Assembly: GCA_947054505.1 (NCBI GenBank) | Contig: CAMRWU010000002.1 | Span: forward strand, 6,214-70,213 | Length of the DNA stretch: 64,000 nucleotides | Reading direction: 5' to 3' | DNA from: an uncultured Pseudomonadota bacterium | Lineage (GTDB): Bacteria > Pseudomonadota > Alphaproteobacteria > RF32 > CAG-239 | Shown: positions 1-64,000 of the stretch, piece by piece | Layout: every line of letters begins with the position of its first letter | Numbering within the stretch: the stretch's first letter is position 1 | Notes under the pieces: model-generated | What the model was told of the DNA's origin: nothing | What the model saw: only the letters and a program-made list of their open reading frames with translations | Database searches by the model: none | Made by a program: the position numbers and the translations under genes

Positions 1-143
1 TCAATCGTTCCCCCCAGTGGAATGATTGACACAAGAGTCTCCAGGATCCAATGCTTCGCAAGAAGAGTTGGGAATAGCTTCATCATCTTCGACTGCTCCA
101 TCAATGGAACCAAGCTAGTCTGCTAGCAAGCTCCACTCTCCTC

Positions 144-177
144 ACATCCCCCTCTCAAAGGGGGATGTTTGTTTTTA
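144..177. terminator. GC-rich hairpin (ACATCCCCCT...AGGGGGATGT) followed by a T-run
   Basis: 10-bp perfect stem read directly; lies just downstream of the stop of the minus-strand gene 185..1450 and of a truncated upstream plus-strand ORF. Confidence 0.5.
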
Positions 178-184
178 CAAACCC

Positions 185-1450
185 TTAATCTTTCCGTCCG
201 ATGCTGGTCACGCCAAACACTTCAAAACCGTATTTTTCCAAACTATCATGCAATGCTTTACGATTTTTCCGCACCTCCATCACATCACTGAGCGGTGCCT
301 TGTACATTTCCAAAAGACCTTGCATTGTCGCATAAGTCACATCCCGACTATGCGGGCTCAAAGTATTCAGCTGATAATCGGTGCTACCGCTCTGATAAGA
401 TTTCAAAGCCTGCAATAATGGTAACGATATATGCGAAACGCGATAAGCTTTCAGCGTTTTATCACAAGTATACGCCCATTCTGACAAGGTAAATCCTTCA
501 TCAACCACCGCTCTGGCAAATTCGACCTCGCGCCCCATAATCATAACTTTTTGTACCAAACGCTGACACGGATTAACCAAATCCTTCAACTGCGGTAACG
601 GCAAACTTTTTTCATCAGGATGATGCGTTTCGTACAAATTCATCATACCGGCCACTTGATAAACCTGCAACAGATTACGTCCTTGCTTCAACCATCCTTG
701 AACATTATCAATCGTGCGAATAAAAGCCTTAACATCTTCTGAAGTCAACAAATCCGTCTTTTTCGGACTGACTGTTCGCATATCACTGCGAGTTATTTCC
801 CCTGTTTCCTCATACCCCGGCATATATTTTTCCGGCGGAACCACTGTTTTAACAAACTCATAAAACTGCGGATTGTGATAAACTTTGGGATAAGACTTCA
901 AATACCACGCAGGTATTTCCACCGGCGTCTGCTCAGTTTCCCACATCTCCGGCATTAAAAGAAAATACAGCTGAGGAGATAGAAACTCCAAATCTTCCAC
1001 ATCTTTCAATTGCTCAGCAATTCTGGACGGAAAACGATTTTTTGTTCCGCGTATTCCCGCAAGATTGAGCACTTTCTCGGACATTGTCGGCACCTGAAAC
1101 AACATCGGCCCAAAATATTCATAATACTTACGAGGCATTGCCTTAAGCATTGTCATAATAATTTCTTCATTATCCGGTTTCAAACGTTTTTCACTGGCAC
1201 CATAAGTTTGAATAACCGACTGAAAATCGCTGTCAAACACATTTCCCAAATCCCACACACTATGATACTTGGGATCGTAAATGACAGTCTCCTCATCAAA
1301 AAACTTTTGCAACTCCTCCAATGTCGGCAACTTATCTTTCTCAAAATCAATATCATACGCCGCCGCATAGTCAGCCATTGCTGCCCAAGCTTCAGAAAAG
1401 CTCAGGCAAACGAGGCAAAAAACGGCAATGATTTTTTTTAAGAATATCAA
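185..1450 (-). CDS. hypothetical secreted protein (N-terminal signal peptide)
   Basis: 421-aa ORF with hydrophobic N-terminus MIFLKKIIAVFCLVCLSFSEAWA; no family recognised by eye. Confidence 0.6.
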   Translation of the reverse strand: MIFLKKIIAVFCLVCLSFSEAWAAMADYAAAYDIDFEKDKLPTLEELQKFFDEETVIYDPKYHSVWDLGNVFDSDFQSVIQTYGASEKRLKPDNEEIIMTMLKAMPRKYYEYFGPMLFQVPTMSEKVLNLAGIRGTKNRFPSRIAEQLKDVEDLEFLSPQLYFLLMPEMWETEQTPVEIPAWYLKSYPKVYHNPQFYEFVKTVVPPEKYMPGYEETGEITRSDMRTVSPKKTDLLTSEDVKAFIRTIDNVQGWLKQGRNLLQVYQVAGMMNLYETHHPDEKSLPLPQLKDLVNPCQRLVQKVMIMGREVEFARAVVDEGFTLSEWAYTCDKTLKAYRVSHISLPLLQALKSYQSGSTDYQLNTLSPHSRDVTYATMQGLLEMYKAPLSDVMEVRKNRKALHDSLEKYGFEVFGVTSIGRKD

Positions 1451-2901
1451 TTACGTGTCATCCGAACTTTAAAGTTAAGAACTGTTTTTTCGCTCCCCGG
1501 AACCTCGACATTCCATACTAACTGACGCACTTTGTCTGACTTACTCGGCATATTCTCGCTGATAACATCAACAGAGGCATAGAAGTTCTGTTCAAAAACA
1601 ACCGTTTGAGGCGCTTCCTTTGCATTATGGAACACAACTTCAACTTCCGCCTCAAAAACCTTATCTGACAACTTCTGCATCTTTTTGACCTGCCCATTGG
1701 CATAAACATCAAAAGCCTGCCCAACTGTCAACTCCGCAGTTTCTCCTTTGGCCAACTGGCGAATATTGGCAGAACCGGTAAACTCGGAAGCCCCACTGTC
1801 GTCTTTATTATAAAAACGAATAATTCCTGCCGGCAACGGCATTCCCAGATGGCTCTCTTCATTATTTTTCAACGTGTAAATCAATTGCGGATGAGCATTT
1901 TCAAAAGAAGCATCCTGACTTCCCAAAGACAAATACAGCGGCGAAGTCAATTTATACTTTTTAGCAAAAGAAACATCCTTAATATCCATCAAACTAACTT
2001 GTTTTGACTGCTTGTCCATAATATCCGTTTTTTGCGGCAAACGATACACATAATATTCAGACAAATTTTCCGCCGTCAAAGAAGCTCTTTCCTGAATAGC
2101 GGTATCCGCCGCCATAATACCAGTCGCCTTAGCCATCATCAGATTTTGACGCATCTGAACCGGTCGTGGCGCCGAAACATTATTAACCTCACCGGCAATA
2201 AGTTTAACCGAAGCATTTTTATAATCTGCACCGGACTGATTGTTCAAGGTAACCCACCCTTGCAAATCCATTGTTGTATCGGCAGTCAGTTCTGCAACAT
2301 AATTTGCTTGCCAACTCAACCCTTGTGTCAAATAGGTTAAATTCAAAGTCTTGCCACCGGCCTCAACATTCTCCAAAGCCACAGCCAATGTCGGCTTAAC
2401 ACGCAAATTCTGTGGCAAATCCTTATAGACCAAGCGCCCTGGGAAATTGCTCTCAATCCCGTAGCTGAACTTTAATATCGGCCGACCGTAATTACTGTTG
2501 ATAATCGTAGCTTTATCAAAAACATTTTTACCCGTTTCCGGATTCGTTATCACGGTTGTTACTTCCTGCCCTATCGATTCTTCCAAAATATTTTCGGGCG
2601 TCAAGAGATCATATTCATAGTTTTGTTCCAAAATTTTAACACCGTTTGCATTGATGACAGCGGTTTCCGGCATCATCTGAGAAGCCACGCCTTCAAAAGC
2701 AACATCTGCCCGACCGATCCCCAAATCAACTTGTCGGCTATCTTTAATCAATGCCAGATTTTGATTATAAATACTCACTTCAACAGCCGTATCATCTTGA
2801 ATTTTCAGAGTTGTTTCATTTGCCGAAACCTGATTTCCGGCACCCGTAAACGGCAAAGCGGCAAAAAGAGTGTAATACATATATTTATTAAACATTGTCA
2901 T
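1447..2901 (-). CDS. hypothetical secreted protein (possibly DUF4139-like)
   Basis: 484-aa ORF with signal peptide; 4-nt overlap with the upstream gene suggests an operon; family assignment is a guess. Confidence 0.55.
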   Translation of the reverse strand: MTMFNKYMYYTLFAALPFTGAGNQVSANETTLKIQDDTAVEVSIYNQNLALIKDSRQVDLGIGRADVAFEGVASQMMPETAVINANGVKILEQNYEYDLLTPENILEESIGQEVTTVITNPETGKNVFDKATIINSNYGRPILKFSYGIESNFPGRLVYKDLPQNLRVKPTLAVALENVEAGGKTLNLTYLTQGLSWQANYVAELTADTTMDLQGWVTLNNQSGADYKNASVKLIAGEVNNVSAPRPVQMRQNLMMAKATGIMAADTAIQERASLTAENLSEYYVYRLPQKTDIMDKQSKQVSLMDIKDVSFAKKYKLTSPLYLSLGSQDASFENAHPQLIYTLKNNEESHLGMPLPAGIIRFYNKDDSGASEFTGSANIRQLAKGETAELTVGQAFDVYANGQVKKMQKLSDKVFEAEVEVVFHNAKEAPQTVVFEQNFYASVDVISENMPSKSDKVRQLVWNVEVPGSEKTVLNFKVRMTRN

Positions 2902-3039
2902 AATCTCCTCTCCAAAATTTCTTTAAATATAATGTAAAAAATTTCAAAAAAGAAGCAATAAATGAATTTTACTCTAGACTCGCAGAAAATATTGCCATAC
3001 TATGTGGCCATACCGTTATTTTTTACAAGGAGCACGATA

Positions 3040-3546
3040 ATGGCCTGGACAGACGAAATGGTCGAAGATTTGAAAAGAATGTGGAAAGAAGGGCTGACCA
3101 CCGGTGAAATTGGCAAACGCCTGAACGTTTCCAAAAACTCCATCGTCGGCAAAGTTCACCGTCTTGGTCTCTCCGGTCGTCCGTCTCCCATCAAGAAAAA
3201 AGAAGATTCTGCCGCTCCGGCAAAACCGCAACCTAAACCGGCTGCCCCCAAACCGGTAAAAACCGTTAAGGAAGAAAAGCCCATTGCTCCTAAAGTCGCT
3301 CCTGTTGAAAAAAAGCAACAGGAACCCGTAAAAGAAATGTTCACTCAGCCGATTATTCCGGCCACACCTAAAGTCAAACATAACGGCAATCTGAGCTTAA
3401 CTGATTTGGACAATCACACCTGTCGTTGGCCGATAGGCGACCCTAAAGATGACAACTTCCATTTCTGCGGCAAAAAAGTTCGCATCGGACAAACCTATTG
3501 CGAAGAACACGCCGCCCTAGCCTACGTAAAGCCGACAAAAAAATAA
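3040..3546 (+). CDS. gcrA: cell-cycle transcriptional regulator GcrA
   Basis: N-terminus MAWTDEMVEDLKRMWKEGLTTGEIGKRLNVSKNSIVGKVHRLGLSGR and C-terminus CRWPIGDP...FCG...YCEEHAALAY match the GcrA family; ATG at 3040 preceded by AAGGAG. Confidence 0.85.
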   Translation: MAWTDEMVEDLKRMWKEGLTTGEIGKRLNVSKNSIVGKVHRLGLSGRPSPIKKKEDSAAPAKPQPKPAAPKPVKTVKEEKPIAPKVAPVEKKQQEPVKEMFTQPIIPATPKVKHNGNLSLTDLDNHTCRWPIGDPKDDNFHFCGKKVRIGQTYCEEHAALAYVKPTKK

Positions 3547-3618
3547 TAAAATATTAACTCTTAACATGTTAAGATAACATAGATTTTGTATCAAAGACCT
3601 ATAAAAGGATGTCGTTTT

Positions 3619-4431
3619 ATGTCGCTTAACATGTTATTAGCCTTTCTTGCCGGTTTTGGCGTTGTTATCGGTTCTATCACTGCAGCAACCAACAATCCGG
3701 CTATGTTTATTGATATTCCGTCAGTCATTGTCGTCTGCGGTGGTACGTTTGTAACCCTGTTTATCTCTTACGAACTCAAAACCTCTAAAGAAGCACTGAG
3801 ACTCATTGGTCAATCATTCAAAAAACATACGGATTCGGAAATGTCCTTAAAAGACGAAGTCGGACGCATCATCCGTTGGGGCTACATCATCCAAAAAAAC
3901 GGCCTCCAAGGCTTGGAAAACGAAGTTACCGAACAACTTCGTAAAGAAAATCCCTTTTTGGCTTATGGCGTTGATTTGGTTGTCACCGGATACACTGGCA
4001 ATGAAATCAAACAAATCTTGTCCTATATGATTGATTCGGAAGTCGAACGTAGCGGCAAACCGACAGACGCCCTCAAAAAAATGGGCGGTGACGCACCGGC
4101 ATTCGGTATGATGGGAACACTTATCGGTTTGGTTATCATGCTTGGTAACATGGGATCTGATCCGGCAGCAATCGGTCCGTCAATGGCAGTTGCTTTGATC
4201 ACAACATTCTATGGTATTATCTTGGCTCGTTTGGTGATGATTCCCATTGCCACCAAAATCGCCGCACGCAACAATGTAACACAATTCAAACAAAATCTGG
4301 AAATGGAAGGGTTGGTTCTTTTGGCTGAAAGAAAAAGCCCCCGTTATATTCAGGATAAGATCAACTCATTCGTTTCAACAGAAGAACAGTTCCTGATTGA
4401 CCGCGATATGAACAATTCTCCGTCTGCATAA
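3619..4431 (+). CDS. motA: flagellar motor stator protein MotA (MotA/TolQ/ExbB family)
   Basis: multi-TM protein with conserved C-terminal TM3/TM4 region (GTLIGLV...ALITTFYG); immediately precedes motB. Confidence 0.75.
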   Translation: MSLNMLLAFLAGFGVVIGSITAATNNPAMFIDIPSVIVVCGGTFVTLFISYELKTSKEALRLIGQSFKKHTDSEMSLKDEVGRIIRWGYIIQKNGLQGLENEVTEQLRKENPFLAYGVDLVVTGYTGNEIKQILSYMIDSEVERSGKPTDALKKMGGDAPAFGMMGTLIGLVIMLGNMGSDPAAIGPSMAVALITTFYGIILARLVMIPIATKIAARNNVTQFKQNLEMEGLVLLAERKSPRYIQDKINSFVSTEEQFLIDRDMNNSPSA

Positions 4432-4442
4432 CAGGTGAAAGC

Positions 4443-5099
4443 ATGAAAAAAAGACCTGAAGAAAAAATTGATGAAGATTGGCAAGCCACTTACGGCGATA
4501 TGGTCACACTGTTGCTGTGTTTCTTCGTAATGATGTTGGCCGTGTCCAAAATGGATGTCGCCAAGTTTGAAATGATTCAAGCCGGCATGAACCAAGGCTT
4601 CGGGAAAAAAGATGTCCAACGCCCGATTGAGATGATGATGATGGAATTATCTGATGACATCCAATCAACCGGTGCGGAAGACGACGTCTCCCTTGGTAGT
4701 GATACTCAAGGTGTTGTTATCGAGCTCGGGGATGAAATGGTTTTCAACTATGGTTCAGCCGAAATCAGACAAGACGCCATCCCCGTCCTCAAAAAAATGG
4801 CCGCTACCTTACAATCCGAACGCTACAACGCTTTCAATTTCAGTGTTGAAGGTCACACCAGTGACGAAGCGTTCAGCAATGCACAATTTCCATCCAACTG
4901 GGAACTGTCATCCGCTCGTGCGGCGGCTGTCGCCCGCCTGCTTGAAAGCCGGGGCATCCCCAGAGTTCGCTTAAAAGTCACAGGATTTTACGATAATGTT
5001 CCCAAATATCCGAACTATGACCACTACGGACAACCGATTCCGCAAAATCGCGCCAAAAACCGCCGTGTTGTCATCCATGTGGAACCAAACTTCAAATAA
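4443..5099 (+). CDS. motB: flagellar motor protein MotB (OmpA-like C-terminal domain)
   Basis: N-terminal TM with conserved D (YGDMVTLLLCFF) and OmpA-like C-terminus (NRRVVIHV). Confidence 0.75.
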   Translation: MKKRPEEKIDEDWQATYGDMVTLLLCFFVMMLAVSKMDVAKFEMIQAGMNQGFGKKDVQRPIEMMMMELSDDIQSTGAEDDVSLGSDTQGVVIELGDEMVFNYGSAEIRQDAIPVLKKMAATLQSERYNAFNFSVEGHTSDEAFSNAQFPSNWELSSARAAAVARLLESRGIPRVRLKVTGFYDNVPKYPNYDHYGQPIPQNRAKNRRVVIHVEPNFK

Positions 5100-5101
5100 A
5101 A

Positions 5102-5138
5102 AAATCCCCGCTTTTGAAAGCGGGGATTTCATTTTTAT
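5102..5138. terminator. bidirectional rho-independent terminator
   Basis: AAATCCCCGC-TTTTGAA-AGCGGGGATTT hairpin with flanking A/T runs, between convergent genes. Confidence 0.6.
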
Positions 5139-5461
5139 TGAGCACTCAAAGAATTCTTCAAATTACCCAAACTGTTTTTAGCATCTTCAACGGCCTTTTT
5201 GCGAGCGGCTTCCTGCTCGGCTTTTTTCTGGTCAGCTTCGGCTTTTTTAGCATCAGCCTTAGCCTTTTTAGCCTCTAATTTAGCCTTAAGAGCGGCATCT
5301 TTTTCAGCTTGTTTAGCTTTAGCCGCTTCAACCTTAGCGGCGGCTTTGTCAGCTTTTTCTTGAACAGCCTGTGCTGCGGAAGTCGCATCCCAAGCGGCAG
5401 AAGCATTAGCGGCAGTCAAGGCCATCATAGAAACGGCGACAGCAGCAACAACTTTACGCAT
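5135..5461 (-). CDS. Lys/Ala-rich coiled-coil periplasmic protein
   Basis: 108 aa with signal peptide and KA-repeat low-complexity sequence. Confidence 0.5.
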   Translation of the reverse strand: MRKVVAAVAVSMMALTAANASAAWDATSAAQAVQEKADKAAAKVEAAKAKQAEKDAALKAKLEAKKAKADAKKAEADQKKAEQEAARKKAVEDAKNSLGNLKNSLSAQ

Positions 5462-5704
5462 AATCTTTCTCCTTAAAAATTTTAACCTCTTTTAATATAG
5501 CTCCTAAAAAGCAAACAACAATTTTTCTAAACCATATGTACACATATTTTTCATGTTCCCGAGTGTCATTTTTCGCTGGTTTTAAAAAAAATATCGTGCT
5601 ATAAAACGCGCATAGAAAAGATTCTATATATGCAACCCCGACCGGAACGCGGGCTTTTATTTGTGTTTCGGTCGAATTTATTAACTTATAAGGATAATAG
5701 ATAT

Positions 5705-8700
5705 ATGTCTGACGTTAAGATGAAAATGATGGATGGTAACGAAGCTGCAGCTTCCGTTGCCCACCGCATGAATGAAGTCTGCGTTATCTACCCGATTACC
5801 CCGTCTTCTCCGATGGGTGAATGGGCTGATGCGTGGTCTGCAGCCAAACAAAAGAACCTTTGGGGTGTTGTTCCTGAAGTTCAGGAAATGCAATCTGAAG
5901 CCGGTGCCGCCGGTGCCTGCCACGGTTCAATTCAGGCTGGTGCTTTGACAACAACCTTCACCGCTTCTCAAGGTTTGCTGTTGATGATTCCCAACATGTA
6001 CAAAATTGCCGGTGAATTGTCTCCGTTTGTAATGCACGTTGCCGCTCGTTCTTTGGCTTACCATGCATTGTCAATCTTTGGCGACCACTCAGACGTTATG
6101 TCTTGCCGCCAGACAGGTTTTGCAATGTTGTGCTCTAACTCTGTTCAAGAAGCTCATGACTTTGCCGCTATCGCACAAACATCTACTCTGCGTTCTCGCG
6201 TACCGTTCATGCACTTCTTTGACGGTTTCCGCACTTCTCACGAAATCAAAAAAATCAAATTGCTCTCTGATGACAATTTGAACGCCATGTTGGAAGGCGT
6301 TGACTACAAACGCAACGCTGAATGCGCTCTGCGTCCGGAATCTCCGGTTATTCGCGGTACAGCTCAAAATCCGGATGTCTTCTTCCAAGGCCGCGAAGCT
6401 TGCAATCCTTTCTACAATCAGGTTGAAACCATTGTTCAGGAAGAAATGGACAAGTTCGCTAAAATCTCCGGCCGTTCTTACAAGACCGTTGAATATGTTG
6501 GTCCGGAAGATGCCGAACAAGTTATCGTTATCATGGGTTCCGGTGCTGAAACCGTTGAAGAAGCTATCACTTACCTCAACGCTAACGGCTATAAAGTCGG
6601 CTTGGTTAAAGTCCGCCTGTACCGTCCGTTCCCGTCCAAATCTTTCGTTGCCGCTTTACCGAAATCTGTTAAAGTCGTTAACGTTTTGGACAGAACAAAA
6701 GAATCAGGTTCTATCGGTGAACCTTTGTACCTCGACGTTGTCGCTACATTGACTCAAGCTTTTGCCAACAACGAAATCGCTTCTATGCCGCGCATTTTCG
6801 GTGGCCGTTACGGTTTGTCTTCAAAAGAATTCACTCCGGGTATGGTTCGTGCCGTTTATGACAACGGTGCTTCTGCAAAACCGATTAACGGTTTCTCTGT
6901 TGGTATTAACGATGACGTTAACAACACTTCCCTGCCCTACAGCGATGATATCGACACCGAAGGCAAAGATGTTGTCCGCGCCGTATTCTACGGTTTGGGT
7001 GCCGACGGTACTGTCGGAGCTAACAAAAACTCTATTAAGATTATTGCTGAAGATGCCGGCAAATATGGTCAAGGCTACTTCGTTTACGACTCTCGTAAAT
7101 CCGGTTCTATGACCACATCTCACTTGCGTTTCTCTGACAACCCGATTAAAGCCGCTTACTTGATTAACAAAGCTGACTTTGTCGCTTGTCACCAATTCCC
7201 GTTCATGGCAAAAGTTGATATTTTGAAAATTGCCAAACCGGGAGCAACCTTCTTATTGAACGCTCCTTACAGCGCTGACGAAGTTTGGGATCACCTCCCG
7301 ATTGAAGTTCAGGAAGAAATCATTGCTAAGAAATTGAACTTCTACACCATCAACGCTATTGAAGTTGCTCGTGCAACCGGCATGGGCATGCGCATCAACA
7401 CTGTAATGCAGACATGTTTCTTTGCAATTTCCAACATCTTGCCGAAAGATGAAGCAATTGCTCAGATTAAAAATGCCATTAAGAAAACTTACAGCAAAAA
7501 GGGGGATGCCATCGTTCAAAAGAACTTCGTTGCTGTTGACGCTTCTTTGGAACACCTGCACAAAGTTGAATATCCTTCAACTGTCACCTCCACATTCCAC
7601 CGTGCTCTTCCGGTTCCTGCCAATGCGCCAGAATTCGTTAAGAAGCTCACAGGTGAAATCATTGCCGACCGTGGTAACGAACTTCCGGTTAGCGCATTTG
7701 CTGAGGTTGTTGACGGCACATGGCCGACAGGCACAACCCAATACGAAAAACGTTGCATCGCAACCGAAATTCCGGTTTGGGATCCTGAAACATGTATCCA
7801 ATGCGGTAAATGTTCTTTGGTTTGCCCGCACGGTGTTATCCGTATGAAAGTTGCAACAGAAGAAGAATTGAAGAATGCTCCGGCTGGCTTCAAATCAGCT
7901 GCTTACAAAGGAAAAGAATTCGCAGGCAAACAATTCATCCTGCAAATTTCTCCGGAAGATTGTACAGGTTGCGGCATCTGCGTCAGCTCTTGTCCGGCTA
8001 AAAACAAAGCCAATCCGGAACTCAAAGCCATCAATATGGATCATATTGAAAACCACTTGGCTGAACAGAAAGCTTGCTGGAACTTCTTTGAAACTCTGCC
8101 GTACGTAAAACGTACCGAAGTTGAAAAGAAACTGCCGAAAACCACTCAGTTGATTCAACCGTTGTTTGAATACTCCGGCGCTTGTGCAGGCTGTGGCGAA
8201 ACACCGTACATCAAATTGTTGACCCAATTGTTCGGTGACCGTATGGTTGTTGCCAACGCAACAGGTTGTTCATCAATCTACTCCGGCAACCTGCCGACAA
8301 CACCTTATGCTAAGGACGAAAAAGGTCATGGTCCGGCTTGGGCAAACTCTTTGTTCGAAGACAACGCCGAATTCGGTCTGGGTATGAGATTCTCTATCGA
8401 CCAACAGACACACTTTGCCAAAACCTTGCTCGAAGGTTTGAAAGACAAAATCGGTGTCGAATTGGCTGACAAAATCTTATCCAACCCGCAAACAACAGAT
8501 ATCGAAATCGATGACCAACGCGCCAACGTTAAAGCTTTGCGCAACAAGTTGGCTTCCATTGACAGCGCAGAAGCTAAACACCTCGATACACTGGCTGATT
8601 ACCTGATCAAGAAATCAGTTTGGATTATCGGTGGTGACGGTTGGGCTTATGATATCGGCTTCGGCGGTTTGGATCACGCAATTGCCTCCGGCAAAAATAT

Positions 8701-9265
8701 CAATATCTTGGTTATTGATACAGGCGTTTACTCCAACACCGGTGGTCAGCAATCTAAAGCTACTCCGATGGGTGCATCCGCTAAATTTGCGACAGCAGGT
8801 AAAGCTTTGCCGAAGAAAGATCTGGCGATGATTGCGATGTCTTACGGTAATGTTTACGTTGCTCAGGTAGCCGTTGGTGCCAACGATACTCAAGTGATTA
8901 AAGCTATGAATGAAGCCGAAGCCTTTGATGGTCCGTCTATCATCATTGCTTACTCACACTGTATCGCTCAAGGCTTCAATCTGGCTGATGGTCTGAGCCA
9001 CCAGAAAGACGCCGTTGAATCCGGTTCTTGGCCGTTGTATCGCTACAATCCGGAAAACATCAGCGAAGGTAAAGCTCCGTTGATGCTGGATTCAAAAGCA
9101 CCGAGCAAACCGTTGGCTGAATACATGGCTAACGAAACTCGTTTCCAAATTGTGAACAAACAAAATCCGGAACGTTATGAAACTCTGGTTAACAGAGCCC
9201 AAGAAAACGTTAAGGACAAACGTTCTCTGTTGGAACACATGGCTGAATACAAAACAGCTGAATAA
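5705..9265 (+). CDS. nifJ: pyruvate:ferredoxin (flavodoxin) oxidoreductase, single-chain PFOR
   Basis: ~1185 aa; domain order alpha-gamma-delta (two 4Fe-4S CxxCxxCxxxCP motifs)-beta (TPP-binding GDG); start reset to ATG 5705 with AAGGA RBS. Confidence 0.9.
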   Translation: MSDVKMKMMDGNEAAASVAHRMNEVCVIYPITPSSPMGEWADAWSAAKQKNLWGVVPEVQEMQSEAGAAGACHGSIQAGALTTTFTASQGLLLMIPNMYKIAGELSPFVMHVAARSLAYHALSIFGDHSDVMSCRQTGFAMLCSNSVQEAHDFAAIAQTSTLRSRVPFMHFFDGFRTSHEIKKIKLLSDDNLNAMLEGVDYKRNAECALRPESPVIRGTAQNPDVFFQGREACNPFYNQVETIVQEEMDKFAKISGRSYKTVEYVGPEDAEQVIVIMGSGAETVEEAITYLNANGYKVGLVKVRLYRPFPSKSFVAALPKSVKVVNVLDRTKESGSIGEPLYLDVVATLTQAFANNEIASMPRIFGGRYGLSSKEFTPGMVRAVYDNGASAKPINGFSVGINDDVNNTSLPYSDDIDTEGKDVVRAVFYGLGADGTVGANKNSIKIIAEDAGKYGQGYFVYDSRKSGSMTTSHLRFSDNPIKAAYLINKADFVACHQFPFMAKVDILKIAKPGATFLLNAPYSADEVWDHLPIEVQEEIIAKKLNFYTINAIEVARATGMGMRINTVMQTCFFAISNILPKDEAIAQIKNAIKKTYSKKGDAIVQKNFVAVDASLEHLHKVEYPSTVTSTFHRALPVPANAPEFVKKLTGEIIADRGNELPVSAFAEVVDGTWPTGTTQYEKRCIATEIPVWDPETCIQCGKCSLVCPHGVIRMKVATEEELKNAPAGFKSAAYKGKEFAGKQFILQISPEDCTGCGICVSSCPAKNKANPELKAINMDHIENHLAEQKACWNFFETLPYVKRTEVEKKLPKTTQLIQPLFEYSGACAGCGETPYIKLLTQLFGDRMVVANATGCSSIYSGNLPTTPYAKDEKGHGPAWANSLFEDNAEFGLGMRFSIDQQTHFAKTLLEGLKDKIGVELADKILSNPQTTDIEIDDQRANVKALRNKLASIDSAEAKHLDTLADYLIKKSVWIIGGDGWAYDIGFGGLDHAIASGKNINILVIDTGVYSNTGGQQSKATPMGASAKFATAGKALPKKDLAMIAMSYGNVYVAQVAVGANDTQVIKAMNEAEAFDGPSIIIAYSHCIAQGFNLADGLSHQKDAVESGSWPLYRYNPENISEGKAPLMLDSKAPSKPLAEYMANETRFQIVNKQNPERYETLVNRAQENVKDKRSLLEHMAEYKTAE

Positions 9266-9285
9266 GCCGTTTTGAAACAACCGAC

Positions 9286-9318
9286 GAAAACAGCCCTCAT
9301 TTGAGGGCTGTTTTTTTG
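9286..9318 (+). terminator. rho-independent terminator after PFOR
   Basis: CAGCCCTCA-TT-TGAGGGCTG followed by a T7 run. Confidence 0.65.
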
Positions 9319-9355
9319 TACCTCGAAGTTCTCGGACAAACCGAAAATATCTTTT

Positions 9356-9862
9356 TTATATTCGTTCGCCATTTTGCCGAAACTGAGGACGTCCGCAATT
9401 GCTAATACCTCGTTTGGCATGATAATGCTGATGAAATTCTTCTGCCGGATAAAACACGGTGGCTGCCGTCACTTCTGTTACAATATCCCCTTGATAATGA
9501 TTAAGTTTGCGCAATGCGGCTATTTTTTCAATTGCCGCTTTTTTTTGCTTATCATTCAAATAAAATACCGCCGAACGATACTGTGAACCGACATCAACAC
9601 CTTGTCGATTTAACTGTGTCGGATCATGAATATCAAAAAACACATCCAAAAGCTGAGAAAAGCTGATTTCTTTAGGATCAAAAGTGATTTCTATCGCTTC
9701 GGCATGCCCGCTTCGTCCGGATGCCACTTCCATATAACTCGGCTCAGGCACTTTTCCTCCGGTAAAACCAACCCGTGTTGACAAAACACCGGCAACCGTC
9801 TCAAAAGCCGATTGCACCCCCCAAAAACACCCGCAAGCTAAAATTGCCTTTTCCATTTTCAC
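9356..9862 (-). CDS. msrA: peptide methionine sulfoxide reductase MsrA
   Basis: ILACGCFWG active-site motif near the N-terminus; 168 aa. Confidence 0.85.
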   Translation of the reverse strand: MKMEKAILACGCFWGVQSAFETVAGVLSTRVGFTGGKVPEPSYMEVASGRSGHAEAIEITFDPKEISFSQLLDVFFDIHDPTQLNRQGVDVGSQYRSAVFYLNDKQKKAAIEKIAALRKLNHYQGDIVTEVTAATVFYPAEEFHQHYHAKRGISNCGRPQFRQNGERI

Positions 9863-9979
9863 CTCATAAAAAAACTGTTAAATTTTAAATAAGCACGCTC
9901 TTGTCTGTTTCAACAATTAACCTTAAATTTACCTATAAAGCATCATAATAACATAAACTAAAAAGATAAGGATTCTGAG

Positions 9980-11164
9980 ATGAACAGCGCTTTGTGCCTT
10001 CATAACGCAACAATCTTAACCGGTTTTTCCATCATGAAAAACTGTGCCGTCTACATCAAAAACAATAAAATTGCCGATGTCTACAACGAAGACCGCTTCA
10101 AAAAAAAGACCTTTTCACCTAAAGTCAAAATTATTGACGTTAACGGCGCCTATGTCGTCCCCGGTCTGATTGACACCCATATACACGGTATTGGCGGATA
10201 CAGCGCCGACAAAGGCGACTATAAAGACATCCTAGGCATGTCTGAAGTTTTGGCACAACATGGCGTCACCTCATTCATTCCCACATTGTGCACCGCCACG
10301 GAAGAAGAAATGCTAAAAAAAATAAAAGCGGTCATCAAAGCTATGGGAAAAGAAAAAGGTGCTCATATTTTGGGAATGCACCTTGAAGGTCCGTTTATTT
10401 CTCACGACCGAATTGGCGCTCAGCCGGCAGATGGTGTCAGTGCCTGCAATATTAAAATGATGGACAATTTTTGGAAAGCATCCAAAGGCAAAATCATTAA
10501 TATGACCGTTGCTCCGGAGCTCCCCGGAATGCGAGAATTGGCTTTATTTTGTCTGGAAAAAGGCATTGTTTTACAAGCCGGACACACCAACGCCACTTAC
10601 GAACAAATGATAGAAGGAATGCAGGTCAACATTATGCACGTCACTCACCTGTTTAATGCCATGCGTCCCTTACATCATCGAGAACCCGGCGTCGTCGGAG
10701 CGGCATTGATTCATCCTGAAATTTCTTGTGAAATCATTGGTGACGGCATCCATGTCAACCCGAACCTTATTCAACTTCTGATGAAGAGCAAACCGCTCAG
10801 TCAGTTGGTTTTGATTACCGATGCTTTTGAGTTAGCCAAAACCGATCTTCCTGAAAATTCGGAATATTACTTCAACAAATGTTTCAAACGCAAAACAGAT
10901 GATGTCATTATCGGTTCTGGAATCAGCATGCTTGACGGCCTTCAAAACCTGATAACATTCGGTGTTGCCCCTGAAAAAGCGATTCGCATGGCGGCAACCA
11001 ATCCGGCTCGCATTATGAAACAAAACAACAAAGGTTCCATCATCCCCGGCTATGACGCGGATCTTCTGGTTTTAGATAAAGATTTTCAAAAACTTTTTAC
11101 AATAATCGACGGCAAAATATTAAAGGAAAAAACCAATGAGAGTAATCATAAAAAACGATTATAG
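9980..11164 (+). CDS. nagA: N-acetylglucosamine-6-phosphate deacetylase
   Basis: amidohydrolase fold with metal-ligand motifs (DTHIHG, HLEGPF, AGHTNA); adjacent to nagB. Confidence 0.8.
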
Positions 11165-11942
11165 CGACTGTTCTCTGTGGGCGGCTAACTATGTGGCTTA
11201 TAAAATAAAAGCTTTTCACCCGACCCCCAAAAAACCTTTTATATTGGGTTTGCCGACCGGTTCAACCCCTTTGGGAATGTACGCAGAATTAATCAAAATG
11301 TATCAGGCCGGAAAACTTTCTTTCGAAAATGTCGTCACATTTAACATGGATGAATACATAGGCCTCCCCCCTGACCATCCGCAAAGTTATCATCACTTTA
11401 TGCATGAAAACTTCTTCAAACACATTAACATTCCGCAAGCCAACATCCACATGCTCAACGGCATGACCAAAGATTACGCTCTAGAATGTCAAAACTACGA
11501 AGAAACCATCAAACGATACGGTAAAATTCACCTTTTCATCGGCGGTGTCGGTGCAGACGGACATATCGCCTTTAATGAACCGGGGTCTTCTTTATCTTCT
11601 CGCACACGCGTCAAGACCTTGACCAATGATACAATTAAAGCCAATTCCCGCTTTTTTGAAAACGATGAAGATAAAGTACCGACGACGGCACTGACCGTTG
11701 GCGTTGGAACCATCATGGATGCCGAAGAAGTTATGATTCTGGCAACCGGAGCCGCCAAAGCCCGCGCTTTGCATCATGCTGTGGAAGGTAGCATCAATCA
11801 TATGTGGCCGGTCAGCATCCTGCAAATGCACCAACACGGTATTATTGTCTGTGACGAAGCCGCCACCAATGAACTCAAAGCAGACACCGTCAGATATTTC
11901 AAGGAAATTGAAAATCAAGCCCTCAAAGGAATAAAAAAATAA
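11136..11942 (+). CDS. nagB: glucosamine-6-phosphate deaminase
   Basis: 268 aa; LGLPTGSTP and [16 protein letters not shown] motifs typical of NagB. Confidence 0.85.
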
Positions 11943-12017
11943 ATTTATTTTGACACTTCCGATGATTAAGTCTAACATATTAACGTTAATGCTGAAAACA
12001 ATATAGAGGATAATCTT

Positions 12018-12878
12018 ATGTTAAAGACAATTGCTGATTCCTATAAGCTCTTTTTTAGAAAATTTCCGATCATTGTGCTTTACGCTTTACCTTTGCTGGT
12101 TTTTAGCGCAATTGAAATTTTCTTTGAAAACCAAAATTCGGAAAATAAAGGTGTTTATTACTTCCTACTCCTGTCATCATATTTGATTCCGTTGGTCAGT
12201 GCCGGAGTAGATGTTGCTTTGTATAAACGTCTTTTAGGCATTAAAAAAGTCAATCCGCTTCAACCGTTCAAAACATATTTCAGCTACTTTTTTGTTCAGT
12301 TGGGCATCGGCTTAATCGCGGTTATTCCGCTTCACGCCATATTTTACATCCTCAACTTAAACAGCGGCCCGACTTTGGGACATCTTGTTATCGCTCTTGT
12401 TGTCAATATGTTCTTGGGAATTTATGTTTTAGCGCGTCTCAACCTTGTTTTGCCGCTCATTATTCAAAACAAACTCTTAAAGCTCAAAGATTTCATAGCA
12501 TTCAGCAGTGACAGCTACCTTAATTGGACAATCGTCGGCTTCTTAATCTACGGTCCGTTTTTGGTAAGCAATTATGTCATTGCCAATCCGTATGTCAACA
12601 CAATCATAACTAATCTTTGTATGCTGTTGTTTGTTTGCTTCAACACTACTTATGTTTTGAATCACAAAGTTAAAACACCAACCACGGTCAAAACTGTAGA
12701 GGAAGCACCTAAAAAAGAACCGGTAAAGAGTGCCAAACCCGTTGCCAAAAAAACACCGGCTAAAAAAATTGCCGCTCCCAAAACAGAAAGCAAAAAAGAA
12801 ACAGTCAAAAAATCGGCCGCAAAGAAGAAAACCTCTAAAAAGGCAACACCCCCTAAATTAAAACCGGTTACAGCATAA
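12018..12878 (+). CDS. membrane protein with C-terminal Lys/Pro/Ala-rich (histone-H1-like) tail
   Basis: several TM segments followed by a KKxxAKK low-complexity tail. Confidence 0.5.
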   Translation: MLKTIADSYKLFFRKFPIIVLYALPLLVFSAIEIFFENQNSENKGVYYFLLLSSYLIPLVSAGVDVALYKRLLGIKKVNPLQPFKTYFSYFFVQLGIGLIAVIPLHAIFYILNLNSGPTLGHLVIALVVNMFLGIYVLARLNLVLPLIIQNKLLKLKDFIAFSSDSYLNWTIVGFLIYGPFLVSNYVIANPYVNTIITNLCMLLFVCFNTTYVLNHKVKTPTTVKTVEEAPKKEPVKSAKPVAKKTPAKKIAAPKTESKKETVKKSAAKKKTSKKATPPKLKPVTA

Positions 12879-12888
12879 CGATCCATCC

Positions 12889-12916
12889 CAGCCCCGTTTA
12901 AGCGGGGCTTTTTTTA
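12889..12916 (+). terminator. rho-independent terminator
   Basis: GCCCCG-TTTAAG-CGGGGC followed by a T7 run. Confidence 0.6.
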
Positions 12917-13254
12917 CCCCTCTCTCATGACGCAAAAGTGCATGTTTTCGTCCCTAATTTGTGATATATTAATAATACAAACAATTATTATGGATAGTAT
13001 TAAAAAACCTTAGAGGATTTATAGGATTCATAGTAATTGTTTTTGAGATAAAACTATAAACACAAACCTCAACATAAACAACACTATGGAAACCAACACT
13101 TCTAACAACGAAAATTACAAGGACTTTGACAAAAACAGCTATAACGTAGAAGGCTATGATCGTGAAGGCGATGACGATGGTAACTGTGATTATAGAGTTT
13201 GGTAATAAGACTGCTATTTCCGCGGAGCAAAGAAAAACCTATCCTCTAACCGAG

Positions 13255-13288
13255 AAAACCACGCTTCCAAGCGTGGTTTTCTTTTTTA
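13255..13288 (+). terminator. rho-independent terminator
   Basis: CCACGCT-TCCA-AGCGTGG followed by a T-run, in the noncoding region between 12.9 and 13.4 kb. Confidence 0.5.
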
Positions 13289-13302
13289 TAGCTCATTCCC
13301 AT

Positions 13303-13332
13303 AAAAAAAGCCTCCCGTCGGAGGCTGTTTTA
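13303..13332. terminator. bidirectional terminator
   Basis: AGCCTCC-CGTCG-GAGGCT with A-run upstream and T-run downstream. Confidence 0.5.
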
Positions 13333-13401
13333 GTGCTATAAACATAAGTCAATAATTGTGCCAGTTATAGAGATTTTCAACTCAGAGCCGGCCGGAACTC
13401 T

Positions 13402-15084
13402 CTATTTGCGCCGTAAAAACGCTGGAATCTCCAAGTTCAATCTGTCTTCCTGACGAAAGTCTTCATTTGTAAAAGACGGAGATACGGGCTCCTGCACGCG
13501 TTCCATTTCTTTTTGTTTTTTACGGTTTCTTTTAGCAATGGAAAAACCGGTAACACGCTCAATCAATGTTGGTGTGTATTCCTCTTCTTCATCATCGCTG
13601 ACAATTAATTTTTCCATTTCCTCAGCCTTGCGCGAAGCAACCGGCATCGGATTATGATTCGGGAATAATTCAGGCTCTTCCTCAACCACACGCAACGTAC
13701 TCTTTGCCTTAAAAACATTCTCGTTTGAAGACAGAGCATTTTCCAGTTGAGATGCCTCATCATCAGGTTTATTAATAATTGCCTTAAACAAAGAAGATGC
13801 GTTCGGCATTTCCTCTATAATTGCTGATTTTTCAAGCGTATCAAAGTCAGCAAAACGGGCTTTTGGTTCCTCCTCAACAGAAACCGCAGAAACAACAGCC
13901 TCCTCATTCATTCTGTCTTGCAAGTTAGCAACAGTGGCAGTCTCAATAATATCCTCAACCTCTGAAGCAGCATTTTCTTTCAGAGCAGAGAAAGCTTCCA
14001 AATTAGATGCAACTGTCTCGTTGGAAGCTGACGAAACAACAGTATTCTGCACATAGCTCTCAGCAATTTCCTTTGCTGTCGGACGAGCCGGCACCGGCTG
14101 ACGAACAATATTCTGTCCATCAATACCCGTAGCCACAATTGAAACCCGAATTTTACCTTCTAACGTATCATCAAAGCTGGAACCGAAAATGATATTGGCA
14201 TCTTCGTCAACTTCTTCTTTGATACGGCTGGCAGCCTCATCGATTTCAAACAACGTAATATCGGAACCACCGGTAATATTAATCAACACACCTTTAGCCC
14301 CGTGCATGGAACAATCATCGAGCAACGGATTTGACAAAGCCTGTTCGGCAGCTTTGATGGCTCTGTTCTCACCTTCGGCCTCACCGGTACCCATAATGGC
14401 TTTACCCTTATCTTCCATAATAGACTTGATATCGGCAAAATCCAAGTTAATCAGCCCCGGCATCAACATCAAGTCGGTAATAGAGCGTACACCGGCATAC
14501 AAAACATTGTCCGCCATAACAAACGCATCAGCCAAAGTCGTCTTTTTATCGGCAATTCTAAACAAATTCTGGTTAGGAATGATAATGATACTATCAACTT
14601 CTTTAGTAAAATTCTCAACAGCGCTCTCTGCTGTTTCATAGCGCTTACGCCCCTCAAACTGGAATGGCTTTGTGACCACGCCGACCGTCAAAATCCCTTT
14701 TTGTTTGGCAAGTTTAGCCACAACAGGAGCCGCACCGGACCCTGTACCACCACCCATGCCGGCAGTAATAAACACCATATTGGCACCATCAAGCTCGCGC
14801 TCAATCTCTTCTCTGGCTTCTTCAGCGGCCGCTTTACCGACTTCCGGACGAGCACCGGCACCAAGCCCCTGTGTTGTTTCCAAACCGAGTTGAATTTTAC
14901 GGCTGGCTGTTGAATTTTCCAAAGCCTGAGCATCAGTGTTTGCAACAATAAAGTCCACACCTTCCAGATTCTGCGCAATCATATTGTTAACGGCATTACC
15001 GCCGCCGCCACCGACACCGATAACGGAAATCCGCGGCTTCAAATGCATAACAGTCTTTTCTGGAACGGCTAACTTAATTGACAT
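13402..15084 (-). CDS. ftsZ: cell division protein FtsZ (long C-terminal linker)
   Basis: GGGTGSG tubulin signature, long acidic linker and conserved C-terminal peptide (IPAFLRRK); start reset to ATG 15084 with GGGAG RBS (track start is TTG). Confidence 0.9.
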
Positions 15085-15183
15085 GGTATTTTTCACTCCC
15101 AAATTCCATTAATTATTCTATTGCCTATAGGATAATTAAAATAAATTAAGGTTTAGTTACCAAGCAAGTATTTTTTATAGATA

Positions 15184-16443
15184 TCAGAAATTATTTTTAA
15201 ACCAGCCGAAAATTTTTCCCAATCCGCCGGAAGCATTTCCGTGAACCGCCTTATTGACAATCTTTCCCGGCTTTTTTTCTGTATAATTCATAGCAAAAAG
15301 CAACAAACCGATACAGGTTGAAAACGACGGATCATACAAACTGTCCGGCAAATTCAAAACATTTTTAGGGTGTCCCAAACGCACTTGTTTATCCAGCACC
15401 ATGGATGCCACCTCACGCACACCGGAAAGTTGGGACGCACCGCCGGTCAACACAACTCTGTGGCTTGAAATATCACGTAAACCGACTTCCGCCAGCTTTT
15501 TATTAACAATCTCGAAAGTCTCTTCGATTCTCGGTGTAATAATGCTGATAAGTTCGGCTCTGGGAATCTGCTTAATACAACTGTCATCCTCCTCACCGAC
15601 CGGATAAACATTGATGGTTTCTTCCTTGTCTTGTGAAGTCAAAAAAGCACAACCATGCAAGGTTTTCAAACGCTCGGCATGAGAAAAAGAAGTTGTCAGC
15701 CCATAGGCAATATCATTTGTCACATTATTACCGCCGACCGGCAAAGAACTGAAGTAGATGGGAAAGCCATGCTGAAAACAAGCAATGGAGGTCGTACCGC
15801 CGCCCATATCGATAACCGTCGCCCCCAACTCTTTTTCATCGTCGACCAAGCAGGCCATACCGGAAGCATAAGATGAGAAAGCCTTGCCGGCAATCTCCAA
15901 ATGAGCATTTTCAATAACCGTCGAAACATTGCGAAACATAATATCGGGAACCAACCCCAATAATATATCCACAGACAACGTTTCTCCGAAAATATTGCGA
16001 GGATCTTTGATGTTTTCACCTCCGTCGAGCCGATAATTGGTCGGCAGACAATGAATCAACTCACATCCCTCGACATTGATTTTGTGTATTCCTTTTTCAA
16101 TAACTTTGGTTAAATCATTCTCATTAACAGCCCGATTCTTATTCAAAGGAATTGACGAATTTTTCACTACACTGCGAATTTTATCACCGGCAATGTTGAC
16201 AATAACGCGATCAATACGCTCATTTGCCATCTGCTCGGCGGCTTCCACGGCATTACAAACCGACAGGGTCGCCTTATTGATATCCGTCACGATACCGTTT
16301 TTAATCCCCCTGGAAGCATTATAGCCATACCCCACAACGTTAATCCGATTATCACGCCCGACTTTGGCAATAACACAACAAACTTTGGATGAACCGATAT
16401 CCAAAGCGGCAATAGTCGAAACCCGATTAAATGAATGTGGCAA
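15184..16443 (-). CDS. ftsA: cell division protein FtsA
   Basis: actin-like ATPase; IDIGSSK and DMGGGTT motifs; dcw gene order. Confidence 0.85.
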   Translation of the reverse strand: MPHSFNRVSTIAALDIGSSKVCCVIAKVGRDNRINVVGYGYNASRGIKNGIVTDINKATLSVCNAVEAAEQMANERIDRVIVNIAGDKIRSVVKNSSIPLNKNRAVNENDLTKVIEKGIHKINVEGCELIHCLPTNYRLDGGENIKDPRNIFGETLSVDILLGLVPDIMFRNVSTVIENAHLEIAGKAFSSYASGMACLVDDEKELGATVIDMGGGTTSIACFQHGFPIYFSSLPVGGNNVTNDIAYGLTTSFSHAERLKTLHGCAFLTSQDKEETINVYPVGEEDDSCIKQIPRAELISIITPRIEETFEIVNKKLAEVGLRDISSHRVVLTGGASQLSGVREVASMVLDKQVRLGHPKNVLNLPDSLYDPSFSTCIGLLLFAMNYTEKKPGKIVNKAVHGNASGGLGKIFGWFKNNF

Positions 16444-16459
16444 GGTTCACTCCTCTGGC

Positions 16460-17350
16460 TCAAATGTTTCTTTCTGTTCCCCGCCGTAACTCAACCGGCG
16501 GCTCTCCTTTTGTTTTGCGTAGTTTCACAATAACCTTATCTGGTAATCTTAAATCAATTATGGTTAATTTACGTTTAAGAAGTCCCTTGGTTTTATCTAA
16601 ATTTAACATTTTTTTCCATGCTTTGGCAATCCCTTCGTCGGGAAGCTTTATTGTCACACCGCTGACAATATCATCCAAAATAAGATTCCAACGACGACCG
16701 GCAATAAAATTAGCAACTTTAATACGCTTCAAATACTCGGGATTGGTATCGTTAACAACGGCAAGCAACTCGCTTAAATGTTCCGGCGCCTGAGCACCGA
16801 CTATCAACAAAATAGGCTCTCTCGTTCGAAAATCTGCATGAATGACTTTTCCGTCCTCATCCAAAGGATAAAACTTTTCATTCAACTGCCAAATTGCCGC
16901 CACCTGTTTTTCCTCTAAAGTGATATTCAAAATATTAGGGAAAAATCCGCGCCCCACATCCGCACTTTTCACCCACGGCAACTGTTCCAAACTGTGTTTG
17001 ATGGCATAAACATCCATCTTTAACATATTGTCACCGCGTGTCACTCCAACGGCCAATTCCAACTCTGTCTTTGTCGTCCGCTGTCGTCCGGTCACAATAA
17101 TGTCATCAAGTGTCAAACCTTGCTCTCCGGCCCAAAGATAAAAATCCTCCGTCAGACCCTGAATACGTTTGTTCACCAAATCGTTCTTCAAGGTCAGAAT
17201 AACTGCCGCAACCAACAAAATAACCCCCAGCATCAACAGGTTTCCTAATAGCCGAAACGGCCACTCCCGTTCCAAGCAAACAACATTGGACACTGGTTGT
17301 ATAAGAGGCTCATCAACTCCGGAAGATTGATTTTCAGGCTTTGCAGACAT
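16460..17350 (-). CDS. ftsQ: cell division protein FtsQ/DivIB
   Basis: single N-terminal TM then POTRA-like region; sits between murB and ftsA. Confidence 0.7.
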   Translation of the reverse strand: MSAKPENQSSGVDEPLIQPVSNVVCLEREWPFRLLGNLLMLGVILLVAAVILTLKNDLVNKRIQGLTEDFYLWAGEQGLTLDDIIVTGRQRTTKTELELAVGVTRGDNMLKMDVYAIKHSLEQLPWVKSADVGRGFFPNILNITLEEKQVAAIWQLNEKFYPLDEDGKVIHADFRTREPILLIVGAQAPEHLSELLAVVNDTNPEYLKRIKVANFIAGRRWNLILDDIVSGVTIKLPDEGIAKAWKKMLNLDKTKGLLKRKLTIIDLRLPDKVIVKLRKTKGEPPVELRRGTERNI

Positions 17351-17352
17351 CG

Positions 17353-18282
17353 TTATTTACGCACACCCATTCTCTTGACTTCCCATTCCAGCGTAATGGA
17401 GGTCTCATCCCTGACACGGGCAACAATCGTTTCTCCAAGTTCTTCAATATCTGCCGCAGTAGCATGACCGGTATTCACTAAAAAATTGCAATGTTTATCA
17501 GAAACCTTTGCTCCGTTAACCTGCAATTCCGCACATCCGGACTTTTTAATCAACTCCCACGCGCGCAATCCCTCCGGATTTTTAAACGTCGATCCGGCCG
17601 TCCGAACATTATGCGGCTGACTTTTCATACGATACGCTTTTTGCTCTTCAATAATTTTCTGTGTTTGCTCCGGCGACTGCGGTTCGGTCTTTAATGTCAA
17701 TGCTGTGATAATCCAATCATCAGGAAACAAACTTGAACGATACCCCAATGACAAATCTGATGCCGGAACATCTCGGATATTTCCCATCTCATCAACAATC
17801 GTCACCTTAAGCAAAACATCTTTAATCTCTTTGCCAAAACATCCGGCATTGGTTTTAATCGAACCGCCGAGATGCCCCGGAATAGAACACAAAAATTCCA
17901 ACCCGCCAACGGCATTAGACAACATTATCTTTTTCAATTCAGAATTACGCATACCGGCACCGCAAGTTAAAATACCGTCCTGCAATTGATGTTTTTTATA
18001 AAATTTACTGTCCAACTTAACAACCACCCCGGGAACTCCACCGTCTCGCACCAAAAGGTTGGAACCTCCGCCGATAACAGAAACCGGAAGATTATACGGT
18101 TTATTTTTCAAAAATGCGGACAAATCCTCATCATCTTCGGGATAAAACATAACTTCTGCCGGCCCTCCGACCCCAAGCCATGTATGTTTGGAGAGTAAAA
18201 CATTGCACTTATATTTTCCACGAACTTCCGGCAATAAATCCACCAGATTATTTTTACGAGCTTTCAAACCAAACATAGTCAC
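17353..18282 (-). CDS. murB: UDP-N-acetylenolpyruvoylglucosamine reductase
   Basis: FAD-binding GGGSN motif; dcw context. Confidence 0.8.
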   Translation of the reverse strand: MTMFGLKARKNNLVDLLPEVRGKYKCNVLLSKHTWLGVGGPAEVMFYPEDDEDLSAFLKNKPYNLPVSVIGGGSNLLVRDGGVPGVVVKLDSKFYKKHQLQDGILTCGAGMRNSELKKIMLSNAVGGLEFLCSIPGHLGGSIKTNAGCFGKEIKDVLLKVTIVDEMGNIRDVPASDLSLGYRSSLFPDDWIITALTLKTEPQSPEQTQKIIEEQKAYRMKSQPHNVRTAGSTFKNPEGLRAWELIKKSGCAELQVNGAKVSDKHCNFLVNTGHATAADIEELGETIVARVRDETSITLEWEVKRMGVRK

Positions 18283-18293
18283 CTCCTGAAGTT

Positions 18294-19409
18294 TTATTGA
18301 CGGATAATTTCTTTCTCTATAGCATCGGCCAATCTCTCTGCCGCATTTTTTATACCAGCTTTTCTGGCATTGTCTGACATCTTTTGCAATTGCTCGGGAG
18401 CCAGAAAAACATCTTCAACAATTTTTTGAAGTCTCTCTGCCGTAAAATCCTTTTGCTTTATCGCAAAACCGGCTCCGGCATCTACCAACTCTTTAGCATT
18501 TGACGTTTGATGATCATCAGCGGCTGTCGGCAACGGAACCAAAACCGAAGGCACACCGGCAACAGCAATTTCACAAACGGAAGACGCCCCCGCCCGTGTT
18601 ATAATCAAATGCGTCTGGCTGTACAACTCGGCCATATTATCAAAGAAAGAACGCACCTCAACCTGACAAGCAACATTTTTATAAGCTTCTCGCACGGCAT
18701 CTTCCTCTCCTTTACGGCATTGCTGAAAAACAACCATCCTTTTTTGAAGCTTCTCATCCAACTGACTGATTGCCTGCGGAACAACCTCGCCAAAAACTTT
18801 TGCTCCCTGCGATCCCCCCAAAACCATAATCTGCATTTTTCCGTCATTTGACAAACCGACAAATTGTTGTTTTGCCAAATCAACAATTGCCGAACGAACG
18901 GGCATTCCGGTCAGAACAGACTTAACCCCCGATGGCGCATATTTAGTCTTGCGAAAACTTTGTGCAATCAACGAGGCATATTTACTCAAAAAACGATTGG
19001 TACGGCTCATAACAGAATTCTGTTCATGAATGATTAAACTCACACCGGACAACAACGCCGCCATACACGCCGGAAATGAGGCATACCCTCCAAAACCGAC
19101 AACACAAGCAGGTTTTTCTCTTAACAAAATCCATCCGGCCTGCAACACACCGACACCCGTTTTCAGCAAACTCTTAACCTTAAACAACTTCGACTTTCCG
19201 ACCAACGCTCCGGATAAAACGGCATAATTATCAATCTGCCCCAGCTTGCCTTTATAATTATCCTTTCCGCGCCCATCAGTAATCAATGCCAAACGATACC
19301 CGCGTTTTTCCAGCTCTTCCGCCAGAGCTTCTGCCGGATACACATGGCCGCCGGTTCCGCCCGCCGTTAACAGTACTAAAGGCTTGGATTGTTTTTTAAC
19401 TGTTTTCAT
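18294..19409 (-). CDS. murG: UDP-GlcNAc:undecaprenyl-PP-MurNAc-pentapeptide GlcNAc transferase
   Basis: GT28 fold; N-terminal GGTGGHVYPA motif. Confidence 0.85.
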   Translation of the reverse strand: MKTVKKQSKPLVLLTAGGTGGHVYPAEALAEELEKRGYRLALITDGRGKDNYKGKLGQIDNYAVLSGALVGKSKLFKVKSLLKTGVGVLQAGWILLREKPACVVGFGGYASFPACMAALLSGVSLIIHEQNSVMSRTNRFLSKYASLIAQSFRKTKYAPSGVKSVLTGMPVRSAIVDLAKQQFVGLSNDGKMQIMVLGGSQGAKVFGEVVPQAISQLDEKLQKRMVVFQQCRKGEEDAVREAYKNVACQVEVRSFFDNMAELYSQTHLIITRAGASSVCEIAVAGVPSVLVPLPTAADDHQTSNAKELVDAGAGFAIKQKDFTAERLQKIVEDVFLAPEQLQKMSDNARKAGIKNAAERLADAIEKEIIRQ

Positions 19410-20529
19410 CTTTATCCTCCGCATGAACATTTTTGCGTGTAATCGCCAAAAGCATTCCCACCCCGAAAGCCGTCGCCAATAATGACGACCCTCCGTATGA
19501 AATAAATGGCAACGTCATCCCCTTTGTCGGCATCAAATGCAACGTTGATGCCATATTAATAATCCCCTGCAATCCAAAACTGGCGGCCAAACCGGACGAT
19601 GCCATAACAATAAACAAATTGTTATCACGACTTGATATCAACATCGCCCTAATAACCACACAAGCATATAACGCAACAATCAACAAACACAACAACAAAC
19701 CATATTCTTCCGCCGCCACGGCAAAAATAAAATCGGTATGCGCATCGGGAATATGCATCTTAACCACACCTTCCCCCGGTCCCATTCCAAATAAATTACC
19801 GTTTTGAAAAGCATCTAATGATTTACGCACTTGATAGCTCAAATTATTTTCCGATGCCAAAAATTGCTGTACACGAACTTGCACATGCGGAAAAATAAAA
19901 TAAGCCGCCACCAAAGAACACAAACCGGCACCACCCAAAATCAACACCAAAACCATCGGCAATCCGGCCAAAAAGAATTGAAACAACCAAATTGTGCTCA
20001 CAACAATAGACATACCGACATCCGGTTGCAACAACAACAACAACAACGTAAAACCAAACAAACCGATGGACAACGCATTCCCCGGAAAATCGCGATACCT
20101 TTTTTGCCCGTCAAACAACCATGCTGCCACCACAATAAAAGTCGGCTTAATAAACTCTGACGGTTGCAAAGAAAAACCCAAAATCCTGATCCACCGTGAC
20201 GCCCCTTTGGTTTCTTCTCCCCAAAACAGTGTCATAATCATCAAGATAATGGTAACAATATAACCGACAATCGCCGTCCGTCTGATTTCCTTAAGCCCCT
20301 GCATGGACAAGAAAATCATCAAAGCATACGCCAGAGGCAAAAAGAATAATTGTCTTTTAATAAAATGAAAACTTCCGACCCCAATACGATTGGCCACCGC
20401 CGGACTGGCTGAAAAGTTCAGAAAAACGCCGATAGCAATAATCAGCGTTATCATTGTCAACAAGACCTTATCAACCGTCCACCACCAATTGGCGGCTATA
20501 CTGCGACTATTTCGGGAAAAAGCAATCAC
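19396..20529 (-). CDS. ftsW: peptidoglycan glycosyltransferase FtsW (SEDS family)
   Basis: 10-TM SEDS protein with PESHTDFIFAVAAEE-like region (PDAHTDFIFAVAAEE). Confidence 0.85.
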   Translation of the reverse strand: MIAFSRNSRSIAANWWWTVDKVLLTMITLIIAIGVFLNFSASPAVANRIGVGSFHFIKRQLFFLPLAYALMIFLSMQGLKEIRRTAIVGYIVTIILMIMTLFWGEETKGASRWIRILGFSLQPSEFIKPTFIVVAAWLFDGQKRYRDFPGNALSIGLFGFTLLLLLLQPDVGMSIVVSTIWLFQFFLAGLPMVLVLILGGAGLCSLVAAYFIFPHVQVRVQQFLASENNLSYQVRKSLDAFQNGNLFGMGPGEGVVKMHIPDAHTDFIFAVAAEEYGLLLCLLIVALYACVVIRAMLISSRDNNLFIVMASSGLAASFGLQGIINMASTLHLMPTKGMTLPFISYGGSSLLATAFGVGMLLAITRKNVHAEDKDENS

Positions 20530-20541
20530 CCAAACCTCCCT

Positions 20542-21696
20542 TTACTTTGTCTGCAAAGCCAATAAACCGATAACGACCAATACAGCGGCCACAACCCAAA
20601 AACGAATAACCACCCGAGTTTCCGGCCATCCCAATTGTTCAAAATGATGATGTATCGGAGCCATCTTGAAAAATCTTTTACCGCCGGTTCGCTTAAAATA
20701 AGCCACTTGAATCATAACCGACAAAGCTTCCACAACAAACACACCGCCGACAATCGCCAGCAAAATCTCCTGTTTGACCATAACGGCGATTACCCCCAAT
20801 AAACCACCCAAAGCCAGAGATCCCGTATCCCCCATAAACACCTTAGCCGGCGCGGCATTAAACCACAAAAATCCCAAACACCCGCCGATAACTGCCGCAC
20901 AAACGACGGAAATTTCCGCAGCCCGTGAGACCGGAGCCAGATAGAAGAATGAAACCAAATCCGACCCGCAAATATAAGCAACAATCATAAAGAACAACAA
21001 AGCCGCGATCATCAAACCGGAAGCCAAACCGTCCAAACCATCACTTAAATTAACGGCATTGGACGCACCGACAATAACCACCATGGCAAAAGGTATATAA
21101 AACCAGCATAAATTGATACTTAAATTAACAAAATAAGGAATATTCAAAACGAAACGACTGTCTTCCGGCGTCTCATAACTGACCACCGCCACTGCGATTA
21201 ATGCCGTCGCAAACTGCAAAAACAGCTTCATTTTCGCAGACATGGCATTTGCCGTATTTTTTGTAACCTTAACATAATCGTCAACAAAACCGACAAAACC
21301 ATAAACCAATAAAACGACAATGGCAATCCACACCCAAGGATCCGTCAAATCACAACATAACAACATAGAAAGAACCGAACTTCCCAAAATCAGCAAACCG
21401 CCCATCGTCGGCGTTCCTTTTTTGGTCAACAAATGCGACTGCGGCCCATCCTCGCGAATAGGCTGTCCCTTACCTTGATGAGCCCGCAAAAAATTAATCA
21501 GACGTTCGCCATATGACAAAGACAAAATCAAGGCAATAAAAAAGGCCAAAAACACTCTGGTATAAACGGTATTCAAATATTCTGGAAAAGAAAAACTGTT
21601 AAAAAGATATTGCAACATCGGAAAATTCCAAATTCTAGAGTTAAATTTGTATTGAGTATAAGCGCCAAAATCTAAAAAGAGTCTTAAATTCCGCAA
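20542..21696 (-). CDS. mraY: phospho-N-acetylmuramoyl-pentapeptide transferase MraY
   Basis: polytopic membrane protein with MraY motifs (DDxxD-like VDDYVK, NAVNLSDGLDGLA); true start probably ~21618. Confidence 0.85.
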   Translation of the reverse strand: MRNLRLFLDFGAYTQYKFNSRIWNFPMLQYLFNSFSFPEYLNTVYTRVFLAFFIALILSLSYGERLINFLRAHQGKGQPIREDGPQSHLLTKKGTPTMGGLLILGSSVLSMLLCCDLTDPWVWIAIVVLLVYGFVGFVDDYVKVTKNTANAMSAKMKLFLQFATALIAVAVVSYETPEDSRFVLNIPYFVNLSINLCWFYIPFAMVVIVGASNAVNLSDGLDGLASGLMIAALLFFMIVAYICGSDLVSFFYLAPVSRAAEISVVCAAVIGGCLGFLWFNAAPAKVFMGDTGSLALGGLLGVIAVMVKQEILLAIVGGVFVVEALSVMIQVAYFKRTGGKRFFKMAPIHHHFEQLGWPETRVVIRFWVVAAVLVVIGLLALQTK

Positions 21697-21762
21697 AATA
21701 ATTTGCCGACTTGCATTTATATTTTTTTATTGTTACATTAGCGGCAAAAGAAAGGATTTACC

Positions 21763-22974
21763 ATGCAATCAGGAGCTCGATATCAAGCTGTTTTAGACCT
21801 TATAACTACAATTTTTGAAAACAAACAGCCCGCGGATAAAATCATCAACGACTATCTGCGTGCCAGAAAATACATCGGTTCCAAAGATCGCCGCTTCATT
21901 ACCGAACAAGTCTGGTCACTCATTCGCAACCGCCGCAAACTGGAGTTCGATGCTCAAAGCACCAACCCGCGAAAAATATTCCTCATCGCCAACAAAAACA
22001 AATTGGAAGAAATTTTTGACGACAGCCAATACAGCCTGCCTCCTCTCGACGAAGAAGAAAAATCGTGGTTACAACAAGAAAACGACCAACCATATCCCGA
22101 TGATGTTGAAGCAGAATGTCCGCAATGGCTATTCACCAAAATCAAAAATATGGAATTGTGTAAAGCGCTCAACCGTCCGGCACCGGCAGATTTCCGCATC
22201 AATTTTTGTAGCCGCGACGAAGCCTTGCGCCGTCTGGAAGCTGAGGGCATTTCTGCAACGCCGACACCATATTCTCCGCTCGGAATCAGAATAGACGAAC
22301 GCATCAGTACCGGCAATTGCACGACTTATCAGGAAGGTATGATTGAGATTCAAGACGAAGCCTCTCAGCTGGCCTCTCTGCTCTGCGATGTCAGCCCCGA
22401 ACACAAAATCATGGACTATTGTTGCGGTGCCGGCGGCAAAAGTCTCACCTTAGCCCACATTCTCAACAATAAAGGGCATATTCTGGCGCACGACATTAAC
22501 GCCAAACGTTTGGAAGCCATAAAACCCCGCTTGCAACGCCTAAACGTCAAAAACATCGAGCTAACCGATATCGTCGCTTCAACCGACCGAGATTTTGACC
22601 GCTTTATTATCGATGCTCCCTGTTCGGGAACCGGCACATGGCGCCGCTCACCCGACGGCAAATTCCGTCTGTCCGCCAGTCTGCTGAAAGGTCTGACGAA
22701 AACTCAAGAAAAACTCCTTAATCTCGGCGCAGAAAAAACAAAAAGCGGAGGCCGGCTAATCTACATTACTTGCTCAATTCTTCCCGACGAGGACGAAGAA
22801 ATTATTGACAAGTTCCTTACCTCTCACCCTGATTTTTCCCCCGTAAACATGAAAAAACTTTGGGAAGAAAAAACAGGCCTTCCCTATCCGCACAGATCAG
22901 AAAAATATCTAAAAATGTCTCCGCTTTCTACCGGAACCGACGGATTTTTCATCTGCGTCATGCAAAAACAATAA
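21763..22974 (+). CDS. RsmB/NOL1/NOP2/Sun-family RNA (cytosine-C5) methyltransferase
   Basis: SAM-MTase motifs DYCCGAGGKS and IDAPCSGTGT with catalytic Cys context. Confidence 0.75.
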   Translation: MQSGARYQAVLDLITTIFENKQPADKIINDYLRARKYIGSKDRRFITEQVWSLIRNRRKLEFDAQSTNPRKIFLIANKNKLEEIFDDSQYSLPPLDEEEKSWLQQENDQPYPDDVEAECPQWLFTKIKNMELCKALNRPAPADFRINFCSRDEALRRLEAEGISATPTPYSPLGIRIDERISTGNCTTYQEGMIEIQDEASQLASLLCDVSPEHKIMDYCCGAGGKSLTLAHILNNKGHILAHDINAKRLEAIKPRLQRLNVKNIELTDIVASTDRDFDRFIIDAPCSGTGTWRRSPDGKFRLSASLLKGLTKTQEKLLNLGAEKTKSGGRLIYITCSILPDEDEEIIDKFLTSHPDFSPVNMKKLWEEKTGLPYPHRSEKYLKMSPLSTGTDGFFICVMQKQ

Positions 22975-23115
22975 AATTAGACAAAAAGATATTGACCACC
23001 TTTTAAAAACATGCTACTTACAAAACATTCCAAATAACTATTATAGATTTATTCTATGCCCTCGTTGTATCCGGCAGTACAACACCAGAGGTTCACGCCG
23101 CAAAACCTATTTTAA

Positions 23116-23430
23116 ATGGTTGAAGAAAACAAAAGAAAAAACGGTCCGCTGGAAACATCCGCGCAATGTATCGCCGTTATCCGCAAAGCCCAAGAGATCA
23201 ACCTTCTCTTCGCCAACCGGCATAATTGCCACATCAACAAAGAACAATTTGCAAGCTTGGAGAATGGAGGCTACCTCACTATCGGGAGCAGCACTCAAAA
23301 CGACATCGTCATCACCGACGTAACCGCGCCCCGTGCTTGCATCGATCCGCTTCACTGTTTCGTTTACAAAAAAAACGACGCATACTGGATCTATGACTGT
23401 TCAACAACCGGCACTATCGTTGCGCTCTAA
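23116..23430 (+). CDS. stand-alone FHA-domain protein
   Basis: C-terminal LTIGSSTQNDIVI...YWIYDCSTTGT matches the FHA pattern (G-R/S...D...S.NGT); the opposing 82-aa ORF is judged spurious. Confidence 0.5.
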   Translation: MVEENKRKNGPLETSAQCIAVIRKAQEINLLFANRHNCHINKEQFASLENGGYLTIGSSTQNDIVITDVTAPRACIDPLHCFVYKKNDAYWIYDCSTTGTIVAL

Positions 23431-23445
23431 AAAAAGCGCCACTAA

Positions 23446-23477
23446 AAAAGCTTCTCATTAAAGAGAAGCTTTTTTGT
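23446..23477 (+). terminator. rho-independent terminator
   Basis: AAGCTTCTC-ATTA-AAGAGAAGCTT followed by a T-run. Confidence 0.6.
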
Positions 23478-23482
23478 TTGAC

Positions 23483-23803
23483 TTACAATTCTTTTCCGTT
23501 TTGCCTGTAAACATAAGAAATAATCTCAGCCACCGCAGCAAAAGCTTCCAACGAAATTTCTTCATTAATATCAACAGTCTTCAAAATCTGCACCAAATCG
23601 GCATCTTGGCGAATTTCTATATCATTATCCAAAGCCAGTTGCACAATTCTCTCGGCAACTTCCCCCTGCCCTTTAGCCAAAACCGTCGGAGCATTATGCT
23701 TATCTTTCTCATACCCCAATGCCACGGCATAATCTGTGGAAAAGCCTAAACCGTTCTTGTTTTCAGATGCATTTTCGCTATGATTATTATCAGACATAAG
23801 CAC
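23483..23803 (-). CDS. FlhB C-terminal-domain-like protein (EscU/YscU/HrcU family fragment homolog)
   Basis: NAPTVLAKGQGEVAERIVQLALDNDIEIRQDADL resembles the FlhB autocleavage (NPTH-like) C-domain; flagellar neighbourhood. Confidence 0.6.
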   Translation of the reverse strand: MLMSDNNHSENASENKNGLGFSTDYAVALGYEKDKHNAPTVLAKGQGEVAERIVQLALDNDIEIRQDADLVQILKTVDINEEISLEAFAAVAEIISYVYRQNGKEL

Positions 23804-23921
23804 CTCGCTGTTTACTTTGCTTTAAGGTAATAACTTTTGTCCTGCTTGGCAAGTGTTTTAAACGGCATGGTTTTTGCATGTTTACCATATGTGGGGATAT
23901 ATGGTTTTGGGGAATAAAACA

Positions 23922-24320
23922 ATGAATTTAGCAAATCTTTCCGTTTTCGGATTGGCTCAAAAAAATATGGAATATCTGTCGGCCAGAGAAAAAGTCATTG
24001 CCGGCAATATTGCTAATGCCAGCACACCGGGATATCTTCCTAAGGACATCACCAAACCCGAGTTCAGCAAACATGTTGTTGCCAACCTTCCGATGAACAC
24101 CACCAACCCCAAACACTTAACCGGTAATTCTTTCAAAAAAGAAATGCAGATTTACACTCCACCGGTCGATTCTGCCCTAACAATCGACGGCAACGGTGTC
24201 ATTTTGGAAGAACAAATGAACGAAGCCAGCAAAACCAGCAGTGAATATAAAAAGATGATTACCATCTACAACAAATACAAAACACTGTTGCAAATAGCCA
24301 ACACCAAGATTAACACTTAA
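23922..24320 (+). CDS. flgB: flagellar basal-body rod protein FlgB
   Basis: rod-protein N-terminal heptad region; flgB-flgC-fliE order. Confidence 0.75.
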   Translation: MNLANLSVFGLAQKNMEYLSAREKVIAGNIANASTPGYLPKDITKPEFSKHVVANLPMNTTNPKHLTGNSFKKEMQIYTPPVDSALTIDGNGVILEEQMNEASKTSSEYKKMITIYNKYKTLLQIANTKINT

Positions 24321-24334
24321 GAGGAAAGCCGCAA

Positions 24335-24748
24335 ATGTCAGGAAACTTAACAGTCAGTGCCGATATCGCCGCTTCCGGAATGAAAGCTCAAGCCGAACGC
24401 TTAAAAGTCATTGCCCAAAATATGGCCAATGCGGAATCAGTCTCCACCGAAAAAGGCGGACAACCTTATCGTCGTCAAGTCGTCAGTTTTCAGAATTATG
24501 TTGATGCGGCAACCGGCGCCGAAATGGTTCGCGTTGATAAAATTGTCAAAGACATGTCTCAGTTTGAAAAAAAATACGCCCCCAGCCATCCGAGTGCTGA
24601 TGCTCAGGGCTATATCTCTCTGCCCAATGTCAACCCGTTGGTTGAAATGATGGATATGAAAGAAGCTCAGCGCGCCTATGACGCCAATATGAATATGTTA
24701 AAAACCGCGCGGGAAATGAACGCCAGCGTTTTGGATATATTAAAATAA
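24335..24748 (+). CDS. flgC: flagellar basal-body rod protein FlgC
   Basis: conserved N-terminus (DIAASGMKAQ) and C-terminus (SNV...VEMMDMKEAQRAYDAN). Confidence 0.85.
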   Translation: MSGNLTVSADIAASGMKAQAERLKVIAQNMANAESVSTEKGGQPYRRQVVSFQNYVDAATGAEMVRVDKIVKDMSQFEKKYAPSHPSADAQGYISLPNVNPLVEMMDMKEAQRAYDANMNMLKTAREMNASVLDILK

Positions 24749-24765
24749 ATTAAGAGGATAAACGA

Positions 24766-25083
24766 ATGATCAGCAATATCTCTAATGCATTAAACGCTTA
24801 CCAACAAGCTTTGGGTCGCATCGGTACCCAAACTCAAAAAGTTGAGCAAGAAGTCGTTAATCCCACCGCCGGATTTGGTGACATGGTAAAATCCGCCATT
24901 GAAGACACCACCGCACTGCATAAGCACAGCGAACAAATGACCATCCAAGGCATCCAAGGCAAAGCCGATATCCAAGATGTTGTTTTAGCCGTTTCTAACG
25001 CTGAAAGCGCCTTAGAAACCGTTGTTGCCGTCCGCGATACAGCCATCAAAGCTTACAATACCATCATGCAAATGCCGATCTAA
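24766..25083 (+). CDS. fliE: flagellar hook-basal body complex protein FliE
   Basis: ~105 aa with the FliE-like C-terminus (LAVSNAESALETVVAVRDTAIKAYNTIMQMPI). Confidence 0.75.
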   Translation: MISNISNALNAYQQALGRIGTQTQKVEQEVVNPTAGFGDMVKSAIEDTTALHKHSEQMTIQGIQGKADIQDVVLAVSNAESALETVVAVRDTAIKAYNTIMQMPI

Positions 25084-25754
25084 TGAGACTTCCGCAAGCC
25101 ATTCTTTTTGACTGGGACGAAACTTTGGCTCATACACGTGAAGCCGTGTCAGAGGCTATTGAACACACCTTGCAAAAATATCATAAAGAACCGTGGGAAA
25201 TCACAAAAAACAAATACCGCGACAAAACCAAATCTTTCAAAGAAAATTTTCCCAACTTTTTTGGAAAAGATGCCGTGGTGGCTTATCAAGACTATCTGGA
25301 CTACTATCAAAAACACTGTTTTTCCCAAGTCACCCCAAACGAAAACGCCGCTGACTTTTTAACACTATGCCACAACAAAGGTATTAAACTCTACATCATA
25401 TCCAACAAAGAGAAATCCCTCCTTCAACATGAAGTCAAACAATGCTTTCCCTCCACTCTGTTTGAAAAAATCCTTGGCAACGGTGATGCGCCGCAAAACA
25501 AGCCTGCTCCGGCTCCTGTCTTTAGTGCGCTACAAGACTCAACCATTTCCATCACCCCGCAAAATGTCTGGCTCATTGGAGATAGCAAACAAGATACAGA
25601 TTGCGCTTACCAAGCAAACATCCAACCAATCCTGCTGGGTAAAGGAAATTTTATGGATAAAACCTACCTCCGAGAAAAACAAACAGCGCCTCTCCCGTTG
25701 CTCAATTTTTCCAATTTCCACGAAATTATGACCTTTCTAAGCCAATTGTCATAA
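25083..25754 (+). CDS. HAD-family hydrolase (phosphoglycolate-phosphatase-like)
   Basis: motif I FDWDETL and motif IV GDSKQD. Confidence 0.65.
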   Translation: MRLPQAILFDWDETLAHTREAVSEAIEHTLQKYHKEPWEITKNKYRDKTKSFKENFPNFFGKDAVVAYQDYLDYYQKHCFSQVTPNENAADFLTLCHNKGIKLYIISNKEKSLLQHEVKQCFPSTLFEKILGNGDAPQNKPAPAPVFSALQDSTISITPQNVWLIGDSKQDTDCAYQANIQPILLGKGNFMDKTYLREKQTAPLPLLNFSNFHEIMTFLSQLS

Positions 25755-25783
25755 AAACGTAACACTTTTGTACATTTTTTGTC

Positions 25784-26377
25784 TTGAACGACAGGAATTT
25801 TTATGATATAAAAGTAAGTGATATAAATTCTTATAACACTATTGTATCTATGTTAAAGTTCATTTTTAAACCACTCAAGTGGTTCGTTCAGCAAGAAGCT
25901 GCCCTGAAAGCACTCATCCTCGGTATCCTCAGCCTTATCGGCTATGGCACATTCCTCGTTCTGGATTACTACTTCCAGATTCGCCCAGAAAGCCTCTTCG
26001 GAAAACTTTCCCGCGAAGGTCTTTGCCTCCTCCTCGCCGTCTCGGCTATCGGATTCTTCGCTTTTGCAGCAACAGTCGCCGTAAAAAAAAGAGGAGAATG
26101 CTGGGAAAAAAACTACTCTCGCCGCTTCTGGTATCAAGAGATTTGTTTCTTTACCAGTATCGCTGGGTTCCTCGGGTTTGGCGCTCTTGCTAAAGTGACT
26201 TGGACTGTACTCCACACTTTCGGCTGGGCTGACATGCCTCTGACGGATTTGTGGTACGCACTTATCCCCGGCGCTTTCTTTCTGGCGATTGCCCTGATAA
26301 CTTTCCTTATCAGAATTATCATCGCAATATGGAAAAGCGCCTCAGATTATATATCTGACCAGTGGAGAAATGCCTAA
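25784..26377 (+). CDS. hypothetical membrane protein
   Basis: 4-5 predicted TM helices; start uncertain. Confidence 0.45.
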   Translation: MNDRNFYDIKVSDINSYNTIVSMLKFIFKPLKWFVQQEAALKALILGILSLIGYGTFLVLDYYFQIRPESLFGKLSREGLCLLLAVSAIGFFAFAATVAVKKRGECWEKNYSRRFWYQEICFFTSIAGFLGFGALAKVTWTVLHTFGWADMPLTDLWYALIPGAFFLAIALITFLIRIIIAIWKSASDYISDQWRNA

Positions 26378-26379
26378 AA

Positions 26380-26424
26380 ATGAGCCCCCGCACACAACAT
26401 TGTGGACGGGGGCTTTTCTTTTCT
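26380..26424. terminator. bidirectional terminator
   Basis: GCCCCCG...CGGGGGC stem with T-run, between convergent genes. Confidence 0.55.
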
Positions 26425-26429
26425 CAAAA

Positions 26430-27791
26430 TTAATTATTAAAATAATCACGCAAATATGTCGCTAAATCAGCAATATTCACCCGATGTTGTTCCATAGTAT
26501 CTCTGTCACGAACAGTAACCGATTCCGGCTGATTTTCAATCGTCTCAAAATCAACGGTTAAACACAACGGTGTACCAATCTCATCATGACGACGATAAGC
26601 CTTACCGATATTGCCGGTATTTTCCAAAGCCACACGACCAATACCTAACTTCAAAAGATTTTGTTTGATCTCATGACATTTTGCCATAATTTGCTCATTA
26701 TTCTTTTTCAAAGGAATAACTGCGACTTTAATCGGAGCCAAATGTTTCTTCAGCTTCAACACGATACGGCTGTTGCCGTCTCCCAACTCTTCTTCGGTAT
26801 AAGCTTCGGTCATAACCGCCAGCACACCGCGATCAACCCCCATAGAGGGCTCAATCACAAAAGGAACAACCCATTTATTGTTATCATCCATAATGCACAA
26901 CTTCTGAGTTGAATCAGAATTTGCATGACAATGAGATGTCAAATTCATCTCATCCTGCGCTTTGGTATGATTACCCAAATCATAGTCTGTACGATTGGCA
27001 ATACCTTCCAACTCTTCCATACCGTGAGGAAACTGATATTCAATATCATAACAAGCTTTGGCATAGTGAGCCAAATCATCTTTCGGCGTGGTATAAATAT
27101 TGATATTTTCACGCTTCAATCCTTGCTCTTCCCACCAGTTAATTCTGGTTTCTTTCCAATATTCATGCCACTTTTCGTCTTCCCCCGGCATTACAAAATA
27201 TTCCAGCTCAGCTTGCTCAAACTCACGAACGCGAAAGATAAAATTACGCGGAGTAATCTCATTGCGGAAAGACTTACCAATCTGGGCAATACCAAAAGGC
27301 AATTTACGAGATGTTGAATCCACAACATTTTTAAACTGTGTAAAAATAGCCTGAGCCGTTTCCGGACGCAGATAACCGAAAGATGAACCATCATCAACCG
27401 GACCGATGGCCGTTTTAAACATCAAATTAAACGGACGAGGTTCCGTTAAATCCGTAGAACCGCAATTAGGACATTTACCGTCAATATGATCAGCACGAAA
27501 ACGTCCCTTACATTTTTTGCAATCAACCATCGGATCAGAAAAAGTATCTTCATGCCCTGAATAATGTAAAACTTTTTGATTAGTCAAAATAGCCGCATCC
27601 AAACCCTCAACATCGTCACGTTCATAAATCATTGAGCGCCACCAAGCCTGTTTCAGATTATTTTTTAATTCAACACCTAACGGACCGTAATCATACACTC
27701 CCTGCAGACCACCGTAAATATCAGCATTCTGAAAAATAAATCCCCGACGTTTACACAGAGAAACCAACTGATCCATCGTTTTTGCGACCAT
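26430..27791 (-). CDS. glyQS: glycine--tRNA ligase, alpha2 homodimeric (GlyQS) type
   Basis: [32 protein letters not shown]-terminus and class II aaRS motifs; ~455 aa single chain. Confidence 0.85.
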
Positions 27792-27880
27792 TTTTATAAT
27801 CCTCATCTATTCATAGTAAAATTTTAACTTATTTAGTATTATAATGATTATTCTTAAAATGCAAGCGGAGATAACAAAAA

Positions 27881-28744
27881 ATGGCAAAAACCAAAGTAGC
27901 TTTTATTTATGACTTTGACGAAACCCTGAGCGTAACATACATGCAGGACTACATCCTCATTCCTTCGCTCGGAATGAAACCTCAAACTTTTTGGAATAAA
28001 GCCAACGCTTGGTCTCGCCAAAATTGTGCCGATCAAATCACCGGTAGCATGTACTACTTCAAAAAAGTAGCACAGGAAAAAGGTATCAAACTGACGCGCG
28101 AATACTTTGCTGACGCCGCCAAAACCATCACCTATTTTGAAGGGGTGGAAGAATGGTTTGAACGGATTAATGAATATGGCAAACAACTGGACTTACAAAT
28201 TGAACACTACATCATTTCTTCCGGTTATGAAGAAATTTTGGAAGGCTGTTCCATCCGCAAACATTTCAAAGATGTTTTTGGTTGCTCCTATGTCTTTGGG
28301 GCTGACGGAACCCCGGAATGGCCTGCACGCATCGTAAACTATTCTACAAAAACCCAATATTTATCAAAAATAAACAAAGGCTTAGGAAAACTTGAAGACC
28401 GTGCCGTTAATGAATTTATGCCTGACGAAGAAAGAGCCATCCCATTCACCCGTATGATTTATTTTGGTGACGGAATGACCGACATCCCGTCAATGAAGCT
28501 GACCAAACAAAGAAACGGCATAGCCATCGCCGTATATCGTCCGAAAAGCCAACACAAAAAAACGGCGATAAAATTACTGACGGATGGACGCGTCAACTTC
28601 GCCCTTCCCGCTGATTATCGCGAAGACAAGCAGATTGATAAAGTCGTCAAAACAATTTTAGATAAACTGGCCACCGAACGCGATTTGGAAATCCTCAAAG
28701 CTAAGGAAGAAAAGAAAAAACTCCTCGACCTCCGCAAAAAATAA
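27881..28744 (+). CDS. HAD-superfamily hydrolase (subfamily IB-like)
   Basis: motif I YDFDETL and motif IV FGDGMTD. Confidence 0.55.
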   Translation: MAKTKVAFIYDFDETLSVTYMQDYILIPSLGMKPQTFWNKANAWSRQNCADQITGSMYYFKKVAQEKGIKLTREYFADAAKTITYFEGVEEWFERINEYGKQLDLQIEHYIISSGYEEILEGCSIRKHFKDVFGCSYVFGADGTPEWPARIVNYSTKTQYLSKINKGLGKLEDRAVNEFMPDEERAIPFTRMIYFGDGMTDIPSMKLTKQRNGIAIAVYRPKSQHKKTAIKLLTDGRVNFALPADYREDKQIDKVVKTILDKLATERDLEILKAKEEKKKLLDLRKK

Positions 28745-28748
28745 AAAA

Positions 28749-29513
28749 TCACATGTCTAAAATCATACCATCATATGCCGGTTCAAAATAATCCGGCATA
28801 TGTTTTTTTATATCATCATAATCAACTCTGGTAGACAAATGTGTTAAAACAACTCGTTCTGGGCGCACTAACTCGGCAACACGCTTAACATTTTCCAGGT
28901 TACTGTGACCGTTTTTCTCATATACCAAACCATTGTTACACTCAATAACCAAAAGTTTGACTCCCCGCAATGCGGCAACCCCCTCTTCCGGCATATTCTC
29001 CCAATCAGTCACATAAGCAAAATCGCCACAACGCAGAGCCGAGCAATGCAATCGATGATGCGGCACTTGAAATGTCTGAAACCTCACGCCGCAACACTCA
29101 AAACTACCGCTATCCGGCAACAGCTTCCAGCGCAAACCAACACCATCAGGCTCTCCGCCATTAAACAAAAATCCAAAACAAGTTTTCAATTCCTGCTCTG
29201 TTTCTGCAGAAGACCACACTTCAACCGGATGCCCCAACATCTTACTCACACGCGGAAGCTCCGGAACACTGGCGATGTGATCATAATGCCCATGGGTCAA
29301 AAACACGGCATCGACATCCGTCAAACCGACTTGATTAACTTGCACACGAAACTCCGGTCCGGCATCAATAATAAACTTACGTCCGGCAACCTCAAAATAC
29401 ACCGAAGCGCGACTACGATAATTCCGTGGATTATCGGTACTAAGCCCCCGCCATTGATTAAAAGCCATCGGAGAACCATAAGCAGAACCGGAACCCAAAA
29501 CCACAACTTTCAT
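28749..29513 (-). CDS. MBL-fold metallo-hydrolase
   Basis: HxHxDH motif (THGHYDH). Confidence 0.7.
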   Translation of the reverse strand: MKVVVLGSGSAYGSPMAFNQWRGLSTDNPRNYRSRASVYFEVAGRKFIIDAGPEFRVQVNQVGLTDVDAVFLTHGHYDHIASVPELPRVSKMLGHPVEVWSSAETEQELKTCFGFLFNGGEPDGVGLRWKLLPDSGSFECCGVRFQTFQVPHHRLHCSALRCGDFAYVTDWENMPEEGVAALRGVKLLVIECNNGLVYEKNGHSNLENVKRVAELVRPERVVLTHLSTRVDYDDIKKHMPDYFEPAYDGMILDM

Positions 29514-29515
29514 CT

Positions 29516-30490
29516 TTAATTCCTTGCCTTAGATTGAATAAAACCAAACACCGGATACAAAACTTTAGCCAAGCGTTGCGGAGATGTTTTTTCCCGCTCA
29601 ACGCCTTCAACAAACTCACGCACACCTTTGTCTTGACGTGCTTTCTCTCTTTTTGACAGAAGCAACATACAATCAACCATCGCATCCCGATCCTTAAAAT
29701 CAACATTAGCCATCATCAATTCCAACAACTCTTTTTGTGTTTGACAATCTTTCAGCTTTTCACAATTTTGAAATAACGGATTGGAAAACAACTTATGAAC
29801 ATCAGGAAAAGCATTTTGCAAAATCCCCTGCTCACCCAGATTTTTAACAAAATGATGACGATTTTTAACACGACGCAAACTGGCAACCAAGCGAGACAAA
29901 CATCGAACTTTATCTTGCGGAACATAATGATAACCGGATTTAAATGAGGCAGTGATGCGGTCTACCGTCTCTTGATTCAATCCGTTGAGAGAAATATCAA
30001 GATTATATTTTCCGCTCAAAGCCAAAAAACGGCGCAATACATTATATGCGCCTTCTTTCTCCGGACCACTGACAATTTTCACAACACCACGCTTAATTCC
30101 GTCTATCGCTCCATAACGATCCACAACCGCATTGGTATAAGAACCTCCTCGTTGCTGAAACCGAGCATAAATACGTTCAACATTATAAATACCGTTATCC
30201 TCAGGATCCATACAAGAAAAATCTATCATCCCCAATTGCGGATGAGAAATAACCGCATAAATATTATGAGTCCGCATCACATCGGAAACAGCACACCCTT
30301 TACGCTCCAAATTCTGTAAAGTCTGATAGAAACTCTCTTCATCTCTGACACAAATATCATAATCGCTTATTTTTGCCTGCTCATCAACTAACGGATCAAG
30401 AACAGCGCCCCCCAAAAGAAAAGCTTCCGACAAACCGGCATCACGCATAAAACGTTCAACACTTTGGGAAACCCTATTGGCACACCTCAT
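29516..30490 (-). CDS. polyA polymerase / CCA tRNA nucleotidyltransferase head-domain family protein
   Basis: N-terminal nucleotidyltransferase signature (GGAVLD...DYD); only 324 aa, so probably a minimal CCA- or A-adding enzyme. Confidence 0.6.
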   Translation of the reverse strand: MRCANRVSQSVERFMRDAGLSEAFLLGGAVLDPLVDEQAKISDYDICVRDEESFYQTLQNLERKGCAVSDVMRTHNIYAVISHPQLGMIDFSCMDPEDNGIYNVERIYARFQQRGGSYTNAVVDRYGAIDGIKRGVVKIVSGPEKEGAYNVLRRFLALSGKYNLDISLNGLNQETVDRITASFKSGYHYVPQDKVRCLSRLVASLRRVKNRHHFVKNLGEQGILQNAFPDVHKLFSNPLFQNCEKLKDCQTQKELLELMMANVDFKDRDAMVDCMLLLSKREKARQDKGVREFVEGVEREKTSPQRLAKVLYPVFGFIQSKARN

Positions 30491-30666
30491 GAAATTCTCC
30501 TCAAAAAAGTAAAAAGCACCATGTCTGATAAATCATTATCAGAATCAAGACATAACAATGCTTCCTTGGAATAATTTCAAGGCACTATACAACACTCAAA
30601 TCAGAAGAACAGCATTATTAACAAATAATCCCCAAAAAACTTAAAAAACCGCCAATAAAAAAAGTT

Positions 30667-32322
30667 TTATAAAAATAACAAAAAATGCTTGCCAAATAAA
30701 AAAAAGTGTCTTAGATATAGGACATCCACATTGATTGGGGTGTCGCCAAGTGGTAAGGCATCGGCTTTTGGTGCCGACATTCGTTGGTTCGAATCCAGCC
30801 ACCCCAGCCAGACTTGACAAGAGCCTATTTTAGCCAGTGCTAAGATAGGCTTTCTTATTGAAATATCTACATTTTTACCGTCTAATAAAATTTCCGAACA
30901 AAGTAATTTTAAAACCTGTTGTTTTTTGTCGTTGTTCAGAAAATTCCATATCTGGTCTGACATCAAAAGCAAGCCAGCCAAGTATTTGAGCGTTATCAGA
31001 CCTTGTTTAGTCAGATGACTATAGTCGGTTAATCGCTCTTCCAGTTTTTTCTTATCCTGTCTGTATTCGGTTAGTTTTTTGGTATATAAATCCTGTGTAA
31101 TACTGCCTTCCGTAAACAGGTCTATCAACCTGCTTTCCTTTTCTGCAAAACCTGCAATCTGCCTGTCCAATGCCTTCTTGGCTTCTATTTCCATTTTATG
31201 GTCTTTGTAAATTTCTTCATCCAAACAGGCAACCAATTTCTCGACAACGCTTTTAGGCATGTTTTTAAACGTTTTTAATGCCTCTCTCACTTTTTCAACC
31301 CCATTTTCCTCTCTCGTCCGATAGCCTCCGCATTGCGGACAAAAAAGGTATTTATAAACGACTTTTTCTCCGCCCTTCTTTTTCGCCGGATGTACATTGA
31401 TATCTGTCGAAACAACACCACCGCATTTTTTACAGCGAACCAATCCTTTGAATACATATTCATGCTTCTGCACCTTATGATTTGCCTTACCTTCCAAAAT
31501 TTCCTGACACCGTTCAAACGTATAGCTATCCGTCAGCCGCGGATAACAATGCGGATAATATTGCCCGCCACTGAACATCTCCCCGACATAAAAACGGTTG
31601 CTTAATATTCCGCGGATAGTCTGCTTATGAAGTTTCTTGCTGTTTTTCATCTTAAGCCCCAAGTCCGCGGCTTTCCGCGTTATCTGCTCAAGATTATAGG
31701 TACCAATCGAAAATTCCTTAAACAACCGCGTAATGATGAAATGGTTGTCCTCATCCAACACAATATCGCTGTTACCATTGGCATCCCTTACATTTTTATA
31801 GCCGACTGGTGCGTGATGTGGCCATTTTCCCTCTTTACGCATTTTTTCAAAGCTGCGTATTACATTATCACTCATCGTGTCTGTTTGCGACTGCGCAACT
31901 GTAATCCGAAAGTTCCACATCATCTTCTCATGAGCTTTGGCATTTTTCGCCATAATTGCTTGTTCCGTCTGAAAATGAATTGCAATTTTTTCTTTTTCAA
32001 TCAGCTTATTCAAAACATCATATTCCTTGAAGCTTCTTTGCAACCTATCAACTTTGTCACAAACCAAAGCAACCGGATTTTTATATTTTTTTATAAAATT
32101 TATCATATTATAAAATTCTTTTCGTTCACCTCTGGTCGAACTTTCAACAACGGTAAACTGCTTAATAATTGTCAACCCTTGCCGAATACAATAATTCTTT
32201 ACCCGGTCTTCCTGAGCATCAAGCGAATAACCTTCTTTCTGCTCTCTGCTTGATACTCGTATCCATAAAACGGCATGCTTTATATTTTTATCATTCACAA
32301 CTTTTGCAGCTTTTCTTCCCAT
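30667..32322 (-). CDS. large serine recombinase (integrase); the C-terminal ~50 codons read through tRNA-Gln on the opposite strand
   Basis: N-terminal resolvase domain (VLWIRVSSREQ), recombinase domain, zinc ribbon (CKKCGG...CPQCGG) and coiled-coil tail; the true C-terminus is uncertain because the ORF reaches a stop only after crossing the tRNA. Confidence 0.75.
   Translation of the reverse strand: MGRKAAKVVNDKNIKHAVLWIRVSSREQKEGYSLDAQEDRVKNYCIRQGLTIIKQFTVVESSTRGERKEFYNMINFIKKYKNPVALVCDKVDRLQRSFKEYDVLNKLIEKEKIAIHFQTEQAIMAKNAKAHEKMMWNFRITVAQSQTDTMSDNVIRSFEKMRKEGKWPHHAPVGYKNVRDANGNSDIVLDEDNHFIITRLFKEFSIGTYNLEQITRKAADLGLKMKNSKKLHKQTIRGILSNRFYVGEMFSGGQYYPHCYPRLTDSYTFERCQEILEGKANHKVQKHEYVFKGLVRCKKCGGVVSTDINVHPAKKKGGEKVVYKYLFCPQCGGYRTREENGVEKVREALKTFKNMPKSVVEKLVACLDEEIYKDHKMEIEAKKALDRQIAGFAEKESRLIDLFTEGSITQDLYTKKLTEYRQDKKKLEERLTDYSHLTKQGLITLKYLAGLLLMSDQIWNFLNNDKKQQVLKLLCSEILLDGKNVDISIRKPILALAKIGSCQVWLGWLDSNQRMSAPKADALPLGDTPINVDVLYLRHFFLFGKHFLLFL
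30689..30717 (+). promoter_or_regulatory. candidate sigma70 promoter for tRNA-Gln (TTGCCA-17 nt-TAGATA)
   Basis: -35/-10 hexamers with 17-nt spacing read by eye ~20 nt upstream of the tRNA 5' end. Confidence 0.4.
30736..30810 (+). tRNA. tRNA-Gln (anticodon UUG)
   Basis: cloverleaf folded by hand: acceptor UGGGGUG/CACCCCA (U1-A72), D-arm GCC..GGC, anticodon stem UCGGC/GCCGA with loop UUUUGGU, T-arm GUUGG-UUCGAAU-CCAGC, encoded CCA. Confidence 0.85.
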
Positions 32323-32428
32323 ATTCTTACCTTTCCGTATTAAAATTATACTTTATTTTAAGATTCATCATTTTGACAGGTCAAGGAAGGCCGGATGTAT
32401 TATCCAGCCTCCACTGGCCTAATTTGTT

Positions 32429-33280
32429 TTATGCTGCGACCTTCACCTCCGTTTCCTTGTTGGCAACTCTACCGAGTTCCCTGTCCAACTTCTTTTGAAC
32501 AGCATCAAAAATCATGTCATTGACTAAAGAGGTATATTTATGTTGATACAGTCTTCCGCCACTTCTCATGTACCCAGAATAAAAAGTATTCCGCAGCATA
32601 TGAAGCAATGTTCTTCGGCTGATTAAACTACCAGTAGTTGTATACAGAGGTAATGATTGAGCAATTTCAAGCAAATTTTTGATGCTGATTTCTGACCGTA
32701 AATAGGTATCAAATAGAAACTTAACTTTGTCAGCCTGTTCATCCGGCAGAATCCAAGGGCACCAACTTGGACGGCAATTTTTATATCCTATCGGTGCCTT
32801 GCCTGGGTAAAATCCATTCTCACGCATCGTTTGCAAAGCCTTTTTATCCTTTTCAGACTTGTCTGCAGAAAAATGCTCTGCTTTAGCAATCAACTCTCTG
32901 TATTCATATATATCATCCGCTGTAGAAAATAGTGAGATTACAATATGTTCTTTGACAAAGTGAATTTCGACTTTACCTGTTTGCACCAACTCGTCCAATA
33001 AACTCATGTGATTAAAGTTCCGGGCTAAACGGCTAGATTCCGACAAAACCAAAGCTACAGGCGTTACTTTTACTTGCTGGATTAAATCTAATATCTCATT
33101 AAATTTCGGACGTCTTTTAGTAAAGGCGCTTTCAATTGCTTGCTTATTTTGTATGATTTCAAAATTCTTACTTCGGCAATACTCTTTACAGATGGCTTCC
33201 TGTTCAGAGAGAGAGTTACCGATATTCTGCTTTACAGAAGAAATTCGGCACATAATTATTGCATTTTTAGCAAAATCCAT
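32429..33280 (-). CDS. serine recombinase, short (resolvase plus recombinase domains, no zinc-ribbon/coiled-coil)
   Basis: AIIMCRISSVKQ catalytic-Ser motif; 283 aa, lacking the C-terminal domains of the neighbouring 551-aa paralog. Confidence 0.65.
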   Translation of the reverse strand: MDFAKNAIIMCRISSVKQNIGNSLSEQEAICKEYCRSKNFEIIQNKQAIESAFTKRRPKFNEILDLIQQVKVTPVALVLSESSRLARNFNHMSLLDELVQTGKVEIHFVKEHIVISLFSTADDIYEYRELIAKAEHFSADKSEKDKKALQTMRENGFYPGKAPIGYKNCRPSWCPWILPDEQADKVKFLFDTYLRSEISIKNLLEIAQSLPLYTTTGSLISRRTLLHMLRNTFYSGYMRSGGRLYQHKYTSLVNDMIFDAVQKKLDRELGRVANKETEVKVAA

Positions 33281-34406
33281 CTCTATTTCCTTTCGTTAAA
33301 GTTATGATTTGATTTTCATTAATAGCTGCGGTTATGCCGTCCAAATCCGGCTGCAGCCAGTTGTTTTGCGGTTCGAGCCGGTTAATCAGCCGAAACAGTT
33401 CATAAATTGCCGGTGAAAAAGAGTTCCCCGCATGTAGCCGCAATTCTCGTTTGCCCATCGTCTTCAGTATCGTTACTAAACCGACAAGCTGCAGGGCTTT
33501 TAGAAACTTATATTTGGCATCCAGCAGACGCTTGAATAAATCTGCCGAATTTTCTTCGCTTAACTGCTGATATCTGACAGCCGCCAAAATTTCATTCCAA
33601 TAAACCAGCGTAATAGCTCGGCAAATTTGACTGCTGAAAAGATTTTGGAATGTCAGCTCCGGAACTGGAAGCCCCGCTTTGCTGATGGCTTGGCGGATAT
33701 TCTCAGAATTGCCTAACTGAATTTCAACCCGTAAATATTGGCTTGAGCCTAGGGCTGCCATATCAATTGTCTGGGCATTTTCGGAACTGACAGCCCGACT
33801 TTTACAATACCGGGCTTTTTGAATATCTTTGAGTTTATCGTAAATAACGACATTCCGGTGTCGGGCTAAAAAATGCAGCGAATGCCCTTCGTTTCGGTAT
33901 GACACCTTGGTACAATCGAGCCGACGGCTGATGTCAGCTTTGTTCAAATATTGTAAAATCACACAGGGTGCGACTTTAACCAAGACATTCTTACCAAAGT
34001 CAATCCTTACAACTTGTGCCGACCGCAACACTTGAGACGAAGCATCAACACCCATCTCGTGAAGCCGTAATGCCAAAATGCTGATGACATCTTCAAAGTC
34101 GGCATCGCAAACTTCTTCCAGATTGTTGGGCGGAAAATGCAGAAGTTTCGGTGTGGAAAATTCAATTTTCAACTTAACGCTGAAACCTCCGTGCCGCAGC
34201 ACGCTGCTTAATGACAGCCTAGGGTAGTAATGCTGTTGCTGCTCTTCACGCGTTGCAAAGTTATAGCAGGTCACAGCCTCCGCCCCTTGCATATCCCAGA
34301 GGATTTGCGGATTAGGCTTAAAACGCCCAAGCTCTGTTATTGTGATGTCCGTGTAATCGACCAGCAAAACGCAGGTATCACAGACATTTTTATTATTTGT
34401 GCTCAT
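33267..34406 (-). CDS. hypothetical protein, possibly a Rep_trans-like rolling-circle initiator/relaxase
   Basis: 379 aa with VVRIDFGKN resembling the RxDxAxD-type motif of Rep_trans initiators; this is inference only. Confidence 0.35.
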   Translation of the reverse strand: MSTNNKNVCDTCVLLVDYTDITITELGRFKPNPQILWDMQGAEAVTCYNFATREEQQQHYYPRLSLSSVLRHGGFSVKLKIEFSTPKLLHFPPNNLEEVCDADFEDVISILALRLHEMGVDASSQVLRSAQVVRIDFGKNVLVKVAPCVILQYLNKADISRRLDCTKVSYRNEGHSLHFLARHRNVVIYDKLKDIQKARYCKSRAVSSENAQTIDMAALGSSQYLRVEIQLGNSENIRQAISKAGLPVPELTFQNLFSSQICRAITLVYWNEILAAVRYQQLSEENSADLFKRLLDAKYKFLKALQLVGLVTILKTMGKRELRLHAGNSFSPAIYELFRLINRLEPQNNWLQPDLDGITAAINENQIITLTKGNRDGFC

Positions 34407-34584
34407 TGACAGACCTTCCTTTCATTTGAGCATTGATTAAAACTTCCAACTCAGGATTTTCCTGAGCGGCCTCATGTAATATCTTCAACAGAGCAACAAG
34501 ACTTTTGCCTGCATCGACAGCTTCATCCGCCGTCAAGTCAGGACAACACTTCAAAATCTCATTATTTAGCGCTTGGTAATTCAA
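34393..34584 (-). CDS. small hypothetical protein (63 aa), upstream of and overlapping the Rep-like gene
   Basis: ORF in operon arrangement (14-nt overlap). Confidence 0.35.
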   Translation of the reverse strand: MNYQALNNEILKCCPDLTADEAVDAGKSLVALLKILHEAAQENPELEVLINAQMKGRSVNEHK

Positions 34585-34759
34585 GACAGAGCTCTCCGTT
34601 GATGTTATTTACGGGGGCTCTTTACAAGATGATATTCTGAAAATTAACTATATTTAGAAAAAAAAGATAAAAAAAATCCTATAAATTCACATAATTACAA
34701 ATAGTTATGTATTTTATTTTTATAGGATAATATATATATTTTAATATGATAACAGACAT

Positions 34760-34793
34760 CAAAAAAACACTCTTTCATAAAAGAAAGAGTGTT
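34760..34793 (-). terminator. rho-independent terminator after the XRE gene
   Basis: ACACTCTTTC-ATAAA-AGAAAGAGTGT hairpin with a minus-strand T-run. Confidence 0.55.
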
Positions 34794-34812
34794 CTCCAAC
34801 TAAAGAAATACC

Positions 34813-35262
34813 CTAAGGCCTTTTCTTTAGGCGCTCATCCGATGGATAAAAGGCATCTCGGTTCGTACATTCTGGACTTGTTTTATACAAATTCCATGTA
34901 GCATATGTATTTGCCAATACTTGTAGCATAACTTTTAATAGTGCACTATCGCTTTTTTCTAACAAGCTCATAATTTTCCCTGTAGTAGTTGTTCTCTTTG
35001 GATATAATGATATTATGAACTCATCAAACTGATAATCTAAAGCTTCAGACAACGACATTAATGTAAGTAGACTTGCATCAACCTCGCCTTTTTCAATCTT
35101 GTAAATTGTATTAACATTCACATGAGATTTTTGAGCTAAGAGCTGCAACGAATATTTCTTTCTCTGTCGTAGTTCCGCTAATTTTGCCCCAATTTTCTTT
35201 ACTCGACCGATATATCTCTTTTTACGATATTCTCTTTGTTCTGATTTATATTTATTTGTCAT
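34813..35262 (-). CDS. XRE-family HTH transcriptional regulator
   Basis: helix-turn-helix LQLLAQKSHVNVNTIYKIEKGE. Confidence 0.65.
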   Translation of the reverse strand: MTNKYKSEQREYRKKRYIGRVKKIGAKLAELRQRKKYSLQLLAQKSHVNVNTIYKIEKGEVDASLLTLMSLSEALDYQFDEFIISLYPKRTTTTGKIMSLLEKSDSALLKVMLQVLANTYATWNLYKTSPECTNRDAFYPSDERLKKRP

Positions 35263-35474
35263 TTTATTGCCTTGCTTTAATGTTTATAAAATAGCAAAAA
35301 CCGTTTTCCTTTCAAAGTCAAATTATTAGAAATATTTCCCACAAAAAACAGCCCCGAATAAGAAATATCCGGGGCTGCTTAGTTTTAGTGATTTAACGCT
35401 TAAAATTTATACTTAGCGTTAATCAATCCTGTGTGGTCTTGGTAAACCACCTCAGATTTGAGGTGTTTATAACA

Positions 35475-36398
35475 TTAATATACTAATTCACTATTGCCGC
35501 ATAGGGCATCAGACATATAAACCGCTCCCAAGACACTTCGGTTGGTATAATCTTGGTTATCTAAGGGGTTATTTTCATTTTTGCTATAATATTCAGTCGG
35601 CACCAACTTACCACCTCGTTGCTCAAAATTGATTCTAAAAATATCAGATACTTTAATTATTAGGGCAGAACCTTTAACCGAAAATGAATAATTTTCTTGT
35701 TTACTAAATCTGTTATCTGCCATTGATAATAATGACATACCGATAATGACATCCTCAATTTTGCAGTCCTTTTTAACCAAACTTTCAACTGGCATTCCAA
35801 TCATAGATGGCGCAGACTTTTTAAATCTGCCATACAATTTCGACTTATTAAAAGTTTTCATAAATTCAGCTTTTTGTTTCGTGTAATTTTGTTCGATTTT
35901 CAGTTTATGCCGAAGATTTCCGGCCATCCAGGCCTTAATCTCTCCATGAGCCCAGTAGCTCTTTAACTTTGTCGTTTTTTCCCTGTCTTGAATAAAATCA
36001 TTTTTTAAACAAAAACCGGCGACTTCATTCAATATTCCATAACTATCATAAGTTTCGCCATCCCTTTCGCTCAAGTCTTTCATTTTCTTATCGCGATAAA
36101 AAACAGAGGGCATTTCAAGATAGCTATTGATTACAAGATTAGCTTGCGGGATATTGACTGAGGACAAACCATTTCTTGTTTTAAGCTTATCATTCACATT
36201 CAGAATTTCTGTTTCCAGTTTTATAAGTTTATCCCAATCATAATTTTCCACATACTTATTCTCAAAGCTTTTGCATCTTCCCACGCCTAATAATTTTTTT
36301 GTGGGAATGCTAAATTGACTAAAATAGGCTCCCTGTTTCTCATCATTAATTATGGCGCAACCGCTAAGCATAAGCATTATCATTAAAAACTTTTTCAT
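35475..36398 (-). CDS. hypothetical lipoprotein
   Basis: lipobox MLMLSGCAI; no recognised domain. Confidence 0.5.
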   Translation of the reverse strand: MKKFLMIMLMLSGCAIINDEKQGAYFSQFSIPTKKLLGVGRCKSFENKYVENYDWDKLIKLETEILNVNDKLKTRNGLSSVNIPQANLVINSYLEMPSVFYRDKKMKDLSERDGETYDSYGILNEVAGFCLKNDFIQDREKTTKLKSYWAHGEIKAWMAGNLRHKLKIEQNYTKQKAEFMKTFNKSKLYGRFKKSAPSMIGMPVESLVKKDCKIEDVIIGMSLLSMADNRFSKQENYSFSVKGSALIIKVSDIFRINFEQRGGKLVPTEYYSKNENNPLDNQDYTNRSVLGAVYMSDALCGNSELVY

Positions 36399-36413
36399 AG
36401 TCCTCTCCTCTAA

Positions 36414-36914
36414 TTATTCATAATCTTCAACGCCGTTCTCTGTCATTCGATAGTATAAAACACCATCTCTGGCCTTGCCATCGACATCCCAGAACAACGC
36501 TTCAATACTGGCACAATTAGTTTCTTCCAAATCCAAATCTGCCCCAACTTCTACCCTTTGTTTATCACCGTTGTTAGCATCTTGAATAAACTCTCTTAAA
36601 ACAAACTGGACACTCCGCCCCCCTTGAGGAAAGCAAAACCTTCTATAAACAGTTGTCTTATATACATCTCTGATTGAATAAACATCAGTTATTATTTCTG
36701 CATAAATTGGCCTGTCATTCCGCACGCCATCCATCTTTGTACATTGGGTTTTAATGCTTGAAACAACTTCTTTTCCATCACATGCCGAAATATAGTTAGC
36801 CTCAGGAATTTCAAAACCATACTGCTCATGGTAAGCACCATACACAGCAAAAATTATGACCATTATTCCTACAACATAAAGAAATTTATGCCAAAGATAT
36901 TTTAGTTTTTCCAT
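36414..36914 (-). CDS. hypothetical membrane-anchored protein
   Basis: 166 aa with a single N-terminal TM helix. Confidence 0.45.
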   Translation of the reverse strand: MEKLKYLWHKFLYVVGIMVIIFAVYGAYHEQYGFEIPEANYISACDGKEVVSSIKTQCTKMDGVRNDRPIYAEIITDVYSIRDVYKTTVYRRFCFPQGGRSVQFVLREFIQDANNGDKQRVEVGADLDLEETNCASIEALFWDVDGKARDGVLYYRMTENGVEDYE

Positions 36915-37329
36915 TTAGTTTCTCCCTTTTTCTAATTCTAACAAAAATAAAAGTCGCCAAAGTTCCATGGCGACCGGGAGTTAGTAACTGCACTATAACA
37001 GCATGATGCTTTTGGCATAATGCTTGGACATAACATCATCTCCCGGTCATAAAAACCGGAAGAAGTGTTTTTTGATTTCGGTCTGCCTTCTAAAATCTCA
37101 GACCGTATAGTGAAGAGGTTACTACGCCCCAGTCCGACAATCGAACCAGTTTTATATTAGGTTAAACCGGGAAAAAAAGTCAAAGAATTTTTTTTAATAT
37201 TCAAGTCCGTCAACTCATTATATAATTTTAGTTTTATAATGAGTCCTTATTTTTTAAGCGTTGTAAGACTTTAAGCCTGGACTTTTATTTTATACTCATT
37301 ATAATTTATTACATAAATTCAATAACATA

Positions 37330-37947
37330 ATGAGTTTGAGGCAAAAAATGGCACTTAATAAACAGGCAAAAATCCTCACGCCAAAGCAGCAGGAACTGAC
37401 ATTGAGCTATTTGGAACGGACAAGATATCCGCTCCGCAACAAAATTATTTTTATGCTTAGTTACAAGGCCGGATTGCGGGCAAAGGAAATAGCGAATCTA
37501 AACTGGCTGATGGTTTGCGACTCGGAAGGAAACTTGAGCCGAGAAATTAACCTTATTAATAAGGCATCCAAAGGTAAACAATCTGGTCGGATTATTCCGT
37601 TGCATAAAGATTTGGCGGTCTTATTAGCGGAATTGCTAAGCAGACAACAGAAGAATAAGCATTTTAATTTGACGAATCGGATTATTACGACAGAACGCGA
37701 CAATAAGACCAGCCCGCAGGCAATCGTCAATTTCTTTTATAATTTATATAAGGAAATCGGGTTTGAAGGCTGCTCCTCGCATAGCGGCCGCAGAACCTTC
37801 ATCACCACTGCTGCTAAAAATATCAGCCTTGCCGGCGGAACCTTAAACGATATCCGCATGTTGGCCGGACATTCCACCCTTGCTACCACCCAACGCTATA
37901 TTGAATACAATACCGATGCACAGAAGAAAATTGTGGAGATGGTTTAA
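37330..37947 (+). CDS. small tyrosine recombinase (catalytic domain only, FimB/FimE-sized)
   Basis: box I R (AGLRAKE), HSGRRTF, and GHSTLATTQRYIE with catalytic Tyr; only 205 aa and no N-terminal arm/core-binding domain. Confidence 0.7.
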   Translation: MSLRQKMALNKQAKILTPKQQELTLSYLERTRYPLRNKIIFMLSYKAGLRAKEIANLNWLMVCDSEGNLSREINLINKASKGKQSGRIIPLHKDLAVLLAELLSRQQKNKHFNLTNRIITTERDNKTSPQAIVNFFYNLYKEIGFEGCSSHSGRRTFITTAAKNISLAGGTLNDIRMLAGHSTLATTQRYIEYNTDAQKKIVEMV

Positions 37948-39071
37948 GAAGAACGCATACAAGATGGTGATGAAACTACAACACATCCATCAAATTTTAA
38001 ACCATATATTCCATTTTTGAATTTTTGATGTTCTTCCGTTGATGCTTGATTATCCCATAAAAAAGCAACAAGTTTACATTTTTCATATTCTTCAGATGCT
38101 GTATATAGAGTTTTGTCCGCAGCTAATTCTTCAGTCAAATCAGCAAATGTTTTTGCTTTACCTTTTCTATATTTCACCTCAATTATCAAATGAAGTTCAG
38201 GAATATAAAGATCAGCTCTAGGATTCTTATGCCCCTGTTGTGGAAGATTGATTTCTTTTTGTATTCTCGGAAAAATTGGTGCCAGCATCACATACAATAA
38301 ATTTTGAACATGATATTCATTTTCTATAAGCCATTTTACAGGTGGACTGGTTTTTGTTTTGGGTTTTTCTTCCCAAGTCCAGCAATTCAATCCCATCGAA
38401 ATATTTTCCATAAAGGAAATTAAATTTTCCAAACTCCAATTATTCGCTGGAACCGTTGCTTGTTCTTCTGAAATATGATTAAAAATATAAATTAAAGCAG
38501 CTATTAACCACACAGAAGAAATATCCTCTACCTTAGTATATATCTTCCAGAACTCTGCAATGCAAAAATCTTTCAAATCCGTCTGTAATTCATATAGCCC
38601 TTTGTAATGCAGTAATAAAAGCACGACAGGAGAAGAAACTTTATTTGAAATATCCTCATTCAGCACAAATTTTGCCAAAGTTTCTTCATGTAAATTGAAT
38701 TTTTGTTTTTTAACTGCAAATCTTAAAAAATTTTCAATCCAGCTATTGAAGGCTCCTATTAAAATATCATTTTTTGATGCTGCTACAGCTAACTTAATTC
38801 CCAATAAACCAATAACATCATAATGCCATGGCATAGGCACTCCATCAATTTCTGCAGCACATTTAAATAATCGGCTTAATTTTTCTTGATTACAAATGCC
38901 ATTAAATCCATTGATTGCACACTCATAAAAGTCTGCATCATTAAAAACATTTTGTGTACTCAATCCTAAATATTTTACAAAGGCATCTACATTAGTATTT
39001 GTTCCACAACCTTGGATAAGCTTCTCATTAAGATACTCTTTAATATGATAGTTATTATTTACAGAAACCAT
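37944..39071 (-). CDS. pAgo-associated protein with C-terminal PD-(D/E)xK-like nuclease motif
   Basis: 375 aa; C-terminal ENEYH...RADLYIPELHLIIEVKYRKGK gives an E...D-x11-E-V-K arrangement typical of restriction-endonuclease-fold nucleases; 13-nt overlap with the upstream pAgo gene. Confidence 0.5.
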   Translation of the reverse strand: MVSVNNNYHIKEYLNEKLIQGCGTNTNVDAFVKYLGLSTQNVFNDADFYECAINGFNGICNQEKLSRLFKCAAEIDGVPMPWHYDVIGLLGIKLAVAASKNDILIGAFNSWIENFLRFAVKKQKFNLHEETLAKFVLNEDISNKVSSPVVLLLLHYKGLYELQTDLKDFCIAEFWKIYTKVEDISSVWLIAALIYIFNHISEEQATVPANNWSLENLISFMENISMGLNCWTWEEKPKTKTSPPVKWLIENEYHVQNLLYVMLAPIFPRIQKEINLPQQGHKNPRADLYIPELHLIIEVKYRKGKAKTFADLTEELAADKTLYTASEEYEKCKLVAFLWDNQASTEEHQKFKNGIYGLKFDGCVVVSSPSCMRSS

Positions 39072-41257
39072 TTAGCCCTTCCTGTCTTTTGAAATAAGCA
39101 GCTATTATCCCATTTGGGTAATTGATTTAACCAGCCTAAACTATAAGCAATTAAATTTGAATACATTATTGTAACTGGTAATGGTGCTACAAAATAACTT
39201 CTCCAAGAATGAGCCGAAAAATTAAATATTTGATTGCTCAGATATTTAATATCCTTAAATGTAGAATCTTTATGAACACTTGCATAAACACATTGAGGGT
39301 GGCCATCATTAGTTTTTTTAAGTTCTGCACCCCCTGTTAAACATAATAACATGGCATAATCTGAAATTTTAAAATACTGTCCCCTAGTTGGTGCCAAACA
39401 TCCCTTGTTTTCATTATCCCTATTTGTATCAAAAGTTTCCCATAAATGTTCTTTCGATAATTTTACAAATGCATATTCAATATTATACTCTTTGAATTTC
39501 TTTATAACATCTTTTACTGCTTCAATTTCATATCCATTAAACTCTTTTACCATAGAGTGAAAGACAATTCTGATAGTATCACCTTCTACCCAACTCATCG
39601 ATGCTTTAACTTTATCAATTGTAGTTTCCAAAACATTTGCTAGTTCGTCTTTATATCCATCAGGAAAAACCGCATTAGATTTTCCAGTAAGAATATATTG
39701 ACCGCTACCGCTAAATACTGTTGTTATTCCCATAACTCTATTTTTTCTGGTATTCTGCTCGCCTTCAGAAATAAATGCACTACCAATTCCTATTACCAAC
39801 TCATGTACAACGGTTGGTATTGATTGCAATAACCAAGGGACACCGCCCATTTTTGCATATGTAGCTAAAGCCATATTATTTAATGAATATCCTAAGGTTA
39901 TATCATTTTGTTGAAGTGTCTCTATTGTAAAATCCTGAACCGGTATATCACGAGCCATCAACATTGATTTTGCGGTAAAATAAGGATTATCCTTGACATT
40001 CAAATCTTTAAATGATTTTTCAATTTGAACCAATGCTAGATCCCATAATTTCTCGCCAGCCTTATATTCCAAAGCATTTTCAATGGCTTTTTTATATCCT
40101 GCAGGTGTATTTGATGCAAATGTAAATATTTTAACAGTACTTCGGCCAATTCCAAATTTTCCTTCTAAACCATTACTAAAATATTTATGTTCATTAATTC
40201 CACTCAGAAATTTACGAACAAATTGTTCAACTTCTCCTTGCCTTGATTCTGAACAAATTACACATATCGCAGGGTTATTTCTGTCAAAGTGAGCTTTTGT
40301 ATAAGGGCCAAATTTTTTCAAACCATATTCTATTCCTGTTGCAATAGAACTATTTGCAAATGTAAATTGCGGTTTTTCAAAATTATTTATTTTAGAAGTG
40401 ATATTAAAAAGTTCCTCAATTTGGATTCCATTATTTTCAAAAAATTGAGATTTTTTAAGAAAATTTGCAAAAGCTTTAATCTTGCTAAATTTGTTTTTAC
40501 CGTTACTAAAAGCGGAAACAGCATTATACAACTTCTCGTTTATTTTTTGAGCAGATGTCCTATACAAAAGACTCAAATAATCTTTAATATTTTTATAGCT
40601 TGGTATCAAAAAAAGGCTATCTGAAGCATAATTCTGGCTATCGCCATTTGTTTCACAAATAATATTATTTCCTTCATAGCTTTTAATTTTTCCAACTTTT
40701 TTTCTTTCACCATTAGGTAAATTTATATAAGCCTTTCTTCCGATTAAATTAAAACCTTTAGAATAAAAATAATTACATGGATAGCTTGTCTGATATCTAA
40801 CGGAGGTATCAACTAAAATGCAGGTCTCATTCTCAATTTCCCGAACATCAATCAAGTACGAAGGAAGTGCCGCAAAAGGAAAATCAGTATTTAAAACTTT
40901 TTTTATAATGTCTTCCTCAGACTTAGAGCTAATAAGGCAAATCGGATTAAAACCCCAAGCCTTATTTTTTCCAGCGTTATCAATAGCTTTTTTTATTGCA
41001 TATTTTATTAAAACTTTTCTAAAATCACTATATTCTTCATCCGTAATATCAATCTCTTTTACCCACTCTTGTAATTTGCTATCATATTGCTGTTCAAATG
41101 AAAAACCTAATATTTCCATACCTTTATGTCGATAAAATATGACAGATTTATATTTTACTTTCAATTCATTAAATAAATCATCAGAATATTTTAAAACACA
41201 AATAGAAAATTTTGTTTGTTTTAATTTAACTGGGCATCCATTCAAATAAATTGCCAT
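39059..41257 (-). CDS. prokaryotic Argonaute (pAgo), catalytically inactive PIWI (long-B-like)
   Basis: 732 aa; PIWI signature YAKMGGVPW then VIGIGSAF in place of GxDV(S/T)H (D to G), RIVFHSM in place of the RDG motif, and IMYSNLIAY in place of the YYA(H/D) motif. Confidence 0.7.
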   Translation of the reverse strand: MAIYLNGCPVKLKQTKFSICVLKYSDDLFNELKVKYKSVIFYRHKGMEILGFSFEQQYDSKLQEWVKEIDITDEEYSDFRKVLIKYAIKKAIDNAGKNKAWGFNPICLISSKSEEDIIKKVLNTDFPFAALPSYLIDVREIENETCILVDTSVRYQTSYPCNYFYSKGFNLIGRKAYINLPNGERKKVGKIKSYEGNNIICETNGDSQNYASDSLFLIPSYKNIKDYLSLLYRTSAQKINEKLYNAVSAFSNGKNKFSKIKAFANFLKKSQFFENNGIQIEELFNITSKINNFEKPQFTFANSSIATGIEYGLKKFGPYTKAHFDRNNPAICVICSESRQGEVEQFVRKFLSGINEHKYFSNGLEGKFGIGRSTVKIFTFASNTPAGYKKAIENALEYKAGEKLWDLALVQIEKSFKDLNVKDNPYFTAKSMLMARDIPVQDFTIETLQQNDITLGYSLNNMALATYAKMGGVPWLLQSIPTVVHELVIGIGSAFISEGEQNTRKNRVMGITTVFSGSGQYILTGKSNAVFPDGYKDELANVLETTIDKVKASMSWVEGDTIRIVFHSMVKEFNGYEIEAVKDVIKKFKEYNIEYAFVKLSKEHLWETFDTNRDNENKGCLAPTRGQYFKISDYAMLLCLTGGAELKKTNDGHPQCVYASVHKDSTFKDIKYLSNQIFNFSAHSWRSYFVAPLPVTIMYSNLIAYSLGWLNQLPKWDNSCLFQKTGRAKWFL

Positions 41258-41377
41258 ATTTCAGCTTTCAGACAGTATTAAATAAATTTTGCAAAAAGAC
41301 TACAAATCAAAAAAAGGTAGCCTATATTGAATACTTAGGAATTTTTTTATTCTGTATCAAGAGCTAAAAGTATTTTT

Positions 41378-41650
41378 TTATAAATTTTTACTACTTAGCA
41401 TATTTTTATCCGCTCTTTCAAAAATGGCACCTAAGATTTCAAGGTTTTTAATCGTAGCTTTTAATATCTTGTTTTGCATTGCACGGAGCGTATAAAAATT
41501 TTTGCTTTTGTTTGATTCCATTGTTTTGACAATCATTTCAACTTCCAAGCCTGTATAGCAACGCATTATTCGCGTAAACGGATTACTGAAATGCTTTAGT
41601 GCATAATTTAATGCCGTATTGTCCAGACAAATATAAAAGTCCTTAATCAT
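41378..41650 (-). CDS. small hypothetical protein (90 aa)
   Basis: ORF in AT-rich island DNA; no recognised domain. Confidence 0.3.
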   Translation of the reverse strand: MIKDFYICLDNTALNYALKHFSNPFTRIMRCYTGLEVEMIVKTMESNKSKNFYTLRAMQNKILKATIKNLEILGAIFERADKNMLSSKNL

Positions 41651-41698
41651 TTTTATTATTTCCTTCTGCTGTTGGCTATATAATAAAAATATTGAGCA

Positions 41699-41866
41699 CT
41701 AGCCTTTTTCTATTGTCATCATCTGCCGCAAATCGTCATCCATGCCGTTAATAATAAGGTACATTTCCGCTAATTCCTGTTCATATTTTTTCCTAAGGTC
41801 ATAAACCTTGGTCAGCCAGAGTTCAAAAGTCGTCAGAAATGGCGATTTTTTCTTTTTATCAAGCAT
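41699..41866 (-). CDS. small hypothetical protein (55 aa; not in the ORF track)
   Basis: ATG-initiated ORF MLDKKKKSPFLTTFELWLTKVYDLRKKYEQELAEMYLIINGMDDDLRQMMTIEKG, read by hand. Confidence 0.25.
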   Translation of the reverse strand: MLDKKKKSPFLTTFELWLTKVYDLRKKYEQELAEMYLIINGMDDDLRQMMTIEKG

Positions 41867-42191
41867 TTAAGCTAGTTCGAAGATGAATATATTTTGAAGG
41901 CTTGTTTTGCAGTATCTTCGAACTCACTTCTATATTTTTCAATAACTTAGCAAATTTCAGCCTTTTTTAAGCAAAAAAATAACCTCTGCTAATTTTTACA
42001 GAGGTTTATAGTCATTTAACTTACATTTTTAAGAAAAACAAGTTAACTCTTGTTACTCTCAATTCCTAAAGTTTCATGTTTCTTGGCTAGCGTTATCATC
42101 TGCAAAGCAATCGCCACTACTCTCTATAAAGTAGTATAATAGATGGAATACTTATTATATAAAGAGCAAGTTTTAATTTAGAAAGTAATTT

Positions 42192-42704
42192 CTATCTCTC
42201 TTTAATATAATCTAGAAATTTTTGAGAATAGCCCTCTTGGGATTTCTTATAAAGAATACCCTCTGCCTCTCTTTTCTGTTCCATTTTTTCTTTTAAATAT
42301 GCCTCTCTCTTTTCTACTTCCGGTTTTACCAACTCAAAATCATCTTTCACAATCTTTTCATAAGTTTTTGACGCCTCTTCAGTAAGTTTGTATCTCTCTA
42401 TTATATTGCTCTTTAAAACTTTATTTAACACACTCTGGAACGGCCATGAATCACTTTCTTTATTAGAAAGTACATAAGCTTGTATTTTGGAAAGTGAATA
42501 TAAGGATCCTTTTTTTAATGAGTATCCATCGACAACAAAACCACCATCTGCGTCAAAACTACTTGTTCCTTCCCAATGCATATCCGCAGTTTTGGGATGA
42601 GCCGACAATAAATAACGTCCATCAATACCTTTGTGAATAACGAGTGCCTGTGTAACTTCAGATTTATTTTCATTATCCACTATAATAATTTTACTTTTTT
42701 CCAT
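42192..42704 (-). CDS. hypothetical protein
   Basis: ~170 aa ORF; start probably at MEKSKIII. Confidence 0.4.
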   Translation of the reverse strand: MEKSKIIIVDNENKSEVTQALVIHKGIDGRYLLSAHPKTADMHWEGTSSFDADGGFVVDGYSLKKGSLYSLSKIQAYVLSNKESDSWPFQSVLNKVLKSNIIERYKLTEEASKTYEKIVKDDFELVKPEVEKREAYLKEKMEQKREAEGILYKKSQEGYSQKFLDYIKER

Positions 42705-42826
42705 TGTTTTATCCCCTTTCAAAATCTTCTTATATTGCAAATATATTTTTTTATATCAATTATTATATCCTAAAATCATAAATATTTCAACATAAATCTC
42801 GGAAACTGCACGTCGTCTCCAGCCAT

Positions 42827-42857
42827 AAAAACACCTCTTTATGAGGTGTTTTTTTAT
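42827..42857. terminator. terminator-like hairpin
   Basis: ACACCTC-TTTAT-GAGGTGT followed by a T7 run. Confidence 0.5.
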
Positions 42858-42869
42858 TAGATAGAGTAG

Positions 42870-43040
42870 CCATGGGAGAACCACCGGTTCGGAACGGATA
42901 GTTGGAGAAAACAAACATTGAGCTAGCAAAATGCGATGTTTGCCCCTTACGGCACGAAGAAACCACGCTCCGCGGGAGTACCCAATCCTGACAGACTGAA
43001 CAGAGGTTAAATTTTCGGATTTAACCTCTTGTTTTTTTTA
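42870..43040 (+). ncRNA. candidate small RNA or cis-regulatory leader ending in an intrinsic terminator
   Basis: ~170-nt noncoding segment with internal helices (AACAAACAT/ATGTTTG; CCGCGGG) ending in GAGGTTAAAT-TTTCGG-ATTTAACCTC plus a T9 run; class not identified. Confidence 0.3.
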
Positions 43041-43133
43041 TCAACAGAATTGAGTTTGGTTAAGTTATCATTAGCTAACCACCATTCCAATATTTACCAA
43101 CAAAAACTTACAAACATTTAATGCCTAAATCCT

Positions 43134-43346
43134 ATGAAAAAAATATTGCTTATATTAACAATCCTCTTATTTACGACATCCTCATTTGCCACTGAAGATA
43201 AAGCCGTAATTATGAATATCCAAACATATATCTATCATCATCCTTCCTGCAAATGGGCTAAAAAATGCACAAAGAATTGTATCAAAACCACCAAACAAAA
43301 AGCCCAAACTCAAGGAGCTCGGGCATGTAAAGTCTGTGGCGGATAA
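43134..43346 (+). CDS. small secreted cysteine-rich protein (possible metal-binding)
   Basis: 70 aa with signal peptide and an HHPSC...C...C...CKVCGG cysteine pattern. Confidence 0.4.
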   Translation: MKKILLILTILLFTTSSFATEDKAVIMNIQTYIYHHPSCKWAKKCTKNCIKTTKQKAQTQGARACKVCGG

Positions 43347-43411
43347 GGAAATTAAAAGCTCTTCATCCTCCTCCAAAATGACGAGCCAGATACTTGGCGA
43401 CCTAATATTCT

Positions 43412-44239
43412 CTAACTATCAATCAAATTTTTAACCTGAACCATCATCGCTATCCGATGCTTTTCTTGTGGTTTGAGAGAAACAAACGCATCTCCCTGAT
43501 TTGCCGGTTCGACACAAACAAATCTTTTATACTGTCCCTCACTCATTTCAGCCAAATCTTTATCCGGATTCCAAACCACCGTCGTGTTAGACCCACTTTT
43601 TTCAACAGAAATCACACGCTTTAGAATAGGATCAACAATTTCCGTTTTACCTCTATGCTCCAAAAATGCGGCATCAAATTCACCTTTAATTTTTAAATTA
43701 CCGTCTTGCATATAAACATTGCCATCTAAAGAGCTTCGATATTTATGCTTATCCAGTCCTCTTATCTCAATATCATCAACAGAGCCGACATTAAAATATG
43801 CATGCAGTGCTTCGCTAAAACTAAATTCAGCATTTCCGTTATTAACCGTCTCCAAACAATATTCCAGCTTATCGGTAATTTTAATAAAAAGGTTGGCTGT
43901 CATATCGACATTATATTTCGCATCAGGAACCAATGATAATTCCGCCTCTATTTTAGTTTCATCGACCAAAACGCTTTTTAAACACCAATCAGAAAGTCTT
44001 GCAAAACCATGGCGCGGCAAATGATCATTAAGCTTTTCTTCTGCAAATCTAGGCCAGCAAACCGGTATCCCCCCTCTAATCGCCTGAACATTATCAAACT
44101 TGTTAAGATGCCCCAACCAAAAAACATCTTCCTTTTCACCCTTGGGACAATAAGATACGAGATTGCCGCTCCACAAAGAAATTTTACATTCTGCCTGTTG
44201 ATTGCTTAAAGTTATAAACCCGTCGTTTTTACCATTCAT
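43412..44239 (-). CDS. yeaD: D-hexose-6-phosphate mutarotase (YeaD-like aldose-1-epimerase family)
   Basis: GGIPVCWPRF motif characteristic of glucose-6-phosphate 1-epimerases; start reset to MMNGKNDG. Confidence 0.7.
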   Translation of the reverse strand: MNGKNDGFITLSNQQAECKISLWSGNLVSYCPKGEKEDVFWLGHLNKFDNVQAIRGGIPVCWPRFAEEKLNDHLPRHGFARLSDWCLKSVLVDETKIEAELSLVPDAKYNVDMTANLFIKITDKLEYCLETVNNGNAEFSFSEALHAYFNVGSVDDIEIRGLDKHKYRSSLDGNVYMQDGNLKIKGEFDAAFLEHRGKTEIVDPILKRVISVEKSGSNTTVVWNPDKDLAEMSEGQYKRFVCVEPANQGDAFVSLKPQEKHRIAMMVQVKNLIDS

Positions 44240-44494
44240 CATTGTCGCCCTTTCTATTAGATAATAACCGTTAAAATACCGCACATCTAAAATAATATCA
44301 ATATCGTTATTACCTTTCCTATCTTCCTCTGTTTCAAAAAAATATTGACAAAAAGACACTCATATGATAAAAAATTAGACATAACAAAATATTATCTTGT
44401 TCATTATCATTCATATCTCGCTACTGCTTAGGCAACTGTAGCTCTTTCCTGTAACAACGAAAGAAAAAGATTAACGCCTACAAAAACTCCAATT

Positions 44495-45022
44495 ATGGAA
44501 TTAAACATTAACAACACTCAGCCTAGAATCATTGTCTGCCACAAAAACCCCGCTGATGTAGACGAAAACCCAATGGGATGGTTCACCCACGCTAAGAAGC
44601 TGACAAAAGGAAAAAAATACCATATGGTACGTATGGATGTTCACAGTTGGCATACAGAGGTTTATCTGGACGAATTTCCTAATATTCCTTTCAACAGCGT
44701 TCTTTTCTGTGAAAACGAAAGTGTAAAGCTCATCCAACTCCTGCAATATATCAAACAGGAAAGTCGGTGCATTTTCCAAACGTCCCTACAGAAAGACCTT
44801 AACCTTCGTCTCGCCGACAATTATTCGGTAAAAATCACCCAAAGGAGGCTAAAGATGATGAACGATGGTGATGTCCTCATTTTCGGACGTTCACCAAAAT
44901 GCGACATCTGTCTGCTCAAGCATGATGAGAAAATTTCTCCGGTTCACTTCTACATCAAAAAAGTAGGCATAACGTATCAAGTTTATGACTGCTCAAAGCT
45001 AGGAACGACAATTCTCGGCTAA
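44495..45022 (+). CDS. FHA-domain protein
   Basis: C-terminal LIFGRSPKCDICLL...VHFYIKK...YQVYDCSKLGTTILG fits the FHA pattern; paralogous to 23116..23430. Confidence 0.5.
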   Translation: MELNINNTQPRIIVCHKNPADVDENPMGWFTHAKKLTKGKKYHMVRMDVHSWHTEVYLDEFPNIPFNSVLFCENESVKLIQLLQYIKQESRCIFQTSLQKDLNLRLADNYSVKITQRRLKMMNDGDVLIFGRSPKCDICLLKHDEKISPVHFYIKKVGITYQVYDCSKLGTTILG

Positions 45023-45070
45023 ACAAGCCACTTTTTTCTAAACACGCATACTCATTCGAGATGCGTGTTT

Positions 45071-45763
45071 TTATTTTGCCGCAATAACCGATACGGCATC
45101 ACTCAATTCGTCCTCTCGCATCCGATGAGCCAAAGCATCATAGCATCGAACTTCCGGTCGCAACTTATGCTCCCTCAACCAAGCCAACGAATAATCAACC
45201 GTTTTATAATTGACAGTAACATCATCTTTTCCGTGAAAAAGATAAATTTCGGGAAACGATTTCTGCTCATGCGCCAAAGCCTCCGCACCTGCCACCACAC
45301 CGGAAAACATCAAACATTTACCGTCAAAATCCGGACGAGAAAGCGCCGTATAACAAGCCAACATAGCCCCCTGAGAAAAACCGGCAATTATCGTATGTTT
45401 ATTATCTATTCGTGTTTCTTTCTGCAAGGTATCTATCAATTTATTAATTTCCGCGGACACTTCCTTTAACTCGCCCCCAAAACGATTATAAATATCCGCC
45501 AATACCTCTACCGACACCTCCGGATTGCGCCGTTCATCATGCGGATCATGAGCCCACAAACTGTACCATTGCCTTTTTTGCGAATTTTTTTCACAAGCCG
45601 TCTCCGCTTCCGGAGTAACAATCACCATGTTCGGCATTTTTTCTTTAAAAAAATTCACTGCATATTCAATATCTTGGATCGTTCCGTTATACCCATGCAA
45701 AAAAACAAGCAATTTTTCCACCTTTTCTTCGGTATTGAAATATTTCTTTACATAATGTGACAT
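45071..45763 (-). CDS. phospholipase/carboxylesterase-family alpha/beta hydrolase
   Basis: GFSQGAM nucleophile elbow (GxSxG); ~230 aa esterase fold. Confidence 0.65.
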   Translation of the reverse strand: MSHYVKKYFNTEEKVEKLLVFLHGYNGTIQDIEYAVNFFKEKMPNMVIVTPEAETACEKNSQKRQWYSLWAHDPHDERRNPEVSVEVLADIYNRFGGELKEVSAEINKLIDTLQKETRIDNKHTIIAGFSQGAMLACYTALSRPDFDGKCLMFSGVVAGAEALAHEQKSFPEIYLFHGKDDVTVNYKTVDYSLAWLREHKLRPEVRCYDALAHRMREDELSDAVSVIAAK

Positions 45764-45829
45764 GAAGAATCCTTTTTTATATGATAAATACTTATAATAT
45801 TGAAACTAACTAAAAAAATTTAAGAAAAA

Positions 45830-47227
45830 ATGAAAAACAATCCTTTTGCCAAGGTATTCCGCACCGCATTTGAAACAGACATCCTCTCGGGAGCCGTCTG
45901 TATTCCCCAATCATCAGACCGCCCTGATATTGCGCCGAGAGTATCTTGCTTTCTAAACGAATTAAACAAATTTCTCCGCACCAATGGAGAAAAACCATTG
46001 CTTTATCAAAAATACGCCATTGATGAACACAAACTTCTGGAATACGCATTGTTTTTGCGCGGTTACATGAGAGATTCTCAAACAATCCTATCGCAACTTC
46101 AGCCTCATCACGCCACAGATCAAGGATTAATAGACTTGTTCCGCGCCTCAAGTGAATATGCCGTTGCCTGCAATCATCAATTCGGCAACAAAAAAATATT
46201 CAATAACAACGTTGATTATCGCCTTTGGCAAATCCGTTCCACCCCCCAAAGCCATGTAGAAACGGCACAAAACATCGAAACATCTCGACACAACATGTTC
46301 TTGTTCATGCCCTTCCGCATCAAAGATAACGAAGCCGAATTGCAAAAATGGATTTTCATGAACATGCAAAACACGATGGAAAACCAACAGGTTTTCGGAA
46401 AAAGTGTTGATGTTTACGTAAATTTTTTCCCAATTCAAAAATCAAGATCATCCAACATCCACTCTTTGCTCCAAACAATCAAAGAACCTGAAACATATTA
46501 CGAACAGACAGACATGCTCTTTGTGCAAAAATATTGGAAAGACTTTATTGGCCAAAATATCATCTTTGATGAAAAAGGACAGGCAATCTCCGGAGAAACA
46601 CTCAAAGAAAACGAATTATTGCAAAATTTCTCCAACATCTCTATTTTTGCCTATTGCTCCGGAGCGGCCAATGCTCACAGATGTCTTAATGCCCTCTACG
46701 ACGTAACCAGTCAAATGTACGATGAAAATACGGCGCAAAAAGCCATGCAAAAAATTGAAATAATGACTTATGGCTTTTTACCGTTGCAACAACATTCCCG
46801 TTACAGCGGCATTCATTTTTACACCAACGCCATCGACGATGTCAACCGTCACGAACCTTTTGTAAACCTCAACAACCACCTCTTGTACGAACAAACAAAA
46901 TGTAAAACAGACACTCCAGCCCGCTATTCGGTCATGCCTGACGGACGAAATTTTATCGTTTCCCTACGAATGCCCGAAAAAATGACCATCTGGCGAAATA
47001 ACCAACCCGAACAATTTCAAGACAAAGAATTTGGACACAGTATTCTCTTTCTGACCAAAGAAAATCTTTTAGACAGTGACAATTATGCTTACAATCTGTT
47101 CCGTTCAGCGTTTGAACAAACCAGTCTGGGAAAGCGCGGAGCAGATATTCTTAACTTTACACCGCGATCAAATACAAACAATATCCTATTAAACAGTCAT
47201 CTTAAAGGTCAAATGCAAAGATTATAA
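45830..47227 (+). CDS. hypothetical protein (465 aa), paralog-family member with SG[SA]ANAH motif
   Basis: no recognised domain; shares the FAYCSGAANAH motif with 58070..59647. Confidence 0.45.
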   Translation: MKNNPFAKVFRTAFETDILSGAVCIPQSSDRPDIAPRVSCFLNELNKFLRTNGEKPLLYQKYAIDEHKLLEYALFLRGYMRDSQTILSQLQPHHATDQGLIDLFRASSEYAVACNHQFGNKKIFNNNVDYRLWQIRSTPQSHVETAQNIETSRHNMFLFMPFRIKDNEAELQKWIFMNMQNTMENQQVFGKSVDVYVNFFPIQKSRSSNIHSLLQTIKEPETYYEQTDMLFVQKYWKDFIGQNIIFDEKGQAISGETLKENELLQNFSNISIFAYCSGAANAHRCLNALYDVTSQMYDENTAQKAMQKIEIMTYGFLPLQQHSRYSGIHFYTNAIDDVNRHEPFVNLNNHLLYEQTKCKTDTPARYSVMPDGRNFIVSLRMPEKMTIWRNNQPEQFQDKEFGHSILFLTKENLLDSDNYAYNLFRSAFEQTSLGKRGADILNFTPRSNTNNILLNSHLKGQMQRL

Positions 47228-47253
47228 ACAAAAAAGTTGACTTTCCCTCATTT

Positions 47254-47721
47254 TTGTCTATAATAAAGATACAAGTAAGCAATTATGTATCTATTAACAA
47301 ATTAACTCCCGAACAAATGAACTATAACGAAAAAAAGCAGGCTCTTGCAAACATCGTAAGAGACCACTTTAAATACTCCGACTATGAAAACATCGGCACG
47401 ATGTTCTTCGTAAAAAAGCATTCCGGCTGTGTACTCCGTGACGTCGTATACTACTGCTCTCTCCGACACGGCCTCGAATTCGAAGTCATAATGCTTGACA
47501 GCTCATACTTCGTCGGCAACAAAAAACACGCCCTCGCTCTCAAGGAAGCCCTCGGCGGTAAAGCTTACCCAACCGAATTCTGCCATGTCGCAGAAAATCC
47601 TCGCGAACTCTGGGCTTGGGAAGGTCCTCTCCGTCAGGAACAGTGCTTTCGTCGCACTCCTTACTCAAACGAGCCGCCTCTCCTTCTCGACATTGAGGAA
47701 ATAAAAACCATCCTCTTCTAA
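47254..47721 (+). CDS. hypothetical protein (155 aa)
   Basis: ORF with a plausible start; unknown function. Confidence 0.4.
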   Translation: MSIIKIQVSNYVSINKLTPEQMNYNEKKQALANIVRDHFKYSDYENIGTMFFVKKHSGCVLRDVVYYCSLRHGLEFEVIMLDSSYFVGNKKHALALKEALGGKAYPTEFCHVAENPRELWAWEGPLRQEQCFRRTPYSNEPPLLLDIEEIKTILF

Positions 47722-47766
47722 AAACAAAACACCGGCAATCTTCCAAAGATTACCGGTGTTTGCTTT
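47722..47766. terminator. bidirectional terminator
   Basis: AACACCGGCAATCTT...AAGATTACCGGTGTT hairpin flanked by A/T runs, between convergent genes. Confidence 0.55.
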
Positions 47767-48554
47767 TATAACAAAGGTTTATTATTCAACACATCGTCCA
47801 AACGTTGTTTCGCCAAATCAATATACTGCTGATTGATATCCACTCCGACAAACTGCCGCCCATTCCTGAGAGCAGCAACCCCCGTCGTCCCGCTCCCCAT
47901 AAACGGATCCAAAATCAAATCCCCTTCATGTGTAGAAGCAGTAATAATCCGCTCCAATAAAGCCAACGGCTTTTGCGTTGGATGCCGCCCAAACAATTTT
48001 TCATTTTGCGGTGGCGTAAAAATGGACCATACACTACGCATCTGCTTATTGGGACTTTTAATCATATCTTTTGAAAAATCACCGTTTTTCATCGCATCAT
48101 AATTAAAATAATGCTTAGCCTTTTTACTTTTCTTAGCCCAAATCAGACTTTCGTGACTGGCGGTAAAATATTTGCACGATAAATTCGGTGCTGCATTAGG
48201 CTTAAACCAAATCACATCATTCAAAATATGATAATTGAGCATCATCATGGCAAAACCGCAGGGATACAAACTGTGATATGTTCCGGAAACCCAAATGGTT
48301 CCGTTGGGTTTCAACAGACGCTTACACAATTCCAGCCATTTTTTATGAAACTCAAAATCCTCGGCAATACCGCCCTGACTTTTATCCCATTTACCTTTAT
48401 TGATGGAAACCAGTTTTCCGTTTTGACAACTGGTCCCCCCATTTGACAGAAAATAAGGCGGATCGGCAAAAATCATATCAAACGTTTCGTCCGGAAACTT
48501 TGCCAATACTTCAAAACAATCCCCTTGATACAATTGATACGATTTTTCAGACAT
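47766..48554 (-). CDS. beta-class DNA methyltransferase (N6-adenine or N4-cytosine; CcrM/M.HinfI-like)
   Basis: motif IV FADPPYF precedes motif I DPFMGSGTTGVAA; start reset to MSEKSYQLYQGDC with AGGTAGG RBS. Confidence 0.75.
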   Translation of the reverse strand: MSEKSYQLYQGDCFEVLAKFPDETFDMIFADPPYFLSNGGTSCQNGKLVSINKGKWDKSQGGIAEDFEFHKKWLELCKRLLKPNGTIWVSGTYHSLYPCGFAMMMLNYHILNDVIWFKPNAAPNLSCKYFTASHESLIWAKKSKKAKHYFNYDAMKNGDFSKDMIKSPNKQMRSVWSIFTPPQNEKLFGRHPTQKPLALLERIITASTHEGDLILDPFMGSGTTGVAALRNGRQFVGVDINQQYIDLAKQRLDDVLNNKPLL

Positions 48555-48633
48555 ACGGAACCTACCTGTTAAGCTTTTCTCTTTTCTATCCGATAACAAA
48601 ACAACTTGCAAGTCCCGCAACCATTTACTCTAC

Positions 48634-48666
48634 AAGAAAAAGCACCTTGTTCAGGTGCTTTTTCTT
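48634..48666 (-). terminator. rho-independent terminator after the hdeD-like gene
   Basis: AGCACC-TTGTTCA-GGTGCT with flanking A/T runs. Confidence 0.5.
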
Positions 48667-48672
48667 AAAATA

Positions 48673-49215
48673 TTACTCAGCCACAACCACATGTCTGCGG
48701 TGATCAAAATACTCGATGACTTCCACCACACCGTACAACAGAATATAAGCTCCCATTAATGCGGTAAGGGTATAAACACCTAAAGCGGGATAAGCCAAAA
48801 TCAAAAAGGCAAAAAGAACGCCCAAAATACCGGCAACCAAAGACCAATACCATGGCAAACCGGTATTCTTAAACTGAAATGCGGTTACAATCTGCACCAC
48901 ACCGACAGCCATACACCACAAAGCGAAAATAATCGGCAAAGAAACGGCGCTGACACCGAGATTGGAAACAAAGACCACACCGACTAAAATATCCAAAAGA
49001 CCGACCACAAGATACCAACCGGAGCGAAACGAAAAAGAGGCCATAAAATAACCGGCACCCACAACAATAAACACAATACCGAGATACAAAGCCAAAGCCA
49101 TCAAAGATACTGCGGGATTAAACCAAATATAAATACCTAACAAGGCCATAATAATCCCTCCGGCCAAATGCCACAGGCTGGCGGGATTTTCGTTAACAAC
49201 TTTTACATCAGCCAT
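48673..49215 (-). CDS. HdeD-family (DUF308) membrane protein
   Basis: six short TM hairpins in repeated pattern, ~180 aa. Confidence 0.55.
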   Translation of the reverse strand: MADVKVVNENPASLWHLAGGIIMALLGIYIWFNPAVSLMALALYLGIVFIVVGAGYFMASFSFRSGWYLVVGLLDILVGVVFVSNLGVSAVSLPIIFALWCMAVGVVQIVTAFQFKNTGLPWYWSLVAGILGVLFAFLILAYPALGVYTLTALMGAYILLYGVVEVIEYFDHRRHVVVAE

Positions 49216-49327
49216 AATCGAACTCCTAAAAAATTAAAATCAACACAGATATATGCTCGGAATTTCATTTTTAAAGAAGCTCACAAAAAAGGGCGCTGTA
49301 TCAAAACAACACCCTTGAATTTCAAAA

Positions 49328-49639
49328 TTAGTTTTTAAATCGCCAAAAAACACGGTAAAGACACCTTTTACTACTGATTGTGCGTACCATGACTTCTAAA
49401 TCTTCCGGCTTAACCCCCTGTGGCGGACACTTTTTGGTATACCCGCGACAAACATGTCCATCCAGAAGAAAATCCATCCGAAAAACGCCATCCGCCTGAG
49501 GAACTGTGTCAAAACATTCGACCTTATACCATACCGGAGTCCCAAAACGCTTTTTCAGCTTGAGATAATACTTTAACCCGCATACACCGACAATTACAGC
49601 AAACAAAACGCCGGCAAAAAAAGTTAATAAGTGCAACAT
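49328..49639 (-). CDS. hypothetical membrane-anchored protein
   Basis: 103 aa with an N-terminal TM helix. Confidence 0.4.
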   Translation of the reverse strand: MLHLLTFFAGVLFAVIVGVCGLKYYLKLKKRFGTPVWYKVECFDTVPQADGVFRMDFLLDGHVCRGYTKKCPPQGVKPEDLEVMVRTISSKRCLYRVFWRFKN

Positions 49640-49778
49640 AATTTATAAATTTTTGATTTTGAATAACTATATATCATAAAACCACCAAGTCAAGCACAAT
49701 AAAAAATAAAATTTTCCCTCTTTACAACATTCTGAGACAGATATACATTGGTGCGGTTTTAAAAATAAGGAAAAAACA

Positions 49779-51179
49779 ATGGTTCAGGATATGACAGTCG
49801 GCAACCCGCTCCGACTTATTTTCAAATTTTCAATTCCGTTGCTGCTGGGAAACCTGTTGCAAAACATCTACCATATCTCCGATATTATGATTGTCGGACG
49901 CCTGATTGATACGCAAGCCTTGGCCGCGGTTGGTTCATCTGCGCCGATATACTTTGTTTTTCTCCTCATCACACTGGGTTTCACCGGAGGTTTGACCATT
50001 GTCACCGCCCAACAATTCGGAGCCCACAATCCGGCCGGTGTTCGCCGCTCCGTCACCCACAGCATTATCGCCAGCTCCATTCTCAGTTTGTTGTTCACAT
50101 TTGGCATGCTCTGGGGACTACGCCCGTTATTACAAATCATGAACGTTCCTGCCGCTATTTTTGAACAAGCCTACATTTTTATGTATTACCTGACCTGCGG
50201 TATGACCATGCTGGTAGGCTACAACCTGTTATCCGGCTTCATCCGAGCCTTGGGCGACAGTAAAACCCCGCTTTATTTTCTTTTATTTTCAACACTTTTG
50301 AATATCTTTCTCAATTTCTGCTTTATTTATTACGGCAAAATGGGCATCATCGGTTCCGCTCTCGGAACAATCATCGCCATCTCGTTGTCCGTTGTTTTTT
50401 GTATCATCTACATCGGCAAAAAATACCCGATATTGCGCCTGCAAAAAAATGACTGGAAATTCAACGCCGATTTTATGATGCAACACTTGCGGGTTGCAGT
50501 ACCGATGTCACTCCAATTTTCAATTATCGCCTTCGGCATTATGATTATTCAAAGCATCTGCAACTCTTTTGGTGCAGAAACAATTGCCGCATTTACGGCG
50601 GCTCTGCGCATAGAACAACTGTCAACTCAACCATTGCTGGCTTTAGGACTTTCCATCGCCACCTACACGGCACAAAATTACGGCGCCGGAAAATTTGCAC
50701 GTATCCGTCGTGCCGTCTTCCAATGCGCTTTGATTTCTTTTGGTTTCAGCATCATCATCACCTTGTTGGTCCGCTTTGTCGGAGAAAATATGATTGATAT
50801 GTTCCTCAAAGAAAAGAATATGACCATTATCGAAATAGCCCAAAACTATCTCAACATCAGCACAATGTTCTATTTCTTCCTCGGAATGATTTTCATCTAT
50901 CGCAACGCCCTGCAAGGGATGGGACGCTCGGACATCCCTCTTCTTGCCAGCATTGTGGAACTCGGAATGCGTGCATTTGCCGCCATTTACCTTGCCAAAA
51001 GCATGGGATACCTTGGCATTTGTTATGCCAGCCCGATTGCGTGGGTCGGTGGCGCGGTTGTCGTCTTCACCGGCTACCACTTAACCATCCACGGCCTGCG
51101 CCAAAAAATATCGGAAGACGGTTTTTACAAAAAATTTGCCAAGCAAGTATTTCTGCAGGAAGGAACACCCGCCGAATAA
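49779..51179 (+). CDS. MATE-family efflux transporter
   Basis: 12-TM protein with twofold repeat; N-terminus TVGNPLRLIFKFSIPLLLGNLLQ typical of MATE. Confidence 0.75.
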   Translation: MVQDMTVGNPLRLIFKFSIPLLLGNLLQNIYHISDIMIVGRLIDTQALAAVGSSAPIYFVFLLITLGFTGGLTIVTAQQFGAHNPAGVRRSVTHSIIASSILSLLFTFGMLWGLRPLLQIMNVPAAIFEQAYIFMYYLTCGMTMLVGYNLLSGFIRALGDSKTPLYFLLFSTLLNIFLNFCFIYYGKMGIIGSALGTIIAISLSVVFCIIYIGKKYPILRLQKNDWKFNADFMMQHLRVAVPMSLQFSIIAFGIMIIQSICNSFGAETIAAFTAALRIEQLSTQPLLALGLSIATYTAQNYGAGKFARIRRAVFQCALISFGFSIIITLLVRFVGENMIDMFLKEKNMTIIEIAQNYLNISTMFYFFLGMIFIYRNALQGMGRSDIPLLASIVELGMRAFAAIYLAKSMGYLGICYASPIAWVGGAVVVFTGYHLTIHGLRQKISEDGFYKKFAKQVFLQEGTPAE

Positions 51180-51187
51180 GCCATACG

Positions 51188-51763
51188 TTAACGAGCCACC
51201 GCGCTCAAACGTGCGGCAATTGCCTGAGAAAGTTTTTCAATTAACTCGCTTTCTGTCGTTGCCAAATCAAGATACGTGCCCCCGACCGGCATCTCAAAAC
51301 GACTGCGTTCTTCCGCCAAAACGGTTCCGCCGGATGTTTTAAGAGTCCATTTTGCATCAAGCACCGCCGTTTTTCCCAAAGAACCGTCAAACTGTATCAC
51401 GTCGACAGCAACAAGATATTTGAAGTTTTCTCGTCCGGTTTCCTGCGCACCTACCTGAGATTTTGGGAAATACATCGACAAATCCTCGGTTAAAACACGT
51501 TGAAAAATCAAATCTAACGAATCATTCCAACGATGAAATTCCGAGAATTTAAACTCCATCGAATTGTGGTTTGATGTCACCATCTGTGGACGATCCAGAT
51601 AATCGGGAAGCGTAATCTCTTGCACCCCGATATTGGTCTTCAAAACATAAACAACCCTGCCCTTCGGTTCTGCAAAGGATTTCAAAGTATAGAATTTTGA
51701 CGTCTGAGAAGTTCCGACACAAGCCGAAGTCATCAACAAAAACAGCAAAACATATTTTTTCAT
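51188..51763 (-). CDS. ABC-transport auxiliary lipoprotein (PqiC/DUF330-like), last gene of the mce operon
   Basis: lipobox LMTSACV; position directly downstream of the MlaD-like gene. Confidence 0.5.
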   Translation of the reverse strand: MKKYVLLFLLMTSACVGTSQTSKFYTLKSFAEPKGRVVYVLKTNIGVQEITLPDYLDRPQMVTSNHNSMEFKFSEFHRWNDSLDLIFQRVLTEDLSMYFPKSQVGAQETGRENFKYLVAVDVIQFDGSLGKTAVLDAKWTLKTSGGTVLAEERSRFEMPVGGTYLDLATTESELIEKLSQAIAARLSAVAR

Positions 51764-51764
51764 C

Positions 51765-52520
51765 TTAATTTCCCCTTGGTTTTCCCTTTAACACCGCCTC
51801 TGGATGCCGCTCCAGATAATCCGTCAGATTACGCATTGACTTAGCCGCATCATCAACACTCTTCATTGCCTTGTTAAAATTATCAATAGCCAATCCTGTT
51901 GCCGTTGAATTTCTGACAATCAAATTGTCAAAATCCTTAAAAGCCTTGGTAGCCTGCGGCAATAATATATTCATTTTATCGACGGTTTCACGCAAGGGCA
52001 TATTCTGCACATCTCTGGAAAGCTCCTTAATCTGCGACAAAACAGTCGGAATCTCCATATAATGGTGCTTTCCCGTTTCCTGCTTTAAGACCACCGGTGT
52101 CCCCGGCAACATTTCCAATTCAATCATCAACTGCCCCGTCAACAAACTTTGCGTGGTCAGTCTGGCGCGCAAACCTCGCTCAATCATAATATTCAGCAAA
52201 TCATCCCGATTAACCATATTGTCTTCGGACAAAATCCCCTGTTTAGGAACAAAACGAGCATAAACAGGAATACTGAAATCCATATTGTTCGGGTTGGCTA
52301 TCAAATCTATTTTTGAAACCTTTCCGACTTCAACTCCCATAAAAACAACGGAAGAACCAACATTCAACCCTTTAATGGATTCCTCAAAATACATAACCGC
52401 GACATGCTTATCATCCGTAATCAATTTATTCCGTAAAAAGGCTGCCAAAATCAGCAAAAAGACGACAATTCCGCAGATAATAAAAACGCCGACAAGACGA
52501 ACATTCGGTTGTTTTGCCAT
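51765..52520 (-). CDS. mlaD: MCE/MlaD-family substrate-binding protein
   Basis: N-terminal TM plus MCE domain (GVEVGKV). Confidence 0.7.
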   Translation of the reverse strand: MAKQPNVRLVGVFIICGIVVFLLILAAFLRNKLITDDKHVAVMYFEESIKGLNVGSSVVFMGVEVGKVSKIDLIANPNNMDFSIPVYARFVPKQGILSEDNMVNRDDLLNIMIERGLRARLTTQSLLTGQLMIELEMLPGTPVVLKQETGKHHYMEIPTVLSQIKELSRDVQNMPLRETVDKMNILLPQATKAFKDFDNLIVRNSTATGLAIDNFNKAMKSVDDAAKSMRNLTDYLERHPEAVLKGKPRGN

Positions 52521-52521
52521 G

Positions 52522-53277
52522 TTACTTTTCCCCTCTGGTTAAAAATTCCAAAACAGTATTATTGGGCGGATTTTTCAGCAATTCTTTTGGGTTGCCGCGT
52601 CCGCCGATACTTTTTGTTGCCGCATCCAAAAATATGGAATCTTTGCCGATGGCAAAAATTGAAGCCAACTCATGCGTCACCACCACAAATGTTGTTCCCA
52701 AACTTTGGTTGATTTCCATCAACAAATCATCCAACAATTTAGAACTGACCGGATCTAAACCGGCTGACGGCTCGTCACAATACACAATTTTCGGATCCAA
52801 AGCCAACGCTCTGGCTAAACCGGCTCGTTTTTTCATCCCGCCACTGATTTCCGACGGATAATAATCCTCAAAACCGTTCAAGCCGACCTGTGCCAGCTTA
52901 AGAGAAACCAATTCCGAAATTAATTGCGGTGAATAATCCGTATATTGCTGTAACGGCAAAGCAATATTTTCAGCCAAAGTCATTGAACTAAACAATGCTC
53001 CGCTTTGATACAAAATACCGCATTTTTGCATTATCAAAGCCCGCTCTTGCTCTGTTGCCTGCGTAAAATCCTGCCCGTTAATAATAACATCACCGCCTTT
53101 AGCCGGCACCAATCCCGTCAACACACGAAGCAAACTGCTCTTACCGCAACCACTACCTCCCATAATGATGAAAATATCCCCCTGTTTCACATCAAAGCTG
53201 ATATCCTTCATCAAAACAAAATCACCGTATCCAACCGTCAGGTTTTTAACGTCTATCACCGTTTTTGTATCGCTCAT
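52522..53277 (-). CDS. mlaF: ABC transporter ATP-binding protein (MlaF-like)
   Basis: Walker A GGSGCGKSS, signature LSGGMKKR, Walker B IVYCDEPSAGLD; start reset to MSDTKTVIDV. Confidence 0.8.
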   Translation of the reverse strand: MSDTKTVIDVKNLTVGYGDFVLMKDISFDVKQGDIFIIMGGSGCGKSSLLRVLTGLVPAKGGDVIINGQDFTQATEQERALIMQKCGILYQSGALFSSMTLAENIALPLQQYTDYSPQLISELVSLKLAQVGLNGFEDYYPSEISGGMKKRAGLARALALDPKIVYCDEPSAGLDPVSSKLLDDLLMEINQSLGTTFVVVTHELASIFAIGKDSIFLDAATKSIGGRGNPKELLKNPPNNTVLEFLTRGEK

Positions 53278-54386
53278 ATGCCCCACACCTGAAACAGCCA
53301 TGTTAAAATTCCCGTCACCACAATCATCCACACAATTGCCGAAACAACAGCTTTGGTCGTCGCCACACCGACACTGTCGGCATTTCGTCCGCAATTCACA
53401 CCATAATAACAACCACAAAGCGCAATAACAGCGCCATACACAAAGCCATGAAACACGCCAACGGAAAAATTATTCATTTTTATGGCATCAAACGTATATT
53501 TCCAATATTCGGCCGCAGAAATATCCAACATCACAACACCGACCACCGCACCGCCGAGAATTCCCATCAAATCCGCCAACATTGTTAAAATCGGCATTGT
53601 AACAATCAAACTCAATATTCTTGGCAAAACCAAAAAGTCCGTCGTCGGAATCCCCATGGTTTTTAAAGCGTCGATTTCTTCATTCACCTGCATGGTTCCG
53701 ATTGTTGCTGCATAAGATGCTCCGGTACGTCCGGCCATAATAATACCGGCCATAATTGCCCCCATAATCCGCGTCATTCCTATCGCCACCAAACTGGCCA
53801 CATATATCTGAGCCCCAAACATTTTAAGCTGAATAGCTCCGACAAAAGCCAAAATCAACCCCACCATAAAACTAACCAAGGATACAATCCCGATAGCCTT
53901 ATAACTGCTGTCCTCCAAAGCAAACATCAAATCCACTTTTCGCAATACAGCAATTCCGAGAATATATCTCCAAATAGATTTCAGAGTTTCACCAATAAAA
54001 TGTCCGCCTTTAATAACGCCGTCATAGACAGCAATCCCCCAATCACCGACCCTTTCAACAAAAGGCAACTGAATATTCTTTTTTTGTTCCGGCTTTCGGT
54101 CAACTTCCAAAGCCAGATGCACCAATTCTGACAGATTTTCCGGTAATGACGCCCAAGAAACTTTTAGCTTGTTGCGTTCAGCCAATCGAGCAACTTCAAA
54201 CAAAATAACAACTAAAGAGGAATCCCACTTCTTCAAATCATCAGCAACAAAAACGACTTCACTCCCGCGAAAGCGTTGCAAACTGCGGTATAAAGCCTCT
54301 TTTGTACCGTTATCGTCAAAAGCAATAAAATCTCCGCCAAGTTCAATCTCAAACCTTTTGGAATCTGATTTAAACTTCAGTGTCAT
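53274..54386 (-). CDS. mlaE: MlaE-family ABC permease with N-terminal STAS/MlaB-like extension
   Basis: C-terminal 5-TM MlaE permease core preceded by a ~100-aa soluble domain. Confidence 0.7.
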   Translation of the reverse strand: MTLKFKSDSKRFEIELGGDFIAFDDNGTKEALYRSLQRFRGSEVVFVADDLKKWDSSLVVILFEVARLAERNKLKVSWASLPENLSELVHLALEVDRKPEQKKNIQLPFVERVGDWGIAVYDGVIKGGHFIGETLKSIWRYILGIAVLRKVDLMFALEDSSYKAIGIVSLVSFMVGLILAFVGAIQLKMFGAQIYVASLVAIGMTRIMGAIMAGIIMAGRTGASYAATIGTMQVNEEIDALKTMGIPTTDFLVLPRILSLIVTMPILTMLADLMGILGGAVVGVVMLDISAAEYWKYTFDAIKMNNFSVGVFHGFVYGAVIALCGCYYGVNCGRNADSVGVATTKAVVSAIVWMIVVTGILTWLFQVWGI

Positions 54387-54513
54387 TCGTTTCCCTCAAT
54401 TTTTCTATATATTATAATAAGCTGATTTTCACTTTCAAGCCTTCCTCTGATTGACAGAAGAAGCTTTTTTAACTAAACTTGAAAAAACATTCAAAAAACG
54501 ATGGACACAACAA

Positions 54514-54873
54514 ATGACGGAAACCAACAAACTTCATAACCACAATAACGAAACAGCATCAGCCTTAAAGCTGATTCCTGCAGATTCTGAAGCCATAAAA
54601 GCTTGTGACCTTTTCCAACAACTGGGAGATCCTACCCGTTTAAAAATCCTATGCCTGCTGGCGCATAGCGAGCAATGTGTCAACAACATCGCCCTCGCCG
54701 TCAATATGAGCGCACCGGCTGTTTCACATCACTTGAGAGTTCTTCGCCAAACTGGACTAATTACCAACCGCCGTGACGGCAAAGAAATATACTATAAATT
54801 GGCTGAAGACAAAAAAGCGTCTTTAGTTCATAAAATCATTGACGACGTTTTTGGGTTGAACTGCTGTGTATAA
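54514..54873 (+). CDS. ArsR/SmtB-family metalloregulator (CadC/CzrA-like)
   Basis: HTH with ELCVCDL-equivalent (ACDLFQQLGDPTRLKILCLL) and metal-site Cys/His residues; the track start at 54451 is TTG, ATG at 54514 preferred. Confidence 0.7.
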   Translation: MTETNKLHNHNNETASALKLIPADSEAIKACDLFQQLGDPTRLKILCLLAHSEQCVNNIALAVNMSAPAVSHHLRVLRQTGLITNRRDGKEIYYKLAEDKKASLVHKIIDDVFGLNCCV

Positions 54874-54874
54874 A

Positions 54875-56740
54875 TCAGTCTTTATTTTTGAAATAAAGCA
54901 CACGCAACGCATTTAATATCGCAATAACCGAAACCCCGACATCGGCAAAAACGGCTTCCCACATTGTCGCCATACCCAAAGCACCCATACCTAAAACAGC
55001 AAACTTAATTCCTAAAGCAAAAACAATATTTTGCTTAACAATATTCAATGTCCGACGCGAAATTTTAACCGCCGTCGCCAACTTCATCGGCTCATCAGTC
55101 ATCAAAACAACATCCGCCGCCTCAACAGCCGCATCGGTTCCCACACCGCCCATTGCCACACCGATATCGGCGCGCGCCAACACCGGTGCATCATTAATTC
55201 CGTCGCCAACATAGGCAAGATGCCCCGCATAGCAATTCATCAACGCTTCCAATTGCTCAACCTTATGCTGAGGCAAAAGCTCACTGCAAACAACATCTAT
55301 TCCCACAATATCAGCCACCGCTTCAGCGGCAGTTTTTCTGTCACCGCTCAACATAACCGTGCGTTGAACTCCGAGTTTTTTCAACTCTTGCACCGCTGTC
55401 GCCGCATCCTCTTTAACTTCATCGGCAATCGCAATCCATCCGGCATACTCGCCGTCAACAGCCACATGAGATATTGTACCGCCCAACGCCACATTTTCCG
55501 GTTCCAAACCTTGCGCCATCATCAACATCCTGTTACCGACCGCAACCTTACGCCCGCGAACCGTTGCTGTAATTCCCTGTCCGGCAATTTCCATAAATTC
55601 ACCAACCGCTTGTTCTTCAATATCTGCTGCAAATGCGGTACGAACAGATAGAGAAACCGGATGAGAAGAAAACACTCCCGCATAGGCGGCCAACTCTAAC
55701 ACCTCATCTTCCGGCAATCCCTTGCTTTTTACCTGAACAACATGAAACGTCCCTTTTGTTAAAGTTCCGGTCTTGTCAAAAACAATGGTTTTAACATCAG
55801 CCAACGCCTGCAAATAATCTCCGCCTTTAACCAAAATCCCATAACGTGATGCCGCACCGATACCGCCAAAAAAGCTCAAAGGAACAGAAATCACCAAAGC
55901 ACACGGACATGAAATCACCAAAAAAGTCAATGCCCGATACACCCAGTCTCTCCACTCACCCCATCCGCACAAAGGAGGAACAACTGCTAACAAAACAGCG
56001 GCCACAACGACGATTGGCGTATAATAACGGGCAAATTGGGTAATAAACTGCTCCGTCTTAGCTTTTTTAGAAGCCGATGTTTCAACCAAATTCAAAATCT
56101 TGGCAACCGTTGATTCACCATACGGTTTTCTAACCTCAATCTCCAACAAACCGGAAACCACAACACAACCGCTGTCAACCATATCACCGACAACCAATTC
56201 TCTGGGAACAGATTCTCCGGTGATTGCCGCAGTATCAACCAGCGAATGCCCTTTTACAATACCCCCGTCCAAAGGAATTTTTTCCCCCGGTTTAACGACA
56301 ATAACATCACCGACTAAAACATCTTCCGGAGAAACGGTACATATTTCTTTCCCACGTTTCACATTGGCATAATCCGGACGAATATTCATTAAGGCGCTGA
56401 TTGAACGCCGAGACTTCGCCACCGCATATGACTGAAACAATTCACCTATTTGATAAAACAACATCACACCGGCAGCTTCAGAGTATTGCCCAAGAGCAAT
56501 AGCTCCAAAAGTTGCAACTGCCATCAAAAAATTCTCATCAAACAAATGTCCTCTGCTCATATTCCTAAAAGCCTTGCGTACCACCGGCCACCCCGCCAAC
56601 AAATAACTGGCGGCTAAAAAAGCCAAAGAAACATATTCAGCGGCAAAAGCAAAAGAAACAGCAAACAACAACGTTGCCGCAATCACCTTATACATTTGTT
56701 TTTTAAGTTTCATAACCAACACCTTATTAATTAACGACAA
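54875..56740 (-). CDS. cadA: heavy-metal-translocating P1B-type ATPase (Cd/Zn/Pb type)
   Basis: CPC transduction motif (SCPCALV), DKTGTLT phosphorylation site, GDGINDAP hinge. Confidence 0.85.
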   Translation of the reverse strand: MSLINKVLVMKLKKQMYKVIAATLLFAVSFAFAAEYVSLAFLAASYLLAGWPVVRKAFRNMSRGHLFDENFLMAVATFGAIALGQYSEAAGVMLFYQIGELFQSYAVAKSRRSISALMNIRPDYANVKRGKEICTVSPEDVLVGDVIVVKPGEKIPLDGGIVKGHSLVDTAAITGESVPRELVVGDMVDSGCVVVSGLLEIEVRKPYGESTVAKILNLVETSASKKAKTEQFITQFARYYTPIVVVAAVLLAVVPPLCGWGEWRDWVYRALTFLVISCPCALVISVPLSFFGGIGAASRYGILVKGGDYLQALADVKTIVFDKTGTLTKGTFHVVQVKSKGLPEDEVLELAAYAGVFSSHPVSLSVRTAFAADIEEQAVGEFMEIAGQGITATVRGRKVAVGNRMLMMAQGLEPENVALGGTISHVAVDGEYAGWIAIADEVKEDAATAVQELKKLGVQRTVMLSGDRKTAAEAVADIVGIDVVCSELLPQHKVEQLEALMNCYAGHLAYVGDGINDAPVLARADIGVAMGGVGTDAAVEAADVVLMTDEPMKLATAVKISRRTLNIVKQNIVFALGIKFAVLGMGALGMATMWEAVFADVGVSVIAILNALRVLYFKNKD

Positions 56741-56949
56741 ATTTCAATTTCATCTTCCAAACTTTTCATAACCGCTTCCGCATTATTCAAAACCTCATCA
56801 AAAATAGCATCCTCCGCTTCCAAAGTCATTTTCTGTGTCAAAAAAGAAATCGAAACCTCTTTAACGCCTTCCAACGCACGAATAGCTGTTTCAATCTTTG
56901 CTGCACAATTCGCACAATCCAAACCTTCCAAATTAAATGTCTTTCTCAT
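56731..56949 (-). CDS. heavy-metal-associated (HMA) domain metallochaperone, CopZ-like
   Basis: GLDCANCAAKIE metal-binding CxxC in a ~70-aa ferredoxin-like fold; start reset to ATG with AAGGAG RBS. Confidence 0.7.
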   Translation of the reverse strand: MRKTFNLEGLDCANCAAKIETAIRALEGVKEVSISFLTQKMTLEAEDAIFDEVLNNAEAVMKSLEDEIEICR

Positions 56950-57006
56950 ATCAATCTCCTTTTTTGTGAATACAAATACATAATAACATACCTCGAAAAA
57001 CATTTC

Positions 57007-57024
57007 AACAATTATTTAATTGTT
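57007..57024. promoter_or_regulatory. candidate operator palindrome upstream of the copZ-cadA operon
   Basis: perfect AACAATTA-TT-TAATTGTT inverted repeat ~60 bp upstream of the copZ-like start. Confidence 0.3.
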
Positions 57025-57115
57025 TAATATATCTGTGCAAAAAAAATAAAAAAGATAACAAAAGTATTTGCATTTTAGATTTGTTTGTTATATACAATCT
57101 TTGCAATTTGCTGAT

Positions 57116-57189
57116 TGCTTCATCGTCTAATGGTAGGACAGCGGACTCTGACTCCGTTAATCTTGGTTCGAATCCAGGTGAAGCAGCCA
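57116..57189 (+). tRNA. tRNA-Gln (anticodon CUG)
   Basis: hand-folded: acceptor UGCUUCA/UGAAGCA (U1-A72), anticodon stem GCGGA/UCCGU with loop CUCUGAC, T-arm CUUGG-UUCGAAU-CCAGG, encoded CCA. Confidence 0.8.
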
Positions 57190-57194
57190 TAATA

Positions 57195-57226
57195 AGCCCC
57201 CCGTTTTTTACGGGGGTTTTATTATG
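57195..57226 (+). terminator. rho-independent terminator after tRNA-Gln(CUG), copy 1
   Basis: CCCCCCG-TTTTTTA-CGGGGG followed by TTTTATT. Confidence 0.6.
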
Positions 57227-57346
57227 ATTTGTTACACCCGATTTGAACCAAGAGGAATTGGTTCGACTACCAGCGAAAGGCAAACGACAGTATGCCGGTC
57301 GGCATCGCCGATGAGCGCCAGTGCAACTCAAGCGAAAGCGCAGAGT

Positions 57347-57365
57347 AATCCAGGTGAAGCAGCCA
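57347..57365 (+). repeat. 19-nt direct duplication of the 3' end of tRNA-Gln(CUG) (AATCCAGGTGAAGCAGCCA)
   Basis: identical to 57171..57189; att-site-like remnant 158 bp downstream of the tRNA. Confidence 0.7.
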
Positions 57366-57372
57366 ATAAAAA

Positions 57373-57400
57373 AAACACCCATTAGAGGGTGTTTTTTTAT
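57373..57400 (+). terminator. terminator-like hairpin after the tRNA 3'-end duplicate
   Basis: ACACCC-ATTAGA-GGGTGT followed by a T7 run. Confidence 0.5.
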
Positions 57401-57524
57401 TGGCTGAAAAGAACCTGTTAAATTGCAAGGACAGCGACCGCAACCGCGCAATTGGTACTGGTTCTTTGACCGAAGCGTAGTTATTGAGCGTCAAACGCGA
57501 AATCTACGAAGCTAGAGCCTAAAA

Positions 57525-57553
57525 CCCCCGTTTTTTACGGGGGTTTTATTATG
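57525..57553 (+). terminator. second copy of the CCCCCGTTTTTTACGGGGGTTTTATTATG terminator module
   Basis: 29-nt identity with 57198..57226. Confidence 0.55.
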
Positions 57554-57577
57554 GCAACCAACCACAATTGAAAAATC

Positions 57578-57928
57578 CTATCGAAGACGCTCATCATACC
57601 ACTTATCGCGGTAAAGGTTTTCCAAATCGCGTTTCGTAAAAATCAGCTCCAACAGCGCCCCGCGAACGGGAGCTTCCGTTTTCAGACGAAATCCTCTTTT
57701 AGTCCGTTCAAAAACTGCGGCATACGCGGCCAACTTTCCTCGTTTAAGGCGGCGCAAGCAACATTCCTCGACGCTGATAACAACTTTGGAACCGTCATAT
57801 TTGATTCCCAATAGGTGATTAACAATACCGTTTTTTTGCTCTTCCAGAATACACCAAGACAGGCGCGAAAGCTTCATGTTAAAATGATTAGCAAAGAACT
57901 GCAAATCATAAAAGTTTATTTTATCCAT
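57578..57928 (-). CDS. hypothetical protein (116 aa)
   Basis: ORF with no recognised domain, adjacent to the att-like repeat cluster. Confidence 0.35.
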   Translation of the reverse strand: MDKINFYDLQFFANHFNMKLSRLSWCILEEQKNGIVNHLLGIKYDGSKVVISVEECCLRRLKRGKLAAYAAVFERTKRGFRLKTEAPVRGALLELIFTKRDLENLYRDKWYDERLR

Positions 57929-58069
57929 AGTGACAATAATTAAGGTTTGGACAAAACGATACTGTAAAGCTCTGTTTTTGTCAATATATTTCTTTTGGAA
58001 TGCCGAATTTAATTGACAAACAAGCTCAAATTATGGACAATTAATAAAAAAGCCGGAAAGGTAAAAGTT

Positions 58070-59647
58070 ATGACCGAAGAATATCGTCCTCACAAGAAAA
58101 AAAAGCCCAATTATAAAACAAACAGTCAAAGGGTAAACACAACTCCTGATAAACGCAAAGAAATATCCCCGCATCAAAACAGAAATCAGGCACAACTGTT
58201 AGAAAGGATGATACAAAAACCGGAATCTGTTTCTCCTCATCAGATAATGCATATTCTGGAACAATACCTCAGCAAAAGCGATATCAAACAACTGCAAAAA
58301 GGCAACGCCTCTGCAATCATAAAAAAATATGCCGCCATAATCAAACGCAAATACGTACAAGCCGTCGCCGCCGCTGATGTCCTCAATTACTGTTCTGCCA
58401 CGCCTGCAGCAATCCCCGATCGTTCAGACGAAATCAGGTTAGAAACAATGGAACAATTGCGTCGCAGAGTCCAAAAGAAATTTTTATCCAAAGAAAAATT
58501 TCAACAAATACACCAAACATTTTTTGCCGACATTGTCTCCAAAGACAGCCTTCCCAACACTCAAATTACAAAAATGTTACGTTGTATTGCCGCCGGCAAA
58601 CTCTATGCGCCGACTGATTTAAATGGAAAATTAGCCGAATATACTTTGTCTCCGGCCTATCGACGTTTCAGACAAAAACCGCAACCGTCTCTCAATCTCA
58701 AACCGGAAAACTACGACTTTTTCGGCATTGATGCGAAAGGAAAACCACTCTGCCCGATGTTTTATGCCACCAGTGGCAGTGCCAATGCTCACAAAATCAG
58801 CAAAGCGATAGCAAAAAGAATGGCTCAACTGGGGATTGCCCCTTCCGAAGCTTATAAATTCAACGTCGCGGATATTGCTCATATCATGCAAAAAGACGGA
58901 GAATTGCGAGACATTCCCTTCTCAGAAATTGCTCCTGACATCAAAGACAGCCCTTATCAAGAATTTGCCGACAAACTGGGACTAATTCTAAAAATCGGAA
59001 GAGGAAAAAACAACGACCACCGCAAAACAACCCAGCTATGGCTTGAAGAATTTGCAACGCCGGAACAAAAAACAGATTATGAAGACTATGGTTTTAGAGA
59101 CGGACTTGAATTATTCTTATCCGGCGCCGAAAAAATTTATAACAAATTATCAAAAGACTTTGCCGAAAAAGGCATCTCTCCCGATTTTTTGGACGCTTGG
59201 GCCGAAAGCCTGTGTGCCAACAAATCCCTAAACCCCAATTTGGCACAATGTCACCACCCCAAACCACACAAAATTGACATTCACCACTGGGAACGTCTCT
59301 CCTCAGCCACCAGCGATACCAGCACCGCCGACAAAAACAATCTCGATAATTTTGGAGTGATGATTATGTACACAAAAAACGACTTCGATATTCACGCCTC
59401 CATGCACAAAGGAGAAAGCGCAAGCTATATCACGACCAATCTGGAAAAAAAACAACAGGAATCCCCGCAAAAGAACCTCTTTTGCACCTCTAATTTTTTG
59501 TTCCTTTCATTAAACATCTTTCATGGCAGAAAAGACCGTACGGAAGAATTGAACAAAATCGATTATCTGCGGAGCAAAAAAGGAATAAATAACCCCAAGC
59601 CTATACTATCGCCGTTTTCCCCCTCTCATCAAAAAGCAAGATGTTAA
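58070..59647 (+). CDS. hypothetical basic protein (~525 aa), second member of the SG[SA]ANAH family
   Basis: start reset to ATG with GGAAAGG RBS; contains FYATSGSANAH, paralogous to 45830..47227. Confidence 0.45.
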   Translation: MTEEYRPHKKKKPNYKTNSQRVNTTPDKRKEISPHQNRNQAQLLERMIQKPESVSPHQIMHILEQYLSKSDIKQLQKGNASAIIKKYAAIIKRKYVQAVAAADVLNYCSATPAAIPDRSDEIRLETMEQLRRRVQKKFLSKEKFQQIHQTFFADIVSKDSLPNTQITKMLRCIAAGKLYAPTDLNGKLAEYTLSPAYRRFRQKPQPSLNLKPENYDFFGIDAKGKPLCPMFYATSGSANAHKISKAIAKRMAQLGIAPSEAYKFNVADIAHIMQKDGELRDIPFSEIAPDIKDSPYQEFADKLGLILKIGRGKNNDHRKTTQLWLEEFATPEQKTDYEDYGFRDGLELFLSGAEKIYNKLSKDFAEKGISPDFLDAWAESLCANKSLNPNLAQCHHPKPHKIDIHHWERLSSATSDTSTADKNNLDNFGVMIMYTKNDFDIHASMHKGESASYITTNLEKKQQESPQKNLFCTSNFLFLSLNIFHGRKDRTEELNKIDYLRSKKGINNPKPILSPFSPSHQKARC

Positions 59648-59913
59648 TGAAAAATTTTCTGTTACTGTTCATATTCTGGCTTTTATGTTCCTGCGTTTCA
59701 TACTATGATGAATACGAATACAGCTATAATGTCAACACATGGACTGGTTACAGTTATTATAACTCACCTCTGCGTTTGCGGGGGCTGAACACGACCGATT
59801 TTTATATGTTGGACCATCACCCCAAAGATTATTTTACAACTCAACTATGGGGAACGACAGGAAACCTCAGCCAATTTGCCATCCATAATATGTTCCAAAT
59901 CCTCACTCATTAA
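59641..59913 (+). CDS. small Tyr-rich lipoprotein
   Basis: lipobox LLCSC; 90 aa; 7-nt overlap with the upstream gene. Confidence 0.4.
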   Translation: MLMKNFLLLFIFWLLCSCVSYYDEYEYSYNVNTWTGYSYYNSPLRLRGLNTTDFYMLDHHPKDYFTTQLWGTTGNLSQFAIHNMFQILTH

Positions 59914-60031
59914 TAAAAAGCCTTTCGAGTAAAAAATTTGTCCTCCTAGTGTGATTGATTATGATAATTTGCGCTGATTTTGTTAAAATAGACTGGTGAG
60001 ACCGGTTCTATTTTAAGCAAAGGAGGCTGCC

Positions 60032-60487
60032 ATGAAACATCATCTGTCTTTGTTATGTTTCGCTTTAACGTCATTTTTCTTAATTGATAAAGAGGTAGCC
60101 AACCTCCTCTTAAAACAAAACCCTACACCACTGGAACCGACCTCATATGCTTCTTCCGGCGAAAGTTATCAGCTTGCCAAAGTGACGTGGTTGCCTGATT
60201 ATTTAGGTGATAACAAAAGCTATGGTGTCAACCGTGTTAATGACAGCGGCAATAAGGGGAGTAACAAGACTTGTGCAAATTATGGTTTGTTAAGCTCCTG
60301 TCCGGCACATTCTGTAGAAAAAGGCATCAAGCACCCTATTCCGGGGTTGACCTGTTATGAAGAATGCATTTGTGACACCTCTTATTATCAATACACAATA
60401 AAAACTTGCCGCGCCCCTAAAGTTCCCTCCGAAGAGTGCATAAATTCACTCTTCGGACAAACAACAGAAGCCGGTGTAAAAAAATAA
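60032..60487 (+). CDS. secreted cysteine-rich protein (module 1 of tandem family)
   Basis: signal peptide, strong AAGGAGG RBS, Cys-rich C-terminal half; ends at an in-frame TAA followed directly by ATG. Confidence 0.55.
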   Translation: MKHHLSLLCFALTSFFLIDKEVANLLLKQNPTPLEPTSYASSGESYQLAKVTWLPDYLGDNKSYGVNRVNDSGNKGSNKTCANYGLLSSCPAHSVEKGIKHPIPGLTCYEECICDTSYYQYTIKTCRAPKVPSEECINSLFGQTTEAGVKK

Positions 60488-61189
60488 ATGACAACACAAG
60501 GTACGGCTGTGACGCAAAGCCGTACGACAGCAAATTTAGAACAATATATCGGCTCCGGCGCCATGTCTTCAGCTTCCGCATTAAAAAGATATGCGCAATG
60601 CAATTGTCCTGCCGAATATAATAAAGATTCTTGTCCATCCAACTCTGTTTGTGAAGAATGTGACGGCAAATTCAAGAAAACCGGTTGTAACAGTGAATAC
60701 AACCGAACATTCACAGAAATAACAATAATAAAAGAAAATGCAAGTTGTCTGCGCTGTACTCATGAGGGCGTCACTCTTTATAGCTGTACTTGCAAAAGCG
60801 GATATGTTTTGAAGAAAGGTTCTACCCTCAAAGAAGACACATGTGTTCCGGACTGTGCCGGCTACACATTGACAACATGCCCTCCGGGAGGAATATGCGA
60901 AGAGTGTACGGTCAACAATACGACGAAACATCGCCTGAAAGATTGCGACGGAAGCAAAGGTTGGAAATACGGAAGCGGAACTTGTGAAGCCGTTCCTTGC
61001 ACCACGGGCTATACGGCCGATGTGACAACCTGCGCCAGTGGTAGCACCAAGCCGGATATTAGCTTGAGTGATGATTGGTCCGGTGGTCAACACTGCACAT
61101 CACTGGGATACACCAAAAATATATTAAACTGCATCGACAGAAACATCATCAAATGTCCGTTCGACAGTTCTAAAATATCATGTTTTTAA
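60488..61189 (+). CDS. cysteine-rich protein (module 2; same frame as 60032..60487, no signal peptide of its own)
   Basis: 233 aa with >25 Cys; C-terminal motif CTSLGYTK...C...KCPFDSSKISCF. Confidence 0.5.
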   Translation: MTTQGTAVTQSRTTANLEQYIGSGAMSSASALKRYAQCNCPAEYNKDSCPSNSVCEECDGKFKKTGCNSEYNRTFTEITIIKENASCLRCTHEGVTLYSCTCKSGYVLKKGSTLKEDTCVPDCAGYTLTTCPPGGICEECTVNNTTKHRLKDCDGSKGWKYGSGTCEAVPCTTGYTADVTTCASGSTKPDISLSDDWSGGQHCTSLGYTKNILNCIDRNIIKCPFDSSKISCF

Positions 61190-61213
61190 CACACCACGTT
61201 GAGGAGAAAATCT

Positions 61214-61723
61214 ATGCGTAACTTTTATCCTACAAAACTTATCTTGCCAACTCTGGCTTTGGGTTTCTCCCTGACAATGGGAACAAGCCTCTACGCCGCA
61301 TGCGTCCCCGATGACTGCGCATCGTTAGGATACACAAAATCCGCTTCCGAATGCGCCGGAATGGAGACAATCAAATGTCCGTTTGATGATAGCAAACTTT
61401 ACTGCCCTCAACCTCTTGTTATCTGTACGGAAGAAGATAGCGAATTTTGCAAAGAAAAATTCACATGTAGCCCTATCTGCTCCGGATACGAAAAAACGAT
61501 GAAGTATGAAGCCGAAATCAATTACAGAACCAATCAAATTTGTAAACCTGCCTATGCTGATGTAAACATTGATACAACCAAAGAAAAATGGGTAATTAGA
61601 TGGTGTATTGATGAATGTAAAGACGAATTAAAGTTTAGTTGTAAAAAGGAACCTCTCCCCGAGAAAAGCACCGAGATAGACATGACTACAAGCGAACAAA
61701 ACAAGTCAGAGGGATGGACATAA
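61214..61723 (+). CDS. cysteine-rich lipoprotein, paralog of 60488..61189
   Basis: lipobox-like signal (LYAAC); shares CASLGYTK...C...KCPFDDSKLYC with the upstream gene. Confidence 0.55.
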   Translation: MRNFYPTKLILPTLALGFSLTMGTSLYAACVPDDCASLGYTKSASECAGMETIKCPFDDSKLYCPQPLVICTEEDSEFCKEKFTCSPICSGYEKTMKYEAEINYRTNQICKPAYADVNIDTTKEKWVIRWCIDECKDELKFSCKKEPLPEKSTEIDMTTSEQNKSEGWT

Positions 61724-61933
61724 TCAACTCCAGCTACAGGACCCCAAAGAGGAAATAGTGGCGGCAGTGGATCAACTGGAGGCGACATCATTTGTAAAAA
61801 ATTTCGAAATATATGCGGGATGTATTGTCCTTGCATGAGAACGTTTCTTGATGGAGCGCATTTACAAGAAACTCAAGATAAAATACGCGGAGACGAAGGT
61901 TGGAATGATTGCAAATGTTCAAAAATTTCAATA
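61724..61933 (+). pseudogene. in-frame open extension downstream of TAA 61721..61723 encoding a Gly/Ser linker plus Cys-rich module (possible readthrough, disrupted gene or mis-called stop)
   Basis: 69 stop-free codons in the same frame as 61214..61723, encoding ...SGGSGSTGGDIICKKFRNICGMYCPCM...DCKCSKISI, whose ending resembles the family C-terminal motif. Confidence 0.3.
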
Positions 61934-61995
61934 TAATAGTTCTCCCACAAAAAAATCCTCCTGAAATTCAGGAGGATTTTTTCAATTATTACCGT

Positions 61996-64000
61996 TTATT
62001 TTCCGTAATAAGCATTCAAATACATTTGTTTAATATCTGAAATCAACGGATAAACAGGGTTTGCACCGGTGCATTGATCATCAAATGCCAACTCGGACAA
62101 TTCATCCAACCCTTTCAGGAATGTTTTTTCATCAACACCCCAATCTTTGATGGTTGCCGGAATACCGATAGACTTCTTGAGTTTCTCAATCGCCTTAATC
62201 AGGTTTTCTACTTTCTCATCATCGGTTTTGCCACCCAAATTCAAACTTTCGGCAACACGGGCATAACGACGTTTGCCCTGCGGATAATGATACTGAGAGA
62301 ATGTTCCCTGTTTTGCCGGACAATCATTGGCATTATAACGAATAACTTCATTAATCATCAAAGCATTCGCCACACCATGCGGAATGTTATAAGCGCTACC
62401 CAGCTTGTGAGCCATAGAGTGACAAACACCCAAAAAGGCCTGAGAAAATGCCATACCGGCCATCGTAGCGGCATAGTGCATATTTTCACGAGCAATCGGA
62501 TTATTAGCACCGTCATTAACTGATTTTTCCAAGTTTTCAAAAATCAGATGAATAGCTTCAATCGCAATACCATCCGTAAACGGTGTTGCCAATGTTGAAG
62601 CTAAGGCTTCCAAAGCATGTGTCAGAGCATCAATACCCGAAGCGGCCGCCAAACCTCTCGGCATGGAGTAGACCAAATCCGGATCAATAATAGCCATATT
62701 CGGTGTCAAAGCATAATCGGCAATCGGATATTTGATATGAGAATCTGAATCGGTAATAACCGCAAACGGAGTTACCTCTGAACCTGTTCCCGATGTTGTC
62801 GGAATAGCAACCATCTGAGCCTTAGAACCCAAATCGGGGAAACGGCAAACACGTTTACGAATATCCATAAAGCGCATTGCCAAATCCTCAAACTTGACTT
62901 CCGGATGCTCATACATCAACCAAACAATCTTAGCCGCATCCATCGGAGAACCACCGCCCAACGCGATAATAACATCCGGCTCAAAGTTACGAGCCATTAC
63001 CAATGCTCGGCTAACCGTATCGGTATCCGGATCAGGAGCCACTTCAGAGAAAATCTGATAAGCGATGCCCAAATCTTCCAAAACATCAGTAATTTTCTTG
63101 GTATAACCGAGCTGGAACAACGGTTTGTCGGTAACGATTAAAGCTTTTTTATGACCTTCCAACTCACGCAGAGCAAAACCGACTGCGCCTTGTTTGAAGT
63201 AAATTTTTGGAGGAACTCTGAACCACAACATATTTTCACGTCTTTCAGCAACATTTTTAATATTAAGCAAGTGTTTTACACCAACGTTTTCACTGGCAGC
63301 ATTACCGCCCCAAGAACCGCATCCCAATGTCAGAGACGGATCCAAACGGAAGTTAAACAAATCGCCGATACCGCCATGAGATGACGGAGTGTTAACCAAC
63401 AGACGACCTGTTTCAACACGGTTGCTGAAATAATCAATACGATCTTGGTTCTGGTTTGCCGTGTACAAAACAGCCGTATGTCCGGGGCCGCCGAACATAA
63501 CCAAAGCTTCTGCCTTGTCAACACCTTCTTCAAAAGACTTAACCTTGTACAAAGCCAAAACCGGAGACAATTTTTCAAAAGAGAACGGCTCATGCGTACC
63601 GACCTCTTCAGCCTCACCGATAAGAACCTTGGTACCGGCAGGAACTTTAATTCCGGCCATCTCGGCAATCTTACAAGCAGACTGACCGGCAATGGCGGCA
63701 TTCAATTTACCATTCTGAACGATTGTGGCCGCAACTTTATCGCGTTCTTTTTTATTCAGAATATAAGCTCCGCGATAAGCAAACTCTTCTTTAACGGCAT
63801 CATAAACTTTTTCATGAACAATAACAGATTGCTCAGAAGCACAGATAACACCGTTATCAAATGTCTTAGACATCAAAATCGAGCTGACAGCCATTTTAAT
63901 ATCAGCCGTCTCATCGACAATTGCCGGAACGTTACCGGCACCGACACCCAAAGCAGGCTTTCCGGAAGAATAAGCTGATTTAACCATCCCCGGACCACCG
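61996..64000 (-). CDS. adhE: bifunctional aldehyde/alcohol dehydrogenase AdhE (C-terminal ~665 aa; gene continues past the window end)
   Basis: Fe-ADH domain with GGGSPMDAAK and metal-ligand His motifs, preceded by the ALDH-domain catalytic-Cys region (GVICASEQS); N-terminus lies beyond position 64000. Confidence 0.85.
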   Translation of the reverse strand, partial: GGPGMVKSAYSSGKPALGVGAGNVPAIVDETADIKMAVSSILMSKTFDNGVICASEQSVIVHEKVYDAVKEEFAYRGAYILNKKERDKVAATIVQNGKLNAAIAGQSACKIAEMAGIKVPAGTKVLIGEAEEVGTHEPFSFEKLSPVLALYKVKSFEEGVDKAEALVMFGGPGHTAVLYTANQNQDRIDYFSNRVETGRLLVNTPSSHGGIGDLFNFRLDPSLTLGCGSWGGNAASENVGVKHLLNIKNVAERRENMLWFRVPPKIYFKQGAVGFALRELEGHKKALIVTDKPLFQLGYTKKITDVLEDLGIAYQIFSEVAPDPDTDTVSRALVMARNFEPDVIIALGGGSPMDAAKIVWLMYEHPEVKFEDLAMRFMDIRKRVCRFPDLGSKAQMVAIPTTSGTGSEVTPFAVITDSDSHIKYPIADYALTPNMAIIDPDLVYSMPRGLAAASGIDALTHALEALASTLATPFTDGIAIEAIHLIFENLEKSVNDGANNPIARENMHYAATMAGMAFSQAFLGVCHSMAHKLGSAYNIPHGVANALMINEVIRYNANDCPAKQGTFSQYHYPQGKRRYARVAESLNLGGKTDDEKVENLIKAIEKLKKSIGIPATIKDWGVDEKTFLKGLDELSELAFDDQCTGANPVYPLISDIKQMYLNAYYGK

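What the first reader, a model, noticed from the sequence alone, without database searches (positions are those of the whole stretch)
30736..43100. About 12-kb AT-rich island inserted at tRNA-Gln(UUG) with serine recombinases, a Rep-like gene and the pAgo cargo
Immediately 3' of tRNA-Gln(UUG) the gene content switches from housekeeping genes to mobile-element and orphan genes. There are two serine recombinases, a possible Rep_trans-like protein with an RIDFGKN motif, an XRE regulator, two envelope proteins, a small tyrosine recombinase, the pAgo operon and several tiny ORFs, all in DNA that is visibly more AT-rich than the flanks. Housekeeping-like genes resume near 43.4 kb (yeaD-like). This looks like an integrative, possibly mobilizable, element delivering a defense system.
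Basis: partly seen in the sequence, partly recalled or inferred. Interest (0 to 1): 0.6.

Follow-up and report, generated by a model that had tools for sequence, protein, structure and literature searches.

The report
Serine-recombinase defence island at tRNA-Gln
The AT-rich block is a real, horizontally moving 11-kb genomic island that a serine recombinase inserted right after a tRNA-Gln gene in an uncultured human-gut alphaproteobacterium; it carries an Argonaute defence system, and it matters mainly because its recombinase family targets tRNA ends, which is unusual.

Summary
tRNA-Gln(UUG) lies at 30736-30810. An 11,008-bp element (30811-41818, GC 0.354 against 0.41-0.44 outside) follows its CCA end. 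Behind it are two recombinase-less remnants (41819-42825 and 42826-42993), then the ancestral tRNA terminator (42994-43045).

Related genomes have tRNA-Gln followed directly by a terminator. Two more distant species carry the same element at the same tRNA, with 80-94% DNA identity against 68-75% for the flanks, which indicates horizontal transfer.

The element encodes:
- a large serine recombinase (LSR) whose ORF runs across the attachment site;
- a second, shorter serine recombinase;
- a divergent relative of the filamentous-phage G2P replication initiator;
- an XRE regulator and two envelope-type proteins;
- a 205-aa tyrosine recombinase;
- a cargo slot holding a pAgo plus PD-(D/E)xK nuclease (BPAN-like).

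In relatives the same slot holds KAP NTPase, SoFic, PD-Lambda-5, CapH/CapP-like or other genes.

More distant LSR relatives sit in the same way at tRNA-Trp, Asn and Leu. No circular form was found.

Verdict: a new variant of a known kind, working like an SCC element but not a member of that family. Interest is moderate.

The parts
30736..30810 (+). tRNA-Gln(UUG). Its 3' end is the chromosomal left half of the attachment site (B arm). The gene is intact after insertion.
   Evidence: Host-specific anticodon-stem variants are kept in L022 and L027, so the crossover lies 3' of the anticodon stem.
30805..30812 (.). attL core CAGCCAGA, repeated at attR1. The crossover is inferred to lie at or next to the CCA end.
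30811..30862 (+). P' arm: GAC-TTGACAAGAGCC followed by a 15-bp hairpin (-20.2 kcal/mol) and a U-rich tract. It lies inside the LSR 3' coding end and probably replaces the tRNA terminator.
   Evidence: The TTGACA motif sits 3 nt after CCA at tRNA-Gln, Trp and Asn, and as TTTACA at Leu.
30667..32322 (-). Large serine recombinase ORF, 551 aa. Residues 1-504 are encoded by the element. W505 is read from the tRNA's CCA, which lies in the core shared by attP and attB. Residues 506-551 are antisense translation of the tRNA and the host DNA upstream of it.
   Evidence: Pfam Resolvase 3e-19 and Recombinase 1e-10; phrog_95 integrase 1e-59 over residues 7-490. The tRNA-Trp relative stops at 506 aa, and the alignment ends at ..IGSCQ[VI]W.
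32429..33280 (-). Second, shorter serine recombinase (283 aa). It has Resolvase + Recombinase domains, no zinc ribbon or coiled coil, and the catalytic motif RISS.
   Evidence: Conserved next to the LSR in L022, L036 and many metagenome loci.
33267..34406 (-). Rep379, a divergent relative of the G2P/Phage_CRI rolling-circle replication initiator. Y189 and K191 of the YDK motif are invariant.
34393..34584 (-). 63-aa ORF overlapping the start of Rep379. A 74-aa ORF occupies the same position in the tRNA-Trp elements.
34813..35262 (-). XRE-family HTH regulator (149 aa).
   Evidence: Pfam HTH_3 2e-11.
35475..36914 (-). Two envelope-type orphan genes: a lipobox protein (307 aa, 35475-36398, LSGC) and a 166-aa protein with an N-terminal membrane helix (36414-36914).
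   Evidence: Sequence. No family hits. 87-92% identical in L022 and L090.
36930..37200 (.). G+C-rich structured intergenic stretch. Candidate origin or small RNA; function unknown.
   Evidence: ssDNA fold z = -4.5. Weak sRNA-Xcc1 hit, 32.5 bits against a gathering score of 53.
37212..37947 (+). Conserved module: four copies of ACTCATTATA in two inverted pairs (37212-37336), plus a 205-aa tyrosine recombinase gene (37330-37947, catalytic domain only).
   Evidence: Pfam Phage_integrase 7e-18. Homology to relatives begins exactly at 37212 and ends at the stop codon, and both flanks vary.
37944..39071 (-). pAgo-associated PD-(D/E)xK nuclease (bAgaN-like, D..EVK motif).
   Evidence: PADLOC Aga_Helical-REase 3.5e-94 and Pfam DpnII-MboI 5e-39. 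The motif is described in PMC10620215.
39059..41257 (-). Long prokaryotic Argonaute (732 aa). Its gene overlaps the nuclease gene by 13 nt.
   Evidence: PADLOC pAgo_II 1.9e-222 and Pfam Piwi 3e-11.
41378..41650 (-). 90-aa orphan conserved at the element's right end. Candidate directionality or regulatory factor (inference).
   Evidence: 76-96% identical in L022, L027, L044, L067, L081 and L102.
41699..41818 (-). P1 arm, the right end of the element. It encodes the 39-residue tail (WLTKVYDLRKKYEQELAEMYLIINGMDDDLRQMMTIEKG) that continues the LSR ORF when P1 is joined to P'.
   Evidence: The in-frame fusion is seen in L044, L079 and L081. The frame and stop position are conserved in six sequences, three of them 18-22% divergent at DNA level. 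Homology to L027 ends at 41818.
41819..41862 (+). B'1: a terminator hairpin homologous to the sequence directly downstream of tRNA-Gln in L028 and L066. This was the pre-insertion partner of the tRNA.
41819..42825 (.). Recombinase-less remnant 2. It holds a 182-aa orphan (42192-42740, - strand) and ends in arm P2 (..CGTCGTCTCCAGCCA).
   Evidence: In L046 the 28 nt 42798-42825 recur, joined to P'-LSR. L089 has the same arm type at 86% over 56 nt.
42826..42993 (.). Remnant 3. It starts with terminator B'2 (42826-42856) and ends in arm P3 (..CCCAATCCTGACA).
   Evidence: No counterpart was found in other loci.
42994..43045 (+). B'3: the ancestral tRNA-Gln terminator, displaced 12.2 kb from its tRNA.
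   Evidence: 87% identical to the sequence after tRNA-Gln in L024. Called as a terminator.

Best explanation
The block is a composite integrative island at the 3' end of tRNA-Gln(UUG) in an uncultured human-gut alphaproteobacterium.

The intact unit (30811-41818) was inserted by its own large serine recombinase (LSR). Recombination took place between an element site (P1|P') and the chromosomal site, which consists of the tRNA's CCA end plus its terminator. The tRNA stays intact, and the element brings a replacement hairpin and U-tract. The old terminator now lies at 41819.

The element site lies inside the LSR gene, 39 codons before its stop. The free form would therefore make a 543-aa enzyme with a conserved helical tail. 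The integrated form makes a 551-aa enzyme whose tail is antisense tRNA.

The conserved core is a small ORF, the G2P-like Rep, a short serine recombinase and the LSR. I infer that this core excises, replicates and re-inserts the element. A second conserved module, a 205-aa tyrosine recombinase with repeats upstream, sits beside a slot where defence genes are exchanged. Here the slot holds a BPAN-type pAgo-nuclease pair.

The 1.2 kb after 41818 consists of two older recombinase-less segments. Each ends in a tRNA-end-like arm followed by a terminator.

Shown here: the insertion, its boundaries, horizontal spread, modular cargo exchange, and the ORF running across the attachment site.
Inferred: excision, replication, transfer route, and the role of the tail and of the two accessory recombinases.
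For: Insertion and boundaries:
- Empty sites in relatives and a displaced terminator.
- L027 and the window diverge exactly after ..GGTCAGCCA (41818), each continuing into a different terminator.
- An 8-nt core, CAGCCAGA, is present at both ends.

Horizontal transfer:
- Island DNA is 80-94% identical between species whose flanks are 68-75% identical. At protein level, Rep is 94% and pAgo 86% identical against 64% for the flanking protein.
- GC is 0.354, below every 11-kb window outside the island.

Recombinase at the end of the element:
- The LSR domains are intact and the gene is outward-facing.
- 62 human-gut metagenome loci carry the P' motif: 19 directly after a full tRNA-Gln, 5 after a full tRNA-Trp and 1 after a partial one.
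- More distant LSRs (26-56% identical or less) abut tRNA-Trp, Asn and Leu, with TTGACA (TTTACA at Leu) 3 nt after CCA.

Tail:
- In-frame P1-P' fusions occur in L044, L079 and L081.
- There are no indels or premature stops, and about equal numbers of synonymous-only and non-synonymous codon changes.

Cargo slot:
- pAgo + nuclease; KAP/PDC-S20 in a same-species variant; a 737-aa HATPase-nuclease-like protein; SoFic, PD-Lambda-5 and CapH/CapP-like genes. A Mrr-type REase lies elsewhere in the L067 array, beyond p90.

Rep:
- AF2 model with pLDDT 83.
- BFVD hits with probability 1.0 to phage proteins, one from an Inoviridae.
- Phage_CRI matched by 13 of 17 close and 11 of 52 diverse family members, best 5e-7.
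Against: - No free circular form or same-species empty site was recovered. Exact attP searches in metagenome and viral collections gave nothing, no contig had terminal overlaps, and the P1-P' junctions seen all lie in chromosomal arrays next to truncated LSRs.
- In a same-species variant (L001) the LSR lacks its catalytic domain. At least some copies are therefore fixed.
- The long tail is specific to P1-type elements. tRNA-Trp relatives have only a 2-3-residue tail in either state, so the tail swap need not be functional.
- The window's Rep379 is below Pfam's threshold (20.2 against 21.7 bits) and has no PDB match.
- How tandem arrays could form under the strict attP x attB rule of LSRs is unexplained.
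- The exact crossover dinucleotide is not determined.
Confidence: 0.8

Rival explanations
1. The island is a decayed, no longer mobile remnant. It is an old insertion hotspot now reshaped only by homologous recombination and deletion. The LSR is an inactive relic, and the island is inherited vertically within this species.
For: No circular junction or same-species empty site was found. The L001 variant has an N-terminally truncated LSR. Many metagenome loci hold only LSR 3'-end stubs (L081, L060, L053, L058). The sister species L020 keeps only an 84-nt stub.
Against: The window's LSR, short recombinase, Rep and tyrosine recombinase ORFs are all full-length with catalytic motifs. LSRs 98-99% identical occur at tRNA-Gln in several independent samples (L056, L061, L082, L101). 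Cross-species identity far exceeds that of the flanks. The tail-coding arm is under coding constraint.
Confidence: 0.15
2. The island is an integrated filamentous (inovirus-like) prophage or one of its satellites. The G2P-like Rep, the XRE (RstR-like) repressor and the small or membrane proteins would be the phage core, and the LSR only the integration module.
For: Phage_CRI similarity and structural hits to phage proteins, including one from an Inoviridae. A weak RstR-family hit for the XRE protein. A lipoprotein and a membrane protein lie next to it.
Against: None of the 11 island proteins scanned matches a morphogenesis ATPase (pI/Zot), a coat protein or a secretin; the 55-aa ORF and the ORFs under 50 aa were not all scanned. 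L027 carries the LSR, tyrosine recombinase and pAgo but lacks Rep, XRE and both envelope genes. tblastn of Rep379 against 50,697 phage records gave no match. The P' motif gave no hit in IMG/VR.
Confidence: 0.05
3. The 205-aa tyrosine recombinase is the enzyme that put the island, or at least the pAgo cassette, at the tRNA, as in classical tRNA islands. The serine recombinases would be resolvases or invertases.
For: tRNA genes are the classical targets of tyrosine integrases (for example Islander's premise, PMC7426155). The cargo varies exactly at the borders of the tyrosine-recombinase module.
Against: The gene is internal, 6.4 kb from attL and 3.9 kb from attR1. The protein lacks an N-terminal DNA-binding domain. 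No direct repeat of the tRNA flanks the island. In every relative it is the LSR's 3' end that abuts the tRNA. A role in cassette exchange within the island is not excluded.
Confidence: 0.05

Closest known systems
Staphylococcal cassette chromosome elements (SCCmec and relatives)
   Same: Both have two adjacent serine recombinase genes. Both insert at the very 3' end of a conserved housekeeping gene without destroying it. Both have variable cargo and an element-encoded replication function (for SCC, from my own knowledge). Both form composite tandem arrays that include recombinase-less pseudo-elements, each bounded by a short repeated core.
   Different: The target is a tRNA CCA end, not rlmH. 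The recombinases are not Ccr orthologues: NCBIfam CcrA/CcrB scores are 37-43 bits against cut-offs of 700-900. The second recombinase lacks the zinc-ribbon/coiled-coil part. The host is a gut alphaproteobacterium. The cargo is anti-phage defence. The attachment site lies inside the recombinase ORF.
Integrative and mobilizable elements (IMEs) with relaxases related to rolling-circle initiators (Coluzzi et al. 2017, PMC5357655)
   Same: Small size (about 11 kb). An outward-facing integrase at one end. A rolling-circle-initiator-like protein and no mating-pore genes. Accretion in tandem at one site.
   Different: In that survey, RCR-type relaxases always came with tyrosine integrases, and serine integrases almost always disrupted protein-coding genes. 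Here an LSR is paired with a G2P-like protein at a tRNA. No coupling protein or oriT was identified, and mobilization is unproven.
Phage and prophage large serine integrases (PhiC31, Bxb1, A118, SPbeta)
   Same: Resolvase-Recombinase-zinc-ribbon-coiled-coil architecture. A short core. No long direct repeats. Directionality expected to need an accessory factor.
   Different: At most 33% identity to any LSR in 50,697 phage and 72,556 plasmid records. The targets are tRNA 3' ends. The large LSR survey PMC10083194 does not contain the word tRNA. The ORF spans attP.
Tyrosine integrases whose attP lies inside their own gene (Mx8 IntP/IntX, SSV-type archaeal integrases)
   Same: Integration changes or splits the integrase ORF, so the free and integrated forms encode different proteins. 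This comparison rests on my own knowledge of these systems, not on a test here.
   Different: Those are tyrosine recombinases. Here only the last 39 codons are exchanged. The effect on activity is unknown and is not general across the clade.
BPAN (long-B pAgo + bAgaN nuclease) abortive-infection system (Song et al. 2023, PMC10620215)
   Same: The cargo is a full-length pAgo with an overlapping gene for a two-domain PD-(D/E)xK nuclease carrying the D..EVK motif.
   Different: Only the cargo is concerned. The catalytic-tetrad status of this pAgo was not checked. Carriage on an LSR island at a tRNA is the new context.

Membership tests
Site-specific integrative genomic island at a tRNA | Abuts the 3' end of a tRNA gene, which remains intact | tested here: met
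Site-specific integrative genomic island at a tRNA | Absent from related genomes, which have an uninterrupted target | tested here: met
   L024, L025, L026 and L029 (also L021 and L023, with rearranged synteny) have tRNA + terminator. L020 lacks the island.
Site-specific integrative genomic island at a tRNA | Encodes its own integrase at one end, with a repeated core at both junctions | tested here: met
   LSR at the left end. Core CAGCCAGA at 30805-30812 and 41813-41820.
Site-specific integrative genomic island at a tRNA | Excises to a circle and restores attB | not testable with these tools
   Exact-junction scans were negative. This needs read-level data or PCR.
Large serine recombinase (integrase) | N-terminal resolvase catalytic domain with the active-site serine, recombinase domain, zinc ribbon and coiled coil | tested here: met
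   Pfam Resolvase and Recombinase. RVSSREQ and CKKCGG..CPQCGG are visible in the sequence. phrog_95 integrase 1e-59. The coiled coil is inferred from its position only.
SCC elements | ccrAB or ccrC recombinase orthologues | tested here: not met
   NCBIfam CcrB 43.1 bits (cut-off 900) and CcrA 36.9 bits (cut-off 700).
SCC elements | Integration at the 3' end of rlmH (orfX) | tested here: not met
   The target is tRNA-Gln.
Integrative mobilizable element | Relaxase and oriT that exploit a helper's mating pore | tested here: inconclusive
   No canonical MOB family was found. Rep379 is G2P-like. No oriT was identified.
Integrative mobilizable element | No type IV secretion (VirB4) genes of its own | tested here: met
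   The 11 island proteins scanned against Pfam give no such domain. One 55-aa ORF was also scanned with no hit.
Phage_CRI / G2P rolling-circle initiators (for the 379-aa protein) | Significant match to the family profile | tested here: inconclusive
   The window protein scores 20.2 bits against a cut-off of 21.7. 11 of 52 diverse relatives match, best 5.1e-7. BFVD fold hits reach E 4e-8. The PDB gives none.
Phage_CRI / G2P rolling-circle initiators (for the 379-aa protein) | Conserved catalytic tyrosine; nicking at an origin | not testable with these tools
   Y189 and K191 are invariant in 52 sequences. Their identity with the catalytic tyrosine of G2P was not established.
Inovirus prophage | Morphogenesis ATPase (pI/Zot) and coat proteins | tested here: not met
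   No hit for any of the scanned island proteins in Pfam or PHROGs.
BPAN long-B pAgo-nuclease defence system (cargo) | Full-length pAgo with an adjacent bAgaN-type PD-(D/E)xK nuclease gene | tested here: met
   PADLOC pAgo_II 1.9e-222 and Aga_Helical-REase 3.5e-94. The genes overlap at 39059-39071.
BPAN long-B pAgo-nuclease defence system (cargo) | pAgo lacks the DEDX catalytic tetrad; protects by abortive infection | not tested
   No reference alignment was made, and the phenotype needs an experiment.
Integron | IntI-type integrase with attI and attC-bounded cassettes | tested here: inconclusive
   The only IntI-related evidence is the best NCBIfam hit, to the archaeal XerA 'tyrosine recombinase/integron integrase' model: 53.5 bits, far below its cut-off of 220. 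No attC-like repeats turned up in the repeat scan. The IntI-specific insertion was not examined.

The most novel reading that the evidence does not exclude
This is one example of an undescribed clade of large serine recombinases that specialises in the CCA-3' ends of tRNA genes (Gln, Trp, Asn and Leu seen here). Its attP lies inside its own reading frame. In P1-type elements, integration therefore swaps a conserved 39-residue helical tail for junk sequence. This would be a built-in sensor of the free versus integrated state that biases directionality.

The same enzymes would also move recombinase-less segments in trans. Each such segment runs from a terminator to a tRNA-end-like arm. Together they build integron-like or SCC-like arrays of defence genes at tRNAs in gut bacteria.
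Probability: 0.3. Interest if true: 0.75.

Novelty: new variant of a known kind. Interest (0 to 1): 0.55.

Why it matters
Genomic islands at tRNA genes are textbook tyrosine-integrase territory. A family of serine integrases that use the tRNA CCA end would widen the known rules of target choice. These enzymes keep the tRNA intact, bring their own terminator and read across their own attachment site.

Such enzymes would be compact, cofactor-light integrases with conserved, ubiquitous landing sites, which would be useful for engineering uncultured gut bacteria.

The island also shows how a pAgo-nuclease system and at least six other cargo sets, most of them defence-type, are shuffled between species of an abundant but uncultured human-gut lineage. 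It gives a concrete, testable case of state-dependent remodelling of an integrase's C-terminus.

Tried and rejected
1. A repeat search for a duplicated tRNA 3' end flanking the island found nothing of 14 nt or more. This fits a serine recombinase.

2. I first placed attR at 42993 and built the circular junction from arm P3. Exact searches for that junction gave nothing. Comparison with L027 and L044 later showed that the true right end is P1 at 41818. The P1-P' junction was also absent from IMG/VR.

3. Sister species L020 is not a clean empty site. It keeps an 84-nt stub of the LSR 3' end followed by what looks, by eye, like a RibD_C/DHFR-type gene; I did not scan it.

4. Contigs ending inside the tRNA (L005, L008) were considered as signs of polymorphism. 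They are better explained by the second tRNA-Gln in the genome.

6. Rep379 against phage and plasmid records by tblastn gave no match.

7. Rfam gave only the tRNA above threshold in the island.

8. No relative showed an inversion of the repeat-flanked segment upstream of the tyrosine recombinase.

9. None of the 62 metagenome loci has overlapping ends, so none is evidently circular.

Full report
**Observation.** ARAGORN and Rfam both place tRNA-Gln(UUG) at 30736-30810 on the + strand.
- a 551-aa large serine recombinase (LSR), 30667-32322, - strand;
- a 283-aa serine recombinase, 32429-33280;
- a 379-aa protein with a sub-threshold Phage_CRI hit, 33267-34406;
- an XRE regulator, 34813-35262;
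- a lipobox protein and a membrane-anchored protein, 35475-36914;
- a 205-aa tyrosine recombinase, 37330-37947, + strand;
- a PD-(D/E)xK nuclease, 37944-39071 (PADLOC Aga_Helical-REase 3.5e-94);
- an overlapping pAgo gene, 39059-41257 (PADLOC pAgo_II 1.9e-222);
- small orphan ORFs.

The element has GC 0.354. Every 11-kb window outside the island lies between 0.412 and 0.439. The pAgo cargo has GC 0.305 and GC3 0.20. The recombinase/Rep core (0.405) is close to host composition.

**Organism and empty sites.** Contigs encoding the identical flanking 324-aa protein, and a scan of GTDB genomes, identify the host as an uncultured human-gut alphaproteobacterium known only from MAGs.
- Relatives L024, L025, L026 and L029 have tRNA-Gln followed directly by a terminator hairpin. 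L021 and L023 do too, but with rearranged synteny.
- Window 42994-43045 is 87% identical to the sequence just after tRNA-Gln in L024. The tRNA's original terminator therefore now lies 12.2 kb from the tRNA.
- Sister species L020 (flank protein 91% identical) lacks the island. It keeps only an 84-nt stub of the LSR 3' end, followed by an unrelated gene.
- L022 and L027, whose flanking protein is only 64% identical, carry the element at the same tRNA. Island DNA is 80-94% identical against 68-75% for the flanks.

This is the signature of horizontal transfer.

**Boundaries.**
- On the left, genomes with and without the element diverge immediately after the tRNA's CCA (30810). L022 and L027 keep their own lineage's anticodon-stem variant, so the crossover is 3' of the anticodon stem.
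- On the right, homology between the window and L027 stops exactly after ..CCTTGGTCAGCCA (41818). Each genome then continues into a different terminator.
- The window's continuation (41819-41862) is homologous to the sequence directly downstream of tRNA-Gln in L028 and L066.
- The mobile unit is therefore 30811-41818 (11,008 bp), with the core CAGCCAGA at both junctions.

Two further junctions of the same form follow, each a tRNA-end-like arm ending in ..CCA/..ACA and then a terminator. They lie at 42825/42826 and 42993/42994. Arm P2 recurs in L046 (28 nt identical), and in L089 at 86% identity, where it is joined to an LSR 3' end. I read 41819-42825 (which holds a 182-aa orphan) and 42826-42993 as older recombinase-less remnants.

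**The recombinase reads across its own attachment site.**
- The LSR ORF runs antisense through the whole tRNA. Residues 1-504 are element-encoded, W505 is read from the CCA, and residues 506-551 come from the tRNA and the DNA upstream of it.
- A 56%-identical LSR at tRNA-Trp (L036, L038) aligns up to ..IGSCQ[VI]W and stops 15 nt into that tRNA.
- In L044, L079 and L081 arm P1 is joined to the LSR end, and the ORF continues in frame as WLTKVYDLRKKYEQELAEMYLIINGMDDDLRQMMTIEKG*.
- The same 39 codons lie at the window's right end (41699-41818). They were previously read as part of a 55-aa ORF.
- They keep frame and stop position in six sequences, three of which are 18-22% divergent. Synonymous-only changes are about as frequent as non-synonymous ones.
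- The free form would thus encode a 543-aa enzyme with a conserved tail, and the integrated form a 551-aa enzyme with an unrelated tail.

Whether this difference matters for activity is unknown. The tRNA-Trp relatives have only a 2-3-residue tail in either state.

**A tRNA-targeting clade.** The 21-nt P' motif occurs in 62 human-gut metagenome loci.
- In 19 it directly follows a full tRNA-Gln.
- In 5 it follows a full tRNA-Trp, and in 1 a partial one.
- In the rest it follows non-tRNA arms ending in ..CC(A/T)GCCA. Some of these carry 18-27 nt of tRNA 3' end.

More distant LSRs sit in the same configuration at tRNA-Asn (L034) and tRNA-Leu (virome scaffold MT837677). A conserved TTGACA (TTTACA at Leu) lies 3 nt after CCA, followed by a hairpin and a U-tract. 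A fifth LSR lies 60 nt from tRNA-Glu (MT836653), but without the motif.

The element-supplied hairpin in the window (30820-30853, -20.2 kcal/mol) probably replaces the tRNA terminator. This is an inference.

The closest LSRs in 123,000 phage and plasmid records are at most 33% identical. The large LSR survey PMC10083194 never mentions tRNA. The IME survey PMC5357655 reports that serine integrases almost always disrupt protein-coding genes.

**Modules and cargo.** The block of small ORF, Rep, short serine recombinase and LSR is conserved down to 52-56% identity. L027 shows that Rep, XRE and the envelope genes can be lost.

The tyrosine-recombinase module (37212-37947) is conserved, with both flanks variable. 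Homology begins exactly at the first ACTCATTATA repeat and ends at the stop codon. No inversion was seen.

The convergent slot holds different cargo in different genomes:
- pAgo + nuclease here and in L027;
- a 737-aa HATPase/nuclease-like protein in L022;
- a CapH/CapP-like pair, SoFic + partner, and PD-Lambda-5 in other loci.

A Mrr-type REase lies elsewhere in the L067 array. A same-species variant (L001) replaces 31747-41706 with a KAP NTPase (PDC-S20), leaving an LSR without its catalytic domain.

The cargo here matches BPAN as described by Song et al. (PMC10620215), including the D..EVK motif. I did not check the pAgo's catalytic tetrad.

**The Rep-like protein.**
- It belongs to a large family without a Pfam model: 1,125 clusters at E <= 1e-3.
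- The AF2 model is confident (pLDDT 83, pTM 0.83).
- It matches nothing in the PDB.
- It matches predicted structures of phage proteins, one from an Inoviridae, with probability 1.0 and E down to 4e-8.
- Phage_CRI is matched by 13 of 17 close relatives and 11 of 52 diverse relatives, best 5e-7.
- Y189 and K191 of a YDK motif are invariant.

I accept it as a distant G2P-type initiator homologue, not as a shown Rep_trans. Its role, whether replication of the excised circle or relaxase-like mobilisation, is inferred.

**What is not shown.**
- No circular form and no same-species empty site were found.
- The attP-like P-P' junctions all lie in chromosomal arrays. How these arrays form under the attP x attB rule of LSRs is unexplained.
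- In some loci a tyrosine-integrase island has inserted between the tRNA and the LSR element (L049). This accounts for some of the partial-tRNA arms.

**Comparison and verdict.** The closest working analogue is the SCC element. Shared features are paired serine recombinases, insertion at the extreme 3' end of a conserved gene, a replication function, variable cargo, and composite arrays with recombinase-less pseudo-elements. The island fails SCC's defining tests, which are Ccr orthology and the rlmH target. It also resembles IMEs with rolling-circle-type relaxases, but with an LSR in place of a tyrosine integrase.

The island itself is a new variant of a known kind. The tRNA-end-targeting LSR clade and the ORF that spans attP are the parts worth following up.

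Noticed in passing
window 36930-37200 (Rfam hit 36964-37048, - strand): A G+C-rich, strongly structured intergenic stretch between the membrane-protein operon and the tyrosine-recombinase module. The ssDNA fold has z = -4.5. There is a full-length but sub-threshold match to the integron-associated sRNA-Xcc1 (32.5 bits, gathering score 53). The stretch is 92% conserved in L022 and L090.
   Followed up: partly
window 37212-37336: Four copies of ACTCATTATA in two inverted pairs lie just upstream of, and overlapping, the start codon of the 205-aa tyrosine recombinase. In eight relatives homology begins exactly at 37212. This could be a recombination site or an operator. No inverted orientation was seen in 11 loci.
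   Followed up: partly
window 43134-43346 (+): A 70-aa gene lies between the last junction and yeaD (weak Ada_Zn_binding/DUF6520 hits). A copy 71-76% identical sits immediately upstream of the tyrosine-recombinase module inside many related islands (L044, L046, L047, L055, L059, L074, L084, L102). GC here is still low (0.343). This stretch may be yet older island debris and not host DNA.
   Followed up: partly
L020 3976-4059 (equivalent to window 30811-30894): The sister species keeps an 84-nt stub of the LSR 3' end right after its tRNA-Gln, with only 2 mismatches although the flank is 87% identical. An ORF that looks by eye like a RibD_C/DHFR-type gene (not scanned) follows; its stop codon lies 2 nt beyond the break. 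This is a deletion or replacement scar.
   Followed up: partly
L081 (two P' motifs 247 nt apart) and L044: Tandem stubs of the last ~74 codons of the LSR, each preceded by a tRNA-end-like arm, lie between a complete element and yeaD. This implies repeated insertion and decay at one site, which the attP x attB rule of serine integrases does not readily explain.
   Followed up: partly
L066 340-3504, L086 and L049: Recombinase-less segments of 1.4-3.8 kb lie between the tRNA and an LSR element. Each starts with a terminator and ends in a tRNA-end-like arm. L066 has three ORFs of 593, 192 and 140 aa that I did not scan; from the sequence I guess type I R-M subunits. L049 has what looks like a tyrosine-integrase fragment.
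   Followed up: partly
L105 (MT837677.1) 847-2389 and L106 (MT836653.1) 7568-9156: Two unannotated 'Bacteriophage sp.' scaffolds from human faecal viromes encode LSRs 29-33% identical to this one. The first overlaps the 3' end of tRNA-Leu(CAG). The second lies 60 nt from tRNA-Glu(UUC). Their presence in virome data hints at packaging or contamination.
   Followed up: partly
window 28749-29513 (-): A host-flank metallo-beta-lactamase-fold gene carries precomputed Pfam hits to Anti-Pycsar_Apyc1 as well as Lactamase_B. It is conserved in all relatives next to the 324-aa gene, so it is probably housekeeping and not an anti-defence gene.
   Followed up: no
L001 6966-8744 (replaces window 31747-41706): A same-species variant has a 532-aa KAP-family NTPase (PADLOC PDC-S20, 4e-70) in place of 10 kb of the island. 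The left breakpoint falls at the boundary between the resolvase and recombinase domains of the LSR (about residue 192). The right breakpoint falls at the stop codon of the tail-coding arm.
   Followed up: yes
window 57116-57189 (+): A second tRNA-Gln gene (anticodon CUG) lies 26 kb downstream. No island was noted next to it. It probably explains why some metagenome contigs break inside the first tRNA-Gln.
   Followed up: no

Follow-up and report, generated by a model that had tools for sequence, protein, structure and literature searches.

The IRS of the transposons Tn4430 and Tn5401 lies just upstream of the tnpI gene and consists of an inverted-repeat core and two extra TnpI motifs, and its promoters are regulated by TnpI binding (PMC2847244; PMC7157771). 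The FimB/FimE system of E. coli combines recombinases of ~200 aa, which have no separate N-terminal DNA-binding domain, with short inverted repeats and a promoter close to the gene, the repeats of fimS flanking an invertible element of ~300 bp. Xer recombinases with a site by the gene (XerS/difSL, XerH/difH and XerA/dif) have a single palindromic core of ~30 bp near the gene and function in dimer resolution at the chromosome terminus. On the integron platform, four integrase-binding boxes of attI (L-R, DR1 and DR2) lie by the 5' end of intI, with the core distal and the accessory boxes proximal. In addition, gp143 of the non-temperate phage phiCbK is a 'catalytic core only' protein of 208 aa, for which multimer resolution was proposed by the genome authors (PMC3556154).

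In this study, a module with features of several of these systems was analyzed in a 64-kb stretch of DNA (the window), where it sits in a chromosomally integrated island. The module contains a tyrosine recombinase gene (37348-37947, plus strand) whose 199-aa product consists of the catalytic domain only, with the R, K, H-x-x-R, H and Y residues all present. The 205-aa ORF matches PF00589 with 65.5 bits (cut-off 27.1) over residues 15-194, and the HMM alignment pairs the catalytic residues with the catalytic motifs of XerA and covers XerA residues 110-273 only; the initial annotation had thus correctly described a catalytic-domain-only enzyme. R44, H145, R148 and H175 are invariant among 12 homologues and Y184 is nearly so, and the predicted fold (a moderate-quality model) resembles those of Tn1549 Int, Cre and XerA. 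The start codon is very probably the ATG at 37348, because it is preceded at a distance of 6 nt by a ribosome-binding site, GAGG (37338-37341, plus strand; GGAG or AAGG at this place in relatives), homologues are nearly all 199 aa long and cover 97% of the 205-aa ORF, gene callers give 199 aa for the identical gene on two contigs, and in close relatives the ATG inside the upstream motif runs into a stop after 4 codons (e.g., in locus L003). The start proposed earlier within that motif (37330) is therefore probably wrong.

Four copies of a short motif had been reported upstream of the gene, and all of them were recovered at the same positions. The 10-mer ACTCATTATA occurs on the plus strand at 37213-37222 and 37294-37303 and as its complement at 37235-37244; the fourth copy (37326-37335, minus strand) has one mismatch. 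The three exact copies are the only ones on either strand of the window and fall within 91 bp, compared with a mean of 0.10 expected from dinucleotide-preserving shuffles, and when one mismatch is allowed the window contains nine matches (4.24 expected), four of which are at this locus. The motifs had been paired as second with third; this pairing did not hold, as the natural pairs are first with second, which form a 32-bp near-palindrome, and third with fourth, which form a 42-bp element. The near-palindrome, named Site 1 (37213-37244, no strand assigned), reads ACTCATTATATAA-TTTTAG-TTTTATAATGAGT and is located 135 to 104 nt upstream of the ATG. Its left arm (37213-37225) and right arm (37232-37244) are 13 nt each and 92% complementary, separated by a 6-nt center (37226-37231), and this 13+6+13 arrangement is the canonical shape of a core site; Site 1 is accordingly proposed to be the core (crossover) site of the tyrosine recombinase. 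The 42-bp element, named Site 2 (37294-37335, no strand assigned), has inverted half-sites at both ends, ACTCATTATAATT (37294-37306) and TAACATAATGAGT (37323-37335), as well as a third, degenerate half-site at 37304-37316, and within it 37303-37335 matches Site 1 at 73% as a direct repeat. Site 2 extends from the -10 box to just ahead of the ribosome-binding site, i.e., from 54 to 13 nt upstream of the ATG, and is proposed to be an operator and accessory site.

The two sites are separated by a 49-bp segment (37245-37293, plus strand) that holds a -35-like hexamer, TGGACT (37278-37283). Together with TATAAT at 37300-37305 and a spacer of 16 nt, this hexamer forms a predicted sigma-70-type promoter of the recombinase gene (37278-37305, plus strand), which matches at 10 of 12 positions and is the best candidate within 36850-38050. 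The -10 box lies inside the left half-site of Site 2 (the third motif), and the fourth motif is placed between the -10 box and the ribosome-binding site. Relatives keep a TTGAnn hexamer, a spacer of 16-17 nt and TATAAT.

The recombinase belongs to a large family, with at least 7,950 related proteins among the 8,000 candidates scored. Homologues at E≤1e-30 form 146 clusters at 50% identity, nearly all of 190-210 aa, and members were found in gut Alphaproteobacteria, rhizobia, Rhodobacteraceae and plasmids of Piscirickettsia salmonis, a pathogen of fish. In public annotation, the gene is called only 'site-specific integrase'. Literature searches for an already described group of recombinases that have the catalytic domain only and such a layout yielded just the remark on phiCbK gp143; this absence is not a proof, and the family appears to be uncharacterized.

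Homologues from 97% down to ~50% protein identity, in many genera, share one layout: a 32-bp site, an interval of 49 or 59/60 bp, and a second site of 42/43 bp. Of 81 loci, ~50 have the 32-bp site at a distance of 132-149 nt before the ATG. Members of the gut alphaproteobacterial clade have an interval of 49 bp, and most other clades one of 59-60 bp; this difference corresponds to one helical turn, and 10-bp steps preserve the helical phase. In the 59-bp clade, 13 of 34 loci have an IHF-like YAANNNNTTGA at a constant distance past Site 1 (0.4 expected); it is absent from the window and was left out of the reading of this locus. The outer-to-outer spacing of Site 2 (42-43 bp, ending ~10 nt ahead of the ATG) is kept across the family. 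Across 34 diverse loci, the arms of Site 1 are conserved, the central ~6 nt are variable, and there is no conservation to the left of Site 1. The conserved unit corresponds to 37212-37947 (~735 bp) and has sharp borders at both ends in every relative. Moreover, half-site variants move together: the window clade has ACTCAT, the Bradyrhizobium clade has ACTGAT, and locus L059 carries ACTGATA four times. Independently detected Sites 1 and 2 are more alike within a locus (5.77) than between loci (5.40 ± 0.14), a value reached by 27 of 5000 permutations. Site 1 is present in exactly one copy per locus (46 loci), and no convincing second Site 1 was found, either with half-site pairs of ≤2 mismatches each in the 64-kb window and within ±6 kb of ~45 loci or with the exact pattern in all loci.

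Compared with the described systems, the module is similar to TnpI/IRS in that a site lies directly upstream of a tyrosine recombinase gene and contains four copies of one recombinase-binding motif (binding is putative for the module). In both, two inverted, short-spaced copies form a core, which in IRS is the strand-exchange core with a 6-bp stagger and in the module has a 13+6+13 shape with a variable center. Two further copies lie nearer the gene, being accessory in IRS and putatively so in the module, and IRS contains promoters that the recombinase modulates, while in the module a promoter-like match has its -10 inside Site 2 and such regulation is predicted. The two differ in that the extra motifs of the module (two or three, conserved) are inverted and 22 nt apart in a 42-bp element, whereas those of IRS are tandem direct repeats. 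Its length of 284 aa also suggests that TnpI has an N-terminal region before its catalytic domain, while the recombinase analyzed here has 199 aa and the catalytic domain only. Furthermore, the module has no Tn3-family transposase nearby: the ORFs of the window island scanned against Pfam include no transposase of any kind, and among the nearest neighbors listed for ~70 loci, the only transposase was one IS110-type match.

The catalytic domain is closest to those of Xer proteins, and a single palindromic core close to the gene is a further likeness, but the Xer equivalog models scored far below their cut-offs (XerA 53.5/220, XerC 49/335, XerD 44/330 and XerS 19/267 bits). In contrast to Xer proteins, the recombinase lacks an N-terminal core-binding domain (the alignment begins at XerA residue 110), resides in mobile or accessory DNA in variable contexts, and has an extra second site that overlaps the promoter. 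The recombinase resembles FimB and FimE in size and domain make-up, and the module resembles the fim system in its short inverted repeats and nearby promoter; however, the FimB/FimE models NF007370 and NF007371 gave 12.8 bits (E 0.068; cut-off 221; controls, FimB 458 and FimE 452), BLASTP against FimB/FimE gave 25 bits, the repeats make up two palindromic sites, and a single orientation was found in 77 contigs. The four boxes beside the 5' end of the gene are reminiscent of the integron platform, but the variable cargo of the module lies mainly past the 3' end of the gene, and attC-like elements are lacking. No integron-integrase model matched the recombinase at E≤0.01, nor at E≤1 in a second scan, in which FimB and FimE did match TIGR02249. 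The recombinase shares 33-36% identity with those of phiCbK-like phages, but the four-half-site layout was absent upstream of such distant homologues (33-35% identity) in both phage loci examined, and the role of gp143 is likewise a proposal.

We consider it somewhat probable that the motifs are half-sites of the adjacent recombinase and that the ~735-bp unit is a self-contained, autoregulated module that resolves multimers or cointegrates of its island. The idea of an autoregulated recombinase binding array, raised in the initial annotation, gains support from sequence evidence, namely the same four half-sites in the same geometry throughout the family, their co-variation within loci, the -10 box within the third motif, and the fourth motif between the -10 box and the ribosome-binding site. 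We infer binding, crossover at Site 1, autorepression and a role in resolution as follows. Two recombinase protomers would bind Site 1, the putative crossover site; synapsis with another Site 1, carried by a sister or partner molecule, would follow, and strands would be exchanged across the 6-bp center. Site 2 presents the same half-sites 10 bp further apart, probably too far for strand exchange, and recombinase bound there would cover the -10 box and the 5' untranslated region and so act as a repressor of its own gene. Site 2 may also serve as an accessory arm that biases the reaction toward resolution of directly repeated sites. The most likely role would be the resolution of multimers or cointegrates of a circular form of the island, the same job that TnpI/IRS, Cre/loxP and res sites do for transposons and plasmids. 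The single Site 1 per locus fits a resolution site, of which there is one per replicon copy. The proposal also draws on the sharp borders of the unit, the lack of a recurrent partner gene, the family members near parA-parB on Piscirickettsia plasmids, the role proposed for gp143, and the breakpoint within Site 1 at two loci (L019 and L024). No dimer, circular junction or resolved product was seen. The lack of a core-binding domain in the recombinase family counts against a confident reading of site-specific binding.

The context of the module is that of mobile DNA. The island in the window encodes a Rep-like protein and two serine recombinases; the Rep-like match (Phage_CRI, 20.2 bits) is weak, below the cut-off of 21.7, and is the basis for the island replicating as a circle. 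When the unknown island proteins were compared with PHROGs and PADLOC, matches were obtained only for an HTH regulator, the recombinase itself and an Argonaute pair. No direct repeat of the 3' end of the tRNA-Gln gene was found as an island border, and no recurrent partner gene was detected among the nearest neighbors at ~70 loci. In Piscirickettsia salmonis plasmids, 55%-identical members lie ~0.9 kb upstream of parA-parB, and one such plasmid carries three modules with differing half-sites. A plasmid search aimed at alphaproteobacterial plasmids again returned mostly Piscirickettsia.

An alternative that we regard as possible, yet unlikely, is that the module serves integration or cointegration. 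Site 1 would then be attP- or attI-like, circular DNA with the same or a similar site would be inserted or excised, and elements would be fused or cargo captured instead of, or besides, being resolved; in principle, simple tyrosine recombinase reactions can run in both directions. Several rearrangements point in this direction. At loci L019 and L024, two different modules (~66% identical) are joined head-to-head at one shared Site 1, and the breakpoint therefore lies within Site 1. Six loci (L009/L119, L028, L033, L042 and L078) have directly oriented 3' fragments of another recombinase allele 0.4-3 kb downstream, which resemble remnants of tandem modules. These fragments, together with the head-to-head fusion, are as compatible with integration or cointegration as with resolution. 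In addition, the module type represented by L018 has at least four different left flanks, each beginning at the outer edge of Site 1, and the neighboring genes of the family are diverse defense and mobile cargo. On the other hand, in the window clade (58 contigs), the flanks beyond the stop codon are hypervariable (27 classes), compared with only ~4 classes on the Site 1 side, and neither a second Site 1 nor a recognizable half-site was found at the far end of any cargo, either in ±6 kb or across the 64 kb of the window. The cargo borders were also free of site-like motifs in the DNA that follows the stop codon, at the left end of the 41405-41818 block and in the variable region on the left near 35448. 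For L009, the cargo that lies beyond the 3' recombinase fragment matched no other locus. An integration role is also disfavored by the lack of an arm-binding domain and of an Xis-like partner.

It is improbable that the enzyme is a long-range invertase or a shufflon-type recombinase, for which Site 1 and one or more distant, possibly degenerate partners would invert or shuffle large segments of the island. The FimB/FimE-like size and domain make-up would suit such an enzyme, and the head-to-head fusion of modules could be an inversion product. However, no partner site with ≤2 mismatches per half-site was found in the window or in the ±6-kb flanks of ~45 loci, and gene order near the module is collinear in close relatives. 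The chance is smaller still that the motifs are ordinary transcription signals, with Site 1 as the terminator hairpin of the upstream gene and Site 2 as the operator of another regulator. In favor of this, the RNA fold of Site 1 (-10.6 kcal/mol, z -4.3) is followed by a U-rich run, and in L002-L010 Site 1 begins directly after a stop codon. However, the stem has only two G-C pairs, GC-richer clades keep Site 1 without the U-run, the half-site is repeated in Site 2 and varies along with the recombinase clade, and Site 1 moves with the gene into unrelated contexts.

The initial annotation had also suggested a fim-like flip of the segment between the second and third motifs. We checked its orientation on related assembled contigs, including metagenomes: the segment 37245-37293 was inverted in 0 of 77, a count that covers assemblies only, so that a rare minority state could escape it. 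The inverted state would read TTTTAGTTTTATAATGAGT and then ATAAAATAAAAGTCC. Metagenome contigs were scanned with the 25-mer TATAATGAGTATAAAATAAAAGTCC, which fits both orientations: the bracketing arms are perfect inverted repeats, and the 25-mer therefore also occurs, as its reverse complement, at the normal junction. All 51 of its matches, candidates for inverted junctions, showed the normal arrangement on inspection and were rejected as such. A promoter switch, in which these two motifs recombine and flip the 49-bp segment with its -35 to turn the recombinase gene on or off, is thus largely refuted at the assembly level and very hard to sustain: the motifs do form a perfect 11-nt inverted repeat 49 nt apart, with a -35-like hexamer inside the segment and the -10 outside, but each is the inner arm of a separate palindromic site, one of these sites has a center of at least 16 nt and is not competent for strand exchange, the recombinase falls outside the FimB/FimE subfamily, and a tyrosine-recombinase synapse would have to form with a very short loop of 49 bp.

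Beyond the preferred role in resolution, a broader view, to which we assign a low likelihood, is that this minimal module also fuses and separates mobile elements at Site 1 and thereby moves defense cargo, such as the adjacent Argonaute system, among islands, plasmids and phages, with four protomers seated on one stretch of DNA in a fixed helical phase. In that case, the present analysis may be the first anatomical description of a widespread, uncharacterized class. If the proposed module is real, a gene known as 'site-specific integrase' gains a site, a geometry, and predictions on binding, cutting and self-repression. As the family shows, a precise four-site architecture can persist over large evolutionary distances beside a tyrosine recombinase that lacks the usual N-terminal DNA-clamping domain. 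If the recombinase works without host factors, the module would be among the smallest self-sufficient site-specific recombination systems, and a 199-aa enzyme with a 32-bp target would suit genome engineering as a small tool. The module also serves as a useful landmark for a hotspot of defense genes in the islands of gut bacteria.

All four copies of the short repeat that the initial annotation reported near a small tyrosine recombinase gene were found where it had placed them. A search of both strands of the 64-kb window finds three exact copies of the 10-mer ACTCATTATA, at 37213 (+), 37235 (-) and 37294 (+), against a mean of 0.10 in dinucleotide-preserving shuffles, so chance and AT-rich composition do not account for the cluster; the fourth copy, with one mismatch, lies at 37326-37335 (-). 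The copies pair as motifs 1+2 and 3+4. The first pair forms Site 1 (37213-37244; ACTCATTATATAA-TTTTAG-TTTTATAATGAGT), whose 13-nt arms and 6-nt centre have the classical format of tyrosine-recombinase core sites. The second forms Site 2 (37294-37335), which has the Site 1 half-sites at both ends, 42 bp outer to outer, and a degenerate third half-site within. The best promoter match of the region (TGGACT, 16 nt, TATAAT; 37278-37305) has its predicted -10 element within the left half-site of Site 2.

The recombinase gene is listed as an ORF of 205 aa (37330-37947), and motif 4 had been described as holding its start codon. Several lines point instead to ATG 37348 as the true start: homologues are almost all 199 aa long and span 97% of the 205-aa ORF, gene callers give 199 aa for the identical gene on two other contigs, GAGG is present 6 nt before this ATG, and the motif-4 ATG runs into an in-frame stop in close relatives. 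Motif 4 would thus lie in the leader, just ahead of the ribosome-binding site. The sole Pfam match of the protein is the catalytic domain PF00589 (65.5 bits), and its alignment with XerA is limited to XerA residues 110-273, with the catalytic R, K, HxxR, H and Y present. The predicted structure, of moderate quality (pLDDT 72), resembles Tn1549 Int, Cre and XerA. Searching a library of 50%-identity representatives at E<=1e-30 gave 146 clusters matching the recombinase, nearly all of 190-210 aa, and the catalytic-domain-only build is the norm in this family and no truncation. No published description of the family or its site was found in the literature searched, which hints that the family is uncharacterised.

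A genome scan returned 80 of at least 486 loci encoding relatives of the recombinase, whose hosts include gut alphaproteobacterial MAGs, Bradyrhizobium, Afipia, Hyphomicrobium, Rhodobacteraceae and Piscirickettsia. The 25 closest loci (65-97% protein identity) have Sites 1 and 2 at matching positions, and about 50 of 81 upstream regions have four half-sites in a fixed geometry: Site 1 covers 32 bp at -132 to -149, Site 2 measures 42-43 bp and stops about 10 nt short of the ATG, and the two are separated by 49 bp in the gut clade and by 59-60 bp in the other loci. These 10-bp steps keep the helical phase. In an information profile of 34 diverse loci, the Site 1 arms are conserved (ACTnATTATAgAA), the central ~6 nt are variable, and no conservation is seen left of the site; conserved arms around a variable centre are expected if the arms are what the protein reads and the strands are exchanged across the centre. 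The half-site varies by clade (ACTCAT, ACTGAT or ACTTAT, and ACTGATA four times in the homologous locus L059). With sites located independently, half-site likeness was 5.77 within loci versus 5.40 +/- 0.14 between loci, the observed 5.77 being reached by 27 of 5000 permutations in a control that ignores kinship between loci. A further element, YAANNNNTTGA, stands at a fixed offset, 5-6 nt past Site 1, in clades with the 59-60-bp gap. It was detected in 13 of 34 loci (0.4 expected), including the inter-site segments of L028, L029, L051, L056, L061, L068, L074, L077 and L078, and is absent from the window; in several loci it equals the reverse complement of the IHF consensus WATCAANNNNTTR.

When the loci were compared with the window by BLASTN, similarity started at 37212-37213 and stopped at 37941-37953 in every relative. 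The left flank is common to the window and the homologous locus L001, and in L002-L010 a small gene has its stop codon directly against Site 1 instead. On the right, every close relative diverges from the window at the first base past the stop codon, and similarity returns at a block matching 41405-41818. The 58 contigs with a module of 80% identity or more comprise about four classes by the 40 nt left of Site 1, and 27 by the 40 nt past the stop codon. No recurrent partner gene was found among the nearest neighbours in about 70 loci, which are mostly restriction-modification, Thoeris, Shedu, reverse transcriptase, toxin and IS genes. In the window, the cargo region (37948-41400) directly past the stop codon holds a class II prokaryotic Argonaute (39059-41257; 739 bits) and its partner with an Aga Helical-REase / DpnII-MboI domain (37944-39071; 315 bits); this pair occupies a hotspot that has the recombinase gene on one side and the conserved block on the other, and in which relatives carry other cargo. 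The right anchor of the hotspot (41378-41866 (-)) consists of two small conserved ORFs of 90 and 55 aa, neither with a match at E<=0.001 in PHROGs or PADLOC. Their block occurs twice in L004 and is split between the ORFs by a 2.6-kb insertion in L001. A 70-aa protein ending in ...ACKVCGG is encoded 6 kb downstream of the module (43134-43346 (+)), and it is its paralogue (72-77% nucleotide identity) that abuts Site 1 in most relatives. The module (protein 90% identical) is also present on L137, a 43.7-kb IMG/VR contig with a viral classification. This contig ends 3 nt beyond the recombinase gene's last sense codon, i.e. at the stop codon, which may be an assembly break at the hypervariable cargo border.

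The module lies in a low-GC island (~30.8-43 kb; GC 0.29-0.40 vs about 0.43 elsewhere). At its left edge, the ORF of a large serine recombinase (551 aa; 30667-32322 (-)) runs antisense through a tRNA-Gln gene (30736-30810 (+)), followed by a second serine recombinase (32429-33280) and a weak match to a Rep-like protein (33267-34406); a direct repeat of the tRNA-Gln end was looked for and not found. Adjoining Site 1 on the left is a candidate structured RNA of about 200 nt (36942-37148 (-); MFE -75 kcal/mol, z -5.65) with its own promoter-like match (TTGACT-18-TAATAT; 37183-37154 (-)) and a terminator (36975-36952 (-)). The Rfam sRNA-Xcc1 match at 36964-37048 is sub-threshold (32.5 bits vs a gathering score of 53), and stretches homologous to the candidate RNA are found in L017 and L020.

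Each locus carries exactly one Site 1, which argues against a local inversion system and fits action between copies, that is, multimer or cointegrate resolution, or integration. An integrative role is the main rival to resolution. In L019 (5165-6582) and L024 (2255-3673), two unlike modules (~66% identical) stand head-to-head and share one perfectly palindromic Site 1, and at six loci (L009/L119, L028, L033, L042, L078) a second recombinase allele, not identical to the first, is represented by a 3' fragment (from residues 102-142 to near the C-terminus) that lies 0.4-3 kb past the intact gene in the same orientation. These loci are evidence for breakpoints within Site 1 and for tandem or fused modules. 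The arrangements fit cointegration followed by incomplete resolution, and integration equally well. Resolution is favoured by parA-parB proximity, a three-module plasmid, phiCbK-like phages and the gene content of the window's own island. The module (protein 55% identical) is located ~0.9 kb upstream of parA-parB in P. salmonis plasmids of 8.6 kb and 158 kb, and a 35-kb mosaic plasmid (L084, P. salmonis NZ_CP038970.1) has three modules (3172-3762, 5578-6168 and 15987-16577) with differing half-sites, copies 1 and 2 being of one type and copy 3 of another (ACTCGTTATA). Non-temperate phiCbK-like phages encode 33-36%-identical recombinases, and multimer resolution was suggested for phiCbK gp143 (208 aa) by its authors (PMC3556154). 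Moreover, the island in the window encodes a weak Rep-like protein along with two serine recombinases and adjoins tRNA-Gln, so another enzyme is at hand for integration. P. salmonis drafts contain contigs of 717 and 742 bp with nothing but the module, which fits a repeat present in multiple copies.

Of the two possibilities raised in the initial annotation, a recombinase binding array is supported by the sequence evidence, whereas an invertible 50-bp switch is not supported, in view of a single orientation and of a protein that is not of FimB/FimE type. The inter-site segment (37245-37293) has one orientation throughout all 24 close genome loci that span it, two identical-gene contigs and 51 human-gut metagenome contigs. 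Since the metagenome query, a 25-mer, was the reverse complement of the normal junction and matches both orientations, the finding of 0 of 51 inverted is meaningful, though only at the level of assembled consensus. The inverted pair (37234/37294) proposed to bracket the switch belongs to two sites, its 37234 member being the right arm of Site 1 and its 37294 member the left arm of Site 2, and Site 2, with at least 16 nt between arms, is not a plausible crossover partner. Tyrosine recombinases such as Cre require considerably more than 49 bp between sites. The FimB/FimE-type invertase assignment was rejected at 12.8 bits against a cut-off of 221 (controls, 458 and 452 bits), and BLASTP against FimB gave 25 bits; membership in the Xer, integron-integrase and FimB/E families was rejected by their curated models.

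The closest functional analogue of the module is TnpI/IRS. IRS, a 116-bp site directly upstream of tnpI, combines an inverted-repeat core (6-bp stagger) with two additional TnpI-binding motifs, the latter conferring resolution selectivity (PMC2847244), and in Tn5401 TnpI modulates promoters inside the site (PMC7157771). In contrast to TnpI/IRS, the recombinase here is much smaller and has no core-binding domain, the accessory half-sites are inverted and 22 nt apart, and there is no Tn3-type transposase. In the proposed mechanism, the recombinase would bind the half-sites, cleave at the Site 1 centre and repress its own gene, and the recombination reaction would have a directionality. We are most confident that the motifs are the recombinase's binding sites, and assign the module a specific biological role more tentatively. 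On balance, and with moderate confidence in the statement as a whole, we read the feature as a conserved module in which a recombinase and its sites form a self-contained unit, most likely one that serves autoregulated resolution.

Follow-up and report, generated by a model that had tools for sequence, protein, structure and literature searches.

The question raised by this locus is whether two overlapping genes, read in an earlier note as a catalytically dead Argonaute (pAgo) and a nuclease partner, represent an undescribed pAgo-effector pairing or a defense system that already has a name. The window, that is, the whole stretch of DNA analysed here, comprises 64,000 nucleotides from an uncultured gut alphaproteobacterium, and our reading, to which we give a probability of roughly 0.85, is that the two genes make up an intact BPAN system of a long-B pAgo and the nuclease bAgaN, on a tRNA-Gln-associated island. 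It is a fairly divergent representative of BPAN and not a new system type. BPAN was named and functionally characterised by Song et al., 2023 (PMC10620215), and the structure and activation mechanism of the Escherichia coli system, EcBPAN, have since been solved (Liu et al., 2026; PMC13535254). EcBPAN is formed by EcAgo and EcbAgaN of E. coli CAP29, whose complex is PDB 23wq, and in it the RNA-guided recognition of target DNA leads to collateral DNase activity and abortive infection (PMC10620215, PMC13535254).

Both proteins match BPAN components over their full length

The pAgo and bAgaN genes form a two-gene operon on the minus strand, with bAgaN directly downstream of pAgo; the coordinates of both reading frames and the 13-nt overlap given in the earlier note were confirmed:

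39059-41257, minus strand: long-B pAgo of BPAN type, predicted to be slicing-incompetent, 732 aa, ATG start, assigned by homology to EcAgo
37944-39071, minus strand: bAgaN, nuclease associated with long-B pAgos, 375 aa, ATG start, assigned by homology to EcbAgaN
39059-39071, minus strand: 13-nt gene overlap, ATGGTTTCTGTAA, read as (K)WFL-stop at the end of the pAgo and as MVSV at the start of bAgaN

The 732-aa protein matches the PADLOC class II model pAgo_II (PDLC02379) at 1.9e-222 and 739 bits over model positions 2-724 of 724, the remaining PADLOC models scoring 266 bits or less. Its best match in the PDB is the EcAgo chain of 23wq (8e-193), to which it aligns from end to end (aa 1-732 against 1-731) with only small gaps and ~43.5% identity. 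RsAgo comes second (7e-65), and no long-A pAgo is found among the PDB matches at E≤0.01. The NCBIfam equivalog model for RsAgo (NF052569) is hit at 5.8e-90, but its 302.7 bits fall far under the equivalog cut-off of 700, so the protein is not an RsAgo orthologue. Judged by its sequence, it belongs to the long-B clade that is tied to nuclease partners (og_15). Domain limits carried over by alignment from the solved EcAgo structure are approximately N 1-96, L1 96-160, a reduced PAZ 160-221, L2 221-309, MID 309-484 and PIWI 484-732.

The slicer tetrad, aligned to EcAgo, reads G492/D533/M569/N701, an incomplete DEDX, and the PIWI domain is predicted to be incapable of slicing. In EcAgo the tetrad, defined on the solved structure, is G492/E532/Q568/D700 (PMC13535254), so that the two acidic residues which EcAgo retains are altered here, E to D and D to N. 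Glycine occupies the first tetrad position in 120 of 120 homologues in the family alignment (MAFFT), and the pattern x-M-N is confined there to the sub-branch P0001-P0007. The motifs from which the earlier note had argued are all present (KMGGVPW from aa 469, GIGSAF from 490, HSM from 567 and MYSN from 698, together with EVK at 298-300 of the partner). Its claim that the catalytic positions are substituted holds, but the third of them is M569 and not the serine of HSM; the fourth tetrad element, the glutamate finger, which it had left unread, is D533.

The guide-binding residues are intact. In the MID pocket of EcAgo, a Y-K-Q-K set and an aspartate bind the 5'-phosphorylated guide and the C-terminal carboxylate binds Mg2+ (PMC13535254). 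The corresponding Y426, K430, Q441, D442, K469 and C-terminal L732 are all identical to EcAgo, and the 5'-phosphate pocket residues are near-invariant over the family alignment; the t1' pocket (E310, Y359, Y457, N460, Y688) is likewise conserved.

The 375-aa protein matches PADLOC Aga_Helical-REase (PDLC02404) at 3.5e-94 over model positions 2-368 of 368, and the EcbAgaN chain of 23wq at 1.3e-82 over aa 5-372, with ~40% identity. By homology, its N-terminal part is a helical regulatory domain that bears the Ago-docking loop (~aa 67-84), in which R67, A72, D76 and P79 are retained, and its C-terminal part is a PD-(D/E)xK DNase domain. The nuclease motif is D287-x10-E298-V299-K300, and its D-EVK residues are kept in 7/7 partner sequences and in EcbAgaN. 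The aspartate and EVK of the earlier note are thus in place, with a spacing of ten residues rather than the eleven it had given. The Pfam searches that it had proposed returned both expected folds, Piwi in the pAgo (3e-11) and REase_DpnII-MboI (PF18742) in its partner (5.3e-39, aa 223-366), and the fold of both proteins is settled by their full-length sequence matches to solved chains. The broader idea of an operon that joins a slicing-incompetent long pAgo of long-B logic to a PD-(D/E)xK effector is supported by these family matches. The suggestion that the pairing might be undescribed is not, given the full-length matches to the PADLOC class II models and to PDB 23wq and the published work on BPAN (PMC10620215, PMC13535254).

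The operon is conserved and under purifying selection

The WFL-stop/MVS junction and the gene order recur in all seven distinct loci compared, even where protein identity falls to 45%, the 13-nt junction sequence itself showing one- or two-base changes in three of them. In each of the seven, the gene after pAgo encodes a DpnII-MboI-fold protein of 374-385 aa and overlaps pAgo by 13 nt, as here; the overlap probably serves translational coupling. The identities of the two proteins drop in parallel across loci (98/94, 86/79, 63/56, 49/48, 46/41 and 45/45), and both genes are under purifying selection, with dN/dS of 0.09-0.25. The 90%-identity cluster of the pAgo has 74 members, representing at least ~200 contigs when summed over the 15 members listed.

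The AT-richness of the locus that the earlier note had remarked upon is confirmed to exceed chance: the operon has 30.5% GC, against 42.6±1.7% outside the island (232 same-size windows; minimum 36.7). A consensus scan for regulatory signals of the operon turned up no convincing promoter or terminator; it returned 22 promoter-like sites, where shuffled sequence gave 27±4, and with sites no more numerous than in the shuffles it is uninformative.

The operon lies on a tRNA-Gln-associated island

The operon is carried by an island of ~11 kb, which also contains two serine recombinases and one tyrosine recombinase, as the earlier note had held in calling it recombinase-bearing:

30811-41820, no strand assigned: island with the operon, bounded by the tRNA-Gln(UUG) 3' end and the homology break with related MAG loci, limits inferred
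30736-30807, plus strand: tRNA-Gln, anticodon UUG (ARAGORN; Rfam RF00005, 61.6 bits)
30667-32322: serine recombinase (domain search)
32429-33280: serine recombinase, 283 aa, truncated-looking (domain search)
37330-37947: tyrosine recombinase, 205 aa, catalytic domain only, truncated-looking (domain search)

In blastn comparisons with two related MAG loci, homology stops at 41818-41820, and the match to one of them (L004) begins at 30733. The 8-mer CAGCCAGA occurs at 30805-30812, the tRNA 3' end, and again at 41813-41820, the homology break; it is the sole match in a search for long direct repeats flanking the island, and although the pair fits a serine-recombinase site, it is weak evidence on its own. 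The tRNA-Gln gene is the likely integration site. The GC content of the island is 35.4%, compared with 42.3% for the remaining window, and its horizontal acquisition, also proposed in the earlier note, is supported.

Besides the recombinases, the island holds a Rep-like gene, an HTH gene, three ORFs of unknown function, bAgaN, pAgo, and ORFs of 90 and 55 aa. The 90- and 55-aa ORFs (upstream) and those of 182, 166 and 307 aa (the last two downstream) have no match in Pfam, PADLOC, PHROGs or NCBIfam. Considered as candidates for a third system gene, these five ORFs are not core components, because they are missing from more distant BPAN loci. A weak ArgoN match in a 465-aa ORF outside the island (45830-47227) is treated as chance, since it lies below the cut-off and no other search supports it. 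The island encodes no methyltransferase, the nearest being CcrM-like and ~6.5 kb away, outside the island, at 47766-48620. The surroundings of the operon and of the small tyrosine recombinase were also examined for att-type repeats or an invertible promoter, and yielded only repeats that are AT-rich and of low identity. There is a local inverted repeat at 37212-37240 and 37308-37336, whose 67-nt spacer is too short for it to be credible as an invertible switch.

Proposed mechanism and alternative readings

If the guide and target types, the stoichiometry and the phenotype are taken over from the E. coli homologue, the following sequence of events may be proposed. The pAgo, unable to slice, would load transcript-derived small RNAs of ~18-22 nt with a 5'-phosphate into its conserved MID pocket and would pair with complementary plasmid or phage DNA. 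The target-bound pAgo would dimerise and capture the docking loop of an autoinhibited bAgaN dimer; the resulting complex would associate further into a higher-order oligomer (in E. coli an 8:8 assembly), in which the inhibition exerted by the bAgaN N-terminal domain is lifted. The PD-(D/E)xK domains (D287/E298/K300) might then degrade DNA non-specifically, the host chromosome included, so that the infected cell would die or arrest and the population would be protected through abortive infection.

Where this scheme could depart from EcBPAN is in its assembly. The active EcBPAN assembly is an 8:8 oligomer (PMC13535254), and among the EcBPAN contact residues validated by mutagenesis, the Ago-Ago contacts D400/R552/H726 are replaced here by G401/S553/R727, the EcAgo contacts to bAgaN R321, S524 and N554 by A322, G525 and S555, and the EcbAgaN contacts H134 and S94 by K124 and Y84. 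Because several validated contacts differ, details or stoichiometry of the assembly may differ too. Only in the sub-branch P0001-P0007 does R552 become S or L, R321 become A, P or L, and the S524 position (mostly N in the family) become G or R, and the same sub-branch carries an arginine at the H726 position. It is possible to read these replacements, together with the tetrad pattern x-M-N restricted to the same sequences, as the mark of a BPAN homologue with another oligomeric assembly than 8:8 or with another guide or target preference. The gut-alphaproteobacterial sub-branch (G-x-M-N, remodelled contacts) might then assemble or activate through, for example, another stoichiometry or docking geometry, which would be a second structural solution for effector activation by long-B pAgos. 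We consider this unlikely: the 5'-phosphate and t1' pockets are kept, as are pAgo Y319, F324 and D560 and bAgaN R67, A72, D76 and P79; the changes resemble a relocated salt bridge (E402...R727) more than the loss of an interface; and EcAgo itself is off the family consensus at some contact positions, with H726 where the family has Q and S524 where it has N.

Two further readings would deny the locus a joint function altogether. That the genes act independently, the pAgo as an RsAgo-like RNA-guided plasmid silencer and the 375-aa protein as a conventional type II restriction endonuclease resembling DpnII/MboI, draws on the Pfam label of the C-terminal domain and on the rank of RsAgo as next-best solved homologue, yet it is very improbable when the island is without a cognate methyltransferase, when the 375-aa protein matches bAgaN along its full length, including an N-terminal helical domain absent from restriction enzymes, and when overlap, gene order and parallel divergence tie the two genes together. 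Singly, moreover, neither EcAgo nor EcbAgaN protects E. coli against phage (PMC13535254). Still harder to credit is a decaying, non-functional remnant carried as passive cargo of a degraded mobile element: the truncated-looking serine and tyrosine recombinases and the lack of a clear promoter in the consensus scan might hint at it, but neither ORF is shortened relative to any homologue, the functional residues are all intact, dN/dS is low in both genes, and the pAgo is present in many assemblies. An intact BPAN system remains by far the best explanation.

The value of the locus as a discovery is small, as the system type is already covered by PADLOC models, its function was published in 2023 and the activated complex was solved in 2026. 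What it adds is the record of an intact BPAN system, under purifying selection, on a tRNA-Gln island in an uncultured mouse-gut alphaproteobacterial lineage, along with the recurrence of the overlapping junction and gene order in all seven BPAN loci sampled. The sub-branch with diverged interface residues could aid tests of how general the 8:8 assembly is.

Comparison with known systems

RsAgo of Rhodobacter sphaeroides (PDB 5awh, 6d8p and others) has been studied as a stand-alone long-B pAgo. It shares the long-B clade and an inactive tetrad with the protein described here, but its alignment covers only aa 146-732, leaving the N-terminal ~145 aa unaligned. In the BPAS and BPAM systems, whose long-B pAgo has a Sir2 or transmembrane protein as its effector, and in the short-pAgo systems SPARTA, SPARSA and SPARDA, an inactive Argonaute likewise detects the invader and a toxic effector encoded with it brings about abortive infection. 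The effector here, however, belongs to the bAgaN family of PD-(D/E)xK DNases and is not a Sir2, TIR, transmembrane or DREN protein, and the pAgo is full length and has no APAZ partner. The locus also differs from type II restriction-modification systems of the DpnII/MboI kind in that no cognate DNA methyltransferase adjoins the nuclease.

The closest counterpart is EcBPAN. Both are two-gene operons with pAgo upstream, and both proteins are collinear with their E. coli homologues over their full length; they share a reduced PAZ, a glycine at the first tetrad position, identical 5'-phosphate and t1' pockets, the N-terminal helical domain of bAgaN with the R, A, D and P of its docking loop, and a D-x10-EVK nuclease domain in which D287...E298 has the same spacing as D298...E309 of EcbAgaN. 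They are set apart by identities of just ~43.5% (pAgo) and ~40% (bAgaN), by the tetrad (G/E/Q/D in EcAgo, G/D/M/N here) and the contact residues described above, and by the host: EcBPAN comes from E. coli, whereas the system described here comes from the MAG of a low-GC gut alphaproteobacterium, where a tRNA-Gln island containing serine recombinases carries the operon.

The Argonaute and its partner nuclease

The two open reading frames (ORFs) lie on the minus strand, exactly where the earlier note had placed them, and overlap by 13 nt:

37944-39071, minus strand, partner nuclease (bAgaN), 375 aa
39059-41257, minus strand, prokaryotic Argonaute (pAgo), 732 aa

Each motif previously read in the two proteins was located: KMGGVPW, GIGSAF, HSM and MYSN at positions 469, 490, 567 and 698 of the 732-aa protein, and EVK at residues 298-300 of the 375-aa protein. 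Two details required amendment. The D...EVK arrangement of the nuclease is present, but its spacing is D287-x10-EVK rather than x11; the four PIWI catalytic positions of the slicer tetrad are indeed degenerate, but alignment to the E. coli protein EcAgo, whose tetrad was set on a solved structure, makes the third position M569 and not the S of HSM. The AT-richness of the locus stood up to measurement, as the GC content of the operon (30.5%) is below the minimum (36.7%) of 232 equal-sized windows outside the island described below (mean 42.6%, sd 1.7).

That the larger protein is an Argonaute was borne out by HMM searches, in which the Pfam Piwi domain scored 3e-11 and the PADLOC model pAgo_II (PDLC02379) covered the protein end to end (1.9e-222). 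The NCBIfam RsAgo equivalog model also matched (5.8e-90), at 302.7 bits and thus far under its cut-off of 700. The best match among PDB sequences is EcAgo (PDB 23wq; 8e-193, residues 1-732 against 1-731, global identity ~43.5%), with RsAgo (7e-65) next and AfPiwi after it; none of the matches at E≤0.01 is a long-A pAgo. The degenerate EcAgo tetrad, G492/E532/Q568/D700 (Liu et al., 2026; PMC13535254), corresponds here to G492/D533/M569/N701, in which the canonical catalytic carboxylate set is absent. The 5'-phosphate pocket defined in the same work together with the EcAgo domains (Y426, K430, Q441, D442, K469 and the C-terminal L731) is conserved at identical positions, with L732 as the terminal residue, as is N424, and so is the whole t1' pocket (EcAgo E309, Y358, Y457, N460 and Y687; here E310, Y359, Y457, N460 and Y688).

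The nuclease fold proposed for the partner was likewise recovered, as Pfam REase_DpnII-MboI, of the PD-(D/E)xK fold, at aa 223-366 (5.3e-39), and the PADLOC model Aga_Helical-REase (PDLC02404) matched over the full length (3.5e-94). EcbAgaN, found in the same PDB entry as EcAgo, aligns with aa 5-372 (1.3e-82; global identity ~40%). Its catalytic D298, E309, V310 and K311 are D287, E298, V299 and K300 here, and R77, A82, D86 and P89 of its docking loop are R67, A72, D76 and P79.

Conservation of the operon

The exact pAgo occurs on contigs with the same neighbourhood (loci L001-L003). At all six divergent loci compared (L004, L005, L006, L007, L009 and L011, with pAgo identities of 86, 98, 63, 49, 46 and 45%, respectively), a DpnII-MboI-fold gene of 374-385 aa lies directly downstream of the pAgo. 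Every compared locus retains the overlapping junction ATGGTTTCTGTAA (KWFL-stop / MVSV), with 1-2 base changes in three. The C-terminal Leu of the pAgo is under functional constraint, since the Mg2+ ion holding the 5'-phosphate of the guide is coordinated by its carboxylate (PMC13535254); the junction is probably kept in part by this constraint. Across loci the two proteins lose identity in parallel, which fits the co-evolution reported previously (PMC10620215). The dN/dS values are 0.09-0.22 (pAgo) and 0.11-0.25 (bAgaN). At 90% identity the clusters hold 74 pAgo and 32 bAgaN members on many contigs; among scored candidates, the homology search gave 525 proteins at E≤1e-20, mostly proteobacterial where the source is named.

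The neighbourhoods of the distant loci (L006-L011) are typical defence islands. They contain MmeI/Eco57I-type restriction-modification genes, an nSTAND3 NTPase, a UvrD-type helicase, T5orf172/DEAD helicase genes and recombinases, including large serine recombinases.

The surrounding island

The recombinase-bearing island described earlier is also seen here, with two serine recombinases and a tyrosine recombinase among the features of this region:

30667-32322, minus strand, large serine recombinase, 551 aa
30736-30807, plus strand, tRNA-Gln (UUG), a real tRNA gene
32429-33280, second serine recombinase
33267-34406, minus strand, weak Rep-like gene, 379 aa, sub-threshold Phage_CRI (rolling-circle Rep) match
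34813-35262, minus strand, HTH protein (HTH_3), 149 aa
35475-36398, minus strand, ORF without family, 307 aa
36414-36914, minus strand, ORF without family, 166 aa
37330-37947, plus strand, tyrosine recombinase, catalytic domain only, 205 aa, convergent with bAgaN
41378-41650, minus strand, small ORF, 90 aa
41699-41866, minus strand, small ORF, 55 aa

Nucleotide homology to L005 spans 33296-41820, and to L004 37232-41818 and 30733-32904. The 8-mer CAGCCAGA occurs at 30805-30812, at the tRNA-Gln 3' end, and at 41813-41820, exactly at the L004/L005 homology break; on extension the copies match at 11/13 positions. It is a candidate core site of integration, although so short a match could be due to chance. 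From the homology break, the tRNA and the repeat, we infer an island of ~11 kb (about 30811-41820, 35.4% GC) that carries the operon. It is mosaic: L005 shares the 33267-36914 block, whereas in L004 other sequence takes its place.

At its 3' end, the 551-aa recombinase ORF reads through the opposite-strand tRNA-Gln(UUG), as it does in L004, so that the recombinase C-terminus is encoded across the presumed attachment junction. The tyrosine recombinase lacks an N-terminal core-binding domain; its catalytic domain is apparently intact (LRAKE, HSGRR, GHS, QRY), its length is kept in L004 and L005 (199-201 aa), and its stop codon overlaps that of bAgaN by 4 nt. Just upstream, a promoter-like site at 37278-37305 lies between the arms of an imperfect inverted repeat of 29 nt (37212-37240 / 37308-37336). 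Gene calls in L001-L003 include the 90-aa ORF, and the DNA of the 90-aa/55-aa region is conserved in L004 and L005; both ORFs gave no family matches and are absent from distant loci, so that they may be accessory or regulatory genes of the island, or no genes at all. Terminator-like hairpins lie just right of the inferred boundary at ~41820 (41825-41850, plus strand; 42006-41981, minus strand); the latter follows a 182-aa ORF (42192-42740) and would keep read-through out of the island.

Host and neighbouring genes

Among genome records, 'uncultured Alphaproteobacteria bacterium MGBC103325' (98%) and a bin labelled 'uncultured proteobacterium' (86%) come closest. One neighbouring gene agrees with an alphaproteobacterial host:

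47766-48620, minus strand, CcrM-like N6/N4 DNA methyltransferase (NCBIfam CcrM 1.9e-71, below the equivalog cut-off)

It seemingly lacks the CcrM C-terminal domain, and probably serves as a housekeeping methylase of Alphaproteobacteria, not as a restriction-modification component. A 465-aa ORF (45830-47227, plus strand), which keeps its neighbours in L001 and L002, gave a Pfam ArgoN match (E=0.0016) that is probably chance, its 19.3 bits falling short of the cut-off of 30.9; searches of PDB, NCBIfam, PADLOC and PHROGs with it returned no matches. A second tRNA-Gln (CUG) lies at 57116-57189 (plus strand), ~26 kb from tRNA-Gln(UUG).

Comparison with EcBPAN

Long-B pAgo systems have been named BPAN, BPAS and BPAM (Song et al., 2023; PMC10620215). 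In the BPAN pair of E. coli, EcBPAN, EcAgo binds transcriptome-derived, 5'-phosphorylated small RNAs of ~18-22 nt, and bAgaN, a DNase dependent on Mn2+, has an essential D-EVK motif (D298, E309, K311); recognition of the target DNA through the guide RNA switches on collateral DNA degradation and abortive infection (PMC10620215). Anti-phage activity needs both proteins, and the activated complex was solved as 8:8; the Ago-Ago, Ago-bAgaN and bAgaN oligomer interfaces and bAgaN autoinhibition were defined, and a working model was proposed (PMC13535254).

We consider it about 85% probable that the locus is a BPAN member with the general mode of action of EcBPAN. The non-slicing pAgo would take up 5'-phosphorylated small RNAs and, once loaded, recognize complementary invader DNA; it would then dimerize and recruit an autoinhibited bAgaN dimer via the docking loop, and the higher-order assembly would switch on the PD-(D/E)xK domains, with indiscriminate DNA degradation and abortive infection as the outcome. 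Guide and target chemistry, stoichiometry and phenotype are here predicted by analogy with EcBPAN. What the sequences show for this locus itself is that it belongs to the family, that its functional residues are intact, that the operon is coupled and that it is under selection.

That the two genes are independent, a silencer pAgo and an ordinary restriction enzyme, is very improbable, given that a cognate methylase is absent, the partner aligns with bAgaN from end to end and the gene overlap is conserved; that the operon is a decaying remnant is more improbable still, with ORFs intact and dN/dS low. Somewhat less remote, though unlikely, is a variant assembly or specificity in the sub-branch nearest this locus (P0001-P0007). 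At the Ago-Ago interface, EcAgo D400/R552/H726 are replaced by G401 (with E402 adjacent)/S553/R727; on the Ago side of the bAgaN interface, R321, S524 and N554 have become A322, G525 and S555, whereas Y319, F324 and D560 are retained, and on the bAgaN side H134 and S94 are K124 and Y84. In an alignment of 120 full-length pAgo homologues, G occupies the first tetrad position in all 120, the MID pocket hardly varies, and GDSD (48) and GEQD (22) are the most frequent tetrads; only P0001-P0007 show the x-M-N pattern and the interface substitutions. In several of these, R552 is lost together with a gain of R at the H726 position, a pairing more suggestive of a salt bridge that has moved than of an interface that has been lost.

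The earlier note was right in its structural reading of a slicing-incompetent pAgo with a nuclease partner, as both proteins match solved EcBPAN chains. Its suggestion of an undescribed pairing does not hold, the family being already named, structurally solved and modelled in PADLOC. The locus is a new, moderately divergent copy of the known defence family BPAN, and what is left of mild interest is the remodelled interface that sets its sub-branch apart from EcBPAN.
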